A DNA stretch of 64,000 nucleotides from Gemmatimonadaceae bacterium (GTDB taxonomy: Bacteria > Gemmatimonadota > Gemmatimonadetes > Gemmatimonadales > Gemmatimonadaceae). Position numbers and translations under genes: made by a program. The DNA lies in contig JBBDYC010000008.1 in NCBI GenBank assembly GCA_040901985.1, forward strand, positions 48,490 through 112,489. Reading direction: 5' to 3'. This document shows positions 1-64,000 of the stretch, one piece after another (positions within the stretch are counted from its first letter, which is position 1; each line of letters begins with the position of its first letter). Under the pieces are notes generated by a model. The model ran no database searches and was not told where the DNA came from. It was given only the letters and a program-made list of their open reading frames with translations.

Positions 1-50
1 CGCGCTGGCTACGCGTCGGCCAGGGACCTCGGCGGGCTTCTCGGGTTATT

Positions 51-470
51 TTGGAGGCACTTCATCCACTTGGGAGGTTCAGGATGCTCCGACGGACCCT
101 TGGTCGCTCGTTCGCTTTCGCGGCGGTCCTCGCCGCCGCGCTCGTCACGCCACGCGCCGCCGCTTCACAAGCACTCGCCGCTCCCGCCGCGCCAGAAGTG
201 GCCGCGCCGGAAGTGGCCGCGCCAGCACCTGGCATCGGCCCCGTTCGCGCCCCGGCCGGCGTGACGCGCTCGGACGATGTCAGCGCGACGGCCACCGCCG
301 ACGCGCTCAGCTTTCAGAATCGCGGCCCGGGCAACCGCAACGTCCAGTGGATGATCATCGGGGGAGGGCTGCTCCTCGGCGGAGTGATCGTTGGGGATGA
401 TGTCGGGACGATTCTTGCCGTAGGCGGGTTGGTGATCGGCGGAATCGGACTCTGGCGGTACCTGCAGTAA
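51..470 (+). CDS. Hypothetical exported/membrane protein
   Basis: Signal-like hydrophobic N-terminus, AAPEV tandem repeat, Gly-rich C-terminal hydrophobic hairpin; start uncertain. Confidence 0.55.
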   Translation: MEALHPLGRFRMLRRTLGRSFAFAAVLAAALVTPRAAASQALAAPAAPEVAAPEVAAPAPGIGPVRAPAGVTRSDDVSATATADALSFQNRGPGNRNVQWMIIGGGLLLGGVIVGDDVGTILAVGGLVIGGIGLWRYLQ

Positions 471-503
471 GCAGGCGCGGCCTGGGGCACGGCGACCGGC
501 CCC

Positions 504-532
504 TTGCGAAACTATATAGGAACTATTATAGT
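504..532 (+). promoter_or_regulatory. Sigma70-type promoter with palindromic operator upstream of NTase gene
   Basis: TTGCGA-17 nt-TATAGT; palindrome ACTATTATAGT overlaps the -10; AT-rich patch. Confidence 0.55.
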
Positions 533-571
533 CTGTATAACAATACATCAAAGATATAAACACGGTACATA

Positions 572-1168
572 ATGGACTTCATAGGCCGATTGGAGATCAC
601 TCGTGCACTCACAATGGTCGGCGAGCTCCTCGCCGCCGAGGGGGAGGAGTTCTCGATCGTGATTCTCGGGGGCGCTGCGCTTAACCTGCTCGGGCTCGTA
701 TCGCGAACGACGGACGACGTGGACATCGTCGCCTTTGCCGGAGGAGGGGCGGACCGCGCCCGTCTATCTGAACCGCCGACGCCGATGCCTGAGCCGCTCG
801 TTCGGGCAGCGCGGACGGTGGCTCGGGATCTCGGCTTGGGGGAGGATTGGTTGAACACAGGCCCCGCGCTGCAGTGGCGCACCGGTCTCCCGCCCGGCCT
901 GGGGACGCGGGTGCAGTGGCAGCAACACGCCGCGCTTTGGGTAGGCATCGTTGCCCGGTACGATCTCCTGTTCTTCAAACTCTTTGCGGCGGCCGATTCG
1001 GCTGGTCCAGCGAGTGTGCACTATAAGGACCTCCTCGCCATGGCGCCCACGGCGTCGGAACTCGCCGCCGCAGGCACCTGGGTCAGGACCCAAGATGCGT
1101 CCGCGCAGTTCGGCACTACCCTCGATCACGTGCTGGCAAGTGTCCGCTCCGACCTTGGCATCACCTAA
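572..1168 (+). CDS. Nucleotidyltransferase (DUF6036/AbiEii-like), putative toxin
   Basis: ILGGAAL...RTTDDVD Pol-beta-superfamily motif; later K-x6-HxxDL-like motif. Confidence 0.75.
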   Translation: MDFIGRLEITRALTMVGELLAAEGEEFSIVILGGAALNLLGLVSRTTDDVDIVAFAGGGADRARLSEPPTPMPEPLVRAARTVARDLGLGEDWLNTGPALQWRTGLPPGLGTRVQWQQHAALWVGIVARYDLLFFKLFAAADSAGPASVHYKDLLAMAPTASELAAAGTWVRTQDASAQFGTTLDHVLASVRSDLGIT

Positions 1169-2174
1169 CGCTGCGGCCGAACTGGCCGCGCTCGCCGACG
1201 AGTTGCGCAACGCCGCTCTCGATTTGGTGTGGCGCCAGTGGCGCGCACTCGGTGCGGGGGCTGCGGCGACGGCGGCGGCCCCGTCGGCGGCGCGCGGTGC
1301 GGCGGGACGCGACGCGGGCACCATAGTGGATCCCGAGGCGCTCGTCCTCGTGTCGCTCCAGTTGATGGATCGCGAGCGGCGTCTGGCGGATTTGCTCAGC
1401 GAATGGGCGGCACATCGCGCCGCGCTCCTCAGCGTCCAACGCGTGAAGAATCTTATGCTGGGCCATCCCGAGGAGCTGCTCGATGCGCTGGCGGGCAGAG
1501 TCGGGTGGTTCGCCAGCGTCGCGTACACACGGGGCAAGGATCTCCGCTGGCGCTCGCTCCTCGGCGCCGGGACGGCGGACGCACCGCCACTGCGCGCGCC
1601 GAAGGCGCGCAGCGCGCAGGAGCACTTCACGAGGGCGGCGTCGCTCGTGCTCAGGCTGCGACTTGCGTTCGGCGTCGGCGTGAAGGCAGACGTGCTCGCC
1701 GTCCTGCTCGGGCGTGCGGATGACTGGGCGACGGTCCGCGAGCTCACTGAGGCGACGGCGTACACGCCGGCCGCCGTTCGCCGCGGCGCCGACGATCTCG
1801 CGGCCTCAGGGCTGATCCAATGGCGGGAGAAGCAGCCAGCGGAGTATCGCGTAGTCTACGCGCGTTGGTCGCCGCTGCTCGCGCTCGGCGATCGCCCCCC
1901 GGTCTGGGTGGCGTGGCACCAACAGTTCCGTTTCGTCACGGCGTTCAGCCGGTGGGCGGACGTGACGCGCACGCGCGAGCTCAGTGAGTATGCGTTCGGT
2001 GCACACGGGCGCGACCTGGTGGAGCGGCATCCCGGGGCGTTCGACTGGCCCTCGACGATCGAACCGTCGCTTGCGGCCGCGCCTGAGTCCGGCGCGGATG
2101 CCGTGCGCCGCGCGGTGCGTGCGCTGGTCAGGGGGATGGGTGGCGAGGGCGCCGGCCAGCCCCGCCTCACTTAG
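1155..2174 (+). CDS. Partner protein with internal winged HTH (putative type IV antitoxin/regulator)
   Basis: TTG at 1155 overlaps the NTase stop; WRQW...IVDPEAL N-terminus; HTH-like TVRELTEATAYTPAAVRRGADDLAASGLI. Confidence 0.6.
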   Translation: MASPNAAAELAALADELRNAALDLVWRQWRALGAGAAATAAAPSAARGAAGRDAGTIVDPEALVLVSLQLMDRERRLADLLSEWAAHRAALLSVQRVKNLMLGHPEELLDALAGRVGWFASVAYTRGKDLRWRSLLGAGTADAPPLRAPKARSAQEHFTRAASLVLRLRLAFGVGVKADVLAVLLGRADDWATVRELTEATAYTPAAVRRGADDLAASGLIQWREKQPAEYRVVYARWSPLLALGDRPPVWVAWHQQFRFVTAFSRWADVTRTRELSEYAFGAHGRDLVERHPGAFDWPSTIEPSLAAAPESGADAVRRAVRALVRGMGGEGAGQPRLT

Positions 2175-2316
2175 CCGTCGGCCGCGACTTCTTCAGGGTG
2201 CGGGCCGCGTCACGCAGGCGCTCGACCACTTGGAGCTTTTCCGAAATCGGCCGCTTGGCATTGATCGCGCGCTGTACGCGTTTCGCGTGTAGCGTCCGTT
2301 CCAATGACTTCTTCAT
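2167..2316 (-). CDS. 49-aa basic microprotein coupled to NTase gene
   Basis: ATGA overlap with upstream stop; MKKSLERTLHAKRVQRAINAKRPISEKLQVVERLRDAARTLKKSRPTAK; below ORF-track cutoff. Confidence 0.55.
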   Translation of the reverse strand: MKKSLERTLHAKRVQRAINAKRPISEKLQVVERLRDAARTLKKSRPTAK

Positions 2317-2837
2317 TCGGTCTCCTCGAGCATCGCCAAGAATCGTGTCCAGTTCCGCTCAAGCTTGAACTTCGCAACAACTGACTCGAAGCGCGAGCGG
2401 TCAAAGCCATCCGAGGCGAGAAAGATCTCCAGCCGAAGGCGGTCCTTTGGGCGGAACGTCTCCAAGGCGATGGCGGCAAGGTGTTCCGCGGAGAATACGG
2501 GAACTGGCAGGCCGTCAACATTCTTTGGAACCGCCGTCGCCAAGGTCTCCTCAACCAGGAGTGTCGGTGCCACGAACAGCTGCACCTCCTATCCGTGAAT
2601 CACGAGGTGCTCTCCCTCGATCGTCGCGCCGCGACGTTTGAAAAATTCGAGAACGGGTGCCAGCGAGATGAGCGCCGAGTTGGGGGCCGGTGCAGCGGCG
2701 ATGAATACGTCAACATCTTCAGTCGCGCTCGGCTCGATGTAGAAGGTGGCGCCAATGGCACCGCCGATCGCGTAGCGGCGCACGATGCCTGCCTGTTGGG
2801 CGGCGGCGAACTCGCGGAAGACGTCAATGATGGCCAT
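2313..2837 (-). pseudogene. Nucleotidyltransferase with in-frame amber stop
   Basis: YAIGGAIG...TEDVDVF motif; the two ORF halves share a frame, separated by one TAG at 2589-2591 (IHG*EVQLF); RPKD C-terminal motif. Confidence 0.7.
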
Positions 2838-2856
2838 TTCAGGTAACGTACACCGA

Positions 2857-3531
2857 ATGATTGCACAGCGTCTGTCTGACCCTGCGCTTGACCGGCTCTT
2901 CCGTGCCCTCGCCGACTCCACCCGGCGCGACATCGTCGCGCGGTTGCTCAGCGGCCAGTCGGCGTCCGTCTCGGCACTCGCCTCGCGGTACAAGATGTCA
3001 TTCGCCGCCGTGCAGAAGCACGTCGCCGCGCTGGAGGAGGCTGCTGAGTGGCCCGCGACGTTCACGCGGCACGATGTGGCTGTCGGTGGCGAGTCGCACT
3101 ACGTAATGAAGGGGCCCGACGGCGCTCAATCGCGCGGCTGGTTCACGTTCTTCGCCGGCGAACCGCTCAAGCGATTGGAGATGCAAGATGGTTTTGCCGA
3201 CGACACCGGCAAGCCGAATCCCAAGCTGCCCACCATACGGATGGTCTTTGAGTTTGAGGCGACGACGAAAGGCTCACGCTTCAAGTCCACGACGTTCTTC
3301 CCGGACATCGAGGCAATGGAGACCGTGCTGAAGATGGGGATGGAGGAGGGGCTCAAGTCGGCGATGGGGCAGATTGACGCTGTGCTCGCCGACCTCGCGA
3401 GCTTCGCCGCCGGCCGCGCTAGGCCAAGGCGCCAACAGCGGAAAGTCGCGAACGCAGGTTTTGGGCAGGCCGGTAGACGAGGAGCCGCCCACTCTTTCCC
3501 TGCGAAAGAAGTTTCATCTGCGCGAGCTTGA
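2857..3531 (+). pseudogene. Deletion fusion of ArsR-family regulator N-terminus and SRPBCC/AHSA1 domain fragment
   Basis: LFRALADSTRRDIV...AVQKHVAALEEA runs straight into EWPATFTRHD...MGMEEG; both parts incomplete. Confidence 0.6.
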
Positions 3532-4783
3532 GAAGATCCGTTCGTGCGGTTTCATAGGTGACGCCGTGAGAAATGCGGTGAGACTCCACGGTATACCTCG
3601 CATTCGACGTGTGCAGGGCGTGCCGGATCAGTGCAAGCTGTCGCACGTTCAACTCCTGGCGCACACTGCGTGCGGCAAGTACCAAGAGCTCCGTCTCGCG
3701 CATCTTCCGTGACCGGTCTGCGAGGAATGCGTGCAGGTCGTCGATCGCGCGGCAGAGGACCCGCAACTGATAGAGCACGAAGTACGTGGCGTCGTTTTCG
3801 TCACTTTCTGTATATAGAAAGGAGCGCAAGTATTGACCGCGCGCCTTCTTCAGGATGCGGGAGATCGAGACAAACTCGCAGAGCCAATATCCATATCGCG
3901 CCATCGCCCAATAGAAGAGCGCTCGTGCCGTCCGGCCGTTGCCGTCGACGAACGGATGGTCGTACGCCAACCAGAAATGCAGGACGATCGCGCGGACAGC
4001 CGGCGGCAGGAACTCAGCGTCGTCAACCGCATTGGCAAAGGCGCAGAGACGCTCAAGGCGTTCCGGAAGTTCGGCAGCGTCGGGCGGCGTATGCAGGATG
4101 CGACCAGTGTCGTCCTCCACCACGATCTCGTCGTCGGCGCGACGGAGTCGCCCCACTGCATCGGGCTCGTCGAGCGTTCCATCAGTGAGGCGAGCCTGGA
4201 GCTCGAGGATCAATGCAGGTGTGAGGGGTTCGTCTTTTTTCTCAAGCAGGAAGCGCATCGCGAGGTAGTTGTTGAGAATCATCTTCTCGCTACGATCGCG
4301 TGGATCGCGTCCCTCTTGGATCATCGCCTTCGCCACACGGCGCGTCGTCGAAGCCCCTTCGAGCTGGCTTGATGTGATCGCCTCCTCAACCAGCGACTTG
4401 AAGAGGTAGGTGTCGCGCGTGCTCGGATCCGTTACCTGCTCGGGGCCTTGGATGGAGCCGGAGGCGAATCGATCGATCCGATGGAGGTAGCTCAGCGCCG
4501 GATTTGGGAGTGCGATCTGAAACGGTGTCCCGCCCGTGTCGTTCAACGGCAGCGGGCGATAGAGCGCGCGGCGCGCGATCTTGACCATCATCCACTGCGC
4601 TTCTGCGGAATACTCCGCGAGTGGCGCGGCGTGGCGGAACGTGTCCCAGTGGCGGTATTTACCGGCCGGTGCTGGGCCCAGCGAGTGCGCGGCCAGGGCA
4701 GCAAGACGGGCCGCCCCGCTCTCCGATGCGAATTCGCGGATGAAGAGCGTACTGAGCGGCGGAGGCGAGACGGGTAGTTTCAC
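3419..4783 (-). CDS. Fic family protein with C-terminal wHTH
   Basis: Canonical HPFVDGNGRTAR; SSQLEG; probable GTG start (VKLPVSPP) at 4783. Confidence 0.9.
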   Translation of the reverse strand: MKLPVSPPPLSTLFIREFASESGAARLAALAAHSLGPAPAGKYRHWDTFRHAAPLAEYSAEAQWMMVKIARRALYRPLPLNDTGGTPFQIALPNPALSYLHRIDRFASGSIQGPEQVTDPSTRDTYLFKSLVEEAITSSQLEGASTTRRVAKAMIQEGRDPRDRSEKMILNNYLAMRFLLEKKDEPLTPALILELQARLTDGTLDEPDAVGRLRRADDEIVVEDDTGRILHTPPDAAELPERLERLCAFANAVDDAEFLPPAVRAIVLHFWLAYDHPFVDGNGRTARALFYWAMARYGYWLCEFVSISRILKKARGQYLRSFLYTESDENDATYFVLYQLRVLCRAIDDLHAFLADRSRKMRETELLVLAARSVRQELNVRQLALIRHALHTSNARYTVESHRISHGVTYETARTDLLKLAQMKLLSQGKSGRLLVYRPAQNLRSRLSAVGALA

Positions 4784-4944
4784 AAATACTAATGGAGGTA
4801 GTATTAGTATTAAGGTGCGCGTTCCTGCTGTCAAGTACTAATTCTGTTTCTATTGGTATTTCATTGGTAATTAACATAAGACATTATGAAGCAACAACTT
4901 CAGCGCAAAACAAGCGCTGCAGATGCCAGAAGGCTTGCGGTACT

Positions 4945-4976
4945 CATTGTATTGAGTAAATTAACTCAATACAATG
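4945..4976. promoter_or_regulatory. Perfect 13-6-13 inverted repeat overlapping ATPase start codon
   Basis: CATTGTATTGAGT-AAATTA-ACTCAATACAATG. Confidence 0.7.
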
Positions 4977-6188
4977 GGTACGCAAATGATACCGCAATTC
5001 CGACGCCCTCAGGCGGCCGTCCTCTCCGGTAGGCTGGCCGAACCTCGCCGGTTCATCCAGGCCGTCACCGGTCCGCGACAGGTTGGGAAGACGACGCTCG
5101 TCCAGCAAGTGGTGGAGTCGCGGGCAGTGCCATACCACTTCGTGAGCGCGGACGAGCCCACGCTCCGCGATGCGGCGTGGCTCGCCACGCAGTGGGAGCG
5201 CGCGCGGGTATTGGCGTCGTCGTCGGGTGAGATCGGTGCCGTCCTCGTGCTCGACGAGGTGCAGAAGCTCGGGCAGTGGTCCGAGAGCGTGAAGCGGTTG
5301 TGGGATGAGGACACGCGCCGGCGTGTTCCATTGCGCGTGGTCGTCCTCGGTTCCGCGCCGCTCCTCGTGCAGCGGGGGCTCTCCGAGAGCCTCGCGGGAC
5401 GGTTCGAGCGCCTGCACCTCCCGCACTGGTCGTTCAGCGAAATGCGCGAGGCGTTCGGATTCACGCTCGACGAGTACCTCTACTTTGGCGGGTATCCAGG
5501 CGGCGCCGAGTTACGGCACGATCCCGCGCGCTGGCGTAAGTACATTCTCGACTCGCTGATTGAGACGTCAATCTCGCGTGACGTGCTCTTGCTGACGCGC
5601 GTGGACAAGCCGGCGCTGCTGCGCCGGTTGTTCGACCTGGGGTGCTCGTACTCCGGGCAGATACTCGCGTACACCAAGATGCTCGGGCAACTGCACGACG
5701 CGGGCAACACCACCACGCTTGCGCACTACCTGGACTTGCTGAGTGGCGCCGGAATGCTGACGGGGCTGCAGAAGCATTCTGGTCGCGCGGTACGGCAGCG
5801 GGGGTCGAGTCCCAAGCTACAGGTGTTCAACACGGCGTTGATGACGGCAATCTCGGGCCGCGACGCCGCGGAATGGCGCGCCGACCCCGAGTCGTACGGG
5901 CGTCTGGTGGAGTCGGCGGTCGGCGCGCATCTCGTGAACGCCGCGTCGGCGGGCGAGTGCGAGGTGCGGTATTGGCGCGAGCAGGACCGCGAGGTGGATT
6001 TTGTGGTGAGTGGGCGGGGGAAGCTGGTCGGAATCGAGGTGAAGAGTGGTCGGAAGCGAGAGAGCGTCAGTGGGCTGCGTGCGTTTGGGGAGGCGTTCGG
6101 GACCAGGCGGTTGTTGAGTGTGGGCGGGGAGGGGATGCCGGTGGAGGCGCTTCTGGAGCGATCGGTGGAGGGGTGGGTGTTGGCGTGA
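4974..6188 (+). CDS. AAA+ ATPase (AAA_14 + DUF4143) with C-terminal PD-(D/E)XK-like domain
   Basis: Walker A GPRQVGKT, Walker B LVLDEVQ, ESLAGR, GGYP, EVDFV...IEVKSG. Confidence 0.9.
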   Translation: MGTQMIPQFRRPQAAVLSGRLAEPRRFIQAVTGPRQVGKTTLVQQVVESRAVPYHFVSADEPTLRDAAWLATQWERARVLASSSGEIGAVLVLDEVQKLGQWSESVKRLWDEDTRRRVPLRVVVLGSAPLLVQRGLSESLAGRFERLHLPHWSFSEMREAFGFTLDEYLYFGGYPGGAELRHDPARWRKYILDSLIETSISRDVLLLTRVDKPALLRRLFDLGCSYSGQILAYTKMLGQLHDAGNTTTLAHYLDLLSGAGMLTGLQKHSGRAVRQRGSSPKLQVFNTALMTAISGRDAAEWRADPESYGRLVESAVGAHLVNAASAGECEVRYWREQDREVDFVVSGRGKLVGIEVKSGRKRESVSGLRAFGEAFGTRRLLSVGGEGMPVEALLERSVEGWVLA

Positions 6189-6237
6189 GGCGGGACTCCA
6201 CGCGTAGTGGGCCGCTTGCGGGTGCAAGGATTCGATG

Positions 6238-6266
6238 TTGACAGTTTGACGCTCGCCGCCTATCAT
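6238..6266 (+). promoter_or_regulatory. Near-consensus sigma70 promoter
   Basis: TTGACA-17 nt-TATCAT. Confidence 0.75.
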
Positions 6267-6271
6267 CCCTG

Positions 6272-6337
6272 TGGTACATCCCCCCTGTCGCTACGGCGCA
6301 GGGCGCGAGGCCGCCGAAAGGCGGCCTTTGCTTTTCT
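6272..6337 (+). ncRNA. Candidate small structured RNA/attenuator upstream of NYN RNase
   Basis: Hairpin with cUACGg tetraloop (6283-6303), then GAAA-capped GC stem (6305-6331) and U-tract. Confidence 0.5.
6305..6337 (+). terminator. Intrinsic terminator-like hairpin before NYN gene
   Basis: GAGGCCGCC-GAAA-GGCGGCCTT followed by TGCTTTTCT. Confidence 0.65.
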
Positions 6338-6349
6338 GCCAAGTTTTCT

Positions 6350-6900
6350 ATGGCGCGTACTTACATCTATGTCGACGGGTTCAACCTGTACTACGGCGCG
6401 CTTCGAAAGACGGCGCACCGTTGGCTGAACCTCGAGCAGCTGTGCCGATTGATGCTGCCGACAAATGACGTTCAGCGAATCAACTATTACACCGCTAAGA
6501 TCGGCGCTCGAATTGGCGATCCCGGTCAGCCGATCCGACAGCAGATCTACTTCCGGGCCTTGGCAACACTTCCAAGCGTTCGCGTCCACCTCGGCCACTA
6601 TCTGAGCCACGCGGTATGGATGCCACTGGAGAATCCACCGACAGGGGCGTCGAGGTTTGCCCGCGTCATCAAGACGGAAGAAAAGGGATCAGACGTGAAC
6701 CTCGCCACGCACTTGGTGAGTGACGCCTATGAGGATGCGTTTGATGTTGCCGTGCTCATCCCCACAAGCATCCCGCCGCCGCCTTGAGCAAGGTCGCGAC
6801 GTTCATCAAGACCCTCAGGTCGGGTGTCTTGCGTGCGAGTCAGTTTCCCGATGTTCTCACCGATTCACGAGGGTCCTTCTCGAAGCCAGCTGCGTGGTAG
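6350..6900 (+). pseudogene. NYN (LabA/DUF88 PIN-like) RNase with internal deletion/frameshift
   Basis: YVDGFNLYYG and EEKGSDVNLA present; SNDSD segment missing; C-terminus (PHKHPAAAL...SQFPDVLTDSRGSFSKPAAW*) continues in another frame to TAG 6900. Confidence 0.75.
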
Positions 6901-7992
6901 CGAGAGAGGTGCGGGCGCCGCCACCGAAGGCGGCGCCGTCAGAATCTCCATCAGGCGAACATTGATGTAGTACGTGGCTCGGCCAACCTTCCGCTTCTCG
7001 AGAATGCCGGCAGCGGTGAGCGTTTCGAGATACTTGGCCGCCGTGACGTGCGACTTCTCCAAGTCCTCCATCACAAACCGCACCTTCGTGTACGGGTGCG
7101 TGAAGAGATTGTTGATGAGGTCCTGCGAGTAGATCTTCGGAAACTCGTTGCGCACGCGGTGCTTCACCTCGAGCTGCGCCGCGAGGATGCTGGCGATCTT
7201 TGCGATTCCCTCACGCGCGCTCTCGGCCACCGCGTCGAGTACATAGAGGATCCAATCCTCCCACACCCCGCGATCTCGCACGGCCTGCAAGAGCTCGTAG
7301 TACCGCGGCTTGCTGCGCACGATCGGGCCGCTCAAGTAGAGCACCGGCAGGTCGAGCAGGCCTTCCTTGAGCAGATACAGCACGTTCAGGATGCGGCCCG
7401 TACGGCCGTTGCCATCGTAGAACGGATGGATGCTCTCGAAGTGGTGATGGATGACGGCCATTCGCACCAGTGGGTCCGGTCCATCGCCCGTCGCGGCATT
7501 CAGCTCTGCTTCCAAGGTTCCCATCAGCGCAACGATTTCGCGCGCGTCCTGTGGCGGCGTGTAGACCACGCGGCCGGCATTGTCCTTGAGCGTCGTGCCA
7601 GGCGTCGTGCGGAAGCCGGGCTTGTTGGGTTCCAGCGTGGACTGGATCTTCAGGATGTGGTTGTTCGTAATCAGTCCGTGCTTTCCCACCAGCTCCCAAC
7701 CCACCTGAACGGCCTCGCGATATCGGAGCACCTCCTTTGCTGCTGGATTCTCCGACCCGTCGGCCCCCGATAGGCGCCGAAAGAGCTCATCGTGCGTGGT
7801 GACGATGTTCTCGATGGCCGAGGAATCCTTGGCTTCTTGGAGTGCCAGCGTGTTGATCAGAATGCGCTTCTTCTGGTCGGAGACGGCCGCAACCACTCCC
7901 TTGAACTCCGCCAGGTACCGCGACGCCTCAGTGACCCGCCGGATTATCCGGGGGGTCTCAAGGGCTTCTCGGGGTACAGAGGCGATATTCAC
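6865..7992 (-). CDS. Fic family protein (Fic_N + Fic + HTH)
   Basis: EAKDSSAIEN inhibitory-type motif; HPFYDGNGRTGR. Confidence 0.9.
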   Translation of the reverse strand: MNIASVPREALETPRIIRRVTEASRYLAEFKGVVAAVSDQKKRILINTLALQEAKDSSAIENIVTTHDELFRRLSGADGSENPAAKEVLRYREAVQVGWELVGKHGLITNNHILKIQSTLEPNKPGFRTTPGTTLKDNAGRVVYTPPQDAREIVALMGTLEAELNAATGDGPDPLVRMAVIHHHFESIHPFYDGNGRTGRILNVLYLLKEGLLDLPVLYLSGPIVRSKPRYYELLQAVRDRGVWEDWILYVLDAVAESAREGIAKIASILAAQLEVKHRVRNEFPKIYSQDLINNLFTHPYTKVRFVMEDLEKSHVTAAKYLETLTAAGILEKRKVGRATYYINVRLMEILTAPPSVAAPAPLSLPRSWLREGPS

Positions 7993-8018
7993 GAAAGATT
8001 TTTGTGTTTTCTATAGTT

Positions 8019-8077
8019 AATGTAATAATACATAAAGAAAAGCGCAATATCTATTCGTATTTTCCGAATACATAAAG
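8019..8077 (-). promoter_or_regulatory. Promoter/operator of Fic gene
   Basis: TTGCGC-17-TACATT on minus strand; direct repeat AATACATAAAG at 8027 and 8067. Confidence 0.5.
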
Positions 8078-8087
8078 CGCCCGGCGC

Positions 8088-9443
8088 TCAGGTAAACCGC
8101 CTAAACGTCCCCTCAATCTCAGCAATCTGAGCCTTCGCCAGCCCCGCCTCCGTGGCCGCGGCCGGCCACAGCGCGAGCGAGGCATCCACCGCCTCGATGA
8201 TCAGCGCTCCGTTCTTCCTGACGTCAAACTCCCGACCTACTGCGAGCAGATCCTCGCGCGTAAACTCGTCGTCCTTCCCCCTCACCGTCATCTGGTGCGT
8301 ACGCGCCCAGCGCCCGCCCACCGCGTACGTCAGGTCGAACGCCGGCGCGAGTTGCCACGTTCCGTTCGGCTGCATCAGGAAGGCGAAGTTCTTCACGTGG
8401 TCGTCCTGATTGCGCGCGGCGAGGTTGAAGACCATTCGCCGAAACGCTTCATCCACCGCGAGCTGCCCCATCCCGAGCAGGCGCACGGTGCGAAAGTACG
8501 ACTCATACGAGTACATACCGCGGATGTTGTAGTCGAGGTGGTGCAGGCCGCCGAGGCTGTGCATATGCAGGCGAGTGGTCGCGCCGCCATTCTTTTCCTT
8601 TTTGCCGGACGGAACGCGATCGAACCGGCGCGTCATAAAGTGGGCGAACTTCCGCTCGCGTAGCAGATGCGTCGCGGCCATCTCGATCCCCGCGGCGCGG
8701 GCCATCACCGAGTAGGCGTACTCGATGCGGCACCAGGGGCCCGCTTTGAACTCCGCCTGCAACGCGTGTCCGCCGCCGCCGCCCGAGACGCCGTCGAACT
8801 TGATCATCCACGACTCGTCGCCCGGCTCGCTCGGTGCGAACGCCGACTTCACGCGATTGCCGGCGCGGTACCACAGGATGAGCGCCTTTGCGCGCGCCCC
8901 GCCGGGCGATGCGCCCGCCTGCATCATCGCCGGAATGGCCGGAATGTCGGAAGACACGTCGGGGTCGCCGGCGATGACCCGACGCGCTTCCTCTACAAGG
9001 CGCGCGACCTCAAGGGCCTCGCCCACCGCGGCTGCATCTTTACCTTTACCGAAAGACTCCATTGCCGGAGCGAACTCGAGCGCACCCATCGCGCGACTTC
9101 CGATATAGAGGAGCTTCTGTACGGGAGAAAACGCTGCGGCCGGCGTGCCGTGCTGCTCGAAGTAGCGCCGGATGATCGCGTTGCCGAAGGCATCGGGCAG
9201 GGCATCCGCGAGCACGCCGGGCAGGCCGGCAAATGACTCGATGCGCGAGAGCTCGGGGAACGTGACGGGCCCCTTGAGCGAGAGGGGAAGGTGGACTGGG
9301 GAGATCTCGAGGCCGGAGCGCGCAAACGCGGCGTCATACTCGAAGATGATCCGACCGTCGGATTGCTCGGCGACGGCGCCGACCTGTTGGCCCCAGAGAT
9401 TGATGCGGGCGACGATGTCTTTGCCTTTTTCTCTCTCAGGCAT
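8088..9443 (-). CDS. hipA: HipA-family Ser/Thr kinase toxin
   Basis: N-terminal couple domain (LADALPDAFG), GGARAK, RFDR, NQDDHVKNF, LAPAFD. Confidence 0.9.
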   Translation of the reverse strand: MPEREKGKDIVARINLWGQQVGAVAEQSDGRIIFEYDAAFARSGLEISPVHLPLSLKGPVTFPELSRIESFAGLPGVLADALPDAFGNAIIRRYFEQHGTPAAAFSPVQKLLYIGSRAMGALEFAPAMESFGKGKDAAAVGEALEVARLVEEARRVIAGDPDVSSDIPAIPAMMQAGASPGGARAKALILWYRAGNRVKSAFAPSEPGDESWMIKFDGVSGGGGGHALQAEFKAGPWCRIEYAYSVMARAAGIEMAATHLLRERKFAHFMTRRFDRVPSGKKEKNGGATTRLHMHSLGGLHHLDYNIRGMYSYESYFRTVRLLGMGQLAVDEAFRRMVFNLAARNQDDHVKNFAFLMQPNGTWQLAPAFDLTYAVGGRWARTHQMTVRGKDDEFTREDLLAVGREFDVRKNGALIIEAVDASLALWPAAATEAGLAKAQIAEIEGTFRRFT

Positions 9444-9798
9444 TGGGATCCTTCTTATTCATCTTTCGCCGACGGACGGTACCGGCGCGCTGTCGTTGCT
9501 TGCCACTCAACTCGGCCAGCTCGAGTGGGGAGATCAGTGGCGCGGGGAGGAACGCGTCGAGGGCTTCGACGCGGCCGAGTGCGCGAAGGATGCGCACGAG
9601 TGTGTCGAGCGTGGGGTTCCTGCCGTGCTCGGCGCTTTCGATGGCGAAGCGGGAGAGGCCTGAGCGACTGGCGATCTCGGCGACGGTTCGGTTTTGTTGG
9701 AGGCGGTAGCGGCGGATGCGGTGGCCGAGTTCGGAGAGGATTTCGGTGGTGGTGGCGGTTGCGGAGATGTGGTGGGGTGGGGTGTCTTTGGTTGGCAT
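9436..9798 (-). CDS. hipB: HipB-like XRE HTH antitoxin
   Basis: HTH (IRRYRLQQN...PTLDTLVRILRALG) overlapping hipA start; AT-rich TATAACAG inverted repeats upstream. Confidence 0.85.
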   Translation of the reverse strand: MPTKDTPPHHISATATTTEILSELGHRIRRYRLQQNRTVAEIASRSGLSRFAIESAEHGRNPTLDTLVRILRALGRVEALDAFLPAPLISPLELAELSGKQRQRAGTVRRRKMNKKDPNA

Positions 9799-10197
9799 AC
9801 TATGAAAGTTATAACAGTTATACAGGCTGTCAAGAGACTTTAATATCTGTTATAAACTGTATTATATGTCAAATATAATGCGAGCCCGAACCGGTCTATC
9901 GCGCGCCGAACGCTTGCGGCCAGTTCGCTGCTGGCAGAACCAGAGCAAGGGTCACGAAGGAAATCGGCGGTATCTAGCTATGAAGTGCGGTAGCGGCGCG
10001 CCACCGCTGAGTCATCGACGCGTAGCACAAGTAGGAAGTGCCTGCACTCATCACTCGGCTCAGAGTGCCCGTGCAGTACGAAACGCGGTTGCTCAGCGCA
10101 GCATACCTTGTTGTCTACTACGGTGGGTGAGCTCCACACCTAAGCGACGCGACGCACCGCACCGCTACAACCGAGAGTCCATTGCGCTAGTCTCGGA

Positions 10198-11076
10198 TTA
10201 CCGCCTGCCTCGGCTCAACACCCAAGAGATGAATTCGTCTGAAAATACAACTCGACCCATCGAGAACCTGACTTGCGAGACGTATTTCTTGGAAGCGGAT
10301 TCACCGAGAACCGCCTCCACTACAACACTCTCTACCTTTCCAGCAAGAATCGAGGTTGCCGGCGAAACCTTATACACGGCCTTTTTCTCGCCTGCCCCCT
10401 GTGCATCCACGCGATCGTAATTCTGAATCTCGCGGAAAATACCAGCGAGGTGGCTCAGCCGAACGATGTTGGCGTCGTGAGTTTCAATGCTCTTGCGGAA
10501 CGCAAGTACCTCTTCGAGCGATATGCCAAAGCATTCCTGGTCGAAGACGTGTACGACGATTATCGGAACCTTGGCGGCGCTTTGCCACGCGCTGAGCGGC
10601 CCCAGGTCCTCTTCTTTGATGAAGATGTTTGGAGCCGTCGGCGCCTTAGCATGCTTTAGCGGCCTCTTGTCCAGCTGAGCTTTGGTCTTACGGACGTAAG
10701 CGCGCTGCTTCATTTCTGAAGCCTTGTACGGCGAGAACTCGACCTCAACAGCGCACCGTGCTTTCGCGAGGACGAAACTCAATTCCGATGAAAGCTTTGC
10801 GGTGGTTACTTCTCGAAGGTCATAATCTCTCGATCGCAGTGCATTATGTTCAGCTGGGCTCAAATGGGCGGCGTCAAAGACCAAGAGATCCGGTACCTTG
10901 GGCTCTCCCGCCACACTCCCGACCAAGTTGTCCGCGCTGACCCCGGAGGTTCCGAGCCTAACGGCAACAAAAGGCTTATGTAGGAACGCCTTGAGCAGTA
11001 TATCCTCGGCCCACTTGCTAGCCTTATAGCGATGCTCAAAATCAACTCCACGTCCTCGACGCTGCGGAGGCATCAC
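10198..11076 (-). CDS. Type II restriction endonuclease, AccI-like
   Basis: WAE, KVPDLLVF, AVEV, IKEEDL, VP...VF...FGIS pattern recalled from AccI family; lies behind C gene, divergent from MTase. Confidence 0.65.
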   Translation of the reverse strand: MMPPQRRGRGVDFEHRYKASKWAEDILLKAFLHKPFVAVRLGTSGVSADNLVGSVAGEPKVPDLLVFDAAHLSPAEHNALRSRDYDLREVTTAKLSSELSFVLAKARCAVEVEFSPYKASEMKQRAYVRKTKAQLDKRPLKHAKAPTAPNIFIKEEDLGPLSAWQSAAKVPIIVVHVFDQECFGISLEEVLAFRKSIETHDANIVRLSHLAGIFREIQNYDRVDAQGAGEKKAVYKVSPATSILAGKVESVVVEAVLGESASKKYVSQVRFSMGRVVFSDEFISWVLSRGRR

Positions 11077-11315
11077 ATGCCCTCCATTAAAGTGGCAACG
11101 GAGACGCGCAAGCCGTTCGCCACGGACGCGAGAACCGTGATGGTCGGGTTTCTAGCTCCCCGCTCCAGGCCGCTCAAATAGGTTACGTGTACTTGACTGC
11201 GGAAGGCGAGCTCCTCTTGAGAGAGGCCCTGATCCTTCCGAAGAATTCGAATCCGGCGACCAAGCTGCTTCGAGACGTCAGCAGACCTAGGGCGAGACCT
11301 TTTTCGTGTAGCCAT
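11073..11315 (-). CDS. R-M controller (C) protein, XRE HTH
   Basis: LSQEELAFRSQVHVTYLSGLERGARNPT; 4-nt overlap with REase. Confidence 0.85.
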   Translation of the reverse strand: MATRKRSRPRSADVSKQLGRRIRILRKDQGLSQEELAFRSQVHVTYLSGLERGARNPTITVLASVANGLRVSVATLMEGM

Positions 11316-11346
11316 TGGCTATGGATACGAAGACGCTATAGATTCC

Positions 11347-11362
11347 TCCACAGACTATGAGT
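11347..11362 (-). promoter_or_regulatory. C-box-like operator
   Basis: Minus strand ACTCATAGTCTGTGGA resembles the C.PvuII-type operator half. Confidence 0.55.
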
Positions 11363-12904
11363 AAACCATACGATGGCGATGCCATGAGCATACTCGAGAA
11401 GCTTCCTACAGGTGCAGCGCGTGAAGCGCTCAGAGAGAAGGGGCAGTTTTTCACACCCGGTTGGGTGGCGGACGCCATGGTCTCGTTTGCCGGGCGGGGC
11501 GCTAAAGCGCTGTACGACCCCGGCTTCGGCCTCGGAGCGTTCTCCTTGGCGACTGATCGAGTGTTTGGCGCTGCAGCACGAGATTACGCTGGATGTGACA
11601 CGGATCCGACCGTCTGGAGCCGCGCCCGAGATCACGGCGTAAGGGAGGACGTTCTCGAGAAAGTGAAGTGCGTGGACTTCTTCACTGTTGATCGTCTTCC
11701 TGATGGAACGTCCGTAGTGTCGAACCCCCCTTACGTCCGACATCATCGGCTCGAGACAAGCCAAAAGGAACACCTGCGTGCTCTCGGGACTCGCACGCTA
11801 GGGCGCGCCCTTGACGGGCGGACCGGAATTCATGCCTACTTCCTTATCCACGCGCTCAATCTCCTGCCGAAAGGGCAGCGGCTGGCATTCATCGTTCCTT
11901 CGGACATCTGCGAGGGTGTGTACGCGAAGCCGCTGTGGAAGTGGATAACGTCTGCCTACCGCGTTCAGGCGTTGGTGACCTTCTCACCCGAAGCCTCTCC
12001 GTTTCCCGGAGTGGACACAAACGCTGTCGTGCTACTGATCTCGAATGAGTCGCCCGGGAGCGAGTACTCGCTTGCTCGTGTGAAGACCTTCGGAACTGAC
12101 GCGCTGAGCGACTGGATCAAGAATGGACTGCCTGTGCACGACATGCCCGACCTAGTAGCGACGAGACGAACGATAAGTGACGGAGTCAGGGACGGCGTAT
12201 CGCGCTTTCCGCTCGTTGGAGCCCGCGAGAGCGGACTGGTTCTCGGTGACTTTGTGAAGGTTGTGCGTGGAATTGCGACCGGAGCAAATGAGTTCTTCTT
12301 TCTGACTAGCAAGCAGATCGAATCGCTTGGACTTCCCCAAAGTGTCTTAGTTCGCGCTGTGGGGCGTACGCGCGACATCACGAGTGAGGTCGTCTCGCCG
12401 CAGGACTTAGTCCGATTGGACGAGGAGGGGAGGCCCACATTCCTCCTATCTCTCGACGGCTCACGAAAGGAGGATCTATTGCCGGAAATTCGCAACTATC
12501 TTGCCATAGGAGAGGAGCAGCAACTCCACACCAGAGCCCTAATTGCGATGAGGAATCCGTGGTACAAGATGGAGAAGCGGGTTCCGCCTCCGTTCCTTTT
12601 CGCGTACCTCGGCCGCAGAGAAACGCGCTTTGTTGAGAACCGCGCACGACTCGTTCCGCTCACGTCATTTCTTTGCGTATACAATCGTCCGGAGACTGGA
12701 GCATCCGACGCTGAGCTTGGCCGGTTGCTAGCAGATCCGGAGCTACATCGTGCCTTGCCCTTCGTGGCGAAGTCGTACGGCGGCGGAGCGATCAAGCTCG
12801 AGCCACGGTCGTTAGAACGCGTGCCGTTGCTACCGGATCTCATAGTACGGCATAACTGGATCCTGAACGTCGAGCCAACATTGCAGCGAGACCTCGCAAT
12901 CTGA
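11357..12904 (+). CDS. N6-adenine DNA methyltransferase (gamma class)
   Basis: GQFFTP, YDPGFGLGAF (motif I), NPPY (motif IV), GIATGANEFF, KSYGGGAIKLEP; true start may be 11384. Confidence 0.9.
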   Translation: MSKPYDGDAMSILEKLPTGAAREALREKGQFFTPGWVADAMVSFAGRGAKALYDPGFGLGAFSLATDRVFGAAARDYAGCDTDPTVWSRARDHGVREDVLEKVKCVDFFTVDRLPDGTSVVSNPPYVRHHRLETSQKEHLRALGTRTLGRALDGRTGIHAYFLIHALNLLPKGQRLAFIVPSDICEGVYAKPLWKWITSAYRVQALVTFSPEASPFPGVDTNAVVLLISNESPGSEYSLARVKTFGTDALSDWIKNGLPVHDMPDLVATRRTISDGVRDGVSRFPLVGARESGLVLGDFVKVVRGIATGANEFFFLTSKQIESLGLPQSVLVRAVGRTRDITSEVVSPQDLVRLDEEGRPTFLLSLDGSRKEDLLPEIRNYLAIGEEQQLHTRALIAMRNPWYKMEKRVPPPFLFAYLGRRETRFVENRARLVPLTSFLCVYNRPETGASDAELGRLLADPELHRALPFVAKSYGGGAIKLEPRSLERVPLLPDLIVRHNWILNVEPTLQRDLAI

Positions 12905-12976
12905 GCGCACGGGGCGGAATCTGCTTCTCCAAGCTGGTGGTACTGACCAGGAGAGTAAACCAAGGAGGCCGAGTCC

Positions 12977-13037
12977 GGATAGCGTGTGCTTCTGTTGCGA
13001 CCGCATCTGCGCTCGTCGGCAGCAAGCGTCTTTAGCA
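12977..13037 (-). repeat. Degenerate attC site
   Basis: TGCTAAA gacgc TTGCTGCCGAC...GTCGCAACAGAA gcacac GCTATCC; homologous to the attC at 23261. Confidence 0.6.
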
Positions 13038-13045
13038 CGCCGCGG

Positions 13046-13616
13046 GTATAAACCGAGGACATAGGTAACACTGCTAACGTGGCACGTAACCGGGGAGGTT
13101 GCGATGCCGTGGCGGAAGCTGAGACCTATGGACCAGAAGAAGGGGTTCGTGCGCGAGTACCGGCGCGGACTGTATACGCTGACGGAGCTTGCCGAGCGCT
13201 ACGATCTCTGCCGGAAGAGCGGCTATGCGCTCGTGCGCCGAGTGGACGAGCCAGGCATCGCGGGACTACAGCCGCAAAGCCGGCGACGGCACACGTCGCC
13301 GAACCGGACACCGGATTACGTCGCTACGATGCTCATCGAGGCGAAGCGGAAGTATCCAGCCTGGGGCCTAGAGATGCTGCTGCACTGGCTGCGACCACGG
13401 CATCGGGAGTTCCGCAACTGGCCCGCCAAAAGCACTTCGGTCGCGAACTTCAAGCGCGAGGCGATCCGGCCGCCGAAGGCCACGATGCGCTCGCAACAAC
13501 GGGCCTACGATGCGTTCCGCGCTGGGTACAACGCCGGCCGCCACGCCGATGACCGCAAGCAGAGCCTGCACTGGACGGACCTACGTTGTCCGCCCAGCGC
13601 ATTCTCTATGCTGTAG
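13046..13616 (+). mobile_element. IS481-family remnant with internally deleted transposase
   Basis: End sequence GTATAAACCGAGGACATAGGTAACA; MPW...LTELAERYDLCRKSGY HTH; DDE core largely missing. Confidence 0.7.
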
Positions 13617-13620
13617 CTGG

Positions 13621-14775
13621 TCAGCTCCCGCGGAAGTTGATCATTGAGTTCGCGAGCAAACTAGACCAATGGCGCTGACTCTTGCCCATCTTATTAGGAT
13701 TTCGACCAGCGTCGTCGCAAGCCTCGTCGGTGACGCGAAGGAGAGAGAGTCCGTGTCGGTCCCAGATGGCGTTGAGATTTAGGTCTTGGCTCACCCAACG
13801 GTACTTATCGTCTTCGCCAACCGTGACGAACTGTCGGAAACAGGCGAGTAGTGGAAGCAGCGCGGATGGGAGTGGCTGCGCGTCACTGGTTCGATCGTTG
13901 AACGGCAGGACTTTCCTACCATTGTGAACCCACTTGAGCCCACCAAACCGGCCGCTAGCGTCATTCCAGACACCCTGGGACGTGGCAGCGATGTGATCGT
14001 GGAGTTCAAGGATATCCGTGACTATTGGAGCCAGTTTCTCGACTCCACTCGAGTCGGCAACATAGTCCTTGAGTACCGCCTCCTTGCTTGAATAAGCCTT
14101 GACAGGTTGTGTCTGGTCGGGCTTTGGCGGGTACTTCGCGATATCGAACATCGAGAGCATCGCAACGACATCACGAGCCGTAAGCTCGCCTTCATCGTTC
14201 TCGCTCCAAGCAATTCGACCGCCGTAGGGTTTACTGGCGAGCACCGCTTTGAGCCAGTCGAACCGACCTTCGAGGTTCTTTAGGCTCATGAGCTTTACTG
14301 CAACCGATGTATTCAGTCCACCGGAAATCACATCGATGAGGTCGGGGCGCAGGTTGGTGAGGACCTCGAGCTTCACATACTGCTCAGGAAACGTCGCGGT
14401 AGTGTCCGCATTAGCCTCCGTAATAATCTTAGCAGTATGCCCCCCATCGACGATTCCGTCCATCATTCCATTCTCATCGTTCAAATGGAGCGTGTACTCG
14501 TCTTCACCGCGCTTTTCCACCCGTCGGGCAATGACCGTGATGCCCTTATTCTTCAGATGAAAAAGACCGTCGTTTGATTTCAGGCTATCGCGAATCTCTC
14601 TGTAAACTGAACGATCGGTGTTGGGTTGTCGTGCATTGGGATCCAAGCACTCAGCGAGCGCGGCAGGGAAGCTGTTCGCCTGCACAAACAAAATATGCCG
14701 GTCCACACCCTCATTCTGATAGGTGGGATCCGGCATCCGGCGGGCAAAGTTGGCCCGAATAACAAATGTCTTCAT
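13621..14775 (-). CDS. AIPR family protein
   Basis: FHLKNKGITVIA, GIVDGGHT, ISGGLNTSVAV motifs. Confidence 0.75.
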   Translation of the reverse strand: MKTFVIRANFARRMPDPTYQNEGVDRHILFVQANSFPAALAECLDPNARQPNTDRSVYREIRDSLKSNDGLFHLKNKGITVIARRVEKRGEDEYTLHLNDENGMMDGIVDGGHTAKIITEANADTTATFPEQYVKLEVLTNLRPDLIDVISGGLNTSVAVKLMSLKNLEGRFDWLKAVLASKPYGGRIAWSENDEGELTARDVVAMLSMFDIAKYPPKPDQTQPVKAYSSKEAVLKDYVADSSGVEKLAPIVTDILELHDHIAATSQGVWNDASGRFGGLKWVHNGRKVLPFNDRTSDAQPLPSALLPLLACFRQFVTVGEDDKYRWVSQDLNLNAIWDRHGLSLLRVTDEACDDAGRNPNKMGKSQRHWSSLLANSMINFRGS

Positions 14776-14860
14776 AAAAAATCTCCCGTCCAAACTGCCG
14801 GCGCTGCCGACGCTGGACTCAAGGTTGATCAATCCTGCCATCCGGCAGGTTGACGGCTCA

Positions 14861-14889
14861 AGTATAGGCCATCACCTCTGTGGTGTCAA
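14861..14889 (-). promoter_or_regulatory. Consensus-like sigma70 promoter for AIPR gene
   Basis: TTGACA-17 nt-TATACT on minus strand. Confidence 0.75.
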
Positions 14890-15216
14890 GTTCCAACGCG
14901 ACTCCGAGTCCCGGATTCAGTCATCCCCGCCGGTCCAGAGGAGGACTCGTATGCAGTCGGTGGCCATGGCCCCGGCAGCACGCCAACGGAGCCGAACGCT
15001 CCCCATCGGTCGTCCACTTCGCGGCTGAAAACAGGCTGCAATGGAATCTGGACATGCGAACGTTGGAGCGACCGCGCTACGGGTCGAGCGGAAGCAGACT
15101 TCATGCGTAAGCCCGGCGCTGAAGTGAACGCGGCTTTTCTCACTGCGAATCCCACGTTGGCGATTTCGAAGAACCAGTGTTCGATCAGGCACTCGTCGCG
15201 GAAACCAAACATACAG

Positions 15217-16653
15217 CTATTTCATAAGTCGGCGTCCGGCCGTTCTCCCAAGACCCAGGGCGACTGCAGTCTGGAGGTAAGCGCCCTCGGCATCAAACGT
15301 GATTGGCGGATCGAATCCGAGGAGCTCGCGAAAGCGCGCTTCCACGAACGTCCTGAGGGGAGCAAAACGAAAGGCTCCGCCGACGAATACGACGGAGAAG
15401 TGCCGACTAGCAACTCCGCTGTCGGCAGCGCACAACGTGATAAAGTTATTGAGGGTTGCCCCAAACCCTGACCTGCGAGACTGCATATCTAGCTCGAGCT
15501 CTAGCGATGGAGTGAGTGCGGACAAGAGACAGTGCTGCCTCTGGGAGAGGAGCTGCGAGTTCCGTTGGTCGTGAGCGGTGAGACCGAGAGTATTCGCCAC
15601 ATCGACGAACGTAATGTCCGCGAATTCATTGCCAGAAGAGAATTGGCGCTTTGCGTCCTCGAATTGAGCGTCCAATGTCACTTGTCGGGCCCTACCATCC
15701 AGGAGCTTGAATGCGTCACGCAGTCCCGAATTGCCACGCAAGATGCAGTTGGCCATCGCCTCGTTGAGATTCCGTCCACCAAATCGATGTGAACCGGAGA
15801 CGGTCTCGTTACCTACCTCTACAAGTCCCGAGCCAAGCCGATTCAGTTCGACCAACGACATATCCGTTGTACCGGCACCCGCGTCGATTATCATCAGCGC
15901 TTGGCTCTCACGATGTGGCTGGAGATCGATTCCTCGGGCCGCCGCGAGTGATTCAGGTTGGAACGTCACTTCAATATCCCTTGCACCAAACTCCCCTGCG
16001 AAATCGGCTTCGACCAGCGCCTGTCGTCGGCGCTCAGTGGCCAGCCGATATGACTCAGCCTCCGTCTTTGGAGAAATTGATGGAATGCCAATGACTACTT
16101 GGCTGATGGGTTCTCGGTACTCATCTGCGACCCGCCGTCCGACCGATCGAAATATCGCGGCGGTTGCGACGATCAGATCACTCTCTGATGGCCCGGGAGA
16201 TGCAATCTGGTAGAACTCGCGGCGCACTTCCGTGTTCTCGCTCTGGCTCATTGGATCCCACGTCGACTTGGTCTCCACCACCCGAGACCGGTACGTGGCA
16301 ATGTTGGGCTCGGAGAGCTCCGGTTTGAAGTGGGCGAGCAACATATCTGCTTCATGTCCCTCTCGGCACCAATTCTCGAAAGTGCCGTTGCGCTGCGCAC
16401 CTATACGTCGTTGCCAATACTCACCAAAGTCCTTCTGCGCTGGCTCAAATACGGACCGCACGTATCTTTTGGCCTCACCCGGTCGCCGAATGAGTGGTTC
16501 TAGGGCCGAGCTTCGGGCAAACCACACTTTCGAATTCACCAGTTCGTCAACGTTCTCGAGAATGATCAACCGGGGTCTTAGTAAGTCTGAACTGCGCGCG
16601 ACTGAGACTGCCGTCGTGGCTGTTCCAAAGTCAATTCCGACGGCTAGTGACAT
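15217..16653 (-). CDS. Hsp70/actin-fold ATPase (nucleotide-binding domain only)
   Basis: VGIDFGTATT, QPESLAAA, IIDAGAGTTD, FGGRNLN, FVGGAFR; no substrate-binding domain. Confidence 0.8.
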   Translation of the reverse strand: MSLAVGIDFGTATTAVSVARSSDLLRPRLIILENVDELVNSKVWFARSSALEPLIRRPGEAKRYVRSVFEPAQKDFGEYWQRRIGAQRNGTFENWCREGHEADMLLAHFKPELSEPNIATYRSRVVETKSTWDPMSQSENTEVRREFYQIASPGPSESDLIVATAAIFRSVGRRVADEYREPISQVVIGIPSISPKTEAESYRLATERRRQALVEADFAGEFGARDIEVTFQPESLAAARGIDLQPHRESQALMIIDAGAGTTDMSLVELNRLGSGLVEVGNETVSGSHRFGGRNLNEAMANCILRGNSGLRDAFKLLDGRARQVTLDAQFEDAKRQFSSGNEFADITFVDVANTLGLTAHDQRNSQLLSQRQHCLLSALTPSLELELDMQSRRSGFGATLNNFITLCAADSGVASRHFSVVFVGGAFRFAPLRTFVEARFRELLGFDPPITFDAEGAYLQTAVALGLGRTAGRRLMK

Positions 16654-18613
16654 GCTCTTGAGCCTCCTCAATCATATTGACGATCTGAGTAATGAACTCG
16701 CCAGCGGCAACGGTCTCCCGCTGCACGACTGCAAGCGTCGAGGACACCTCGTTCTGCACGCGCTCTGCAGCCCAGGCCGTAGTCTCGGTTGCCGCAGACC
16801 GGACGTACTCATGGACTCTTGCCGCAACTTCGTCAACGACGGGGTCAGCCAGCTTCTCGCTGAGTCCGAACGGTTTGTGTGATTTATGAGCATCCCGTAT
16901 CGCAACATGCTTCCAGACCGCACGCTTCGGCCCATCGTTCGCAACCAGCTCCTCTAGAGTGGATGATCCAAGCTCGCTCTTGTTAGTCGCCACGAAGCTA
17001 CACAGCACCTCAAAAAAGTAAGGCGAATCCGCTGCGTATTGCTCTACGCGCAACCGCGCTTCGTTCAGTTCGGTCGGTAACTGCTCAATGAGCGCTCGCT
17101 CTACTGAAGAGCGCGCCGCGCCTCCTACTAGCGCAGTCTGTGAAAGCTGCTGCACTAGCATCGCGAAGTCTGTGTTACCGACTTGTGTTGCGGACTCCGT
17201 GGTCTCGCTCGCCTCTGCCGGCGACTCCGGGAGTCTCTTCGGGCTCGCGATCTCCACGGCATCGACCAGTCGTGCCGTGTCAATGCTCAGCCAAGGCACC
17301 GGATTCTTCTCGAGCCTCCTCAATTCTGCAGCGAGCATGGCTACTAGCCGTCGGAGGCGAGTCGCTTCTTGTTGCGCTGAGGCAAGCCGATCTGCGTGTT
17401 GGGCACCTTCGAGTATCTGCGCGACGCGCGAACTCACTTGGACAAGCTCACGGCGCTCGATCACCCCCTGCAGTCCCTGCCAAAGGCGAATAGCCTCGTT
17501 GGCGTCGGCGGATTCCAGCAACTCAAACGGAGCGGCAGCAGCATCAAGCTTGGACAAACTGACGGCGCTACCATCGCGCGCGGCAACCTTCTGAAATTCA
17601 AGGCGGTCGGCAGGCGCAAGCGTGCGGGCACCAAGGTTTTGAAGAACAGCCTTAAGTGCGCTACTCGTCAGTTGTGGCGTGTTCACGGCCAACAGTGCCA
17701 ACAGTGCGGCTGCTGACTGTTTCTGAAGTTCCGCCAGTTGCTTCGCGCTCAGCTTGTTGGACATTGAGAGCCGAACAGCGTCTGCCCATACGTTGGCGGC
17801 TTCGGCTGGAACGCGTGCCTTGAGAAGGTGCGAGAACAACGGGCCAGCCACGACCTTCTTTCTTGCGGCAGAATTGAAGATAGTGTGGAGGACTTGCTGG
17901 CGAAAATCATTTAGCTTCCGGAATTCGCCCGCCACACCGCCCGTCGCTTTGGTTGGCGCCACGCCTGTCGCCGCAACCTTTGCGATTGCCCGCAGGGCTG
18001 CCGTCTCCTTCGGATTCGCCCCGGCATTTGGAGATAGGCTGAGAACTAGGTGCCGATAGCAGAGTTCCTTTGCCAGCGGGCACCCTAGCGCCGAAAGGGC
18101 TGCTGCGGAGTCGTGAGTGATTCCAACGTCGCGCCAAACAGCATGACTGTCGAACCCGTTGGTATTCGGAAGCCTCAACGTCACGAAAGTACTGAAGATC
18201 GCGGGAACGCTGTTCTCTACTTCGTCGTTCGATAGCGGCCAATTGCGTCGGCGCACGCGATTGGAAATCTGTTCCTCCCATTTGCCACGAGATACCTGCA
18301 ATCCCATCGCCATAGCAACAAGCTGCCGGCCGAGCGGATGCGCATTCATCGCAACACGAGCACTATCATTCTTGGTGAGATTCAGCAGCCTAGGGTCAAG
18401 CAAAGCGTCTAATGCCAAGAAGCTGCCGATGCCACCCAGGAACTCAGCGTTCAAAAAGGCAGCCCGCAGGCCTGCGGGGCTCTTGATAGAGCCTATCAGA
18501 GCCTTCCTTGCTTGCTGGTAGGCCGACCTTGTGAGGGGGTTCGCATCGGTGGCCGTAAGAAGCTGCTCAAGGGCTTGACGCGTGTTCGTTGGCGAAATCG
18601 GCTTTCTATTCAT
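16631..18613 (-). CDS. Uncharacterised 660-aa alpha-helical/coiled-coil protein
   Basis: Long ORF with AGGAG RBS; overlaps the Hsp70-like gene; Ala/Leu/Glu/Gln-rich heptads. Confidence 0.75.
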   Translation of the reverse strand: MNRKPISPTNTRQALEQLLTATDANPLTRSAYQQARKALIGSIKSPAGLRAAFLNAEFLGGIGSFLALDALLDPRLLNLTKNDSARVAMNAHPLGRQLVAMAMGLQVSRGKWEEQISNRVRRRNWPLSNDEVENSVPAIFSTFVTLRLPNTNGFDSHAVWRDVGITHDSAAALSALGCPLAKELCYRHLVLSLSPNAGANPKETAALRAIAKVAATGVAPTKATGGVAGEFRKLNDFRQQVLHTIFNSAARKKVVAGPLFSHLLKARVPAEAANVWADAVRLSMSNKLSAKQLAELQKQSAAALLALLAVNTPQLTSSALKAVLQNLGARTLAPADRLEFQKVAARDGSAVSLSKLDAAAAPFELLESADANEAIRLWQGLQGVIERRELVQVSSRVAQILEGAQHADRLASAQQEATRLRRLVAMLAAELRRLEKNPVPWLSIDTARLVDAVEIASPKRLPESPAEASETTESATQVGNTDFAMLVQQLSQTALVGGAARSSVERALIEQLPTELNEARLRVEQYAADSPYFFEVLCSFVATNKSELGSSTLEELVANDGPKRAVWKHVAIRDAHKSHKPFGLSEKLADPVVDEVAARVHEYVRSAATETTAWAAERVQNEVSSTLAVVQRETVAAGEFITQIVNMIEEAQEHVTSRRN

Positions 18614-18627
18614 TCCGAAAGCTCCTA

Positions 18628-18824
18628 CTCGAACGCTGGATTCCGCAAGCAGCCGAGAGCCCCCGCCGTCCCGATCCGGCTCAGACTCTAGATCATGCTC
18701 CTCCAGGGCCTTGAGGATCGTGGCAATACCTCCGCGATGTACTTCGATCCACGATCATTGGGAAAACGATGACCGCCGCCAGCACGCCGTGCGTCAAGCC
18801 CGTCGCCAGCAAGCGTCGTTAACC
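18628..18824 (-). repeat. attC-like site (long, possibly composite)
   Basis: GGTTAAC (contains upstream gene stop) gacgc TTGCTGGCGAC ... GCGGAA tccagc GTTCGAG. Confidence 0.55.
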
Positions 18825-19481
18825 CGGATCTCGAATGCGCGCCACAAGCCAAACCTCCGTGTCGTTTGGCAGCCGATGCGCCACGAGCCACACGTGACAA
18901 CGCTTTCGAACGCGAAGCGCGCGACTCTTGTAAACTGAGAAAGGAAGGAAGCAGGTCACCTCGGCTGCGTAACCGTAATCCGGATCGGCGTCGGCACGAA
19001 GGCGCAACTCAACGTGCGGCTCACTCACGAGCTTGCCTAAGAATCCACGGCTGACCGGATTCTCTGGATAGCTAAGACGCTTGAAGAAGTTCACCTGCCG
19101 CGCCTCTGATATGATTTGACCCTCTATTTCCTCCGAGTCTCCTTCAGGTACGACCGAGACAACCGTCTCTTTCCCGGTCTCGGAAAAGATGTCCCTTTGA
19201 AGTCGGTCGAGCACGGCTGGCGGCACGTCCACGCCACGCTCCACGGCCGCGGCTTCGATGAGTCGCTTGGTCTCTTGGGCGGAGACCCCGCGAGCGCGGA
19301 ACTGACGAATCTGGTAAGGGACGCACGTGCGCGCGTGAAGCGGCCACGGTTCACCCGGACTCTCAAAGAATACTCGCGAACCGCAGCTGCAAGAGAAGAA
19401 GTAGACGCGCGCGGTGCAGTCTTGGCATGTCGTACGCCACATTCTCGAAGAGCAACCCGAGGCATGATTTGGAACGCCCAC
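18819..19481 (-). CDS. Cassette protein with Cys/His-rich Zn-binding N-terminus
   Basis: HASGC...CQDC...CSCG...PWPLHARTC. Confidence 0.65.
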   Translation of the reverse strand: MGVPNHASGCSSRMWRTTCQDCTARVYFFSCSCGSRVFFESPGEPWPLHARTCVPYQIRQFRARGVSAQETKRLIEAAAVERGVDVPPAVLDRLQRDIFSETGKETVVSVVPEGDSEEIEGQIISEARQVNFFKRLSYPENPVSRGFLGKLVSEPHVELRLRADADPDYGYAAEVTCFLPFSVYKSRALRVRKRCHVWLVAHRLPNDTEVWLVARIRDPG

Positions 19482-19501
19482 TCAGTTGGCCCTCTAGATC
19501 G

Positions 19502-19601
19502 GTGTAGCGTTTACTTCCGCTGCGAGCGCTTTCACAAAATGGTGCCGTGGCCCCACAACCGCCACCTCAGCTGCGTTCGTCGGCAGCAAGGGTCGCTATG
19601 T
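19502..19601 (-). repeat. attC site with variant cores
   Basis: ACATAGC gaccc TTGCTGCCGACGAACGC...GCGCTCGCAGCGGAA gtaaac GCTACAC. Confidence 0.7.
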
Positions 19602-20531
19602 CGCCGCGAGCCATCGCGCTACTTCGGTGATCACGTGAACTGCCGGAGGCGCGCCAAAGGCGGCCAGCCACTCGTCAGCCGAACCGTGAACGAGGACACC
19701 CTGTCTCGGCAAGCAGAGCGCGAGCCGAGTGAAGCCAAACGGTGCATGGCCGTGGCTGCGGCTCCTGTCAAATGCGAAGTAACAGATCAGTTGAGCGACC
19801 GCCTTGGCCTGAGCACCGGCTTGGGTACACTTGAGCTCCACGAGCGTGTCCCCGGAGATCCAGTCTCCATCGCTTGCGATTACTGGACCGATGCCGCCGA
19901 AGCGCGGGTTGGGGAAGAAGTCACCGCCTATGCGAGTGTCGCGAACGTTTCGCAGTAGCGCTGCAATCTCCGCAAGGCTTTGTGGTGGAATGATGCGCTC
20001 AAACCACAAGCGAGCCGCGCGCGGAGAAATATGTCTTGGCAGCAATGAACTATTGATATCGCTCAGAGGCCGATAGCCCCGCCTCACAGGATCGAGCATT
20101 CCCAAGACTGCGAGCCATCCGAGGTAGGCTTCGCTATGAAAGTGTCCGCGACTGGGCAAGCGATAGCGGGCGATCGCATCTGCGATTTGCCGCGAGGCCG
20201 GGCCTCGACCGCGCAACCAAGTGATGGCAGGTTGCGCGATGTCGACACCAGACAAGTGGAGAACACCTCGATCTACTGCTTGGCCCACAACCGAGTAGAG
20301 AGATTGCGACCTCGTCGCTTCAGATGCTGGTACTGCGAGCCCAGTGCGAGCGGCGCAATTGATAGCTGCAATGGTGCTGCGAGACTGGGGAAGGAGCTGA
20401 CGCGTAAACTCAGGGGTTGCGCGCAAGAAGTCCGAAAGTGGCGCCCGCGCTGGCTTCTTCTGCGGAGCATCGAGTCTCCATTGCTTAACCTCCCGCGCAG
20501 GGAGTGAAAGCTGGCTAAGTGCGATGCGCAT
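19596..20531 (-). CDS. Cassette protein with C-terminal PD-(D/E)XK nuclease domain
   Basis: NPRFG...SDGDWISGDTLVELKC...QLICY. Confidence 0.7.
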   Translation of the reverse strand: MRIALSQLSLPAREVKQWRLDAPQKKPARAPLSDFLRATPEFTRQLLPQSRSTIAAINCAARTGLAVPASEATRSQSLYSVVGQAVDRGVLHLSGVDIAQPAITWLRGRGPASRQIADAIARYRLPSRGHFHSEAYLGWLAVLGMLDPVRRGYRPLSDINSSLLPRHISPRAARLWFERIIPPQSLAEIAALLRNVRDTRIGGDFFPNPRFGGIGPVIASDGDWISGDTLVELKCTQAGAQAKAVAQLICYFAFDRSRSHGHAPFGFTRLALCLPRQGVLVHGSADEWLAAFGAPPAVHVITEVARWLAAT

Positions 20532-20549
20532 CCGACCTCAAGTCAGTCC

Positions 20550-20684
20550 ACATCGCATTTGCCGGTGCTGTGGACGCTCATTCAAAAAGACTCTGGCGGC
20601 GTGGCCGCAACCAGCCCGGGTCATCACGGCCACCCCGTCCAACCCATCATTACGCGCGGCCGTCGGCAGAAAGCGTCGCTATCC
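20550..20684 (-). repeat. Degenerate attC site
   Basis: GGATAGC gacgc TTTCTGCCGACGGCCGC...GCGTCCACAGCAC...GCGATGT. Confidence 0.6.
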
Positions 20685-21266
20685 ATTCGCGGGCCGAATC
20701 GCAGCTGGGTGTGGAGTTCCAGCGGTCTGCCCCACGAGGGAAAAGAGCATTCCGCCGCGAACGGTAAGACGCTGCAGAGTTCGCGGATTGGACTCAATGG
20801 AAGCATGAAAGCGCTCCCAGCCGCGAACAACGGCATTCGCGAGATCCTCCAGTTGTACAGCAACCGCCTCCTTCTCGTCGCTCACGGCAATGAGCCGCCT
20901 AAGTGCCGGTAGAGAGCCGCTCCCCAATGCGTAGGAGATTGGGCGAGCCTTTCCCTTGCGCTGAAGTGCAGAATAGGCAGAGAACGAATGCAGAACTCCG
21001 CACCGTGCGGCATACAGATCAAGTGCCGAGCAGTCGAGTCCCGACTGGGGCAGCAGGTACTCGTCAACCCACCTTACGAAATCTTTCTTGGTGACGTCGC
21101 CACCGTGTTCAACAGAAAGCCACGCGGCCGCATCGATCGTCGAGTAGAGAACGACGAGAAAGGATTGAATGTGTCCTTTATCGAGGAGAACTCTGAGGCT
21201 CGCGAACGACTGGTCGAATGCACTGCGAATTGAGAGCGCGCTTAGCGCGGCAAGGTCCTGTGCCAT
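20679..21266 (-). CDS. Cassette protein, HEPN-like
   Basis: ATG immediately after attC core; helical, LYAARCGVLH (Rx4H). Confidence 0.65.
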   Translation of the reverse strand: MAQDLAALSALSIRSAFDQSFASLRVLLDKGHIQSFLVVLYSTIDAAAWLSVEHGGDVTKKDFVRWVDEYLLPQSGLDCSALDLYAARCGVLHSFSAYSALQRKGKARPISYALGSGSLPALRRLIAVSDEKEAVAVQLEDLANAVVRGWERFHASIESNPRTLQRLTVRGGMLFSLVGQTAGTPHPAAIRPANG

Positions 21267-21400
21267 AGATAACGTTTGGTTGTGCTGCAGCCGATCAAAC
21301 AACATGCGGGACGGCGGCCACGCCGACCCCTGCCTTACAATAGAGCGTGGCCGCCGTCCCGCTACATTAGCCCGGCTGTCTGCACCAACCACCGTTAGGC
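21267..21400 (-). repeat. attC site (intact)
   Basis: GCCTAAC ggtgg TTGGTGCAGACAGCCG...TCGGCTGCAGCACAA ccaaac GTTATCT. Confidence 0.85.
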
Positions 21401-21413
21401 TGGGCGGGCCACG

Positions 21414-22163
21414 CTATAGGGCCTTGAAGTAGGTCGCGCCATCGAGCTGTCGGAAAAGGAACGAGATGAAACTGAGGATATCAAGAGCATCCTCCTTCAG
21501 AATCGGCCAGTCGAGTGCGGGCTCGTGCGCGGTCGGATTGCGAATGGCCTGCATCAGGCCGGCCGAAAGGAACTTCACGCCGTCCTGCACATTGCGATCT
21601 GTGTCCGTCACGCACGCAGTGATCTTTAGGACTCCCTTCTCCGCACCCAGTACGTCGAGCATCAACGACTGGCCATCTTTGGAGCTCTTGGACTTTCGCT
21701 TTACTTCCACGTTGTAGACTTTCGCGGACTCGAATACCGCGTGGAAATAGTTGCCCTGGAGAAACAGCTTGCGCGAGTGTTGCACCACGGTGGAGTGAAA
21801 TCGACGACTCGCGAACAGCTCTAGATTCTCTTTGTTCACGATGGAGGCACCGATACCCGCCTCGCTGAGGATGCGCTGGACCGCTTCGCGTTCGGCTTCG
21901 GCCGATATCTTGAGGCAGAACTGAACGAGGAGCCTGTCTCGCTCCTCACCGGTCAGTGGCTGTTTCGCCAGAGTCAGAATCCAGTCGTGCACCAGCTGCG
22001 CGCGCAGTGACGTAATCGCGTCGTTGACGAACGACTGCTTCTGAAACCGAAAGAGTGCGCCCGCAACGCGATTAATCTCGTTGACTGTGGACGACCACTT
22101 GAAGATGTCTCCGACTTCAACGGCGATCGCGCGATAGTTCGGAGCCACTCTCTCTCCGTTCAC
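21414..22163 (-). CDS. TIGR02391/Ymh-family (HEPN-related) cassette protein
   Basis: GNYFHAVFESAK...DGQSLM...IRNPTAHEP...DALDILSFIS; GTG start downstream of attC. Confidence 0.8.
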   Translation of the reverse strand: MNGERVAPNYRAIAVEVGDIFKWSSTVNEINRVAGALFRFQKQSFVNDAITSLRAQLVHDWILTLAKQPLTGEERDRLLVQFCLKISAEAEREAVQRILSEAGIGASIVNKENLELFASRRFHSTVVQHSRKLFLQGNYFHAVFESAKVYNVEVKRKSKSSKDGQSLMLDVLGAEKGVLKITACVTDTDRNVQDGVKFLSAGLMQAIRNPTAHEPALDWPILKEDALDILSFISFLFRQLDGATYFKAL

Positions 22164-22180
22164 GGTTAAGGTGGACCTCA

Positions 22181-22280
22181 GCCGAATGTGTGCTTCTGCT
22201 GCGAGCGCTTCCATAAAGTGGAGCAGTGGCCCCACAACCGCTACCGCACCTGCGCTTGTCGGCAGCAACCCTCGCTATGC
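22181..22280 (-). repeat. attC site with variant cores
   Basis: GCATAGC gaggg TTGCTGCCGACAAGCGC...GCGCTCGCAGCAGAA gcacac ATTCGGC. Confidence 0.7.
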
Positions 22281-22321
22281 AGCCGCGACGAGAGGTCATG
22301 TACTAGGTTGGCAGGCTACGG

Positions 22322-23218
22322 CTACGGGACAAGCAGGAAGTTGAACAAGTAAATGCCGTAGTTGTCCTGCACCCAACAATCGACGTGACACGCGCGGCCG
22401 ACAGGAACAGAAAGTGGGACCCCTGAGGAATGCCGAAAGTCGCGAAGGTCCTTGCTGAGAGTTTGTCGAGCCGAAAGCCGAGGAATCACAGCGTAGAATG
22501 CGTCTACGAAGGCCCAGCTATTGCGCGGCTGGTCGCCCACAAAGAGCCCTAAGCGGACCGACTGCATGTCGGTGTCTCCGAGGTTTTCGAGGCTGATTGA
22601 GTCCGTTGTCAGGGCAACGGCCATGTGGACTCGATGCTCAACCCCTTCGTGCGGGCGTAGATTGCGCAGTGGTCGGGCGTCAATCGAAAATGTTCCGGTC
22701 AGTGGAGGAATAGCAGGAAACGCCAGACCTGCAGAAGCCTTTGGCGCTTGAGCGAACGAGATACCCCTTTCCCTCGCCTTTTTGAAAGCCTCTCGTAGCG
22801 TGTCAAGTGCGAACGCGTTGGAGCGTTGCTGATACTCCCTCGCCAAGCGCTGCTTAAGCTCCTCAAGCCCATCGGCAATCTGCGGAAGTTCGGAAGCCCC
22901 TTTCAAGAGAGCATACGCAGCTGGGATGCCGACTGCGACTATAAGATACGCCTCGATGACAAATGAGCCCTTATACGCATCTCCAATCCTTACCTTAGGC
23001 CGCTCTTCAGGCGAAAGCCCGACTCTGGCAAAGTACTCGTCTGCAATCTCAGAGACAGTCGCCACGAAGAGCTGCTTCCACTTGCCAGAGTACTCCATAA
23101 GAAAGTTGTCGTCACGGGCAAACCACTCGTCAGCTGCATGGTCGGTCATCCAGCGGCGAACTTCATCCGTGAAGGCGAGTTCCGCGCGGAGATTGGCGAT
23201 GACTGTCTCGCGTTCCAT
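22322..23218 (-). CDS. Hypothetical cassette protein with central hydrophobic helix
   Basis: 298-aa ORF filling the space between two attC sites. Confidence 0.7.
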   Translation of the reverse strand: MERETVIANLRAELAFTDEVRRWMTDHAADEWFARDDNFLMEYSGKWKQLFVATVSEIADEYFARVGLSPEERPKVRIGDAYKGSFVIEAYLIVAVGIPAAYALLKGASELPQIADGLEELKQRLAREYQQRSNAFALDTLREAFKKARERGISFAQAPKASAGLAFPAIPPLTGTFSIDARPLRNLRPHEGVEHRVHMAVALTTDSISLENLGDTDMQSVRLGLFVGDQPRNSWAFVDAFYAVIPRLSARQTLSKDLRDFRHSSGVPLSVPVGRACHVDCWVQDNYGIYLFNFLLVP

Positions 23219-23260
23219 GGTCGGTGGTCTGAGGTGATGACACCAAGCGAGCTAGAGTCC

Positions 23261-23327
23261 GCATAACGTGTGCTCCTTCTGCAACCGCTACCGCACCCGC
23301 GCTTGTCGGCAGCAAGCGTCGCTAGCT
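23261..23327 (-). repeat. Short attC site
   Basis: AGCTAGC gacgc TTGCTGCCGAC...GCAGAA...cacac GTTATGC. Confidence 0.7.
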
Positions 23328-24386
23328 GGTGCGGCGGTCGCGCATCCAGCCGGCCACCGGACGAACAAGCCGGCCGGACGGAATCGAGGAGACCTCAAGA
23401 GTCTCAAGATTGTAGTCGTGTGCTGAACGAAGGTCGATCCAGACACCCTTGGGGCTCAGCGCAAGGCGAACATCGTAGGGACGTTCGCTAAAGAGGATGA
23501 CAGTACCAAGAATGTCTGTGGACTCGTCTGCGTCCCAGGTGGCGGCAATGAAGTGGTGCCTGCCAGCACGCTCACCCGCGTGACGATTCTGGTCCTCGGA
23601 TCTGGGTTCCATCGGCCGGACGAACGCACGCATGTCTCCCTCTCCGTAACGAATGAAGCACCGAATGGGATTGAAGTCAGGCGAGTATACAAATGTCGGG
23701 TACTCCTTAGCCGTTACCTTTGCCAAGTAATTGAATGCGATTTTTGCGACCGCACGCCGCACAATTGCATCGACAGTCTGTCTCACCTCGAGCTGGAACT
23801 CGAAGCCGTCTGGCGGTGGCGTAAACTGCTCACCAGGACGAAACGTGAGACCGTGCGTCGCCAAGTGCTCGATCAGTCGGTCCTTTGCTCCCGGATGCTG
23901 GACGGACCAGAATAGATCCTTCCTTTCAACATCAATGTCCGGTACAGACTTCGGATCTGTGGTGACGAGTTCGGCCTCAGTCATGCAAATAAACCCGCCG
24001 CTCTTGAGCCGGAAACGGACCTGCGGGCGTAGCACAAACCCTATTCGACCGTCGGAACTGCCCGGCGCTAGCTCAAGATAGAGCGGACCCAGCGGCGAAT
24101 CGGGAGGCAGCTGAACGGTGACTCGGGACTTCCTAATCTCGTAGGCCTCGTCCGCGGGTTTGAGTCCGAGTGTAAGCCGCAGCATCGCCTCGACCGAGTC
24201 CCGTGTGAGGACCAAGTCTAGGGTCCTGCCAAACTCTGTGTTGCACGTTGCGCAAACCCTTGGGTCCTCGGAAGGAGTCAGCGTGAGAGCTCCCTGAAAG
24301 CCACCGAACGCTGCGTGGAGAACGTGCTCCCGATTGAACTGTTCGAGAGGCTTCGTTTCGAGACAGTAGATGCAGAGCGCCTTCAG
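23322..24386 (-). CDS. HNH endonuclease cassette protein
   Basis: Frame stays open upstream of the track ORF: CIYC...NREHVLHAAFGG...VCATCNTEFG; GGAG + CTG start at 24386; AVAKIAFNY. Confidence 0.75.
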   Translation of the reverse strand: MKALCIYCLETKPLEQFNREHVLHAAFGGFQGALTLTPSEDPRVCATCNTEFGRTLDLVLTRDSVEAMLRLTLGLKPADEAYEIRKSRVTVQLPPDSPLGPLYLELAPGSSDGRIGFVLRPQVRFRLKSGGFICMTEAELVTTDPKSVPDIDVERKDLFWSVQHPGAKDRLIEHLATHGLTFRPGEQFTPPPDGFEFQLEVRQTVDAIVRRAVAKIAFNYLAKVTAKEYPTFVYSPDFNPIRCFIRYGEGDMRAFVRPMEPRSEDQNRHAGERAGRHHFIAATWDADESTDILGTVILFSERPYDVRLALSPKGVWIDLRSAHDYNLETLEVSSIPSGRLVRPVAGWMRDRRTS

Positions 24387-24414
24387 TGTTGGCTCCAGTG
24401 ACGATGCTGCATCC

Positions 24415-24510
24415 AGCTAACGTGGGATTTTGCTGCGGACACTCCAATAAGATGCGGGCGCGAAGCGCCAGCCTCAATAGAGTGGCCGTCAGTACCAAGC
24501 GGCGTTAGCT
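24415..24510 (-). repeat. attC site (intact)
   Basis: AGCTAAC ... GTTAGCT with internal CTGACGGCCAC/GTGTCCGCAG stem; near-copy of 25382-25478. Confidence 0.9.
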
Positions 24511-25377
24511 CGCGACTCGGCTCGATCCATCCGTGGCCATAAGCACCAGAGGAAGGTTCAGTCGAGAGACGACGAGGTAATGGAGTATCAAGTCAGCGCC
24601 ATTCAAGAAGTCGTCCCGCTCGTTCTCTGAGAGTTCGTCCTTGAGTGCAAGTGCAGATCGCTTGTCGACTAGATGCCTAGTCTCCCTTCGATTGTTACTG
24701 ATGTCGAAGAACCAGGGCAATGCGCGAGGGAGGGATGCGATTACCGCCGGAGGCATCGCCGCCTGTTTCGCCGTTAGATCCATGCCTGGCAGCAACTCGC
24801 GCCCCAGCTCGAGGCCTTTGCTGAGCAAGAGAGGAGCGAGCGAGGGATCGTGAGTGGTCAGAGCGCCATAATGGAGCTGACCGAGTTCCGCCGTGGTTGT
24901 ATCAGCACTTCCGATCGCCTCGAGAGCCCGCAGCGTGTCGTCGAGCGGAGTTGCGGGCAGCACTCTCGTGCGCGGACGCGACGCAATCCCGTCGAGTAGC
25001 TCCCAGTCGTCTGCCGCGATGAGTTCTTTGCTGGTTGCGTCGAGCGACCAAGCGCGCGGCACTTGTTGCGGCTGAATAAGGTATCGAAACGTCTTTCCAT
25101 TGAGCGGCCAACCGGTTGCGTAGTTGAAAGCGCGGTCAACATCTCGGGCGAGGTCACAGGCGCGCATGAACACGATACCGGGATCATCACCTTCCTCAAT
25201 CGCGCCGTCCAGCTGAATCTGGTAGGCTGGACCTGAGATGCTCTCGTGCCAAGTGACGGACTCAGACAGTGTCCACACTCCGCGAGTCTCCGAGTGCGGT
25301 GCGAGCTTGGTGTCGACCTCAACGCGAATCGGGTGCGAATGAAGCGACAACAACCGAGGCGGAATAGTTCGCTCCAA
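24505..25377 (-). CDS. Cassette protein, possibly HEPN-like
   Basis: Stop codon lies inside attC R''; C-terminal helical region with RRETRH (Rx4H). Confidence 0.6.
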   Translation of the reverse strand: MERTIPPRLLSLHSHPIRVEVDTKLAPHSETRGVWTLSESVTWHESISGPAYQIQLDGAIEEGDDPGIVFMRACDLARDVDRAFNYATGWPLNGKTFRYLIQPQQVPRAWSLDATSKELIAADDWELLDGIASRPRTRVLPATPLDDTLRALEAIGSADTTTAELGQLHYGALTTHDPSLAPLLLSKGLELGRELLPGMDLTAKQAAMPPAVIASLPRALPWFFDISNNRRETRHLVDKRSALALKDELSENERDDFLNGADLILHYLVVSRLNLPLVLMATDGSSRVAS

Positions 25378-25381
25378 GTCG

Positions 25382-25478
25382 AGCTAACGTGGGATTGTGC
25401 TGCGGACACTCTAGTAAAATGCAGCGTCGCAGGCGCTGCTACCATAGCGTGGCCGTCAGCCACCACGCGTCGTTATCC
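25382..25478 (-). repeat. attC site (intact)
   Basis: GGATAAC ... GTTAGCT; stem with two extrahelical bases. Confidence 0.9.
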
Positions 25479-26003
25479 TGCACGCACATCAGTCGATACG
25501 GGGAGGCTCAGTCGGAGCCAGCGGCGCGCGCAAGCGCTTTCCCCGGCGTCTATGAGTGAAGCGCGAAATAGCTGAGTCCGGGGCTTGGCGAGTCTAAAGA
25601 GCGGCTCGCTCGTCGGGAGATACGCATAGAACTCACGCACGGATTCGGCCGGGACTTGCGCTGTAGCGAAGCGGCTATACAGCGGGAGCGTGGCAACGTG
25701 CCCAAGAACTCCTGACAGCACCAGCGCTTTGAGCTCGACACCAATCCGTCCCTGGTTCTGGACGCGCAAGGTAATCGTGGGCGCCGGCGGACCCACGAAT
25801 GTGTCAGTCGACGGGTCGTAGCTTGAGGACGGATGTTGAGACCCAAATCCTACGGAGAAATGCAGTCGCGGCACGTCCCGGAGGCGCTGTGCGCGTCCAA
25901 CAACGATCGTCGCGAGGATTCCAAGGAGCCCGACAACCGCAGTGAGCATCTCGCCCGCAGAAATCTCTTCGACAATTGCGGACAAGAGGCCGGTCTCTAC
26001 CAC
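25473..26003 (-). CDS. First cassette: single-TM hypothetical protein
   Basis: AAGGAG RBS + GTG; hydrophobic LTAVVGLLGILATIVVG followed by beta-rich domain. Confidence 0.6.
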   Translation of the reverse strand: MVETGLLSAIVEEISAGEMLTAVVGLLGILATIVVGRAQRLRDVPRLHFSVGFGSQHPSSSYDPSTDTFVGPPAPTITLRVQNQGRIGVELKALVLSGVLGHVATLPLYSRFATAQVPAESVREFYAYLPTSEPLFRLAKPRTQLFRASLIDAGESACARRWLRLSLPVSTDVRAG

Positions 26004-26031
26004 CTGAGTCTCCTTGTCTGGATAACGAGTG

Positions 26032-27318
26032 TTAGGCCGCGAAGAATCTTTGTCGAGCGCTTTCAAGACCCTGGGCGAGGCGCAGAACATCGGCGCTCAT
26101 GCTATAAACCCAAACACTAGCCCGCACCGTAGCCACCACCCCCATCCCCCGCATCAGTGGCTGCGCACAATGATGCCCCGCTCTCACGCATACGCCGGCA
26201 GCATCGAGCGCAGTAGAAACATCATGCGGATGCACCTCCGCCAACGAAAACGAAACCACCCCCGACCGCGCCTCAGCAGTAGCAGTCCCATACAAAGTCA
26301 CCCCAGGCACCTCGCCCAAAGCAGCCATCATCTCCCGAGTAAGCTCCACCTCGTGAGCCCGCACCTTATCCATCCCAAGCGCATCCAAGTACGTACAAGC
26401 AGCCGCCAACCCAACAGCACCAGCCACATTCGGCGTCCCCGCCTCGAACTTATGCGGCAACGCATTCCAAGTCGTCGAGAGATCCGAAACCCACTCAATC
26501 ATATCCCCGCCAAACTGATACGGCGGCATCGCCTCAAGCACAGCGCGCCGAACCACCACGCCACCTGATCCCATCGGCCCACCCATCTTGTGCCCGCTGA
26601 ACGCATACACATCCACACCCAGCGAATCCACCGACACAGCAAGATGCGGCACCGCCTGAGCCCCATCGCAAACAACTAACGCCCCACGCGCACCAGCCCG
26701 CGCGATCGCGACGATCTCCGCAACAGGATTGATCGTCCCAAGCGCATTCGACACGTGCCCAAACGCGACAACCTTCGTGCGTGCGTCAACCAACCGAGCC
26801 ATCATCTCGAGATCAACCCCGCCCGCAGCATCCAACTCGCAGATCCTGAACTCGGCCCCCACGCTCAAAGCCAGCTGCTGCCAAGGCACAAAGTTGGCGT
26901 GATGCTCCATCCGCGTGACCACGATGTTGTCACCCGCGCGGACATTAGCCCGCCCCCAAGCGGTGGCCACGAGATTCAACCCCTCGGTGGTCCCCCGCAC
27001 AAAGATCAGCGTATCAGCATCCGCCACACCCACAAACCGCGCGATCCGCACACGCGCATCGTGATACGCCTGCGTCGCCGCCGCCGACAACGCGTACGCC
27101 CCGCGATGCGGATTGGCGTTCTCTGTCTCGTAGTAGTTCCGAATGGCATCCAACACCACACGCGGCTTCTGCGACGTCGCGGCAGAATCCAAATACACAA
27201 GATCCGGCTGCGCAGCGAGCAACGGAAAATCCGATCGTGGCGCGAGCGACCCCTTCGTCACGCCAGCGCCCGCCGGCCGCTTCGCGCCCCGCGCGACCTT
27301 CACGCCCGTCTTACCCAC
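26032..27318 (-). CDS. sufS: Cysteine desulfurase
   Basis: YLDSAATSQKP, FSGHKM, RAGHHCAQP. Confidence 0.95.
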   Translation of the reverse strand: MGKTGVKVARGAKRPAGAGVTKGSLAPRSDFPLLAAQPDLVYLDSAATSQKPRVVLDAIRNYYETENANPHRGAYALSAAATQAYHDARVRIARFVGVADADTLIFVRGTTEGLNLVATAWGRANVRAGDNIVVTRMEHHANFVPWQQLALSVGAEFRICELDAAGGVDLEMMARLVDARTKVVAFGHVSNALGTINPVAEIVAIARAGARGALVVCDGAQAVPHLAVSVDSLGVDVYAFSGHKMGGPMGSGGVVVRRAVLEAMPPYQFGGDMIEWVSDLSTTWNALPHKFEAGTPNVAGAVGLAAACTYLDALGMDKVRAHEVELTREMMAALGEVPGVTLYGTATAEARSGVVSFSLAEVHPHDVSTALDAAGVCVRAGHHCAQPLMRGMGVVATVRASVWVYSMSADVLRLAQGLESARQRFFAA

Positions 27319-27635
27319 ATCCCCCCCTCGCGCTCCTCGATTTCATAGCGCACCAACGGATCCTCGGCCGGCCCGCGCAACACCTCGCCGGTGACGCACG
27401 AGAACTTGGCCCCGTGCCAGCAGCACTCGAGCTCGCCATTCGCGTACAACGTCCCCTCGGAGAGCGGATACTCCGAGTGCGGACAGGAATCCTTCACCGC
27501 GAAGAGCGCCCCTTGGTGCCGGCCGATGCACAGGCGCGCGCCATTCGCCAGCGTCACCGCCACAAGCGTCCCCTCGTCCACCTGCTCGGGCTTGAGGCCG
27601 CTCACCGGCACGAGCCCGTCCGCCGCTGCCGTCAC
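27300..27635 (-). CDS. Rieske [2Fe-2S] ferredoxin
   Basis: CPH...CCWHGAKF; in suf operon. Confidence 0.85.
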   Translation of the reverse strand: MTAAADGLVPVSGLKPEQVDEGTLVAVTLANGARLCIGRHQGALFAVKDSCPHSEYPLSEGTLYANGELECCWHGAKFSCVTGEVLRGPAEDPLVRYEIEEREGGMWVRRA

Positions 27636-28120
27636 GCGCCACCGCCGCGCGCGTCGGCGTCTTCGGTCGTCGCGACCTTCGTCCCGTCCAGCGCGGCCTT
27701 CATCGCGTGCCAGCTCAGGGACGCGCACTTCACCCGCATCGGGAACTTGCTGACCCCGCTCAGCGCCCGCAGCGCGCCCAGCTCCTTGTCGGTCGCCAAC
27801 GCGGGATCCTCGCCGGTCACCAGTCGGTGCACCTTGTCGAAGACCCGCACGGCCTCGCCGCGCGACTTCCCCTTCACGGCCATCGTCATCAGGCTCGCCG
27901 ACGCCTTGGAGATCGCGCACCCGACGCCTTGGAACGAGATGTCCTCAATCGTGTCGTCGTCCACCTTGAGCCACACGGTGAGCGCGTCGCCACAGTTGGG
28001 ATTCTTCCCCTCCGCGCTGCACGTGGCCCCGGGCATCGGATGATAGTTCCGCGGCCGTCGGTTGTGATCGAGGATCACTTCCTGGTAGAGGGCGTCGAGC
28101 GTAGCGTCTTGCTTGGCCAT
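27632..28120 (-). CDS. sufU: SufU/IscU-type scaffold
   Basis: LYQEVILDH, NPNCGD, GCAISKAS, RVKCA. Confidence 0.95.
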   Translation of the reverse strand: MAKQDATLDALYQEVILDHNRRPRNYHPMPGATCSAEGKNPNCGDALTVWLKVDDDTIEDISFQGVGCAISKASASLMTMAVKGKSRGEAVRVFDKVHRLVTGEDPALATDKELGALRALSGVSKFPMRVKCASLSWHAMKAALDGTKVATTEDADARGGGA

Positions 28121-28124
28121 CGCG

Positions 28125-29435
28125 CTAGACGAGCTGCGAGTGAGTGAACCGCTCAAACACGGCACGCTCCAGGTGGAGCCGCAGTGCGTCAATCTCGATC
28201 GTCTCCAGCGTCTCCGCGGCAAAGGCGTACGTCAACAGCGCGCGCGCGTTGTCACCGCCAATCCCGCGGCTCTTGAGATAGAACAACGCGTCCTCGTCCA
28301 TCCGCCCGATCGTCGCGCCGTGCGTGCACTTCACGTCGTCGGCGAAGATCTCCAGCTGCGGCTTGGTGTCCACCCGCGCCTTCGGCGAAAGCAACAGCGC
28401 CTTGTTGGTCTGCTTGCCGTCGGTCTTCTGGGCAATCGGATCCACGTACACCTTGCCGTTGAACACGCCGTGCGACGAGCCATCGAGAATGCCGGCATAC
28501 AACTCGCGGCTCGCGCAGCCCACCGCGAGATGCTCCACAAAGGTCTGATGGTCGGCGTGCTGCGCGTCGTCGAGGAGATAGAGCCCGTTGAGACGCGCCT
28601 CGCCCCCCTCGCCCGACAGCTTGGTGTAGACGTTGGTCCGCGAGAGCGAGCCGCCCGCCGCGTACGAGAAGGAGTGGTAGATCGAATCGCGCCCCTGCGA
28701 CACCTGCGTGGTCCCCACGTGGAACGCCTCGGCGCATTCCTGCTGCACCTTGTAGTGGTCCACGCGCGCGCCATTGCCCACCACGACCTCGGCGACGCCA
28801 TTCACCAGGTACGAATGCCGCCCGATGCCGACGAAGCTCTCGACGACCATCACCTGCGCGAGCGCCTCGGCAACGACCAACAGCCGCGGATGGAGCGCCG
28901 CGCCCGCCGCCTGGCCGTCCACGAGGTGCAGGATGTGGATTGGCACGTCCACGACCTCGGCCTTCGGCACGCGCAGCACGGTTCCTTCCTGCAGGAAAGC
29001 GGTGTTGAGCGCGGTGAACGCCGCACGGTCAAAGCCGGCGAGCGCGCCGAGGTGCTCCTCCACCCACTCGGGCTCCTCGCGGAGCAGCTCGGAGAGCGGC
29101 GAAAGCTCAACCGCGGCCGGCAACCCGGCGAATGCCGAGAGCGCGGGTTCGAGCTTTCCGTTCACGAACACCAGGCGATGCCACTCGGCGTCCACGAGGT
29201 AGGGCTCGAGGTCGGCGAGCTTGAGCGTGGTCGACGCGGGCTTCACCGCCTTGAACGTCCGCTCGGTGATCGGCGTGACGGAGGTGAAGTGCCAGTCCTC
29301 GTCGCGCGTGGTGGGGAATCCGAGCGCGGTGAAGCGGTCGAACGCCTTGCGCCGGAGCGCGGGAAGCCACGCCGGCCCCTGCGCCCCGCCATTCGCCACG
29401 AAGTCGGTGAACTGGTCGGCGTACGGCGTCGTCAC
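28125..29435 (-). CDS. sufD: Fe-S assembly protein SufD
   Basis: KPQLEIFADDVKCTHGATIG...FYLKSRG. Confidence 0.95.
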   Translation of the reverse strand: MTTPYADQFTDFVANGGAQGPAWLPALRRKAFDRFTALGFPTTRDEDWHFTSVTPITERTFKAVKPASTTLKLADLEPYLVDAEWHRLVFVNGKLEPALSAFAGLPAAVELSPLSELLREEPEWVEEHLGALAGFDRAAFTALNTAFLQEGTVLRVPKAEVVDVPIHILHLVDGQAAGAALHPRLLVVAEALAQVMVVESFVGIGRHSYLVNGVAEVVVGNGARVDHYKVQQECAEAFHVGTTQVSQGRDSIYHSFSYAAGGSLSRTNVYTKLSGEGGEARLNGLYLLDDAQHADHQTFVEHLAVGCASRELYAGILDGSSHGVFNGKVYVDPIAQKTDGKQTNKALLLSPKARVDTKPQLEIFADDVKCTHGATIGRMDEDALFYLKSRGIGGDNARALLTYAFAAETLETIEIDALRLHLERAVFERFTHSQLV

Positions 29436-29437
29436 GG

Positions 29438-30190
29438 TCAGGCGCCCACGGGCTCGAGGAGCCAGTCGTACCCCTTCGCTTCCAGCTCGAGCGCCAGCTC
29501 CTTCCCGCCCGAGCGCACGATCCGTCCGCCGGCCAACACGTGCACCTGGTCGGGCACGATGTAGTTGAGCAGCCGCTGATAATGCGTGACGATGATCGTC
29601 GCCTTGTCAGGGCGCCTGAGGGAGTTCACCCCCGCCGCCACGATCCGCAGCGCGTCAATGTCGAGGCCGGAGTCGGTCTCGTCGAGCACGGCAAGCTTGG
29701 GCGCCAGCACGGCCATCTGGAGGATTTCGTTCCGCTTCTTCTCGCCGCCGGAAAACCCCGCGTTCACGGAGCGCTGCATCATCGCGGTGTCCATCTCGAC
29801 GAGCTTGAGCTTCTCCTCCATGATGTCGAGGAACTCGATGGGGTCCACCTCTTCCTCGCCGCGCGACTTGCGAATCTCGTTATACGCCGCGCGAAGGAAG
29901 TACGCGTTGGTCACGCCGGGGATCTCCACCGGATACTGGAACGCCAGGAACACGCCCTTCTGCGCGCGCTCCTCGGCGTCCATCTCGAGGAGGTCGTCGC
30001 CCTCGTACGAGATGCTTCCGCTGGTCACTTCGTAGCCGGGATGACCCGCGATGACCTGGGCGAGCGTGGACTTGCCGGAGCCGTTCGGGCCCATAATTGC
30101 GTGGACTTCGCCCGCCTTGACTTCGAGCGAGACGCCCTTGAGGATCTCCTTGTCGCCGGCAGTGGCGTGCAGGTTCTTGATGCTCAGCAT
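29438..30190 (-). CDS. sufC: Fe-S assembly ATPase SufC
   Basis: GPNGSGKST, FSGGEKKRNE, LDETDSGLDIDAL. Confidence 0.97.
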   Translation of the reverse strand: MLSIKNLHATAGDKEILKGVSLEVKAGEVHAIMGPNGSGKSTLAQVIAGHPGYEVTSGSISYEGDDLLEMDAEERAQKGVFLAFQYPVEIPGVTNAYFLRAAYNEIRKSRGEEEVDPIEFLDIMEEKLKLVEMDTAMMQRSVNAGFSGGEKKRNEILQMAVLAPKLAVLDETDSGLDIDALRIVAAGVNSLRRPDKATIIVTHYQRLLNYIVPDQVHVLAGGRIVRSGGKELALELEAKGYDWLLEPVGA

Positions 30191-30251
30191 TGCTCGTGTT
30201 GTTGTCGGGTGGTCGAACTCGGTGCGTGTCGGTCGGCGTGTCCTTCGCTAC

Positions 30252-31685
30252 TCAGCCGACGGAGCCCTCGAGCGAGATGCCCAGCAGTTGCTGGGCCTCC
30301 AGCGCGAATTCCATTGGGAGCTCCTTGAAGACTTCCTTGCAGAAGCCCGCGACGATCAGACTGATGGCGTGCTCGGCGTTCAGACCTCGCGACTTGCAGT
30401 AGAAGATCTGGTCTTCGCCGATCTTCGAAGTTGACGCCTCGTGCTCGAGCGTGGCCGTCGGGTTCGCGACCTCGATGTACGGGAACGTGTGTGCGCCGCA
30501 GGCGTTGCCGATCAGCATCGAGTCGCACTGCGTGTAATTCCTGGCGCCAGACGCCTTTGGCAGGATCTGCACCTTGCCGCGGTACGAGTTCTGACCCTTC
30601 CCGGCGCTGATGCCCTTTGAGATGATCGTGGACTTCGTGTTCTTGCCGATGTGAATCATCTTCGTTCCGGTGTCGGCCTGCTGGTGGTTGTTGACCACCG
30701 CCACGGAGTAGAACTCGCCGACGCTGTCGTCGCCCTGCAGGATCACGCTGGGATACTTCCACGTGATGGCACTGCCCGTCTCGACCTGCGTCCACGAGAT
30801 CTTCGACCTGGTGAACGCCTTGCCGCGCTTGGTCACGAAGTTGTAGATGCCACCGACGCCCTCGGCGTCGCCGGCGTACCAGTTCTGGACGGTGGAGTAC
30901 TTCACGGTCGCGTTGTCCAGCGCCACGATCTCGACCACCGCGGCGTGCAGCTGGTGGGTGTCGCGCTTGGGGGCGGTGCAGCCCTCGAGGTAGCTCACGC
31001 TCGCGCCCTCGTCGGCGACGATCAGCGTGCGCTCGAACTGGCCGGTGTCGGCCGCGTTGATGCGGAAGTACGTCGAGAGCTCGAGCGGGCACTTCACGCC
31101 CTTCGGCACATACACAAACGAGCCGTCGGAGAAGACGGCGGAGTTGAGTGCCGCAAAGAAATTGTCCGAGTACGGCACCACCGAGCCCAGGTACTTCTGC
31201 ACGAGCTCGGGATGCTCGCGCACGGCCTCGCCGAACGAGCAGAACACGACGCCCACCTTCTGCAGCTCGGCCTTCATCGTCGTGCCCACGGACACGGAGT
31301 CGAAGATCGCGTCCACGGCGACGCCGCTCAGGCGCTTCTGCTCGGTGAGCGAGATGCCGAGCTTTTCGTACGTCCTGAGCAGCTCCGGGTCCACCTCGGC
31401 GAGCGATTGCAGCGGCTTCACGCTCTTGGGCGCCGAATAGTAGGTCTGCGCCTGGTAGTTGATCGGCGGATACTTGACGTTCGACCAATGCGGCTCGGTC
31501 ATCGTCTGCCAGCGCTTGAACGCCTTGAGCCGCCAGTCGAGCAGCCACGCCGGCTCGTCCTTCTTGGCCGAGATGAGGCGGACGGTCTCCTCGGTCAGCC
31601 CGCGCGGGATGGTGTCCGACTCGATGTCGGAGACGAACCCGTACGCGTACTCCCTATTGACCAGTGCTTCGATTGATGCGGACAT
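30252..31685 (-). CDS. sufB: Fe-S assembly protein SufB
   Basis: [33 protein letters not shown]. Confidence 0.97.
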
Positions 31686-31792
31686 AGGTATTTCGGCCCT
31701 TCAGCAACCCTTGGGGAGGCAACATCTAATATGGATAAAAATACTCGGGTATAGCCCCCCGGTCAACGAATCCGGGGTTCCACCGAGTCGTT

Positions 31793-32989
31793 TCAGACCC
31801 CCAAGCCCGGCTCGAACGCCCCGAAAACCTCGTTCCGGTCCCGGCCGAGCGCCTTGGCCCGGTACATCGCCTTGTCGGCGTGGTCAATCGCCGTCTTGAT
31901 GGTGTCGCCCTCCCGCATCAGGGCGATCCCGCCGCTCCCGGTCACCCGGAGCTCGGTGCCGTTGGGGAGGACGAACGGCTTCTCGCCGAGGGCGCGGCGG
32001 ACCCGCTCGAGTGCCATCAGCGCCTGGGCCGGCGTGGTGTCGGTGAGGAGCACCACGAACTCCTCACCCCCGAACCGCCCGACGATCTGCTCGTCGCGGA
32101 GCGTCTCGACGATCCGGTCGGCCACCCCACGCAGGACGTGGTCGCCGGTGGCGTGGCCGTAGGTGTCGTTGACGAGCTTGAAGTTGTCGAGATCCACCAC
32201 CGCCACCGAGATGGGATTGCCACGGCGGCGGCTCCCGGCAATCAGCGGCTCAGCGTCGTCAAAGAAGGCGCGGCGGTTCTTGAGGCCGGTCAGCTCGTCC
32301 ACCATCGCGAGGTCGGACATCTGCGAGAGCATTGCCTCGAGCCGGAGCGCGCTCCCCTTGGACTCGGCCAGCGCGATGTCGCGCTGCACGAGCACGCGCA
32401 CGTTCTCGACGAACTGCCGCCAACTCGACTTGGTGAAGAGCAGCGCGCAGAGGATGAAGACGGCGATCGCCGACGGGAGGATGGGCTGGTGCGCCGCGTC
32501 GTAGCGCACCGCCTGCACCAGCAGGGTGCTCATGAACGGGAGAAAGAACGCCATTGACGCCACCGGCGACGACGAGAAGAAGGCGACGGAGCCCGCGCAG
32601 AGTCCAGCGAGGAGCATCACGAGGGTGGCGCGCTCGTCGGGGCCGCCGAGCGGGAAGAGGACCAACGCCATGGCGGCCCAGAGGAGGCCGTTGACCAGCG
32701 AGTAGGCGAGCGCCCGACGCTCGTTGTTGACGCTCACGTCGGCCGGCCGTGGCCGGCGGCGCAGTCGCCACCAGCTCAGCGCCGGCGGCGTCCAGAGTGC
32801 GACCATCACCGCGGTGAATCCGGCCAGCACCGCGCTCTCGATCCTCCCCCAGTAGGCAATCGCAAGCAGGCCCGCGAGCAGGGGGTTGGCGACAAAGACG
32901 GCGGGAAGCTGCCGAACCCGGTTCACCGCCTGGGAGACGCGGACCGCCTGCCGCAGGGCCTCGGAGTCGTCGGTGATCGGCAGCTGCAT
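31793..32989 (-). CDS. Membrane-bound diguanylate cyclase
   Basis: Several TM helices, then DELTGLKNRR, RFGGEEF. Confidence 0.9.
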   Translation of the reverse strand: MQLPITDDSEALRQAVRVSQAVNRVRQLPAVFVANPLLAGLLAIAYWGRIESAVLAGFTAVMVALWTPPALSWWRLRRRPRPADVSVNNERRALAYSLVNGLLWAAMALVLFPLGGPDERATLVMLLAGLCAGSVAFFSSSPVASMAFFLPFMSTLLVQAVRYDAAHQPILPSAIAVFILCALLFTKSSWRQFVENVRVLVQRDIALAESKGSALRLEAMLSQMSDLAMVDELTGLKNRRAFFDDAEPLIAGSRRRGNPISVAVVDLDNFKLVNDTYGHATGDHVLRGVADRIVETLRDEQIVGRFGGEEFVVLLTDTTPAQALMALERVRRALGEKPFVLPNGTELRVTGSGGIALMREGDTIKTAIDHADKAMYRAKALGRDRNEVFGAFEPGLGV

Positions 32990-33092
32990 CCAACACGATA
33001 TTGCGCGGGGCCCCAATGGGCCAGACTTTGGGGGTGGTCTCGCCTGTCCCACTTGCAGGATCCTGCAGGATCCCCGATCAGCCGGAGGTCAG

Positions 33093-33650
33093 ATGGAGTT
33101 CATCACCGAGCTTTGGAAGCCGATACTCCTCAGCGGTCTCGCCGTCTTCGTCCTTTCTGCGCTCGCCTGGACGGTGATGCCGCACCACCAGAAGGAGTAC
33201 GCCCGCCTCGCCAACGAGGACGCCGTGGCCGACGCCCTCCGCGCGGGGAATGTGCAACCTGGGCTCTACTCAGTTCCCCACGCCGCCGACTTCAAGGCGC
33301 TGGGAACCCCCGAGATGGTCGCCAAGATGCAACGTGGGCCGGTTGCCTACATCACGGTCGTACCGCCGGGCGTCACCCCAATGGGCCCGACGATGGTGAA
33401 GAGCCTGATCTCGAACCTCGTGGTCTCGGTCTTCGTCGGCTACGTGGCCTATCACGCCCTCCCGGCGGGCACGGAGTACCTCGCCGTATTCCGTGTCGTC
33501 GGCACCGTCGGCTTCATGGCCTACGCGCTCGGCGGAATGGCCGACTCGATCTGGTTCGGCAAGCCGTGGAAGAGCTGGATGCTCCACGCGATGGATAGCC
33601 TGGTCTACGGTCTGGCTATGGGTGGCGTGTTCGGGTGGCTGTGGGTCTGA
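33093..33650 (+). CDS. Conserved hypothetical membrane protein
   Basis: GGAGG RBS; four hydrophobic segments. Confidence 0.75.
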   Translation: MEFITELWKPILLSGLAVFVLSALAWTVMPHHQKEYARLANEDAVADALRAGNVQPGLYSVPHAADFKALGTPEMVAKMQRGPVAYITVVPPGVTPMGPTMVKSLISNLVVSVFVGYVAYHALPAGTEYLAVFRVVGTVGFMAYALGGMADSIWFGKPWKSWMLHAMDSLVYGLAMGGVFGWLWV

Positions 33651-33673
33651 TTCAACTCTCACCTGTAGTTCGA

Positions 33674-34702
33674 TTACATCGCCGGTTGTGCCCGTGACAC
33701 CTCGGCCCGCCCGATCATCCCCTGATCGGTGCCGAACCACAGCAGTCCGCTGTTCTTGTCGAAGTACATATGGCGGATGGTGTTGTTGCCCTCGCGGCCG
33801 ACGAGGGTGCGGCCGAAGAACTGCTTGGTCTTGGGGTCGTAGCCCCAGAGGACCGCGCCGCTGCGGCCGCTCTCGGCCATCCAGAGGCGGTCGCGGTCGT
33901 CGGCGGCCATCCCGTAGGGGAGCGACGCAGGGCCGCCGGGCATCGGGAACTCCTCCACCGCGCCGCCGGTCCGCGGATCGTAGCGGCCGAGGAATCCGCG
34001 CGAGTAGTCCACGTACCAGACGACGTCATCGCTCGTGATCGCGATCCGGCGGCCACGCGCACGCTCGTGCGGCAGGTCCACCGTGCTGAGCTGCATCGTC
34101 GCCGGATCCACGGTGCCGAGCTTGTTGGTGGCGAAGAGATTGAACCACGGCACGCCGCGAGAGTTGATCGCGATTCCGTAGGGCCCCGAGCCGGCACCCG
34201 TCGGGATCAGGGTGATCTTCCCGGTGCGCACGTCGAGGTGCCCAACGTGATGGGAGCGCTGCGCGCTGAACCAGATGTTCCCCTTCTGGTCGAAGACCAT
34301 TGAGTGCGGGTCGCGCACGGCCGGGTCGGGCATCGGGTAGCGGGTGATCACGCCGGTGGCGGGGTCGAGACGGCCGATCATCGCGTTGCGATTTCCGGCG
34401 TACCAGACCTGACCCCGCGGGTCAATGATCAGGGTGTGCGGATGGGTGCCGCTGTCAATCTCAAAGCGGGTGAAGTCGCCGCTGCGCGGGTCGAGCCGGC
34501 CGATATAGTTGCCGGCCTGGCCGACGAACCAGACGCGGCCGTCCGGCGCCACGTACGGGTCACGCGGCCGGCCACCGTACGGCACTTCCCATTCCGTGAA
34601 CGCCGTCTGCGCGGGCTGCTGGGCGGCGGCGGGGTTCGCGATCACGCCAAGGGCGACCGCGAGCGCGGCGACGAAAATCGCTGCGCGGACTGGATTGTGC
34701 AT
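33674..34702 (-). CDS. Exported Vgb (virginiamycin B lyase)-like beta-propeller
   Basis: Signal peptide; repeated P-x-x-[LI]-x-x-D-x-x-G-x-VW blades. Confidence 0.8.
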   Translation of the reverse strand: MHNPVRAAIFVAALAVALGVIANPAAAQQPAQTAFTEWEVPYGGRPRDPYVAPDGRVWFVGQAGNYIGRLDPRSGDFTRFEIDSGTHPHTLIIDPRGQVWYAGNRNAMIGRLDPATGVITRYPMPDPAVRDPHSMVFDQKGNIWFSAQRSHHVGHLDVRTGKITLIPTGAGSGPYGIAINSRGVPWFNLFATNKLGTVDPATMQLSTVDLPHERARGRRIAITSDDVVWYVDYSRGFLGRYDPRTGGAVEEFPMPGGPASLPYGMAADDRDRLWMAESGRSGAVLWGYDPKTKQFFGRTLVGREGNNTIRHMYFDKNSGLLWFGTDQGMIGRAEVSRAQPAM

Positions 34703-34838
34703 AGGGGACCTCGCTGTCCGGGGGGTTACAATATGGCCTCTAATTGCCGCGGCGCCCGCTGGACGCCCGACCTCCCAGGGTACGCGCGACGGGCCCCGGA
34801 TGTTCAGCCCGGGGCCCGCTGGCGCTCATTTCACCTTG

Positions 34839-35981
34839 TCAGCGTCCCGTGCCGAAGTTCAGGATCGGCAGCACCCGCATACCCCGCGGGTTATCGCGCA
34901 CGATGTTGACCACGCCGATCTGCATTCCGCGGAGCGATTCGGCGTAGTTCACGAGGCCGAGCGTCAGGCCGTGCTGGGAGCCGCGGACGGCGTTGACCGA
35001 TGAGGCGGAGATGCCGGTGAGCCGTCCGCCGACCTCGGTCCGGAAGAGGATCGGGGCAAAGACGACGCCGCGCGTCGTCTCGGCGCCGACGAGGGCCGCT
35101 GCCGCGCCGCCGGAAAGGCGCGGCGTGCCGATTCCGACGCCGGCGAGGGTGATGCCGTGGATCCTCCCGCCGGCGCCGACGCCGATTCCGGCAATCGTGA
35201 GGCCCGTGAGCCGGCCGCCAGCGCCCACGCCGATGCCGCCCACCGAGATTCCCGTCACCGAGCCGCCGCTCCCGACTCCGACCCCGCCGACCATCAGGCC
35301 CTTGGCGCTTCCGCCGGCCCCGACGCCGATCCCGCCGAGGGCGATCCCCCGGAGCGATCCGCCGGCCGCCGCGCCAACGCCGCCCACCATCAGGCCCTGC
35401 ACGTTCCCGCCGGCGCCGACGCCGATCCCGCCAATTGCCGCGCCGGTGATGTCGCCGCCCGCGCCGGCGCCGACCCCGCCAACGAGGATGCCCTTGGCGC
35501 TCCCGCCAGCCCCCACGCCGATCCCGCCCGCCATCAGGCCGCTCACCTCGCCGCCGGCGCCCACGCCGATCCCGCCGATGGCCGCACCACGCATCCGGCC
35601 GCCCGCCCCTGCGCCAATCCCGCCGAGCATAATCCCGTTGAGTTCATCCGAGGCGCCGACGCCAAAGATCCCGACGCCGATGCCGCTGATCTCCTCTGCG
35701 CCAGTCATCGGCAGGCCCAATGCGAGCCCCTTCACCGTACCGCCGAAGTCGTCGTCGTACGGGCTCCAGATCGTGGCGTTTACGCCGCGGACCAGCTCGA
35801 GGTCAATGTCGCGGTAGTTCAGGCGGATGCCGTCCACGCGCGGGTAGTTGCCGATCGAGATGATGTAGCGGACCGGGGCGCCGCGGTCTTGCGCTCCGAG
35901 TGCGGGACCGCCGAGTGCGGGCGCGAGAAGGGCGGCGGCAACGAGGCCGACGAAGGCGGCCGAGAGGTGTGCGGGGCGCAT
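34839..35981 (-). CDS. Exported Gly-rich 15-aa repeat protein (LA_2272-like)
   Basis: Repeats of G[LIA]xxGGIGVGAGGxxx; C-terminal GxQIGVVN...LPILNF. Confidence 0.75.
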   Translation of the reverse strand: MRPAHLSAAFVGLVAAALLAPALGGPALGAQDRGAPVRYIISIGNYPRVDGIRLNYRDIDLELVRGVNATIWSPYDDDFGGTVKGLALGLPMTGAEEISGIGVGIFGVGASDELNGIMLGGIGAGAGGRMRGAAIGGIGVGAGGEVSGLMAGGIGVGAGGSAKGILVGGVGAGAGGDITGAAIGGIGVGAGGNVQGLMVGGVGAAAGGSLRGIALGGIGVGAGGSAKGLMVGGVGVGSGGSVTGISVGGIGVGAGGRLTGLTIAGIGVGAGGRIHGITLAGVGIGTPRLSGGAAAALVGAETTRGVVFAPILFRTEVGGRLTGISASSVNAVRGSQHGLTLGLVNYAESLRGMQIGVVNIVRDNPRGMRVLPILNFGTGR

Positions 35982-36115
35982 AGGGACGGTGGGTCGGGAG
36001 TGGGTACGCGTACGGTCCGACGTACGGCCCGACCTACGGCGACCGACTCAGCGGGTTTCGGGTCGCCAGGCCCGGCCAACGTTCGACCGGGGTGCCGCCC
36101 GGAGGGTTTGAACCC

Positions 36116-37084
36116 TCAGCCGATGGCGCGCATCGCCCGCCGCAGGAGCGTCTTGGCGAGGGTCACCTTGTAGGCATTCCCCGCAAGCGGTGCCACGTCG
36201 TACATCGCGCGCTCGGCCAAGGGGTCGAGACTCTCCTCGTCGAGCCCGCCGGAAGCGATGTCCTCCTCCACCGAGAGGGCCAGCCGCCAGGGCGCCGCTG
36301 CCACGCCGCCCAGCACGACGCGCACGGCGCCGTCGGTGCGGCGGACGGCCGCGCAGGACACGAGGGCAAAGTCCCACGCGCCCCGCTGCATCAGCTTTTC
36401 CCAGTGCTGCGCGCCTCGCGCGGCAGCAGCCGGCAGTTCCACGCCGACAATCAGGTCGCCCGCGCGGAGCGTCGTCTCGCTCTCTCGGTTGGAGCTGGCG
36501 CCGGCGTACAGCTCGGGGATGCTCAGCTGCCGCACCGTGCCATCGCTGCCGGCGACCTCCACGCGGGCGTCGAGCGCCTCGAGCGCCACTGCGGGGTCGG
36601 AGGGGTGGACCGACCGACACGTGCCGTCGGCGACGATCCCGTGGTAGCGGTGCTCGCCGGCAAAGGCGGCACAACTGGTGCCGCCGTTCTTGAAGCACTG
36701 CACGCCGCGCCGCAGGTACCAGCAGTGCTGCCGCTGCGCGAGGTTGCCGGCGAGGGTCCCCATATTGCGGAGCGCCGGCGTCCCCACGCTCGCCGCCGAC
36801 TCGGCGAGGACCGGGAAGCGCGCGCGCAGGTCTGGGTGGGCCGCGAGGTCGGCAATCCGCACCGCCGCGCCGAGGTGCGCGCTGCCGTCGGGCCGGACGA
36901 GGATCCGTCGGGCGTCGGGGAGCGCGCGGACGTCCACCACGCGGTCGGGCGCGACGAGCCCCTCGGCGATCGTGACGAGGAGGTCCGTTCCCGCGCCGAT
37001 GGCAACCGTGCCGGGAGCGGCGAGGGCGGCGAGGGCCGCCTCGCGCGTGGTGGGCCGCTCGTAGCGGAAGGTCCCCTCGCTCAC
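36116..37084 (-). CDS. Xanthine dehydrogenase-family FAD-binding subunit
   Basis: GAGTDL, LRNMGTLAGNL, HPSD, GGVA, NAYK. Confidence 0.9.
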   Translation of the reverse strand: MSEGTFRYERPTTREAALAALAAPGTVAIGAGTDLLVTIAEGLVAPDRVVDVRALPDARRILVRPDGSAHLGAAVRIADLAAHPDLRARFPVLAESAASVGTPALRNMGTLAGNLAQRQHCWYLRRGVQCFKNGGTSCAAFAGEHRYHGIVADGTCRSVHPSDPAVALEALDARVEVAGSDGTVRQLSIPELYAGASSNRESETTLRAGDLIVGVELPAAAARGAQHWEKLMQRGAWDFALVSCAAVRRTDGAVRVVLGGVAAAPWRLALSVEEDIASGGLDEESLDPLAERAMYDVAPLAGNAYKVTLAKTLLRRAMRAIG

Positions 37085-38082
37085 GGCTTGGGTTCGGCGA
37101 CGGTGAAAAGCGTGAAGACGACCCAATCGCCAAGCGCGCGGCGCGCACGGCCGTCGGCGGCATCGAGGTCGGTGATGGGAACGAAGCTGACGACAGAAAG
37201 CCGCGCGCGCGGGAGCCGGCGGCGCGTGCGCTCGACCGTCCCCATCCGTCGATCGGAGTGGAACGACCCGTTGGCGTGCACCACCAGGGCGCCGTCTGCC
37301 GCCGCCTCGGCGATGGACTCGCCCATCGTCTCGTCCTTCAGGCACTGCGCCTCGTACATCCGCCAGACCGTCGGTTCGACCTCCTCGGGGGCGAGCTGCA
37401 TCCCGTGGCTGCTGAGGTCGCCCATCTGGGCGCGAAAGCGGCGCCAGTAGTCGTCACGAGGGCAGGAGAGTTCGGTGGCGAACAACGCGCGCTCTTCGGC
37501 GGGGAGGGAGTCGAGGGCGGCGAGCCCCCGGCGCGAGACGAGCTGGGCGAAACGCCGCGGGACATTCCCGGCGACGATCGGCCAGTTGCGGCTGCGGGCG
37601 AACTCGACCATCGGACGGTAGTCGGTGGCGTAGCGGGGCCAGGGTCGCGCCGCGGCGAGGAAGGCCGCCTCGTCGTGGGCGCCGGCCAGATACGCGTCGA
37701 GCGGCTGCTGCGCGTCGCGCTCGAACATCTCGAGGGCGAGGACGATCGGCTCGCTGCGCCGCCGCGCGAGGCCCTCGAGGACGGCTTCCTGCAGGCGATG
37801 CGTGGCGGGGTCGTTGTGCTGCTCGCCGAGGAAGATGATCTGCGCAGTCTTGAGCCTGGCGAGCATCGTCTCGAAGTCCACGAAGCGATTGCGCCGGGTG
37901 TCGTAGACCCGGTGCGGGACGTAGCGGTGGACGATGATTTCGACGGCGGGCGGCTCGGTTGGCGGCTCGACGGAAGGCGCGGCGGCGGGCGCGGCGGCGG
38001 GCGCGGCCTGACCGAGTGCGCCGGTGGAAATGGCGCAACTGGAGGCGAAAATTGCAGTTGTTATAAAGTAATATGCTTTCAT
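37081..38082 (-). CDS. ChaN-like (heme/iron uptake) exported protein
   Basis: FLGEQHND, LALEMF, KDETM, NGSFH. Confidence 0.8.
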   Translation of the reverse strand: MKAYYFITTAIFASSCAISTGALGQAAPAAAPAAAPSVEPPTEPPAVEIIVHRYVPHRVYDTRRNRFVDFETMLARLKTAQIIFLGEQHNDPATHRLQEAVLEGLARRRSEPIVLALEMFERDAQQPLDAYLAGAHDEAAFLAAARPWPRYATDYRPMVEFARSRNWPIVAGNVPRRFAQLVSRRGLAALDSLPAEERALFATELSCPRDDYWRRFRAQMGDLSSHGMQLAPEEVEPTVWRMYEAQCLKDETMGESIAEAAADGALVVHANGSFHSDRRMGTVERTRRRLPRARLSVVSFVPITDLDAADGRARRALGDWVVFTLFTVAEPKP

Positions 38083-38291
38083 AACTGCTTAACTCCTGAA
38101 TTCGCGCCGCCGGCAGTGCATCGCAAATAAGCCTAGTTGTAAGCAGTAAACAGTGTTAAGCTTCTAAATCTATTTATGGTGCAAATCTGACCGATCTCCT
38201 AAGCGAGACCACTGCTCGCCTCCTTGAAGAGGCGAGTGACGAGGCCGCGCGGCTCGACACCCTCTGCGCCGTCGCGCCTCCGGCGGCCGCG

Positions 38292-39143
38292 TTGGCGCTC
38301 CGGGCGGCTGCCCTTGCCGCCTTGGCTGAAGGTACGCCGCGTGCGCTCGCCCTGCTGGTCGCGGTCCAGGGCTCGTCGGGCCACGCCCTCCCGCCCGACC
38401 TGGCGCGCTGGCGCGCAATCGCCGAGGAGGAGGAGCGTCGGGCCCGCGGTGGGGCGGTCCTCTCGGCGGCACGGGTGGCGGCGCTCAGCGCACCGGTCGT
38501 CGGAAAGGCCGCGCGCGCCGATGCCGATGCGGTTGCCGATTCCGTCGCCGACCCCGTCGCGCTCGACGACGCGCTCCGGCCCGGCGGCGTACCCCGGCCG
38601 GCCTGGCTCCGCGCGGCCGCCGCGGCGGCCGCGATTGACGACCCGGCCACGGGCGATCTCATTGCCGCGCTCCTCCTCTGTGCCGCCGGGACGACCGGCC
38701 GTCTCCTCTTCCTCCCCTTCGCCGCCGTCGAGGCGACCGAGCGCGCGGAGGCAGTCGCCGCCTGGCGCGCCGGCGACCACGACCCGTGGGCACGCGCGGC
38801 ACTCGGCGCCGCGGCAGGGACGGTCCGCCATCTCCGCGTCGCCGTCCACCGGTTCGTCCGCGGGCTCGGTGAGGACGAGGCGCGGCTCGAGACGCTCGGC
38901 CGCGCCGCCATCACCGCACGGCGGGCGCTCGCGCACCTCCGCTCGGAGCTCGCCCTCACCGTGCCGACGCTCGCCGGCCGGCTCGGCGGCTCGCGGCCGG
39001 CGGCGGGGGACGCGCTCGAACGCCTTCGCGAGCTCGGGGTCGCCACCGAAGTCACCGGGCGCGGCCGCGACCGCGTCTTCGCGCTCACTGCCGCGCTCGC
39101 ACTCGTTGCGTCGCCGTCAGAGTTCGGCGTCGAAAAACCGTGA
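38292..39143 (+). CDS. Degenerate Fic-like protein with C-terminal wHTH
   Basis: LGVATEVTGRGRDRVF tail typical of Fic-HTH proteins; no HPFxxGNGR; start uncertain. Confidence 0.5.
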   Translation: MALRAAALAALAEGTPRALALLVAVQGSSGHALPPDLARWRAIAEEEERRARGGAVLSAARVAALSAPVVGKAARADADAVADSVADPVALDDALRPGGVPRPAWLRAAAAAAAIDDPATGDLIAALLLCAAGTTGRLLFLPFAAVEATERAEAVAAWRAGDHDPWARAALGAAAGTVRHLRVAVHRFVRGLGEDEARLETLGRAAITARRALAHLRSELALTVPTLAGRLGGSRPAAGDALERLRELGVATEVTGRGRDRVFALTAALALVASPSEFGVEKP

Positions 39144-39174
39144 CCTGAACCGACGCGCACTCGTAGTCCCGGTG

Positions 39175-39729
39175 ATGAGACTCCAACTTCACGCGCTCCT
39201 CGTCGCCGTGGTGACGGTCGCTGGCTGCAGCGGCCCGCCGGCGAGCGAGATCCCGCGCCCGATGACCGAGCGTGAGTACCTCCGTTCGCGCAAGATGATG
39301 GTTCCGGTGCACGGCGTCAGGCGCTCGCAGCTGCGCGACACCTACAACGCGCAGCGCAACGGCGGGCGTGCGCACCTCGCGCTCGACGTGATGGCCCGGC
39401 GCGGCACTCGGGTCGTGGCGGCCGACGCCGGCACCGTCCGCCGCATAGACTCCAACGCGCTCGGCGGACGGACGGTGTATGTGGTGGACCACGCGCAGCG
39501 CTTCGTCCACTACTACGCGCACCTCGACCGCTGGGCCCCAGGCCTCACCGTGGGGATGACGGTCAACCGAGGACAGGTCCTCGGTACGGTTGGCACCACC
39601 GGCAACGCGCCGTCCAACGCCCCACACCTGCATTACCAACTGTTGCGCTACCGAAACACCCGGATGTGGTGGACCGGAGATCCGGTCAACCCGATCCGCT
39701 ACCTGACCAGGCGAGGCCGAGCGAGATGA
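39175..39729 (+). CDS. M23 family metallopeptidase (probable lipoprotein)
   Basis: VAGC lipobox; HLALD, YAHLD, PHLHY. Confidence 0.9.
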   Translation: MRLQLHALLVAVVTVAGCSGPPASEIPRPMTEREYLRSRKMMVPVHGVRRSQLRDTYNAQRNGGRAHLALDVMARRGTRVVAADAGTVRRIDSNALGGRTVYVVDHAQRFVHYYAHLDRWAPGLTVGMTVNRGQVLGTVGTTGNAPSNAPHLHYQLLRYRNTRMWWTGDPVNPIRYLTRRGRAR

Positions 39730-40043
39730 CTGCAGCGATGACCGGAAAGGAGCGCGCCGCCCTCCGTTCCGAGTGCAACCGCCTCAAGCCGCAGGTCCAC
39801 ATCGGCCAGGAAGGGATCACTCCCGCGCTCGCCGCGGCGCTCGACGACGCGCTGCGGACACGCGAACTCGTAAAGGTGCAGCTCAACCGGACCGCCGGCG
39901 TCAGCGCGCGGGACGCCGCCGTGTCGCTCGCCAAGCGGGTGCGCGCCGAGGTGATCCAGGTGATAGGGCGGACGACGACGCTCTACCGCCACAACCCGCA
40001 GCTCAAGCGAAAGGCCGGCGCGGCTCCGCCCTGGCGTGACTGA
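39726..40043 (+). CDS. yhbY: YhbY/CRM RNA-binding protein
   Basis: LKPQVHIGQEG...ELVKV...QVIG. Confidence 0.9.
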   Translation: MTAAMTGKERAALRSECNRLKPQVHIGQEGITPALAAALDDALRTRELVKVQLNRTAGVSARDAAVSLAKRVRAEVIQVIGRTTTLYRHNPQLKRKAGAAPPWRD

Positions 40044-40085
40044 CTGGCGCGACTGGCGCGACTGGCGCTCGCGCGTCCGGCGCGA

Positions 40086-42443
40086 TCAGCGGGCGCGCTC
40101 GAGCGCCGCGAGCACGCGCCAGGGCGTCATCGGCAGTTCCAGCACGTCCACGCCCACCGCGTCGGCCACCGCGCCGGCAATTGCCGGCGCGGTCGGGATG
40201 ATAGCCGGCTCGGCGATCCCGCGCGCGCCGACGTGGTTGGCCTTGGGGTCGGCGCCGTCGAGAAAATGCCCGTCAATCTCGGGGATGTCGGCCATCGTCG
40301 GGATCTTGTAGGAGTGCAGCCCCGTGTTGAGCGGCAGACCCAGCCGCGCGTCGAGCGCACGCTCCTCGAAGAGCGCGAAGCCCAGTCCCTGGATGATTCC
40401 GCCCTCGAGCTGCGACTCGGCGAGCGTCGGGTTCACGATTCGCCCCGCGTCGTGTACGGCAACGATCCGCACCACGCGCACGATCCCGGTCTCGACGTCC
40501 ACCTCGACCTCGGCGAACTGCGCGCCGGTCGTGACGATTCCCGCGTCCTGCGGGTTGGGGCCACGCGAGCCCTGGCCGATGATCATCACGTTGCCGAGCT
40601 TGGCGGTGACGTCGCCGAAGCGCATCGCGCGGTCGGTGTCGCGGACGCGGACCTCGCCGTTGATGGTCTCGAGCGCATCCATCGGCGCGTCGAGCATCCC
40701 GGCGGCCGCCTCGACCAGCGCGCGCCGCGCGTCCTCGGCGGCCATCCGCACCGCGGGCGCCAGCGACGCGACGGTCATCGATCCCCACGAGTTGCCGGCG
40801 TAGGGGCCGCTCGCCGTGTCGCCGATCACCGCGCGCACCTTGGCGAGTTCGTGGCCGAGGGCCTCCGCCGCCACCTGGGTGAGGATCGTCCGCGTGCCGG
40901 TGCCGAGGTCCTGTGATCCGGTGAGGACGTCGGCGGTGCCGTCGGTGTTGATGCGCACCGTGGCGTACGAGGGCGGCCCGCCGCCGGTGGACCAGATCTG
41001 CGCCGCGACGCCCACGCCGCGTCGGAGGTGCGCGCGACCCGCGGGCGCGCCGCTCGCGGAGGTGCTTTCCGCGGCGCTGCCAGTCGCGGCGCGCCTTTCG
41101 CTCCAGCCAAACCGGCGTGCGCCCTCGGCGTAGCACTCGGCAAGCCGATTCCCCGTGTAGGGCCGGTCCTTCTTTTGGTCGCGTGTGGCGAGATTCCTTC
41201 GCCGGAGCTCGAGCGGATCCATCCCGAGAGCGCGCGCGAGCGCGTTCATCGCGATCTCCAGCCCCACCGCGCCCTCGGCGTGGCCCGGTGCGCGGAACGC
41301 CGCCATCGCCGCCGTGTTCACGAACGCGAACGTCTCCTGCGTGCGCACGTTGGGGCAGGCGTAGAGCTCGTGGTAGATCTCCCCCGGGCCGCCCTCCCAG
41401 CCGCCGATGCCGAGGGGCACCTCGGCGACCATCTCGATCGCGGTGAGGGTGCCGTCGCGGCGCGCGCCGAGCGTGACGCGCTGCGCGCTCGCGGGGCGGT
41501 TGCCGGTGTCCAACTGTTCACCCAGGCGGTCCACGACGCAGGCGACCGGACGTCCGAGCCGACGCGCGAAAAGCGCGGCGATGTAGGTGTGGGCGCCGGC
41601 GTAGTTCTTGGCGCCGAAGCCGCCGCCCATCGCCTCGCAGATCACGCGCACGTCGGTGAGCGGTAGCCCAAGCGCCTTGGCGACGTTGTCGCGCACGCGG
41701 TAGATGCCCTGCGTGCTCTCCCAGATCGTGACGCGGTTGTCCTCCCACTCGGCCACCGCGCTGTGCGGTTCAAGCGCGCTGTGGAGTGCGCACGGCGTGC
41801 GCACCTCGCGCGTGACGGTGACATCTGCTGCGGCGAGGCCGGCGACGACGTCGCCGCGCGCGTGTGTGCGCGGCTCGCCGAAGAGCAGGTTGCCCTTGAG
41901 ACCCGGGCGGACGGGTTGCTGTGCCGCGTCGGCGGCGATGGCGTCGGCGACCGTCACCGCGTGCGGCCGCGGCTCGATCTCGACGACCACGGCACGCGCC
42001 GCGCGCTCGGCGATCGCGCGCGTGGTGGCGCAGATGGCGGCAAGCGGTTGCCCGACGTAGGTGACTTCGCTCGAAAAAAGCCGTGTCCGCGCCGGGACGT
42101 CGGCGGCGAGCAGGACGTCGAGCACACCCGGCATCGCGAGTGCGGCGCTGGCGTCGAGCCGCGTGACCCGTCCGCGCGGGACCTTCGCGCGGACCATCAC
42201 CGCGTCGGCTTGGCGGGCCCGGCGCACGTCGGTTGTGTACGGGGAGCGCCCGCGCGCCTTGGCCTCGGCGTCCACGCGCACCGCACGCGCCCCGACGTGC
42301 GTGAGCCGGGCGTCGGGGCCCCACGGTTCAGGTTCGAACGCCGGCACCTCGACCACCAGCTCCTCGGTGCGGCCCTCGACTTCCACCGTGGTCCGGATGA
42401 AGCGCTGTTTCACGTGCGGCTGTTTCGCGCGAGGCTTCTTCAC
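40086..42443 (-). CDS. Xanthine dehydrogenase-family molybdopterin subunit
   Basis: GGGFGAK, FRAPG, QDLGTG, QLEGGIIQGLG, GIAEP. Confidence 0.92.
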   Translation of the reverse strand: MKKPRAKQPHVKQRFIRTTVEVEGRTEELVVEVPAFEPEPWGPDARLTHVGARAVRVDAEAKARGRSPYTTDVRRARQADAVMVRAKVPRGRVTRLDASAALAMPGVLDVLLAADVPARTRLFSSEVTYVGQPLAAICATTRAIAERAARAVVVEIEPRPHAVTVADAIAADAAQQPVRPGLKGNLLFGEPRTHARGDVVAGLAAADVTVTREVRTPCALHSALEPHSAVAEWEDNRVTIWESTQGIYRVRDNVAKALGLPLTDVRVICEAMGGGFGAKNYAGAHTYIAALFARRLGRPVACVVDRLGEQLDTGNRPASAQRVTLGARRDGTLTAIEMVAEVPLGIGGWEGGPGEIYHELYACPNVRTQETFAFVNTAAMAAFRAPGHAEGAVGLEIAMNALARALGMDPLELRRRNLATRDQKKDRPYTGNRLAECYAEGARRFGWSERRAATGSAAESTSASGAPAGRAHLRRGVGVAAQIWSTGGGPPSYATVRINTDGTADVLTGSQDLGTGTRTILTQVAAEALGHELAKVRAVIGDTASGPYAGNSWGSMTVASLAPAVRMAAEDARRALVEAAAGMLDAPMDALETINGEVRVRDTDRAMRFGDVTAKLGNVMIIGQGSRGPNPQDAGIVTTGAQFAEVEVDVETGIVRVVRIVAVHDAGRIVNPTLAESQLEGGIIQGLGFALFEERALDARLGLPLNTGLHSYKIPTMADIPEIDGHFLDGADPKANHVGARGIAEPAIIPTAPAIAGAVADAVGVDVLELPMTPWRVLAALERAR

Positions 42444-42898
42444 GTGCGCATCGCGGCGGCGGCCCGCCGCACGGCCTTCACGATCTTCGGGTAGGTCCCG
42501 CAGCGGCAGAGGTTTCCGCTCATCGCCGCGCGGATCTCGTCGTCGGTCGGGTCGGGGGTGGCCGCCAGCAACGCCGCCGCGGCCATCAGCTGTCCGGGTG
42601 TGCAGAACCCGCACTGCACGGCATCCTCGCGGGCGAATGCGTCCTGGAGCGGATGGGCATCGGCGCCGGTGGCGAGACCTTCGATCGTGGTCACCCGCTG
42701 GCCGTCGCACCCGTTGGCGAGCGTGACGCAGGAATAGACCGGGTCGCCGTCGAGGAGCACCGTGCAGGCGCCGCATTCGCCGCGGTCGCAGACGCGCTTG
42801 GTCCCGGTCAGCCCGAAGTGGTTCCGGAGCAGGTCGAGAAGGGTGACGTCGCCCGCGGGGTCCGCCGTCAGCTCGCGGCCGTTCAGATGGAGTCGCAC
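42440..42898 (-). CDS. Xanthine dehydrogenase-family 2x[2Fe-2S] subunit
   Basis: CDRGECGACT, QCGFCTPG, NLCRC. Confidence 0.95.
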   Translation of the reverse strand: MRLHLNGRELTADPAGDVTLLDLLRNHFGLTGTKRVCDRGECGACTVLLDGDPVYSCVTLANGCDGQRVTTIEGLATGADAHPLQDAFAREDAVQCGFCTPGQLMAAAALLAATPDPTDDEIRAAMSGNLCRCGTYPKIVKAVRRAAAAMRT

Positions 42899-43024
42899 CT
42901 CAGGGATTTACCGGGACGCGCGAGGACTGTCCAGCCGCCGTGACGCGTCGGGGTGCCGTACCGTCCTTGGTTCGCCTATCTTCAGCCCGTAGGCGCCCGC
43001 GTTGGCACTCCCACTGAGGACCGC

Positions 43025-43288
43025 ATGCCGTACGTGATCACGGAAGCCTGCATCAACACCAAGGACCGGTCCTGCGTGGACGTCTGTCCGGTGGATTGCA
43101 TATATGAGGGTCCGGACCAGCTCTTCATCCACCCCGACGAGTGCATTGACTGCGGCGCGTGCGAGCCGGAGTGTCCGGTGACGGCAATCTTCCCGGAAGA
43201 GGACGTGCCGGCGAACCTCAAGAGCTACATCGCGCTCAACCGCGAGGTCTTTGAGAAGGAGCCGAAGCCGGGGCGGCCGCAACGCTGA
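43025..43288 (+). CDS. fdxA: Dicluster ferredoxin
   Basis: [17 protein letters not shown]...[12 protein letters not shown]. Confidence 0.9.
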
Positions 43289-43303
43289 CTACCCTTTCCC
43301 CTT

Positions 43304-43915
43304 TCACCTCAAGTCCAGCCTGTCCTTCAGCACAAAGAGCGAGATGATCACGATGTATTGAAGGAAGGTGCTGATCTCGCTCTTCCACGCCTCGGCCCAG
43401 TAGAACTCGCCGTCGCTGCGGCCCGTCGGCGGCCGTGGCATCCAGCGCGGGGTGCGCGCCTTGTAGGCGAGGTACTCGCCGGCGAAGATGCTCTCCAGCA
43501 CGCCCTCCTCATAGCGCACGATGTAGTAGTATTCGAGCGCGAAGATCACCGCGGCGACGGGGAGGAACCAGAGGACGCCGCTCAGCGTGATGATTCCCAT
43601 CCAGATGAGAAAGTTGCCGTTGTAGAGCGGGTTGCGGCTCCAGGCAAAGGGACCGTGGGTGACGAGCTTCTGCACGTCGCGCGAACGGCGGCGGGTCACG
43701 GTGCCGGCCGTCGCCACGCCCCAGAGCCGCCACGCCTCGCCGAGCACCATCAGCGCCGCGGCGATCCAGGTCGTGCACGGCGTCATCCCTCCGCTCGAGA
43801 GGAGCGGGACAAGGAGGAACGGCACCGGCAGCCAGCCGCGGTTGCGGAATATCACGGCGCCGATGCGCGCGGCCTGGGTCTGTTCGGCGGCGCTCGGACC
43901 GGCGGGAGCCGACAT
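43304..43915 (-). CDS. ICMT/PEMT-family membrane methyltransferase
   Basis: LVTHGPFAWSRNPLY, EE...F...Y..Y..RTPRW. Confidence 0.85.
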   Translation of the reverse strand: MSAPAGPSAAEQTQAARIGAVIFRNRGWLPVPFLLVPLLSSGGMTPCTTWIAAALMVLGEAWRLWGVATAGTVTRRRSRDVQKLVTHGPFAWSRNPLYNGNFLIWMGIITLSGVLWFLPVAAVIFALEYYYIVRYEEGVLESIFAGEYLAYKARTPRWMPRPPTGRSDGEFYWAEAWKSEISTFLQYIVIISLFVLKDRLDLR

Positions 43916-44706
43916 CAGCGCACGCTCGCCGTGATGAATCCGGAGAGCAGGGCGTTGAAGGCGGCGGGATGTTCGACGCAGCTGGCGTGGCCGGCGCCGG
44001 GAATCACCGCCAGCTGGCTCTTGGCGATCGCCTTGTGCATCGCCTCCGACTCGGCCACCGGCGTCAGCGCGTCCTCGGCGCCGCAGATGATCAGCGTCGG
44101 CACGAGGATCGTCGCGAGGGTCGGCGTGGAATCGTCGCGCGTGCGCATCGCGTCGAGTGCGTCGGTGATTGCCTCCACGCTGCACGCGCGCATCATTTCG
44201 TCGAGCAGGGCGACGGCCGTTGGCCGCGTCTCACGCGTCGTCTTGCCGACCATTCCGGGGAGCATCTTCTCTGCGACCGCGCCGGCGCCGTGGGCCGCCG
44301 CGAGCGCCTGCATCTCCAAGCGCTTGGCCTTGCCTTCGGCGGAATCGGCGCCGGCCTTCGTGTCGGCGAGCACGAGCGCGGTCACGCGTTCGGGGTGACG
44401 CCGCCAGATCGCGAAGGTGAGGTAGCCGCCCATCGAGAGGCCGCCCACCACCACGTGGTCGAGGCCGAGCGCATCGCAGAACGCCATCGCCCAGTCGGCC
44501 CACGCGTCGAGCGACGGCACGTCCACGCGCTGACTCTCGCCGAACCCCGGGAGGTCGGGCGCGATGAGTCGCACGCCTTCGGGCGGCGCGGCGAGTTGCG
44601 CGGCCCAGAACGACCGGTCGTGCGGGAAGCCGTGGAGCAGGAGCATCGGGAGCCCGGCCCCGGCCTCGTCGAACCCCACCGTCCCCGCCTTGGTGGCGAT
44701 GATCAC
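43915..44706 (-). CDS. Alpha/beta hydrolase
   Basis: LHGFP, PDLPGFG, GLSMGG, GH. Confidence 0.92.
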   Translation of the reverse strand: MIIATKAGTVGFDEAGAGLPMLLLHGFPHDRSFWAAQLAAPPEGVRLIAPDLPGFGESQRVDVPSLDAWADWAMAFCDALGLDHVVVGGLSMGGYLTFAIWRRHPERVTALVLADTKAGADSAEGKAKRLEMQALAAAHGAGAVAEKMLPGMVGKTTRETRPTAVALLDEMMRACSVEAITDALDAMRTRDDSTPTLATILVPTLIICGAEDALTPVAESEAMHKAIAKSQLAVIPGAGHASCVEHPAAFNALLSGFITASVR

Positions 44707-45821
44707 AGCTCCTTCCCCCCGGGCACCGGCATCTCGACCGTCGGCAGCGGCGGCAACTCGTCGTCCACCCAGAGCGTCCGCACCGCCACGACGGCGGTGG
44801 CAAGGAGCGGGATGGCCACAAAGAGGCCGAGGAAGCCGAACACGTACGCCATCACCACCTGGGTGATGAGCGTCAGCGCCGGCGGCAGGTCGAGCTGCTC
44901 GCTCATCAGGTACGGGATGAGGAGATTGTTCTCGAGGAACTGGATGCCCCAGTAGACGGCGGCTACCGTGAGCGCTTTTTCCGGGGAGTCCACGAAGCCC
45001 ATCAGCACGGCCGGCACGCCAGCCAATAGCGGCCCGATGTTGGGAATGAACTCAAAGAGGCCGGCGAGCACGCCGAGCGGCAGCGCTGCGCGCACGTCGA
45101 GGAGCAAGAGGACGAGCGTCGTCACGGCGCCGATCACCAACATCGCAATCAACTGCGTGGCGAACCAGGTGCGGAGGACGGTGCCGAGCTTGGCGAGGAG
45201 TTCGGCAACGCGGTCGCGACGCTCCAGCGGTACGAGGAGGAGGGCGCCGCGGCGATAGACGCCGGGGTCGGCGGCGACGTACAGCGCAAGGAAGATCACG
45301 AGGACGACGGCCGCGGCGACGAGCACCGTGGACTGCAGCACGCCGAACGCAAAATCGGTGAGCTGCGGGGCGTTCTTGGAGACCATCGCCACGAGCCGGC
45401 TCCCGCCAGCGCTGTCGGCAGGCGCGATCATATCGAGCAGCTGGGGCTGGCTCGCCACAAGCGCGTTCTCGATCTTCACCAGCGCCTCGGGGAGCTTGGT
45501 GCGCAGTTCGTGCGACTGCTCGACGAGCGCCGGGCCTGACCAGACGACGAAGACCACAAAAAGTCCGACGATGCCGAAGACCACGCCGGCGGCGACGATC
45601 TGCCGCCGGATCTGTGCGCGGGCGCAGATCCAGTCCACCGCCCGCGCCGCCGAGAGCCCGAGGAGGATGCCGAGGAAGGCGGTGAGGACGAGGAACCGCG
45701 CCGCCCAGAGGAGTTGGAGGGCGACCAGGGTTGCGACCACGATGAGGGCGGCGCGGACGAGGTCGGTGGAGCCGAGCGGACGCTCTGGGCGCGGGGCTTG
45801 GATGCTGGAGGTCAGGCGCAT
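44703..45821 (-). CDS. AI-2E family transporter
   Basis: FIPNIGP, QFLENNLLIP, GFLGLFVAIP. Confidence 0.88.
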   Translation of the reverse strand: MRLTSSIQAPRPERPLGSTDLVRAALIVVATLVALQLLWAARFLVLTAFLGILLGLSAARAVDWICARAQIRRQIVAAGVVFGIVGLFVVFVVWSGPALVEQSHELRTKLPEALVKIENALVASQPQLLDMIAPADSAGGSRLVAMVSKNAPQLTDFAFGVLQSTVLVAAAVVLVIFLALYVAADPGVYRRGALLLVPLERRDRVAELLAKLGTVLRTWFATQLIAMLVIGAVTTLVLLLLDVRAALPLGVLAGLFEFIPNIGPLLAGVPAVLMGFVDSPEKALTVAAVYWGIQFLENNLLIPYLMSEQLDLPPALTLITQVVMAYVFGFLGLFVAIPLLATAVVAVRTLWVDDELPPLPTVEMPVPGGKEL

Positions 45822-45927
45822 CGGGACGAGGTGGAGGTGGCCAGCCCGGAGAAGTAGGCGGGTGCGGATGCGTGGGGCAAGGGCCCCACCGTTAGATTGG
45901 GGTCACCCCGCACCCAAGCCCATTTTC

Positions 45928-47100
45928 GTGTCTCGCGCCGCCGCCCCCGCCGCCACCTACCTCGACTCGGACTCCGGGGTCGAACAATGGCTCGCGGACG
46001 CGCGCAAGGCATCGCGCATCGCGCTCGACACCGAGGGGGCGAGCTTCCATCGGTTCGTGGACCGGATCTATCTCCTCCAGCTCTCCACTGCCGACCGGCA
46101 CGCGATCATTGACCCCCTCTCGATCCGCAAGCCGGGGTTGCTCGGCGAGATTGTCGAGGATCCGAAGATTGAGGTCGTCTTTCACGATGCCGACTACGAC
46201 CTCCGACTGCTCTACCAGGACTACGGTTGGCAGATCCGGAACGTCTTCGACACGCGGATCGCGGCGCAGCTCCTCGGGTTGAAGGCGTTCGGCCTCGCCT
46301 CGCTCCTCGAGCAGCGCTTCGGCGTGAAGCTCAACAAGAAGCATCAGCGCGCCGACTGGTCCATGCGCCCGCTCACCGCCGACATGCTCGATTACGCCGC
46401 GCAGGACACGATCCACCTGCTCGGCCTGCGCGACCAGCTGCACGACGAGCTGAAGGCGAAGCGCCGGCTGTCCTGGGCGAAGGAGGAGTTCGAGCGGCTC
46501 GAATCCATCCGCTGGGCGGCGGACGAGTCGGGGAACGGGTTCCTGAAGGTGAAGGGCGCGCGCGACCTTGCGCGGCGCGAGCTGGCGGTCTTCCGCGAAC
46601 TCGTCCAGTGGCGGGACGCGGCGGCGTTGCGGCTCGACCGCGCCACCTTCCGCGTCGTGTCGAACGAGGTGCTCTTCGAGGCGGCGCGGACGAACCCTGG
46701 GACGAAGGCCGCGCTCGGCAAGATCAAGGGGATGCCGCGCGGGATCCTCGAGCGCTCGGGCGACGAGATGCTCGCCGCGGTGGCGCGCGGACTCGCGGTG
46801 GCCGAGGGCGACCTCCCGAAGTTCCCGAAGTCGGCGCGGTGGGACCGCGACCCCGACTTCGACCACAAGGTCGGGGCGTTGAAGGCGGTGCGCGACGCGG
46901 CGGCGGCGCGGCTCGACCTCGACCCCGGCGTGCTCTGCTCGCGCGAGCGGATGGAGACGGTCGCGCGCCTGCTGCCGGCCGAACCCGATGCGCTCGCGAC
47001 GATCCCAGAGTTCCGGCGCTGGCAGGTCGAGGAGCTCGGCGCGGGGTTCGTCGGCGCGCTCAAGCCGTGGCGGAAGAAGGAGTCGCCGTACCGGGAGTGA
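45928..47100 (+). CDS. rnd: Ribonuclease D
   Basis: IALDTE, FHDADYD, FDTRIAA, DWSMRPL, YAAQD; HRDC domain. Confidence 0.92.
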   Translation: MSRAAAPAATYLDSDSGVEQWLADARKASRIALDTEGASFHRFVDRIYLLQLSTADRHAIIDPLSIRKPGLLGEIVEDPKIEVVFHDADYDLRLLYQDYGWQIRNVFDTRIAAQLLGLKAFGLASLLEQRFGVKLNKKHQRADWSMRPLTADMLDYAAQDTIHLLGLRDQLHDELKAKRRLSWAKEEFERLESIRWAADESGNGFLKVKGARDLARRELAVFRELVQWRDAAALRLDRATFRVVSNEVLFEAARTNPGTKAALGKIKGMPRGILERSGDEMLAAVARGLAVAEGDLPKFPKSARWDRDPDFDHKVGALKAVRDAAAARLDLDPGVLCSRERMETVARLLPAEPDALATIPEFRRWQVEELGAGFVGALKPWRKKESPYRE

Positions 47101-47113
47101 GCGGGGCGCGTCC

Positions 47114-47449
47114 CTAGAATCCGAGGTACGCCCTGACCCGCGGCTCGATCCGCTCCGGCGACCAGGGCGGCGACCAGACGAGATTCATCGTCACCGCGCC
47201 CACGCCGGCAATCGCCTTCAACTGCTCCTCGGCGTCCTTCATTATCTCCGGCCCTGACGGACAGCCCGGCGACGTGAGCGACATATCCACGTCCACGTCG
47301 TTTCCCTCGACACGGATCTCGTAGATCAGCCCGAGGTCGAGGATGTTGAGGTTGAGCTCGGGGTCCTTCACGCGCCGGAGCGCGAGCTTCACCTGGTCCT
47401 CGGTGAGCGCGGGCGTGGCGTCGGGCAGCGGGGCGGTGGTCTCGCTCAT
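47114..47449 (-). CDS. DUF59/SufT-like Fe-S assembly factor
   Basis: VKDPELNLNILDLGLIY...TSPGCP...PPW. Confidence 0.92.
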   Translation of the reverse strand: MSETTAPLPDATPALTEDQVKLALRRVKDPELNLNILDLGLIYEIRVEGNDVDVDMSLTSPGCPSGPEIMKDAEEQLKAIAGVGAVTMNLVWSPPWSPERIEPRVRAYLGF

Positions 47450-48792
47450 TGCGGTCGCTCGAGGTCGCTGGCGTCGGGACTCGACGGGGCGGCCTGCCGC
47501 GGCAGGGTCGTCGGCCGGCGTTCGGCGACGCGCGTCGGCGGGCGCCAGTCGGCCGCCTGGTCCACCCGGAAGGTGCGCGGCCAGGCCACCTGGCGGAGCG
47601 TCGGCACATCCATAATCGAGAGCGCGGCCGCGTCGGCCACGTCGTGCCGCACGTCGGCGATGATGATCCCCGGCCGCCGCGCGCGCGCCGCGTGCACGCG
47701 GTTGGTCATCAGCACCACGAAGAGCTGACGGTCGGGGTCAATCCAGATCGAGGTCCCGGTGTACCCGACGTGTCCGTACGCGTTGGCGCCGAGGAACTCG
47801 CCCGACCCGCGCTCGCCGGCGGCGACCTCCCAGCCGAGCGTGCGGTTGTCGCGCACGTGCGTGGTGAAGAGGCGCACGGTCGAGTCGGCAATCAGCCGCA
47901 CGCCGTTGTAGATGCCGCGATTCACCATCATCTGGGCGAAGATTGCCACGTCGGTGGCGCTGCCGAAGAGTCCGGCGTGTCCGGAGACGCCGCCGAGCGT
48001 GTACGCCGACTCGTCGTGCACCTCGGCGCAGAGCGAGTAGCCGCGCGGCGGGTTCGTCTCGGTCGGCGCGATGCGCGCGCGCACCTCACCCGGTGGCCGG
48101 AAGAAGGTGTCGTGCATCCCCAGCGGCGCGAAGATGCGCGTCTCGGCAAGGCGATCGAGCGGCATCCCGCTCAGGCGCTCGATCACCTTGCCCATTATCG
48201 CCGCGCCGAGGTCGGAATAGGTCATCGTGTGCATCGGCGGGAGCTGCGCCGGCGCCTGCATCATCTGTTGCCACGCTTCCTCGGGGGAGTTCGCGGTGAG
48301 CCAGAGGCGGCGGCCGGCGGGGAGGCCGGCGTGATGGCTCAACAGGTGGCGGACGCGGATCCGTTGCTTCCCCGGACCGGTGAACTCGGGAAGGATGTCC
48401 ACCACCCGCGCGTCGAGGTCGAGCTTCCCTTCGTCGTAGAGGATCATCGCCGCCGTGGCAATGACAATCGGCTTGGTGAGCGAGGCGAGGTCGTAGATCG
48501 TCTGTTGCGCGCCCACCGGCGTGCTGCCGTTGGACCAGCTTTGCCGGCCGTACCCCTTCTGCCAGACGGCCGCGCCGTTCCGCCCGATGACGACGGCCGC
48601 CCCGGGGTACGCGCCGGCGGCAATCCCCCGCCCGATGATCCGGTCCACCTCGGCCAACCGTTCGGCGCTCATCCCGACCGTCCAGGGCGCGCGGACGGGG
48701 ACTCCGGCTGGGGCCTGCGGCGCCTGCGGCGCCTGGGGCGCCGGGCGCTGCAGGAGGAGGGTTCCGGCCAGGGAGACGAGCGGGAGCAGCAT
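47446..48792 (-). CDS. Beta-lactamase-family serine hydrolase
   Basis: ASLTK, YSD, GHAGLF, GHVGYTG. Confidence 0.88.
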   Translation of the reverse strand: MLLPLVSLAGTLLLQRPAPQAPQAPQAPAGVPVRAPWTVGMSAERLAEVDRIIGRGIAAGAYPGAAVVIGRNGAAVWQKGYGRQSWSNGSTPVGAQQTIYDLASLTKPIVIATAAMILYDEGKLDLDARVVDILPEFTGPGKQRIRVRHLLSHHAGLPAGRRLWLTANSPEEAWQQMMQAPAQLPPMHTMTYSDLGAAIMGKVIERLSGMPLDRLAETRIFAPLGMHDTFFRPPGEVRARIAPTETNPPRGYSLCAEVHDESAYTLGGVSGHAGLFGSATDVAIFAQMMVNRGIYNGVRLIADSTVRLFTTHVRDNRTLGWEVAAGERGSGEFLGANAYGHVGYTGTSIWIDPDRQLFVVLMTNRVHAARARRPGIIIADVRHDVADAAALSIMDVPTLRQVAWPRTFRVDQAADWRPPTRVAERRPTTLPRQAAPSSPDASDLERPQ

Positions 48793-48865
48793 ATGCCTCA
48801 GTCTAGCCCGGCCCCGCCGGGAGGCAACCCTTGTACCGGGGGGTGTGACCCATCCAGTGTAAGGT

Positions 48866-49441
48866 ATGGCCACCGACCCCCTCACCATCCGACGCGCCAT
48901 CGCCGGCGACGAGTCGGCGTTGCGCTCGCTCTGGGTGGAGCACGCGCCACGCATTGACGCGGTCGTGCGGCGGTTGGTGGGCGACCCGGATCAGGCGGCG
49001 GACATCGCGCAGGAGGTCTGGATCCAGATCTTCCGCGCGCTCCCCAGCTGGCGGGGGGATTCGCAGTTCTCCACCTGGGCGCACCGGATTGCGGTGAATC
49101 GGACGCTGAACGCACTGCGCACCGTGCGGCGGCTGGCGAAGATCGAGGTGGTGATGGAGGACGACACGGTCTCGGTGGACGACGATCCGGATCGCCCTTT
49201 CCTCGCCCAGTCAATAGACGAGGCGGTACAGCAACTTTCTCCCGGCGCGCGGACGGTGTTCGTGATGCACGACGTGGACGGATACACGCACGAGGAAATC
49301 GCCCAGGAACTGGGCATCACCACGGGCGGTTCGAAGTCACAGCTCTTCAAGGCACGCGCGAAGCTCCGCCGGCTGCTCGCGCATTTGGTGGATGCCCCAT
49401 CCCCGGCGAAGGACCAGGAACATGTCACACCTTTCGATTGA
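48866..49441 (+). CDS. ECF sigma factor
   Basis: DIAQEVW...FSTWAHRIAVN; region 4 YTHEEIAQELG...SKSQL. Confidence 0.92.
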   Translation: MATDPLTIRRAIAGDESALRSLWVEHAPRIDAVVRRLVGDPDQAADIAQEVWIQIFRALPSWRGDSQFSTWAHRIAVNRTLNALRTVRRLAKIEVVMEDDTVSVDDDPDRPFLAQSIDEAVQQLSPGARTVFVMHDVDGYTHEEIAQELGITTGGSKSQLFKARAKLRRLLAHLVDAPSPAKDQEHVTPFD

Positions 49442-50198
49442 CCGACTGGCCGCGATTGCGGACGACACCCCGACCCCGGACGAGGCGACGCATCTCGCCG
49501 GGTGCTGGGATTGCCGGGCCGAGGTCGCGGCGTACCGCCGACTGGCGCGGATGAGCGCGATGGCGCCCTTGCCGACGGAGCCGCTGACCGCGTGGTCGCG
49601 GCTGGCACCGCAGCTGCGCGCCGAGGGCTTGATCACCGACGCCGCGGGGGCCGCGGGCGGTGCGGCAGCGGGCGGCGCAGGCGGCGGCGCAGGCGGCGCA
49701 GGCGGCGGGCGTCGCGATGCAGGCGTCGTCCCGCTCTTCTCGCGCAGGCCGATACTGCAGAGCTGGGCCGTGCGCGCGGCGGCGGGGCTCGCGCTGGTGC
49801 TCGGCGGCGCGCTGGTCGGCCGGCTCTCGACCGGGGTGCCGTTTGGGACCGCCGGGGGCGATCTGCTGGCCGGCGCGTCACCGGTGCCGGCGGCCTTTGC
49901 CTCGAGCGACGAGGCGCTGGAGGTGCTGACGGTGGCGCAGCAGCGGTACCAGTCGGCGGCGGCGTTCCTCGCATCGCAGGACACCTCCGCGCGCTTCATC
50001 GGGATGAACCAGGATTCGTATCGGGCGCGACTCGCCGCGCTCGACGAGATTGCCGCGACCGCGCGCGCCGCGCTCTACCGCGCGCCGCAGGATCCGATGC
50101 TCAACCAGTACTACCTGACCACGCTCGGCGCGCGCGAGGCGACGCTGCGGGAGATCGGGGCCAGCCTGCCGGAGACGCGCCGGCTGGAGCGGTACTGA
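49422..50198 (+). CDS. Zinc-binding anti-sigma factor
   Basis: HLAGCWDC (Hx3Cx2C), single TM, follows ECF gene. Confidence 0.8.
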   Translation: MSHLSIDRLAAIADDTPTPDEATHLAGCWDCRAEVAAYRRLARMSAMAPLPTEPLTAWSRLAPQLRAEGLITDAAGAAGGAAAGGAGGGAGGAGGGRRDAGVVPLFSRRPILQSWAVRAAAGLALVLGGALVGRLSTGVPFGTAGGDLLAGASPVPAAFASSDEALEVLTVAQQRYQSAAAFLASQDTSARFIGMNQDSYRARLAALDEIAATARAALYRAPQDPMLNQYYLTTLGAREATLREIGASLPETRRLERY

Positions 50199-51421
50199 TG
50201 CGGCGCGCGCTGCTCGTTGCCGCCGCCGCTGGCGCGGTCGCTGCCGCCGCTGTCGCCCTCGCGCCGTCGCTTGCGCGCACGCTGGCGCTCGCTGCCCAGC
50301 AGCAGCCGTCGCGCGACAGCGTGGCGCGCCGCCTGCCCTATGTGTTCCGCGACACGGTGACGGTACGTCGGCTGACCGTCGGCAATGAGGCGGAGGTGCA
50401 GCGCGTCGTGAGCGAACTGCTCGAACGCGAGGCGCACCTCGTGCGGCAGCTCACGTTGCTCCCGCTGACCGAGGTGCAGTCGCGCGAGGCGCTTTCCACC
50501 GAGCTCCAGCGGGTGGCGCGCGAGGCCTTCACGATGATGAGCGTCATCGAATCGCGCTGTATGGGCGAGCGCGTCAGCGTCCCGACCGGATACCTCGGGA
50601 TCAACTTCGACACCGAGGTGCAGGTGCAGGACCGCCGAGTGACGTTGGAGCGTTCGGTGGTCACGAGCGTCGAGCCGGGGTCGCCGGCGCAGCGCGCCGG
50701 GATCCAGTCGGGCGACTACCTCATCGCGATCGCCGGCCGCGAGTTTCGAACCAGGATCCCCGACCTTTCCGACGTCCTTGAACCGGGCCGGCGCGTGGCG
50801 GTGCGGTACGAACGTGCCGGGACGCCGCAGGAAGTGACGCTGACGGTCACCCCGCGACCGGAGAGCTTCGTGTCGTCGTGCCCGCGGTTCGAACGCGCCA
50901 TGCAGCCGCTCCGCGCCGGCGTCGTCGGCCGGGTGTGGATGACCGACTCGACCGACTCGCGCGGAAACCGATTTGCCTTCGTGGTGACGCCCAAGCCGCC
51001 CGCGCCGCTCCCGTCGCGCGTAACGGCCCAGACGCCGCCGACACCGGCTGTCGCGCCGGCGCCCCCCACGCCCCCCGTTCCGTCGCAGGTGATGGTCTTC
51101 GGGTCGGGCGCGGCGTTCGGCGGTCGGATCTCCTACTTCGGCGGCGCGCAGTTCCGCGTGCTCGACGACGACTGGCGCAACGTCCTCGGCCTGCGCGCCA
51201 ACGTGGTCGGCGTTCTCGTCAACGAGGTCGCGCCCGGCTCGGCTGCCGCGCAGGCGGGGCTCAAGGTCGGCGACGTGGTCACCACGGTCAACGGCTCGCA
51301 GGCCACGTCGCCGTTCGTGGTCTCGCGACTCCTCGGCGTCAGCGAGGACCTGCGCGCGACACTGCAGATTGTCCGCGCGCGCGAGCGGCGGACGGTGACG
51401 ATGAGCTGGGGTGCGCGCTGA
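50198..51421 (+). CDS. Exported double-PDZ protein
   Basis: GYLGI...VEPGSPAQRAGIQSGD; VAPGSAAAQAGLKVGD. Confidence 0.85.
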   Translation: MRRALLVAAAAGAVAAAAVALAPSLARTLALAAQQQPSRDSVARRLPYVFRDTVTVRRLTVGNEAEVQRVVSELLEREAHLVRQLTLLPLTEVQSREALSTELQRVAREAFTMMSVIESRCMGERVSVPTGYLGINFDTEVQVQDRRVTLERSVVTSVEPGSPAQRAGIQSGDYLIAIAGREFRTRIPDLSDVLEPGRRVAVRYERAGTPQEVTLTVTPRPESFVSSCPRFERAMQPLRAGVVGRVWMTDSTDSRGNRFAFVVTPKPPAPLPSRVTAQTPPTPAVAPAPPTPPVPSQVMVFGSGAAFGGRISYFGGAQFRVLDDDWRNVLGLRANVVGVLVNEVAPGSAAAQAGLKVGDVVTTVNGSQATSPFVVSRLLGVSEDLRATLQIVRARERRTVTMSWGAR

Positions 51422-51439
51422 GCCGACGCCCGCGCGGCG

Positions 51440-52285
51440 TCAGGGCGTGATGCGACCCGGCGGAAGGGCGTAGACGAGGCGGATCGTGCGACGGTCCGCC
51501 TCGCTCAGTTCCGTCACCTTGACCTGCGGCGCCATCACGTGCGTGGTGTCGCGCACGTGGTCGAGACCGAGCAAATGCCCCACCTCGTGGCGCGCGATCG
51601 CCCGCACGCCGTCGCGGCCGAGCAGCCGGCCATCGGGCTGGTGCAGGGCGAGCTCGATCGTCCCGCGGACGATCCACCCGTGCTGGTCGTGCGCCCAGTG
51701 GGTCTGACCCGTCTTCCGCTCCTCGAACCGATCCACCCAGGTGACACGGATCGTGGCGCGCGCCGAGTCGGGGGTGAAGGTGAAGAGAAGCGGAACGCCG
51801 GCGTCGCTCCAGGCGCTGAAGGCGTCGTGCACGAGGCCGAGATGCGCGTGCTCGAACCCTGGAAGTGGCGACTCCTGCACCCAGATGCGCATCGGCTCGC
51901 CCGGACGCTCCGGCCAGCGGTAGTTCCAGCCGTCGCGCGCCGCCAGCAGCTCGGCGAGATACGTGCCATCGAGGCGCGCGTCGAGCGTGAAGCGGATGTG
52001 GTCGAGGTCGCGCTCTGGCGCGCCGAGCGCGGACTCCTCGAACACCTGCGTCTCCGCCTCGTCGAAGACTTCCGCTTGTTGCTCGGCATCAGCGGCCAGC
52101 CGCGCGAGGGCGCTATCTGTGGCGAGCTGGATGAAGTGCGCAGTCGCGTCGGGGCGCTGGCGCCACCAGAGACCGGCGACGACGAGGACGACGATCAGTA
52201 GGATCGCCGCAAGCCGAAAGCCAGCCGAAGAGGGGGGAGCGCCACTCACACGGGAAACGTACTCATTGACGAGTCGTGAGTACAC
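51440..52285 (-). CDS. Matrixin-family metalloprotease
   Basis: [11 protein letters not shown] + Met-turn; N-terminal TM. Confidence 0.85.
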
Positions 52286-52299
52286 GACGAACGTCCGGG

Positions 52300-53391
52300 A
52301 TGAGGTTCGAACTCGGACTCTACTCGTTCGTCGAGAACACCGCCGGCGCCGACGGGCGCACGCTGCCGCCCCGCGAGCGGATCGCGCATCTCCTGGAGGA
52401 GGTCGAGCTCGCCGACCAGGTCGGCCTTGAGGTCTTCGGCATCGGCGAGCACCATCGCCCGGACTATCTCGTCTCGACGCCGGCCGTGGTCCTCGCCGCC
52501 GCGGCGATGCGGTCCAGCCGCATCCGGCTGACCAGCGCGGTCTCGGTCATCAGTTCCGACGACCCGGTGCGTGTGTTCCAGGAGTTCGCCACGCTCGACC
52601 TCCTGTCGAACGGCCGCGCCGAGATCATGGCAGGACGCGGGTCGTTCATCGAGTCGTTCCCGCTCTTCGGGTACGACCTCAAGGACTACGATTCGCTCTT
52701 CAGTGAGAAGCTCGAGCTGCTGCTGAGGATCCGCCGCGACGACCGCGTGATCTGGACGGGCCGGCACCGCGCCGCGCTTGACGACCAGCCGATCTATCCG
52801 CGTCCGGTGCAGGCACCAATCCCGGTGTGGGTGGCAGTGGGGGGCACGCCGGAGTCGGTGGTGCGCGCGGCGTCGCTCGGGCTGCCGATGGCGTTGGCAA
52901 TCATCGGCGGCTCGCCGGAGCGCTTTGTGCCATTCGTGGACCTCTATCGCGAGGCGTGGGCCAAGGCGGGCCACAAGGCGGAGGATCTTCAGGTGAGCAT
53001 CAACTCGCACGGCTTCCTTGCCGACTCGTCGGGCGCGGCGGCCGAGGCAGCGTGGCCGCCCTACCTGGACGTGATGGGACGGATTGGCCGTGAGCGCGGG
53101 TGGCCGCCCCCGACGCGCCGCCAGTTCGACGCCGAGCGGTCGCCCAAGGGCGCACTGTTCATCGGCGACCCGCCGGAGGTCATTGACAAGATCCTCTGGG
53201 AGCACGAGCTCTTCGGCCACACGCGCCACCTCATCCAATTCAGCGTCGGCACGATGCCGCACTCGCAGATGCTGCGCGCGATCGAGCTCTATGGCACAGT
53301 CGTCGCGCCGGCGGTGCGGAAGGCGCTGGGCGTGACCGCACCGCCGGCCAGTGCCACGGTCAGTGGCGCCCGAGCCGCACGCCCAGATTGA
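52300..53391 (+). CDS. LLM-class flavin-dependent oxidoreductase
   Basis: [31 protein letters not shown]. Confidence 0.92.
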
Positions 53392-55351
53392 CCACGCGGC
53401 CGTCGAGCGGACCCCAGACATCGGTCGTCCAGCGCCCGCCGACGCCACGCGCCGGCAGCAACAGCGGCGATTCCTTCGTCTGGCGGAAATCGAGCAGGTT
53501 CTCGCCGTTCACGAAGAGGCGCACGGAGCCAATCCGCCGCTCGACCATCAGGCCGAGGTGGACGTACGGCACGCTCTCCGTGCGGTACGGGTCGTCGCCG
53601 AGCGACTGCACGCCGGTGCGGTAGACCTCGACCGCGATCCGCCCCAGTCCCTCGGCTTCCCACGCGCCGACGAATCCGACGCTGTGCTCCGGCGTGAGCG
53701 GGACCTCGCGGCGCGCGCCGGTGGCGGGGTCCGCCTCGGTGGCGCGCAGCCAGGTGTATGAGGCGCTCAGGTGGAATGGTGCCGGCCGAGCGCGCACCAT
53801 CAGCTCGGCGCCGTGCGTGCGCGTCGGCGCATCCACGTTGATGAGTTCGACGGCGCCCGGGACGCCCGCGACCTCGCGGTAGCCGATCGGGTCCCGGATT
53901 TCCGACGCGAAGAGAGACGCGTAGAGCTCGATTGCCGCGAAGGCGCCGCCGAGATCCACCGAGCCGCTCCGCGCGCGCTCGACCCGCAGGCCGTCCAGTG
54001 GCTCGAGGGGCGTGAGGCCGACCACCTCAACCTCCTCGGTGAATGGCGTCGGCCCGAAGAATCCCGTCCCGCCGGAGGCGCGCAGCGACCAGGTTGGCGT
54101 GAGCCGCCAGAGGGCCGAGAGCCGCGGCGACCATTGCGCACCGTACTCGCTGTGCACATCCACGCGCGCGCTCGCCGAGAGCGCCAGCCGCGCGCCGACG
54201 TCCACAGTGTGTTGCGCGAAGAGCCCGGGAGTGCTGTGGACGAAGTCGAACTGGCCCAGGTCGTCGGCGCGGAATCGCTCCTGCTGCAGCGCGGCGCCGA
54301 GTACCCAGACGCCTCCCGCGCCGACGCCCGTCACCGCCGCCTCGCCGAACCAGGTGAAGTGCAGGTCGCGCTCCTGTACCGCGCCGAAGGTGTGCCGGTG
54401 ATCCTGCGCCGACGCGGACGCGCGCACGGTGACGACATTCGAGGTTGTCAGCCAGCGCACGACCCCGCCGGCGTCAAATCGTCCGGTCCGCAATCGCTCG
54501 GGATGCGAGCTGCCGTCGGCCACGGAGTCGCCGGGCACGGTGCCCCCGGCGCGCTCTTCGAGCGTGGTACCGAGCGTGAACATCGCCGAGTGGCCGGCCG
54601 GACTCCGCCAGTGCACGCGCGGACGAAGCACCACGCGCTCGTAGCGCGCAACGTCGGTCCAGCCGTCGTGGTCGCGATCCACACGCCCTTGGGAATGGAC
54701 GCCGGTGAGGAGCGTGTACCCCCAGCGCTCATTGACCGCATCCGACGCAAAGGCCACGGCGTCCCTGCCGTCGAGGCTGGTGCCGTTGAGGAGAAGCTCT
54801 CGTACCGGTTCGCCCTCGGGCGTACGCGAGACGAGGTTGATCACCCCGCCGAGCGCCGACCCGCCGTAGAGCGCCGAGGAGACGCCCTTGATCACCTCGA
54901 CCGCGCCAAGGTCCATCGGCGGGATCTGCAGCAGGCCGAGGCCGCCGGTCTGCGCGCCGTACAACGGGAGCCCGTCCACGAGCATCTGCGTGTAGCGGCC
55001 GCGCAGCCCCTGGATGCGGACGTTCGCGCCGCCGAGTCCGGGCGCGGTCGTCTGCACCCGTAGCCCCGGGGTCTCGTTCAGCATCATCGTGATGTCGCCC
55101 GGCGTCATCAGGAGCTTCTCCTCGACCTCCTCGCCGTCGAGGCGATCCACGCGCAGCGGCTCATCCTCGATGCGGCGCGTGCTGCGGGTGGCGCTGATGA
55201 CGACGGTCCGCGTCGTGACCGGCGCGCGCACGGTGTCGGGCGCGGGTGGCTTGGTCGGCGTTGGCGGGGTCTCCTGGGCGCCAAGCGCATCGGTGAGCCC
55301 GGCAATCGTCGCCAGCACCACGACCGACCGCGCAAGGTTCGAGAGCACCAC
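53360..55351 (-). CDS. TonB-dependent receptor (in frame with upstream queG)
   Basis: VVISATR TonB box, plug (IQGLRGRY), [12 protein letters not shown]...GGVIN, barrel ending NLGVRL. Confidence 0.85.
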
Positions 55352-56260
55352 CTCGGCGTTGCGGCGGAGCCCGTCACGCCGGGCCCGCTTGAGCGCGCTG
55401 TTCCGGAATGCGGCGCTGAACCCCGGCTGGTCGAGCGAAAGAATCTCCTCGGCGAGCGTCCGAGCGTCCTTCGTGGCAATCATCGGGCGCGGGAGGAACG
55501 CGGCGTCCCTGGGCGCAGTCGCAAACTTCACGTTCCACGGACAGACGTCCTGGCAGATGTCGCAGCCGAAGAGATGCTCGCCCACGTCAGCGCGCCGTCC
55601 GGCCGGGATCTCCCCGCGGAGTTCAATCGTGAGGTAGGAGATGCACCGTCGCGCGTCCATCACGCCCGGCTCGATGAAAGCGGCGGTGGGGCAGGCGTCG
55701 AGGCAGCGGGTGCAGCTGCCGCAGTGCTCGGTGTCAAAGGGCGCGTCGGGGGCAAGCTCGAGATCCACGAAGAGCGCGCCGATGAAGAAGAACGATCCGC
55801 GCTCCGGATGGATGAGCATCGTGTTCTTGCCGAACCAGCCGAGTCCGGCCTGGCGGGCGAGGTCGCGCTCGAGGATCGGGCCGGTGTCCACGTAAGCGCG
55901 CCCGCGCACGTTCTCGCCGCGCTCGGCGCGCATCCAGTCGAGGAGCGTGTCGAGTCGGTCCCAGATCAGCCGATGGTAGTCGTCGCCGCGGGCGTACTTG
56001 GCGATCGGGCCGTCCGGCTGGCGACCGCCGTAGTCGAGCGCGACGACGATGGCCGAGCGCATCCCGGGCTCGGGGAAGGTGGTGTCGCTGCGGAGCTCGG
56101 CGCCGCGCTCGAGATAGCCCATCGTCCCGTGGTGCCCCTCGGCGATCCACCGAGTGAACGCCTCGTGCGTGCCGACCGGCCCGAGTCGCGCGATGCCGGC
56201 GAGGTCGAAGCCGAGTCCGAGCGCCTGTGCCTTGAGGCGGGCCTCGAACGTGGCGCTCAC
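55352..56260 (-). CDS. queG: Epoxyqueuosine reductase, no stop codon before TBDR
   Basis: YARGDDYH, VDTGPILER, GWFGKN, CGSCTRCLDACP, CISY, GCDICQDVCPWN. Confidence 0.92.
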
Positions 56261-56499
56261 CCGATGCGCGCCGCCCAGCGCGCGTAACGGACCACGTCCT
56301 CCGGCGGCGGCAGGGCGTCGTGGTCCCCGTACGCCGTGTACATCCGCCACCGCACATAGTCGCGCGACGGGAGCGGGAGGAATGGGAAGCGCGCATACCA
56401 GCGATTCCGCCGGAAGCGCCACGCCACGACGAGCAACGCCCGCGCGAGGGCGGGGTTGATCAGCGCGCGCGGAATGAGCCTGAGGATGAGCGAGAGCAT
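56257..56499 (-). CDS. Small hypothetical protein
   Basis: Stop overlaps queG start (GTGA); PFLPLPSRDYVRWRMYTAYG. Confidence 0.6.
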   Translation of the reverse strand: MLSLILRLIPRALINPALARALLVVAWRFRRNRWYARFPFLPLPSRDYVRWRMYTAYGDHDALPPPEDVVRYARWAARIG

Positions 56500-56533
56500 C
56501 GGTTGGCGGTGAATATACGTATCTTCCCGTCCC

Positions 56534-57850
56534 ATGTGGCTCTACCGGGCGATGCCGATCCTCTCCGAGATCGCGGTGCGCGCGTACTACCGCGTGACCG
56601 TGGCCGGCGCGCGCGTCCCGGCGCACGGGCCGGTGCTGATCGTCGCCAACCACAACAACTCGCTGGTGGACCCGGCGCTCGTCGCCGCAACCGCGGGGCG
56701 CGACGTGCGCTTTCTCGCCAAGGCACCGCTCTTCACGCACCCGCTGATCGGCTGGGTGGTCCGGGGCGTGGGGTCGGTGCCGGTCTATCGACAGATTGAC
56801 GACCCCACGAAGGTTGCCCAAAATCTCGACTCGTTCCGGGACGTCCACCAGGTGCTCGCGGCGGGCGACGTCGTCGGGATCTTCCCCGAGGGGATCAGTC
56901 ATTCGGCGTCGCGGCTGGCACCGCTCAAGACGGGTGCGGCGCGCATCGCGATCGGCGCCGCGGCGAAGCTCGGTCGCGACTTCCCGGTGATCGCGGTCGG
57001 CCTCGTCTTTCGCGACCGCGACCTGTTCCGCTCTGAGGCGCACGTTATCATCGGCGACGCCTTCCCGTGGCACGACCTCGTCGGCGACCTGACCAATCGC
57101 AACGCGGTGCGCGAGCTGACCGAGCGGATCGAGCGTTCGATGCGGCGCGTCTCGGTGAACCTCGAGCAATGGGAGGACGAGCCGCTCGTCCGCACCGCCG
57201 AGGAAGTCTGGCGCGCCGAGTTCGGAGCGGCGGCGGACGCCTCGCCGGCGGCGGAGGTGGACCGGCTGCGGATCACCGCCGACGCGCTCCAGGCGTTGCG
57301 GGAGGGCGGGGCGGAGTCGTGGCGCGAGACGGCAGTCGAACTGCGCGGACACGGCCGCGCACTCCGCGCACTGGGACTCACACCGGCCTCGCTGATCGAG
57401 GATGTCACGGTTGGTGATGCGATCCGCTGGGGTGCGGCGCGGCTTCCACTCCTCCTGGTCCTGCCGGTCTCGGCGCTCGGTGGCATCTTCTTTTGGGTGC
57501 CGAAGGAAGTGACGGCACGGGCCGCGGCGCGGATTGCCGCCAAGGAGGGACCCGACGCGTTGGTCACGCATCGGGTCCTCACCGGAGCGATCGTCTTTCC
57601 CCTCTGGTTCGTCCTGACAAGCATCCCGGTCGCTTGGTGGCGCGGGTGGATGCTGGGCGCGGCGTTCCTCCTCGTCCAGCCGCTCTGGGCCTTTGCCGCG
57701 CTCGCCGTGGGCGAGCGCCGGCAGCGGATCTGGCTCGCCGTGCGCCGCTACTTCCTGCGGCATCGGGTCCGGCAGCGGATCGTCCAGTTGCGCGAGCGGC
57801 AACGCGCCCTCGCCGAGCGGCTCCGTGCGCTCCTCGCCGCGGCAGGGTAA
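56534..57850 (+). CDS. Lysophospholipid/glycerol acyltransferase (PlsC-like)
   Basis: NHNNSLVD, FPEG; C-terminal TMs. Confidence 0.9.
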   Translation: MWLYRAMPILSEIAVRAYYRVTVAGARVPAHGPVLIVANHNNSLVDPALVAATAGRDVRFLAKAPLFTHPLIGWVVRGVGSVPVYRQIDDPTKVAQNLDSFRDVHQVLAAGDVVGIFPEGISHSASRLAPLKTGAARIAIGAAAKLGRDFPVIAVGLVFRDRDLFRSEAHVIIGDAFPWHDLVGDLTNRNAVRELTERIERSMRRVSVNLEQWEDEPLVRTAEEVWRAEFGAAADASPAAEVDRLRITADALQALREGGAESWRETAVELRGHGRALRALGLTPASLIEDVTVGDAIRWGAARLPLLLVLPVSALGGIFFWVPKEVTARAAARIAAKEGPDALVTHRVLTGAIVFPLWFVLTSIPVAWWRGWMLGAAFLLVQPLWAFAALAVGERRQRIWLAVRRYFLRHRVRQRIVQLRERQRALAERLRALLAAAG

Positions 57851-57862
57851 ACTTCAGCGGCT

Positions 57863-58843
57863 ATGGCATCCAAGCGAACCAAGACCACCTCCACGCGCGG
57901 CGCGCCGCGCCCGGCGACGACCAAGCCGGCGCGCACGGCCGGCGGCAAGCCGGTCGATCCGGCGCAGATGGACGCGGCGGCGCAGGAATCGGTCGCGGCG
58001 CTGAAGGAGCGGATTGACGAAGGCCGCCGCGCTTCCGGCCATTTCGCGGCGCTCCCAGATGAGCATTTTCAGCGCCGCGCGCACGACGACTTGATCGGCG
58101 ACTTCTCGTGGGCGCTCACCGAGGACGCCAAGCTCCTCGAGTACGGCGGCCCGCGGGCGGACTTCCGGAGCACCGATCCCTGGCGCGTGATGCGGATCAC
58201 GTCGGAGTTCATCGAGGGGTTCGACAAGCTGGCGCAGATCGAAAAAGGCGTGAGCATCTTCGGGTCGGCGCGTACGCATCCCGACGACCCGCAGTACATC
58301 GCCGCCGTCGAGACGGCGCGCCTCCTCGGCCGCCAGGGCTTCAGCATCATCACCGGCGCCGGCCCCGGGATCATGGAGGCGGCCAACAAGGGCGCGCGGC
58401 TCGCCGAGGCGCCGTCCATCGGCTGCAACATCCAGCTCCCGTTCGAGCAGGGTGCCAACCCGTTCGTGGACACCCTCGTCTCGTTCCGCTACTTCGCGGT
58501 GCGCAAGACGATGTTCATCAAGTACTCCAGCGCATTCATCATCTTCCCCGGCGGGTTCGGCACCTTCGACGAGCTCTTCGAGGCGCTGACGCTGATCCAG
58601 ACCGGCAAGATCTCGCAGTTCCCGGTGGTGCTCTTCGGCACGCACTACTGGGCGGGGCTGGTCCGCTGGCTCACGTCGCGCGTGCTCGCCGAGCGGAAGA
58701 TCGCGCCGGGCGATATGGACCTGATGGTGGTGACCGACGACCCCGCCGAGGCGGCGCGCGTCGTCTCCGAGGCCTATGAACTGCAGCTCAAGACGGCCCG
58801 CAAGCGGGCGGAGGCGGTGACGCGTGTCGCGAGGGACGTCTGA
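57863..58843 (+). CDS. LOG family (TIGR00730) protein
   Basis: [23 protein letters not shown]. Confidence 0.92.
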
Positions 58844-58844
58844 C

Positions 58845-60053
58845 GTGAAACGTCGCGTGCGTGGAGGGTTCAAGGCTTCGCGGGCCACGCCGGCCGGGAA
58901 CAAGGCGGCGCAGAAGCGGCAGGCCGAGCGGCGCGAGGCCGCCAGCCCCAAGGTCGGCACCAAGGCGCAGAGCTCCTTTCTCCGCGGCAAGCGGATCAAC
59001 CCGCGCAAGCTCGACGGCACCGAGAGCGTGGTCGAGCTCGTCGAGGGCACCTTCCAGAGCTACAACTCCGGGCGACTGCGCGAGGCCTGCGCGCTCTTCA
59101 ACGAACTGATGCTCGAGAAGGACGTCACTGTCGGGATGACGCTCACCGGCGCGCTGACGCCGGCCGGGCTCGGGATGAGCACGATCATCCCGCTGATGGA
59201 GGCGGGGTTCGTGGACTGGATCATCTCCACCGGGGCGAATCTCTACCACGACACGCACTTCGGGCTCGGCCTCTCGATGCACCGCGGGAATCCGCAGGCA
59301 TCGGACACCGTGTTGCGCGAGGAGGGCGTGGTCCGCATCTACGACGTCTTCTTCGACTATGACGTCCTGCTGAGCACCGACGCGTTTTTCCGGAAGATCA
59401 TCCGGGCCCCGGAATTCCAGCGGACGATGTCGAGCGCCGAGTTCCATCATCTCTGCGGCAAGTACCTGGTGGAGCGCGAGAAGGCGCTGGGGATGCCGCA
59501 GAAGTCGCTCCTCGCGGCGGCGTACCGCTGCGGCGTGCCGATCTACACCTCGTCGCCCGGCGACTCGAGCATCGGGATGAACATCGCCGCGCTCGCGCTC
59601 GAGGGCGGCAGCTGCATCCTCGACCCCAACCAGGACGTGAACGAGACGGCGGCGATCGTGCTGCACGCCAAGCGACGGGGCGGGAAGAGCGCGGTGCTGA
59701 TCGCCGGCGGCGGGAGCCCCAAGAACTTTGCGCTCCAGACCGAGCCGCAGATCCAGGAGGTGCTCGGCATTGATGAGAAGGGGCACGACTTCTTCCTGCA
59801 GGTCACCGACGCGCGGCCGGACACCGGCGGCCTCAGCGGCGCGACGCCGGCCGAGGCGGTGAGCTGGGGGAAGATTGACCCCGACCGGTTGCCGGATGCG
59901 GTGGTCTGCTACCTCGACGCGACGATCGCGCTGCCGATCCTGACGAGCTACGCGCTTGCCAAGCGGAAACCGCGGCGGCTCCGGCGGCTCTACGACAAGC
60001 GCAAGGCGATGATGGCGACGCTGCGGCGAGAGTTTGCGAAGGCGAACGGGTAA
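58845..60053 (+). CDS. Deoxyhypusine synthase-like (homospermidine biosynthesis) protein
   Basis: [40 protein letters not shown]. Confidence 0.9.
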
Positions 60054-60099
60054 GCGAAGCGCGGCCTTCGCCTGCGGACGGTGCGCGACCACGTGGAGA

Positions 60100-61509
60100 T
60101 TATCGAGAGGGAAACTTCCGGCTCCAGGCGTCGAACTCGCTTGGGAGCAAGCCGTAGCGTGTAGCTGATGCGTCGTTGAGGTTCCGGAGCGTCGTTGCCG
60201 TGAGTTCGGCAAATACAGGAACGTCTGGTTCGTCAATGCCGTGCTCCCGCGCCCAAGACTCAACATTGACCGCGGTCGGTGCTAGGCTCTTGCGCACGGT
60301 GTCCGCGATGGCGTGGCGCATCTCGGCGCGATAGCGGAGCTGCAGCGGGTGCGGCGGTGTTGCGGCCTCGCGCGCCACGCTGTAGAGCTGTGCGGAACGC
60401 TCGTACGCGTAGATGTACAGGTCCCGCATCGGCTCGACCCGCGACAGCTCGTAGACCGCGAGTGTGGCGTGAACGTATTCGTCCTCGGCGACGTCAACGA
60501 ACGTGAGAGGGCAGAGATTGGCGTCAATGAGCGGAATGTTCGCGGTCAGGCGAGCGGTACGCTTGTTCACGTCCGCGAAGGGCTGGAGGTAGGGCAGGTG
60601 GACAAGCAGGAAGAATGAGCGCTCGAACGGGTCGGCAATCGCGTTGGCGACGTTGACGATGCGCTCGAAGCACTCGGCAATGAGATGCGGATCCTCGGTG
60701 GGGACGTACGTCGTGCCGGTGATGCTCACCGGACGCTGGCGCAATCGCCCTTCGTCGCGTGCGTCTGCGAGCAGCCCTTCAGAAAGGGCTCCGTGCAGCG
60801 AGCGAATTGTGTGTGCGGTGATTCCCGCTTCCGCCCGCCCGTCCACGAGGTATTCGATTGCAGCCTTGTGGTTGAGGATCATCTGTGCCTCAGTCGCGTC
60901 CTTGCCTTCCGCACGTTGGCCGAACTCAATGAGCTTCTGCGTGTCGATGCGCGAGTAGGTATTCCCCTCGAGGCGGCTTGAGGCCCAGGACAGGTCAATG
61001 AGCAAGCGCGATAGGATTTCACGGGCAAAGGTCCCGGCCGGCCGCTCTTCCGGAGTCCGACCGAGTTGCAGTAGATGCGCGCGCGCGCTCCGGGGGAGGT
61101 ACGCGGATCCTTCCACGTTTGGAGCATAGTTCTCGAGCCACGCGCGGTTATATCCAACGTATTTGCGAACGCCGCGCGGTTGCCGGATCCGGGCGATTGC
61201 CTCCGCTCCCTCTTGGCTCAGCCAGTGCGGGGTTTTTGGATCCGGTTTAGGGGTCGGCCCTGACTCGCTTGGACGCGGGAGATCGGGACCCGGCAGATAT
61301 TTCGTGCCGCGTCCTCGACCTTCGGTGAGCACGCTGGTGGGCGGTGCTTTCTTCAGTCGGTAGTTCACCGCGTACGGTTCGAGCGCGATGCCGTGCGAGG
61401 TTCTGAGTCGATCGGCGAGTTCCCCTGCCGAGAGTCCAGCGGGGTGCTGTGCAATGATGCCAAGAAGAAAGTCGAGCTCTTGGCGGATGTTCTTTCTTGT
61501 CCCGGTCAC
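60100..61509 (-). CDS. Fic family protein with non-canonical motif and N-terminal wHTH
   Basis: SSRLEGN; QPFADVNKRTAR instead of HPFxDGNGR. Confidence 0.88.
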   Translation of the reverse strand: MTGTRKNIRQELDFLLGIIAQHPAGLSAGELADRLRTSHGIALEPYAVNYRLKKAPPTSVLTEGRGRGTKYLPGPDLPRPSESGPTPKPDPKTPHWLSQEGAEAIARIRQPRGVRKYVGYNRAWLENYAPNVEGSAYLPRSARAHLLQLGRTPEERPAGTFAREILSRLLIDLSWASSRLEGNTYSRIDTQKLIEFGQRAEGKDATEAQMILNHKAAIEYLVDGRAEAGITAHTIRSLHGALSEGLLADARDEGRLRQRPVSITGTTYVPTEDPHLIAECFERIVNVANAIADPFERSFFLLVHLPYLQPFADVNKRTARLTANIPLIDANLCPLTFVDVAEDEYVHATLAVYELSRVEPMRDLYIYAYERSAQLYSVAREAATPPHPLQLRYRAEMRHAIADTVRKSLAPTAVNVESWAREHGIDEPDVPVFAELTATTLRNLNDASATRYGLLPSEFDAWSRKFPSR

Positions 61510-61927
61510 ATAAACTCCGACAAAGTTATCGATATTTACCGATATTTTGTCGATATGTCAAGATTATCGATAAACAATCTGGCCACTGGCTGGCAGAGAA
61601 CCGGGATTGCAGGGTCAAGGTAAGCGGTAGAGAAGAAGCCCTCGGCGCGATGGTATGCGACGACGAGAACCCGATGCCGACGAGGCCAAGCCGACTGGAC
61701 TGACCGGCAATGCGCTCGGCGACCGCAGAGCTAACGGCACACACGCATACCGAGCGCATTGCCCCTATGATCTCAATCGGGCGGTGGACGAAATCGCACG
61801 CGCGTTCCTGGCGGGTAGGATTTCGCACGCTTCCGAGCGGCGGGGTCCACTTCAATACTCCCTGCCGCTTCCAAGGATTTCAGTGCCGAATTGAGGTGGC
61901 CGCTGTGGAAGTCGGTCTGGTCAGCAG

Positions 61928-62700
61928 GTGAGTGCGATGACGGCCACGCTTGATGCGAGTCTCGCCGCGTGGCGGGCGCGCCCGCTCAGCGGCTCGTATC
62001 GTTATCTCCTCTTCGATGCGCGCGTCATCCGCGTCTTCCCGAATGAGGCGAGTCTCGTGCGCCTCACGAGTGCGCTCGCCACGTGGGCCGCGAAGAAGCG
62101 ACGCTGGGGTGTGCCGCGGCTCACGAACAAGATGCGCCGGCTCGGGTTTTGCGCGAATCCGAAGCGGATTGCCCGGATGTGTCGCGAGGGGCGGCTGTTG
62201 CTCAAGCGCCGGAAGGGCCGGAAGCGGGTGGCCGTGGTACGCGTGCCGCACCTCGTGCCCACCGGTCCCAATCAGCGCTGGAGCATGGACTTCGTGCACG
62301 TTCGGCTGGCCGATGGACGCCCGTTCCGCGTGCTGACGATGCTCGACGAGGGGACCAGTGAGTCGCCCGCCTTGGACGTTGGCCGCAGTCTCACCGCGCG
62401 CCCAACCGTCCGCGTGGCATGCGACGGCAGGCCGAGCCCGCCACCATCAATGCGCTACCCGCAATCGTCCCGGCGCCGAGGCTGGCGCCCACCGAGGCCA
62501 GCCGCCGGTGGGCGGCGCTCCTGCAACAGGTCTTCGAGGTCGACCCGCTCGCCTGCCCGGCGTGCCACGGCACGATGCGGATTGTCGCGTGCATCACCCA
62601 AGCCTCGGTAATCGACCGGATCCTCACGCACCTTCGCGCCCGCGCCGCGACCGCGGCACACGCCGGCGCGCGGAGTCCCCCCTCGACCCGGGCTCCGACG
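61928..62700 (+). mobile_element. Chimera of IS remnants (IS256 + IS3 + IS91-like transposase fragments)
   Basis: WRARPL...YLLFDAR/RVFPNEASL (IS256); PNQRWSMDF (IS3); WAALLQQVFEVDPLACPACHGTMRI (IS91-like). Confidence 0.75.
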
Positions 62701-62742
62701 GCGCCGGGCGCCCGCCAGCCCTCGCGTGGTCGGCGGTCGCGC

Positions 62743-63447
62743 CTAGCGTGCCTCGACCCTGAAGGTGAGTGGGAACTCGACGAGTTGGCGGACCGGCTTC
62801 GTGCCGATGCGCGCCGGACGGAACCGCATCCGCGGCAACGCCGAGCGGACCGCCTCGCTGAACGCCGCGTGCGTACTCTCAATGACGACAACCGTCGCGG
62901 GCTCCACGCGACCGTTGGTCCCGACGACGAACCGCACGCGCGCCACGCCTTCGACCCGCTGACGGCGCAACGCGTCCGGGTAGCGCGGGAGCGGTGAGCT
63001 CGGCAGCAGCGCCGCAGGGACGTCCACTTCGCTCGCGCCGAGCGCACCGTCCAGCGGCGTCCCGGCCGGGAAGAACTCGCCGGTGCCTGGCTCGCCGGTC
63101 GGCTCGCCAGCAGAGATCACCGGCGCCGACGTGACGGGCTCTGAGGCCGGCGCCGGGATCGTGGACGGAACCTCGCTCACGACCGGCAGCGTCGGCTGCG
63201 GCGCAGTCGTGGGCTCGACCGTCGGCTGAGTCGGCTTGGGCGCGACCGGCGCCGGGGGCGCTGGACGCGGCTGCGAGAACGGCGCGAGCGGAACCACCCG
63301 CGTCGGCATCGGGTCCGCGATACCCATACGCTCCGCGGTGGCGACGATCGCCAACGTCAGCACGAGTCCGTGCAACGTCAGACTGAGGGCGGTCCCCGGT
63401 GCGCTTCGATCGGGCACGGGCCGCGACGCAATGAGCATCCTGAACAT
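62743..63447 (-). CDS. tonB: TonB-family energy transducer
   Basis: N-terminal TM with SxxxH, Pro-rich linker, PRYP...EGVARVRFVV...FRPA. Confidence 0.88.
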   Translation of the reverse strand: MFRMLIASRPVPDRSAPGTALSLTLHGLVLTLAIVATAERMGIADPMPTRVVPLAPFSQPRPAPPAPVAPKPTQPTVEPTTAPQPTLPVVSEVPSTIPAPASEPVTSAPVISAGEPTGEPGTGEFFPAGTPLDGALGASEVDVPAALLPSSPLPRYPDALRRQRVEGVARVRFVVGTNGRVEPATVVVIESTHAAFSEAVRSALPRMRFRPARIGTKPVRQLVEFPLTFRVEAR

Positions 63448-63574
63448 CGCTCCTCCGGGTCGGTGATGCCTCCTATTTCACCATACCCGTGTTCCATTGC
63501 TGCAGTGTCGCGCGAAGATTACGTCGGGATGAATGTCGGGTGACGCTTTGTCTGCCTCCGGAACGTGCGCTCGG

Positions 63575-64000
63575 TCACACGAGCATCCCCGCCAACGACG
63601 CCGACATAAAGGCCGCCAGATTCCCCGCAATCATTGCCCGCAGGCCGAGCCCGGCGATCTCGCTCTTTCGTTCCGGCGCCAGGCCGCCGATGCCGCCAAT
63701 CTGGATGGCGATGGACGAGAAGTTCGCGAAGCCGAGCAGCGCGTAGGTGAGGATGATTGCCGAGCGCGGGTCGAGCACCTGGCCGGCGGCGAGGTCGGCA
63801 CCGAACTGCGCATAGGCGACGAACTCGTTGAGCGACGCCTTGATGCCGATCAGGCTGCCGACGTAGGCGGTGTCGGCCCACGGCACGCCCATCACCCAGG
63901 CGAGCGGCCTCAGGAAGAAGCCGAGGATTCCCTGCAGGCTGAGGTCGGGGTAGCCAACGAACCCACCGGTCCAGCCAAGCAGGAAGTTGAGTAGCGCGAC
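63575..64000 (-). CDS. nupC: NupC/CNT nucleoside transporter (C-terminal part, truncated by window)
   Basis: NEFVAY, YALLGFANFSSIAIQIGG. Confidence 0.9.
   Translation of the reverse strand, partial: VALLNFLLGWTGGFVGYPDLSLQGILGFFLRPLAWVMGVPWADTAYVGSLIGIKASLNEFVAYAQFGADLAAGQVLDPRSAIILTYALLGFANFSSIAIQIGGIGGLAPERKSEIAGLGLRAMIAGNLAAFMSASLAGMLV

Follow-up and report, generated by a model that had tools for sequence, protein, structure and literature searches.

The window, a stretch of 64,000 nucleotides, carries an integron cassette array at 12977..26037, in which nine attC sites, eight of them complete and one a half site, all on the minus strand, lie between co-oriented genes. Directly upstream of the array, and co-oriented with it, is a suf operon (26032..31685, minus strand) with sufB, sufC, sufD, a sufU-type gene, a gene for a Rieske-like ferredoxin and sufS. 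SufS scored above the TIGR01979 cut-off and SufC, SufD and SufU were also above cut-off in profile searches, while sufB and the ferredoxin were named from their translations and are presumed to be such. The array lies within a contig of 333 kb, 61 kb away from its nearer end. Logan contigs, which come from the probable source run and are not independent, span it as two overlapping pieces and agree with it throughout; sequencing runs X2 and X3 contain next to no reads from the stretch.

The spacers between the genes were analyzed with attC covariance models of our own, R1 and R2, in place of the IntegronFinder model. R2 is based on 30 attC sites, all from outside the window, and contains 22 base pairs. 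Its matches were exactly the eight complete sites, full length and on the bottom strand, which R2 preferred (43.9-86 bits, E 4e-10 to 1e-21), and its best match elsewhere in positions 1-34000 of the window reached 16.5 bits. A previous sequence-only reading had proposed an attC/cassette architecture and the formal label CALIN for this array, and both are supported: R2 recovers the sites independently, and a CALIN requires at least two attC sites with no intI close by. The same reading had counted at least nine homologous palindromic spacers; eight of them are complete sites and the ninth consists of a left arm only. Its placing of stop codons inside the R'' box holds at six of the nine sites. 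The attC sites of the genus show R-box pairing with two extrahelical bases, and in their alignment (A4) 95.6% of cells are paired, with compensatory changes at 11 of the 22 pairs, a level reached by none of 500 shuffles. No match to Rfam was found in the window.

The integrity of the sites changes along the array. The RYYYAAC (R'') and GTTRRRY (R') boxes, with their conserved AAC and GTT, are both intact at the canonical sites attC B (25382..25478; GGATAAC / GTTAGCT), attC C (24415..24510; AGCTAAC / GTTAGCT) and attC F (21267..21400; 134 bp). Folding of the bottom strands, another feature to be checked after the earlier reading, beat shuffled sequences at these three sites (z -3.0, -4.2 and -8.5, respectively) and not at the other five complete ones (z about 0). 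One box is altered at attC D (23261..23327; 67 bp, R'' core AGC, weak fold), and both are altered at attC E (22181..22280; R'' core AGC, R' core ATT with its first base changed), attC G (20550..20684; cores AGC / GCG, weak fold), attC H (19502..19601; cores AGC / GCT) and the last site, attC K (12977..13037; 61 bp, cores AAA / GCT). The half site, attC I (18793..18824), retains R'' (GGTTAAC) and L'' next to an unrecognisable right arm, and was found by R1 (E 0.0035) and missed by R2. The four cassette closures quoted previously, with 7, 7, 6 and 6 complementary bases of 7, were recovered as claimed, and towards the tail the series continues with 5, 5, 6 and 4. The first two cassettes thus close perfectly and the distal sites are decayed, a pattern best read as a canonical young head followed by a fossilising tail.

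The genes of cassettes 1 to 8, all on the minus strand, are small and unrelated. The cassette 1 gene (25473..26025) belongs to no family and encodes a hydrophobic N-terminal stretch; its true start must follow the crossover. Cassette 3 (23322..24410) codes for a protein with an N-terminal HNH_5 endonuclease domain (Pfam PF14279, E 2.5e-8), whose frame stays open 5' of the listed TTG start and for which a PDB sequence search gave no meaningful match. Cassette 5 (21414..22180) encodes a HEPN-like protein with a Ymh / TIGR02391 domain, which matched the PADLOC profiles Aga_HEPN and PD-Lambda-3_B (2.7e-27 for the latter, over the C-terminal half only) and has homologues adjoining attC sites in other genomes. 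Three HEPN-like products had been proposed for the array, and this is the one supported by profile. For the second, the helical 195-aa product of cassette 6 (20679..21263), the R-x4-H motif is invariant among 18 sequences and a fold search ranked two HEPN proteins first (Z 6.8 and 6.6, rmsd 3.8-4.2, 113-126 aligned residues), a weak similarity within the common range, and Foldseek returned nothing significant; the protein is probably a HEPN, and a homologue of it is a cassette in a Gemmatimonas MAG. The third, the 290-aa product of cassette 2 (24505..25377), is HEPN-like by motif only, with R-x4-H conserved in three homologues and a structure model of pLDDT 38. Cassette 7 (19596..20531) carries a C-terminal PD-(D/E)XK-like domain (PADLOC RTasPDDEXK, E 2.6e-14), and no family was found for cassette 4 (22322..23218; 298 aa) or cassette 8 (18819..19481; 220 aa, Cys-rich N-terminus).

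Further from the head, an overlapping pair of genes (15217..18613, minus strand) encodes a 660-aa protein, with a single homologue (48%) and no usable Atlas match, and an Hsp70/actin-fold protein; no attC was found after the pair. It is followed by an AIPR gene (13621..14889, minus strand; PF10592, E 8e-23) with its own sigma-70-like promoter at 14889-14861 (11 of 12 consensus matches). Neither the Hsp70-like pair nor the AIPR gene is bounded by intact attC sites. This distal half of the array is interrupted by IS remnants. One, at 14886..15212 on the minus strand, is a probable transposase remnant without a profile match, which we assign to the IS3 family from its motif. A tenth attC considered at 15222 was ruled out, having no model match and a fold z of 0.2 in a stretch that resembles this IS3 remnant. 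The other is a truncated IS481-family element (13040..13616, plus strand; NF033577, E 1.4e-12, below cut-off) that abuts the R'' end of attC K. Beyond the last attC lies a type II R-M system (10198..12904) with the methyltransferase on the plus strand and the controller and putative endonuclease on the minus strand (PADLOC MTase_II 6e-41, Control_protein 3e-13, REase_II 0.005); no model matched a closing attC after it, at about 9900-10150. The idea of a library of defence genes is partly supported, with profile matches for the HNH_5, Ymh, PD-(D/E)XK, AIPR and type II R-M genes and none for four others (205, 298, 220 and 660 aa), which matched nothing in Pfam, PADLOC, NCBIfam or PHROGs. PADLOC detected partial single-gene matches and no complete multi-gene system inside the array. 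Judging from these domains, anti-phage or toxic nucleases are probably over-represented in the cargo.

The previous description of the array as integrase-less is correct locally. Searches with PF00589 and TIGR02249 gave 7 and 10 matches in the whole genome and none on the contig of the window, so that no integrase, nor any intI remnant, was detected there, and no intI adjoins the array as in a complete integron. The same search of the rest of the genome identified two intact intI genes on two other contigs (C3 and C17), both above the TIGR02249 cut-off and with the catalytic residues present. These genes had been overlooked, together with the distal decay, the IS interruption and the sequence at the head of the array. 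The head is an attI-like core, GCCTAAC-ACTC-G|TTATCC (26020..26037, minus strand), with the crossover between 26026 and 26025, and its TAA is the stop codon of sufS. It fits the genus attI pattern YAAYMCWCGTTA and closes 7/7 with the first R''. It also agrees with the genus core YAAY-MCWC-G|TT, a comparison that was not blind, as the pattern was widened with the window's site known. With a position weight matrix trained on 14 intI-linked sites from other genomes the head scored 7.0 bits, compared to 9.5-21.9 for other attI sites, the lowest value among satellites with a complete core, and for its left half alone 1,650 genome positions score as high. The sufS head is also devoid of the 100-250 bp upstream module that precedes many other satellite cores. 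Its upstream sequence codes for SufS and resembled attI no more than the sufS ends of relatives did, in a test that separated true heads poorly. Three more attI look-alikes, at the ends of other contigs (C7, C11 and C14), are not attI sites; they belong to a shared repeat, which we take to be probably a group II intron end.

The genus as a whole provides a context for this head. With attI defined from intI-linked loci, where intI is co-oriented with attI and lies just upstream of it, the pattern occurred 67 times in 55 genomes compared to 13 times for a reversed control. Among 53 candidates that were fetched, 28 heads from 15 other genomes had 3 kb free of intI and attC upstream and an attC downstream, and 27 of these 28 satellite heads close 7/7 with their first R''. 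Integrase-less arrays of the genus thus usually begin at their own attI. One genome assembled as a single contig (G070) contains one intI and three attI cores, with each of its three arrays starting at a core, and in another genome (G016) five cores occur with one intI. In G050 and G011, the modules that precede satellite cores share 92-93% identity with the intI-linked one. Furthermore, intI-linked and satellite arrays of G016 and G070 have cassette-sized segments in common (about 87-99%); much of the sharing between arrays in these two genomes corresponds to a 1.55-kb element inside attC sites and not to cassettes. In this genus, one intI apparently serves several docking sites around the chromosome.

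According to these data, we consider it reasonably probable that the sufS array is a satellite integron platform that was filled in trans and grew in place. An IntI encoded elsewhere in the chromosome would act in trans on the sufS site and insert circular cassettes at the 3' end of sufS, the newest first. The site itself would be either a chromosomal attI look-alike, comparable to an attG hot spot, or an attI that was trimmed, and not a full module. The suf operon is a possible source of read-through transcription for the array, by which the first cassettes might be expressed, and the distal cassettes may be in the process of becoming fixed as arms and core bases disappear from their attC hairpins. 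In favour of this platform, closure declines from the head, no attC was found downstream of sufS in 15 relatives, and sufS and ggt lie about 0.13 kb apart in two of these relatives compared to 26 kb here. Against it stand the low score of the head, its missing upstream module, the outlying end of sufS described below and the finding that no cassette of the sufS array recurs in the other arrays of the genome, although these are broken at contig ends.

Alternatively, the array could be a static CALIN that arrived as a block, through horizontal transfer, through homologous recombination within the 3'-terminal part of sufS or through a rearrangement splitting another array, and the head would then be the leftover of a collapsed attC/attI fragment that no longer takes cassettes. 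We regard this as rather unlikely, but it is a live rival because the sufS head is the weakest of the set, being a core only that so many positions equal. The last 15 codons of sufS are outlying, with 40% nucleotide identity to 13 relatives compared to 67% among those relatives, and four of the last 12 end in A, which only 10 of 803 long ORFs reach; such a tail might have been left behind when a block arrived. In line with such an event, GCCTAAC matches an R'' box perfectly as well, the array contains remnants of IS481 and IS3-like elements, and the distance between sufS and ggt varies in the genus, with 0.1-14 kb among 10 relatives. However, decay ordered from head to tail is not expected of a block, nor is a collapsed attC expected to retain the 4-nt attI spacing. 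Moreover, the frame and stop position of sufS are native and the island was found to contain no displaced sufS tail. Among the genomes examined the sufS array is present in its source genome only, and fixed synteny of the same genes in relatives, which would speak against cassettes, was not seen: 6 of 250 family genomes matched, with only single genes, IS or attC, when two candidates per genome were scored.

A complete integron from which the intI and the greater part of attI, once located between sufS and the first cassette, were deleted seems a good deal less probable. Given the position of intI in the genus, one deletion would give this layout, and two candidates elsewhere (G062:C66 and G053:C162) have a broken or fragmentary intI before attI. 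Yet such a deletion must end exactly on the native stop codon, the contig has no intI remnant, and the corresponding regions of 15 relatives have no attC downstream of sufS and no IntI-like ORF among the matches listed. R''-like letters after the sufS stop in some of these relatives were rejected as attC for want of model support. Very improbable is the idea that the AGC/GCT cores reflect an integrase with shifted specificity (G|CT for G|TT) and not decay. TAGC is found in four of eight intact R'' boxes here, whereas the arrays of relatives have it in 5 of 176 (Fisher p 1.7e-4); two sites carry GCT in R', and the second core base is known to be tolerant, according to the available portion of PMC2811028. 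On the other hand, the changes do not pair within cassettes and accompany arm deletions and loss of folding, and among relatives TAGC (5 cases) does not exceed the other changes (7 cases), compared to 332 canonical cores, with most variants in the tail portions of arrays. On these counts and the tail position a special GCT code was rejected.

CALINs are commonly interpreted as remnants or stray insertions, in part for lack of a generic way to search for attI. IntegronFinder seeks attI only as exact class 1-3 sequences, and in the available part of its description a CALIN is defined regardless of attI (PMC4889954); the array described here begins with an attI-like head, and this genus has many integrase-less arrays headed by an attI. 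A RefSeq survey quoted by Loot et al. counted 2,961 CALINs (bioRxiv 10.1101/2022.09.11.507474). In the portion of that work available to us, attG sites and SALINs resemble the sufS array in that cassettes are inserted in the chromosome away from the integron, at a G|WT site where a host promoter may drive them, and slippage causes attC loss leading to domestication. SALINs are described there as single cassettes or small clusters at sites unlike attI, whereas the sufS array has 8-9 sites, an age gradient and a site resembling the attI of its lineage. The same authors suggest that attI originated from such a hot spot. In Treponema-type integrons intI is also upstream of, and co-oriented with, attI and cassettes (PMC3607928), as in the studied genus and in Gemmatirosa kalamazoonensis; the available part of that report assumes one attI per integron and describes no extra attI-headed arrays, which this genus does have. 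Xanthomonas CALINs recur at chromosomal positions away from the intI locus and are said to be mobilisable in trans, with no attI reported in the portion at hand (bioRxiv 10.1101/2025.06.18.660453), in contrast to the sufS array, found in one genome only among those examined. No description of attI-headed integrase-less arrays was found in the literature searched, that on Gemmatimonadota integrons included; subscription journals and supplementary tables may contain cases.

We tentatively suggest, as a possibility rather than an expectation, that the integron of this genus is a distributed system, in which several attI platforms, located behind housekeeping genes, depend on one or two integrases and new loci receive copies of the attI module, and that the sufS site is a platform that arose from a host stop-codon region and was adopted for repeated docking, placing new cassettes under the suf promoter. 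If true, many CALINs would be live capture sites and not relics, and the sufS site would exemplify in nature the transition from attG to attI that has been proposed. A recognisable attI heading most integrase-less arrays of a lineage makes the relic-versus-live question directly testable, and the sufS site bears on the question of docking platforms evolving from host sequence. The small, unrelated cassette genes with defence-like or no assigned functions also resemble those of sedentary chromosomal integrons proposed as anti-phage biobanks, where, in the part of the study available, 18% of the Vibrio cassettes tested were active (bioRxiv 10.1101/2024.07.02.601686). The sufS array contributes a few more defence candidates, an addition that is no longer remarkable in itself.

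The feature at 26037-12977 on the minus strand is a real, partly decayed cassette array. It lies inside a 333-kb contig (C8) of a 2.64-Mb genome in 19 contigs, and its ORFs are co-oriented, mutually unrelated and 55-61% GC, compared with about 69% for the genome. To avoid circularity, the attC alignment was made from 30 bottom strands, all from outside the window. It showed 22 pairs, with pairing between R boxes, a spacer that stays unpaired, and two extrahelical bases; compensatory changes, whose counts are inflated by the relatedness of the aligned sites, were found at 11 pairs, the score was not reached by any of 500 shuffles, and slid registers fell far below it. Run on window 1-34000, the model from this alignment recovered eight sites over their full length, each of them on the bottom strand (44-86 bits), the best match elsewhere in this segment being 16.5 bits. 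The sequence-only reading had counted at least nine sites: eight are complete by this independent model, and the ninth, at 18824, consists only of a left arm. The four cassette closures it had listed proved correct when compared. According to the definition of Cury et al. (PMC4889954), the array is a CALIN, an attC cluster without integrase.

A profile search found no tyrosine recombinase on C8, which extends to the whole contig the absence noticed earlier in the window. The intI search suggested for the rest of the genome, once run, recovered one IntI on C3 and one on C17, both scoring above the TIGR02249 cut-off, whose translations carry the catalytic residues and the IntI-specific insertion. 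Furthermore, intI was present in 34 of the 54 other genomes of the genus. At 31 intI loci, all 27 attC matches (16 loci) were located downstream of intI on the same strand, and a YAAT-MMAC-GTT or GTGAAT-N5-GTT core was found downstream of intI in at least 23. Having attC downstream of intI on its own strand is the layout described for Treponema-type integrons (PMC3607928). In the plasmid collection, the C17 IntI was most similar to that of Gemmatirosa kalamazoonensis (59%), which has the same intI-attI layout as the genus with a similar core, and the attC model also matched in a Gemmatimonas MAG. These matches make it probable that the organism belongs to Gemmatimonadota.

The attI core pattern, which had been widened in the light of the window's own site, occurred 67 times in 55 genomes, compared with 13 times for the reversed control, and a second attI type occurred 14 times. 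After setting aside 27 matches that adjoin a full intI, and the one in the window itself, 53 candidates were examined. More than half (28, from 15 other genomes) had 3 kb upstream without intI or attC and at least one same-strand attC downstream, and in 27 of these 28 satellite heads the first R'' complements exactly the seven bases from G|TT. As for the rest, seven had attC downstream with less than 3 kb of upstream sequence, four were preceded by intI sequence (intact in one, truncated at a contig end in another and broken in two), three were ends of opposite-strand attC sites and 11 had no downstream attC, five of these having a contig end less than 0.5 kb away or little flank. Three attI-like cores that are not followed by an attC in the next 6 kb (L173, G041:C22; L181, G044:C1; L201, G019:C8) are possibly empty platforms or chance matches.

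In the single-contig genome G070, one intI is accompanied by three cores, at each of which one of three arrays begins, and one of its satellites contains about 30 attC sites (among 150 scored candidates). Five cores accompany the single intI of G016, three of them with a common module of 185-250 bp (86-94% identity). In addition, a satellite module was 92-93% identical to the intI-linked module in G050 and G011, the similarity starting in G050 at the end of the intI gene, and some satellites sit behind the same upstream gene in several species. In G016 and G070, cassette-sized segments recur in both the intI-linked and the satellite arrays, much of this sharing being due to a 1.55-kb element inserted in attC sites. 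This element splits attC at the same position repeatedly in both genomes, with 91-99% identity (L101, L102, L154, L155, L163-L165, L169, L170). G016 also has tandem near-identical cassettes of about 270 bp (L102:5000-6130; intI-linked and two satellites; L155, L163). In G070, an element, presumably IS481-like, has inserted into the module that precedes the attI core of a satellite (L170, G070:C1:1344650-1345800), and two inverted attC left arms were observed at the end of a G050 contig (L105:3062-3195, C31).

In the literature searched, no paper was found to describe arrays that lack an integrase but start at attI as a design shared across a lineage. That CALIN cassettes can be mobilised in trans has already been stated by Ghaly et al. 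(PMC9668308) and in a Xanthomonas preprint (bioRxiv 10.1101/2025.06.18.660453), and attG insertion was described by Loot et al. (bioRxiv 10.1101/2022.09.11.507474), who also proposed that such sites gave rise to attI.

The head of the window's array (26037-26020) lies at the end of sufS (26032-27318), the last gene of the suf operon. The first cassette starts at G|TTATCC, five bases past the sufS stop, within GCCTAAC-ACTC-GTTATCC, which agrees with the genus attI core in spacing and in most letters and includes the stop codon. A gamma-glutamyltransferase gene follows sufS within about 0.13 kb in two relatives; the interval is 1.9-14 kb in eight others and 26 kb here, where the same gene lies just beyond window position 1. 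No attC was found downstream of sufS in 15 regions of relatives, and one Fic gene (83%) in the far part of the interval is common to this genome and its closest relative. Based on these interval lengths, the absence of attC and the common Fic gene, we conclude that the region between the two genes has long been variable and that this lineage acquired the array on the sufS side of it.

Using a matrix from 14 intI-linked cores of other genomes, the left half of the head reached 7.0 bits, and all satellites whose core is complete scored more (9.5-21.9); 1,650 genome positions, about 3 in 10,000, score as high. At a crossover whose position is set by other evidence such a score is unlikely, yet it is far from that of a strong attI. 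No upstream attI module was found before the head, and the 28 other heads all lie clear of the stop codons of co-oriented long ORFs, the nearest being 126 bp away. The final 15 codons of sufS stand out (40% nucleotide identity to 13 relatives, versus 67% among these relatives), but the gene keeps its native reading frame and its stop at the native position. Third positions of sufS are G/T-rich, with GC3 mostly 0.56-0.8 per block compared with 0.75-0.96 in relatives' gene bodies. Because the score is weak, the module is missing and the sufS tail is outlying despite its native frame and stop, three readings remain: the head may be host sequence that was adopted as a site, an attI that has been trimmed, or a scar left when a block was transferred.

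The array shows a probable age gradient. From the head outward, cassette closure was 7, 7, 6, 6, 5, 5, 6 and 4 of 7 bases. Fold z-scores were -3.0, -4.2 and -8.5 for attC B, C and F, and attC D, E, G, H and K folded no better than shuffles; D, E, H and K are also shorter than the 130-140 bp form of the same subtype in relatives. TAGC was found in four of the eight intact R'' boxes versus 5/176 in 29 array stretches of relatives (p 1.7e-4). A shifted recombination code was rejected, since the changes are unpaired within cassettes, TAGC is no commoner genus-wide (this genome left out) than other changes (5 and 7, with 332 canonical boxes) and most variants elsewhere sit in the tail portions of arrays. 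According to Frumerie et al. (PMC2811028), the second base is tolerant and the first must match, so attC D may still be functional and attC E, whose first base is A, is probably non-functional. A truncated IS481 interrupts the distal third of the array, and the pair of 660-aa and Hsp70-like genes and the AIPR gene, the latter with its own predicted strong promoter, lack intact bounding attC sites. The distal third presumably also contains an IS3 remnant.

The cargo had been read as putative defence genes. Profiles supported HNH_5, the Ymh domain and PD-(D/E)XK, together with an Hsp70/actin fold and AIPR; four cassette-region genes matched nothing in family profile searches, and the cassette 2 protein has only an R-x4-H motif. 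In the cassette 6 protein this motif is invariant, the model is confident and helical (pLDDT 86) and the top two fold matches are HEPN proteins, with Z of only 6.8 and 6.6. Homologues of cassettes 5 and 6 adjoin attC sites in other genomes, and the fixed synteny in relatives raised earlier as a counter-argument did not appear, with no conserved gene order seen in 250 family genomes, for each of which two candidates were scored. By analogy with the cassettes of Darracq et al., a defence role is plausible. Beyond the last attC, profiles supported a type II R-M system, HipA, two Fic proteins, NYN and an AAA ATPase. Window 1-10200 is a toxin-antitoxin/defence cluster without attC sites, containing HTH-HipA, SoFic, NYN (HEC-09), AAA (PDC-S01), a second Fic, which the closest relative also has, and a nucleotidyltransferase-like gene.

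The genome has two further integrase-less heads, on C11 and C16. On C16, the mercury-resistance genes merA, merP, merT and merR, all over an NCBIfam cut-off, lie on the minus strand between an attI-like head and attC (L051:1000-3790), whose R'' closes 7/7 with the head; this 2.7-kb mer operon is one gene cassette, an arrangement absent from the papers listed in a literature search. On C11, the first cassette also closes perfectly with the head (L049, C11:99600-100896), about 200 bp after a gene that we take to encode a MoxR-like AAA protein. A common repeat of 52-56 bp, presumably a group II intron 3' end, precedes cassette DNA at the end of C7 and the starts of C11 and C14, and breaks the assembly of three arrays. 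Lastly, a lone attC far from other sites (L053, C17:91012-91140) has a G|AT right end, which fits attG-type insertion.

Follow-up and report, generated by a model that had tools for sequence, protein, structure and literature searches.

Two overlapping genes of a Gemmatimonadaceae bacterium, here named A and B, may represent the core, working as an ATP switch, of an anti-phage module that is rare and mobile, comprises three genes and occurs here without the helicase; from the sequence comparisons presented below, we place the probability of this reading at about 0.5. The pair lies in a window (the whole stretch of DNA that was analysed) of 64,000 nt from assembly GCA_040901985.1, contig JBBDYC010000008.1, positions 48,490-112,489 of the forward strand, and the genome carrying it is 99.97% complete. 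A search of sequencing runs recovered the A-B pair in one run, possibly that of the source sample, with no RNA run among those listed, and no joint was found across the pair in these runs.

16631-18613, minus strand: gene A, a 660-aa orphan predicted to be all-helical (ORF, fold model, family searches)
16656-16669, minus strand: RBS of B, GAGGAGG, within the 3' end of A (sequence)
15217-16653, minus strand: gene B, 478 aa, an Hsp70-type NBD only (fold model, structure matches, alignment)

The start codon of B is the ATG at 16653, on the same strand as A, and the two reading frames overlap by 23 nt. GAGGAGG is found 9 nt upstream of this start, and the overlap together with an RBS inside A suggests that the two genes are likely to be translationally coupled.

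Predicted fold and ATPase residues of the gene B product

The AlphaFold2 model of B (pLDDT 85.6, pTM 0.86) found its top structural matches in the NBDs of DnaK and BiP, with a Z score of 28.8 and an rmsd of 3.2 across 352 residues for BiP. The phosphate-1 motif reads DFGTATT and the phosphate-2 motif DAGAGTTD, and the alignment matched the DnaK ATPase residues at D8, K110, E234, D257, E332, K335 and R429 of B. All of the features that define an actin/Hsp70 NBD, namely phosphate-1, K70, E171, phosphate-2 and the adenosine motifs, were present, and every ATPase residue that is invariant in the B family is retained in the window copy. In addition, lobe I contains an insertion; a helical insert occurs at about residues 69-97 and a long additional beta-hairpin at about 120-150. 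Neither a linker nor a substrate-binding domain was found in the model or the alignment, the chain stopping at the last NBD helix. The initial annotation had described B as an Hsp70-fold NBD with an insertion and no substrate domain, overlapping A, and all of these points were borne out. According to the model, B is a stand-alone Hsp70-type NBD, and we infer that it binds and hydrolyses ATP.

Relatives and distribution of B

Database searches returned at least 13 non-self matches of B at E<=1e-30 among the 30 listed, 11 of these 13 being 471-480 aa long. With P0035 and the copy at locus L054 added to these 11, a total of 13 other full-length members (471-482 aa) were seen, which constitute a tight, unnamed clade. 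In a quick tree of 35 rows, the 13 family rows formed one clade (SH-aLRT 99), in which window B was the most divergent member (end branch 1.01), while the relationship of the family to YegD was an open fork among long branches. Window B departs from the family consensus at several conserved positions and is about 32% identical to all of its relatives. This level of identity suggests that B has long been diverging under constraint, and the two-gene state may therefore be old.

Three overlapping samples, drawn from the family, order and phylum and each holding 400 other genomes, contained no member of the B family. A scan of genome contigs, in which a generic motif dominated, gave no family member at any of the 44 loci among the matches listed. 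In a metagenome search, 39 of 41 loci matched B weakly, and those that were translated proved to be generic Hsp70/MreB-type proteins. No description of the A-B module was found in the open-access literature searched, and PMC11980606 makes no mention of UvrD, Hsp70 or DnaK. The B family is a rare group of Hsp70-type ATPase domains without the substrate-binding half, undescribed in these texts.

Gene A and the helical partners at other loci

Long, coiled-coil-like helices are predicted in A at residues 395-436 and 613-659; the first two thirds of the protein are basic and the last third is acidic. No membrane helix and no recognisable effector motif were detected. The protein had been annotated as a 660-aa helical orphan, a description that stood: no family was found in Pfam, PADLOC, NCBIfam or PHROGs, and the homologue search returned A itself alone among 8000 scored candidates. 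Of the structural comparison that had been proposed for both proteins, the half concerning B placed it as an Hsp70 NBD, whereas the single-sequence model of A was of low confidence (pLDDT 40) and too poor for a structure search; an Atlas structure search for A gave no usable match (TM under 0.5).

Three loci of the B family have readable surroundings: the window, L053 and L054, the contig of L054 stopping 2 kb beyond its B gene. At all three, an ORF of 660-741 aa without a family lies directly upstream of B on the same strand, and the junction with B is the 23-nt overlap in the window, an ATGA overlap or a 26-nt gap. The protein encoded by A is likely to be a partner of B. At L053 and L054, the gene order is UvrD-type helicase, helical protein (about 700-712 aa) and B. 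The two helical partners are homologous to each other (E 3e-8, 22% over 443 aa), as are the two helicases (45% and 39%). The neighbouring genes at these loci are 68% and 50% identical to their best relatives in the family of the window organism.

Kinship of A with these partners is weakly hinted at by its C-terminal part. In alignments to each of the two partners, the last 300 residues outscored 1077 of 1087 genome ORFs and the last 450 outscored 808 of 816, and the C-terminal parts scored above 199 of 200 shuffles. BLASTP gave no significance (E 0.2-0.3), hhalign gave a probability of 0.4%, A ranked 749 of 753 with a two-sequence HMM of the partners, and the profile of the two partners recovered the L053 partner only. 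Helical, alanine-rich proteins are prone to spurious alignment, a caveat that applies to any similarity between A and the partners.

In another scenario, which we regard as quite improbable, B would be an ATPase that polymerises like actin or handles DNA, forming filaments or clamping on nucleic acid through its long hairpin, with A as adaptor; the two would then serve the maintenance or movement of a mobile element in the ParM/ParR manner and not immunity. BeeR (Z 27.5) and MreB (Z 25.3) follow closely behind the Hsp70 NBDs in the structure ranking, MreB models gave weak matches to 14 of 14 B-family members, and a basic A and a helicase partner would fit DNA handling. However, the MreB score was 37.5 against a cut-off of 365.75, the sequence signatures of B are Hsp70-like (K110, E-x-x-K in lobe II, GG-x-x-R), and the partners at L053 and L054 are not basic, unlike A. 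Furthermore, B had no match in 72,556 plasmids, and its sole match in viral contigs was one weak canonical DnaK.

The helicase was not found in the window genome by tblastn, nor in 401 genomes at E<=1e-60 with a query that lacked a positive control, and the L054 helicase contains an in-frame stop. Thus, only one of the three loci looks complete. Because the helicase comes first of three genes at L053 and L054, the window may contain a copy that has been reduced to two genes or broken. The reading of the pair as a two-gene module accordingly held for the helical gene preceding B and fell short in that the related loci have three genes. The N-terminal domain of the helicase, 100 residues, is conserved and matched nothing in Pfam, NCBIfam, PHROGs or PDB sequences, nor one RelE that was compared; its putative toxin role is our assumption from a possible RelE-like resemblance.

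Defence neighbourhoods and base composition

All three B loci with context are defence neighbourhoods. L054 adjoins the BREX gene pglW (PglW, E 2e-149); L053 is followed by ParB, SNF2, DGQHR and radical SAM genes; and the window neighbours include AIPR, type II R-M-like genes, HipA, PD-(D/E)XK and HEPN-like cassettes. Of the checks suggested by the initial annotation, co-occurrence with a helical gene and a location among defence genes came out in favour of its proposal at these three loci. The fixed helical gene before B and the defence surroundings at three of three loci make it likely, as far as gene order can tell, that B is part of an anti-phage module. A location in a defence island also fits selfish or stress genes. 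In addition, the GC3 of the pair is 0.60-0.62, compared with 0.90-0.92 for sufB and sufD, indicating a foreign base composition.

Borders of the A-B pair

The pair is situated at the distal end of an attC array, the end towards which the array becomes eroded. To describe its borders, attC arms were scored with a matrix built from the other attC sites of the window genome.

12977-26026, minus strand: attC array with no adjacent integrase, beginning right after sufS (nine attC left arms)
18802-18824, minus strand: attC left arm (R'' and L''), closing an upstream 220-aa cassette (23.5 bits at 18824)
18628-18653, minus strand: questionable right arm of an attC, with GTTCGAG at its end and the AGGAG of A next to it (-3.4 bits)
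15158-15203, minus strand: IS3-family transposase remnant holding ATCGAAC (match to transposase DNA in 97 plasmid records; loose ends)
13621-14889, minus strand: AIPR-family neighbour (family match; promoter TTGACA-17-TATACT at 14889-14861)
13045-13616, plus strand: truncated element of the IS481 family, comprising the left end, which starts at about 13045, and the N-terminus of the transposase (alignment)

The nine left arms of the array score 18-28 bits, the next best being 8.4. Upstream of A, both GTTCGAG, whose GTT lies 21 nt above the start of A, and the RBS AGGAG are present as annotated. The attC right arm to which GTTCGAG had been assigned reached only -3.4 bits; this was the best right arm in 18600-18830. 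The eight other right arms of the array score 13-33 bits, and the background 99th percentile is -7.3. The 197-nt attC span above A folded no better than shuffles (z +1.8). The right arm above A appears to be missing or heavily eroded. At the other end, ATCGAAC (15179-15185) had been proposed as the matching R''. It complements GTTCGAG at 6 of 7 bases, true cassettes showing 4-7 of 7, but as a left arm it scored -6.9 bits without an L'' box and lies inside the IS3 remnant, which begins 14 nt beyond the B stop; it was therefore ruled out. Since this candidate sits in the IS3 remnant, the discrete attC-closed cassette of about 3.4 kb that had been envisaged is unsupported. Two further candidates were also rejected: a 182-nt hairpin, CGCCAAC...GTTGGCG at 15162-14981, whose arms score -5.9 to -16.8 as attC in either orientation, and CCAC-GTTAGCA at 13078 as a split-attC half starting an empty cassette, which falls within the IS481 left end, as shown by alignment to two related elements that begins at about 13045.

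It is very improbable, in our view, that A and B are a complete integron cassette running from GTTCGAG to ATCGAAC and that its closing attC has since been overwritten. The core complementarity, the GTT just above A and the position of the pair between array attC sites would agree with such a cassette, as would a 4.3-kb interval between attC sites in another array of the same genome. Against this, ATCGAAC lacks an L'' box and belongs to the coding sequence of an IS3 element, the right arm upstream of A scores poorly, and no attC arm above 11 bits was found at L053 or L054.

The IS481 element bounds a 5.7-kb block of A, B and AIPR, in which the AIPR gene, with a sigma70-like promoter of its own, is probably a separate unit; no such promoter was found above A. 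A dead or dying fragment, cut from a three-gene unit by IS3/IS481 rearrangement and left with no output, is an unlikely explanation of the pair to which the missing helicase, the upstream attC without a right arm, the flanking IS3 scrap and IS481 end, the eroded attC neighbours, the absent promoter and the long branch of B nevertheless point. In contrast, both genes have uninterrupted frames (660 and 478 aa), the RBS and coupling are clean, the family-invariant ATPase residues are all kept, and the two-gene state may be old. The window pair may be a version of the module streamlined to two genes, or what was left behind as an orphan.

Proposed mechanism and significance

Under the preferred reading of A-B as an ATP-switch core, B would be a dedicated ATP switch acting on the helical protein encoded ahead of it. 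The helical protein would replace the lost substrate domain and co-chaperones and would dock on B, the hairpin specific to the family being a possible site, while its fast-changing N-terminal part might sense a signal of phage or stress. Switching of the nucleotide state could then release or load the helicase, in which toxicity or cleavage of nucleic acid would reside in the conserved N-terminal 100 residues. The pair would have come into the eroded distal end of the integron array, between IS scraps. A bolder version, which we consider unlikely, is that the bare Hsp70 domain with its unique long hairpin is the switch of a new sensor-switch-effector immune class, in which a rapidly diversifying helical sensor would load or release a nuclease-helicase, and that the integron captured a working, helicase-free two-gene form.

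Hsp70-fold domains in defence have been predicted, hitherto without experimental test as far as the available text of PMC11090510 and PMC7159879 goes, and a 2026 review (PMC13580251, section 6) lists the function of bacterial DnaK derivatives without a substrate domain as an open question. Because the module has just two or three genes, with intact ATPase residues and a fixed partner, both questions are directly testable. If the bolder version is true, it would provide the first tested case of an Hsp70 as an immune switch instead of a chaperone, and a tractable answer on the role of NBD-only Hsp70 derivatives. The reach of such work is limited by the rarity of the module and the chance that the window copy is incomplete.

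Comparison with known systems

The initial annotation did not recognise the pair as a named system, and none matched. B shares the NBD fold and catalytic residues with DnaK of DnaK-DnaJ-GrpE. However, it has no DVLLLD-type linker, no substrate domain and no co-chaperone genes nearby: as previously noted for the surroundings of the pair, no DnaJ or GrpE gene occurs on the contig, the host having its own DnaK, DnaJ and GrpE elsewhere in the genome (two DnaJ matches and one GrpE match, on C9 and C16), and none was found among the ORFs scanned at L053 and L054.

Among the closest known proteins is YegD (E. coli b2069; NF008673), which, like B, consists of an NBD only, with no linker, basket or lid (PMC13580251). 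A YegD-like accessory Hsp70 in proteostasis or stress, for example in nucleotide exchange on the host DnaK, a role that has been proposed for NBD-only paralogues, with A as adaptor and no phage role, is a distinctly unlikely alternative. YegD is the best NCBIfam match of 14 of 14 B-family members, hhalign gave 98.2% for E. coli YegD vs 95.6% for host DnaK, and similar motifs occur near the phosphate-2 loop and at the C terminus, some family members ending in GLARWA. Nevertheless, B scored 31.5 bits with NF008673 against a curated cut-off of 331 (best member E 8e-12), and no supported grouping with YegD was obtained. B also differs in its lobe-I insertion, in a K70-equivalent lysine in the DnaK position and in its upstream helical gene; its patchy, low-GC, mobile and rare occurrence and its linkage to a helicase and defence genes would be unexpected for a proteostasis factor.

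Among the PADLOC models, PDC-M61 component B was the sole one touching B and its relatives, in the phosphate-2 region (35-86 of 588 model positions, E 4e-6 to 8e-4). PDC-M61A had no match among the neighbours scanned, and PDC-M61B was not found in 201 genomes by a search without a positive control. GAP1-N2 and DO-GTPase conflict systems contain Hsp70, sometimes without the peptide-binding domain, and carry TRAFAC GTPase, tubulin, GrpE or DnaJ-FNIII genes, according to the available text of PMC7159879. No TRAFAC GTPase, tubulin, GrpE or DnaJ-FNIII gene was linked to B among the neighbours scanned.

CnuD/CnuCD of Type III CoCoNuT, as far as the available text of PMC11090510 describes it, joins an Hsp70-like domain to coiled coils and HEAT-like helical regions in predicted defence, and figure legends for the same systems name an SF1 helicase bearing a domain that resembles RNase toxins. 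CnuD has an NBD/SBD and HEAT-like repeats on one chain, degenerate nucleotide motifs and association with McrB/McrC, whereas B has neither an SBD nor fused repeats, and its ATPase residues are intact; a scan of neighbouring genes at L053, at L054 and in the window gave no McrB-like GTPase or McrC/DUF2357. Predicted conflict systems that use Hsp70-fold switches thus have published precedent (PMC11090510, PMC7159879), and integrons have been described as carrying defence systems in reduced form (10.1101/2024.07.02.601686).

Two overlapping genes of foreign composition

The two genes described in the initial annotation are real, and neither has a name in the literature and databases searched.

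18613-16631, minus strand: gene A, predicted helical orphan, 660 aa
16653-15217, minus strand: gene B, Hsp70-type ATPase domain, 478 aa

The genes overlap by 23 nt, and GAGGAGG lies 9 nt upstream of the ATG of B (residues of B are numbered from the Met at 16653). Their GC content (57-58%) and GC3 (0.60-0.62) lie below those of the genome's contigs (68-71% GC) and of sufB and sufD (GC3 0.90-0.92), indicating that both are foreign.

Gene B encodes an Hsp70 ATPase domain

B is an Hsp70 ATPase domain without the substrate-binding half and belongs to a small, distinct family. Pfam gave partial matches to HSP70 and MreB. A structure model from a 14-sequence alignment (pLDDT 85.6, pTM 0.86) had the nucleotide-binding domains (NBDs) of DnaK and BiP as its top Foldseek matches, bearing out the fold first proposed. 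A wide structural search again ranked BiP best (Z 28.8, rmsd 3.2, 352 aligned), with Hsp110, Ssb1 and Sse1 also at the top, BeeR at Z 27.5 and MreB at Z 25.3; that B is instead an actin-like ATPase of a mobile element is very unlikely. In alignment, D8, K110, D257 and E332 of B correspond to D9, K71, D194 and E267 of host DnaK, and K335, G426 and R429 to K270, G342 and R345; E234 pairs with the NEPT glutamate by hhalign and is two columns off in MAFFT. Judging from its sequence, B probably hydrolyses ATP. The chain stops at the last NBD helix, comparison with host DnaK revealed no DVLLLD-type linker, and the model shows two additions to lobe I, a helical insert and a long beta-hairpin (~120-150).

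A search of 1.84 billion representatives returned 30 matches, 14 of them at E<=1e-30 including B itself. Eleven of the 13 non-self proteins are 471-480 aa long and share 31-34% identity with B from end to end, and two are N-terminally cut; a further database match (P0035) and the copy in metagenome locus L054 are additional members. In a quick tree of 35 rows, 13 family rows formed one clade (SH-aLRT 99), in which B was the earliest and longest branch. No match was found in three overlapping samples of 400 other genomes each (phylum, family, order) or in the plasmids searched; thus, the family is rare. Two divergent Hsp70-fold proteins (P0027 and P0031), which share the family's lysine-motif region and GR loop and carry C-terminal extensions (1559 and 624 aa), are possibly sister groups. 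The best NCBIfam model was YegD, matched by 14/14 members; B scored 31.5 bits, where the cut-off is 331. hhalign of B gave 98.2% for E. coli YegD and 95.6% for host DnaK; we regard a YegD-like proteostasis factor as quite unlikely.

The pair lies in the eroded end of an integron array

26026 to 12977, minus strand: attC array (repeats)

The array starts 5 nt past the sufS stop codon and has no adjacent integrase; the genome's two integron integrases are both on other contigs. attC sites of one family occur on at least eight other contigs (C3, C7, C9, C11, C14, C16, C17 and C19), many at contig ends, and within the C9 array two sites are 4.3 kb apart. When the window was scanned with an arm matrix built from sites outside its contig, nine left arms scored 18-28 bits and eight right arms 13-33 bits. 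Above A, the left arm at 18824 scored 23.5 bits, the best right arm, ending in GTTCGAG, scored -3.4, and the span folded no better than shuffles.

The initial annotation proposed A and B as a large cassette starting just after GTTCGAG (R'), with ATCGAAC as a possible, though weak, matching R''. The two motifs are indeed complementary at 6/7 bases, as a true, complete cassette would have it, but ATCGAAC lacks an L'' box (-6.9 bits) and sits within 46 bases for which 97 plasmid records have matching IS3 transposase genes. We therefore rejected it as R''; with the right arm also weak, the proposed borders are not supported, and a complete cassette is highly improbable. B is followed by an AIPR gene that has a promoter of its own, a truncated IS481 element (left end to ~13045) and the last attC. 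A, B and AIPR thus make up an IS-scarred block of 5.7 kb in the array's eroded end.

The array decays towards its distal sites, where the cores have changed from AAC to AGC and from GTT to GCT and internal deletions occur (61-67 nt). The eight upstream cassettes are mostly orphans. One cassette protein of ~200 aa (18819-19481, minus strand) has a cysteine-rich N-terminus (CxxC ... CxC ... HxxxC) and no family match; it may combine a zinc ribbon with an OB-like part.

Helical partners and a helicase in other loci

B-family members were present in 2/41 metagenome loci (L053 and L054) and in 0/44 genome loci among the matches listed. A large helical gene precedes B in all three loci with readable surroundings, and all three sit among defence genes. 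In L053 and L054 alone, a UvrD-type helicase stands in front, giving the order helicase, helical orphan (712 aa in one, ~700 aa in the other), B. The two helicases are homologous (45% and 39% over two parts), that of L054 has an in-frame stop, and tblastn of the window's genome found no such gene. Neither locus has attC arms. The conserved helicase N-terminus, with invariant His, Arg, Lys and Tyr, also begins a Thiothrix plasmid protein.

L053 3215-3530, L054 3276-3600, L102 (a further locus) 5271-5579: conserved 100-residue N-terminal domain of the helicases and of the Thiothrix plasmid protein
L053 9836-16600: downstream operon of ParB-like, small unknown, SNF2, ParB-like, DGQHR (DpdB-like) and radical SAM genes
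Window 3419-12904: defence island beside the attC array, with HipA and its HTH and two Fic-like genes (by motif)
Window 10198-11076, minus strand: nuclease-like gene by a controller HTH (weak AccI match)
Window 11357-12904, plus strand: type II methyltransferase, pointing away from these two

The N-terminal domain belongs to no family in any library tried; it may look RelE-like, a likeness that library and sequence comparisons did not confirm. L054 adjoins BREX pglW, and the L053 operon resembles an unnamed defence system based on DNA modification. Window cassettes and neighbours match defence models for PD-(D/E)XK, HEPN-like/PD-Lambda-3B, a type II methyltransferase accompanied by a controller and a weakly matching nuclease, and HipA.

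A itself has no family in Pfam, PADLOC, NCBIfam or PHROGs, no homologue among 8000 scored candidates and no usable Atlas match. Its all-helix single-sequence model is unreliable (pLDDT 40); no membrane helix was found, and net charge by thirds is +9, +10 and -12. The L053 and L054 partners are homologous to each other (E 3e-8). Kinship of A with them received no support from BLASTP (E 0.2-0.3), hhalign (0.4%) or an HMM of the two partners (rank 749/753). When the last 200, 300 and 450 residues were aligned globally with anchored ends, A was equalled or beaten by 18/1087, 10/1087 and 8/816 control ORFs and by 6/200, 1/200 and 1/200 shuffles. A and the partners are also alike in size, position and coiled-coil layout, and their homology is likely but unproven.

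Proposed mechanism

We give a probability of about 0.5 to the reading that B is an ATP switch for a sensing helical protein and controls a helicase output. The helical protein would stand in for B's missing substrate domain and co-chaperones, B would act on it as the switch, and the fast-evolving helical protein may sense infection or stress. The switch would then govern the helicase as the likely output, a role that A may have assumed in the window copy. That the window pair is instead an orphan is rather unlikely.

Comparison with known systems

No description of an A-B-helicase module was found in the openly accessible literature searched. YegD consists of an NBD alone, and PMC13580251 treats what such derivatives do as an unanswered question. 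The PDC-M61B model, named without annotation in the available text of 10.1101/2024.04.30.591980, matches B in the phosphate-2 region only. Reduced defence systems occur in integrons (10.1101/2024.07.02.601686), a source whose accessible part mentions neither Hsp70 nor DnaK. Hsp70-like NTPases are restated as predicted immune switches in the available text of a preprint (10.64898/2026.10.19.760177). As far as the accessible sections go, GAP1-N2 and DO-GTPase systems include an Hsp70, sometimes without the peptide-binding domain, but it comes with GTPases, GrpE or tubulin (PMC7159879). In CnuD of Type III CoCoNuT, which accompanies McrBC, an Hsp70-like NBD/SBD is combined with HEAT-like and coiled-coil regions (PMC11090510).
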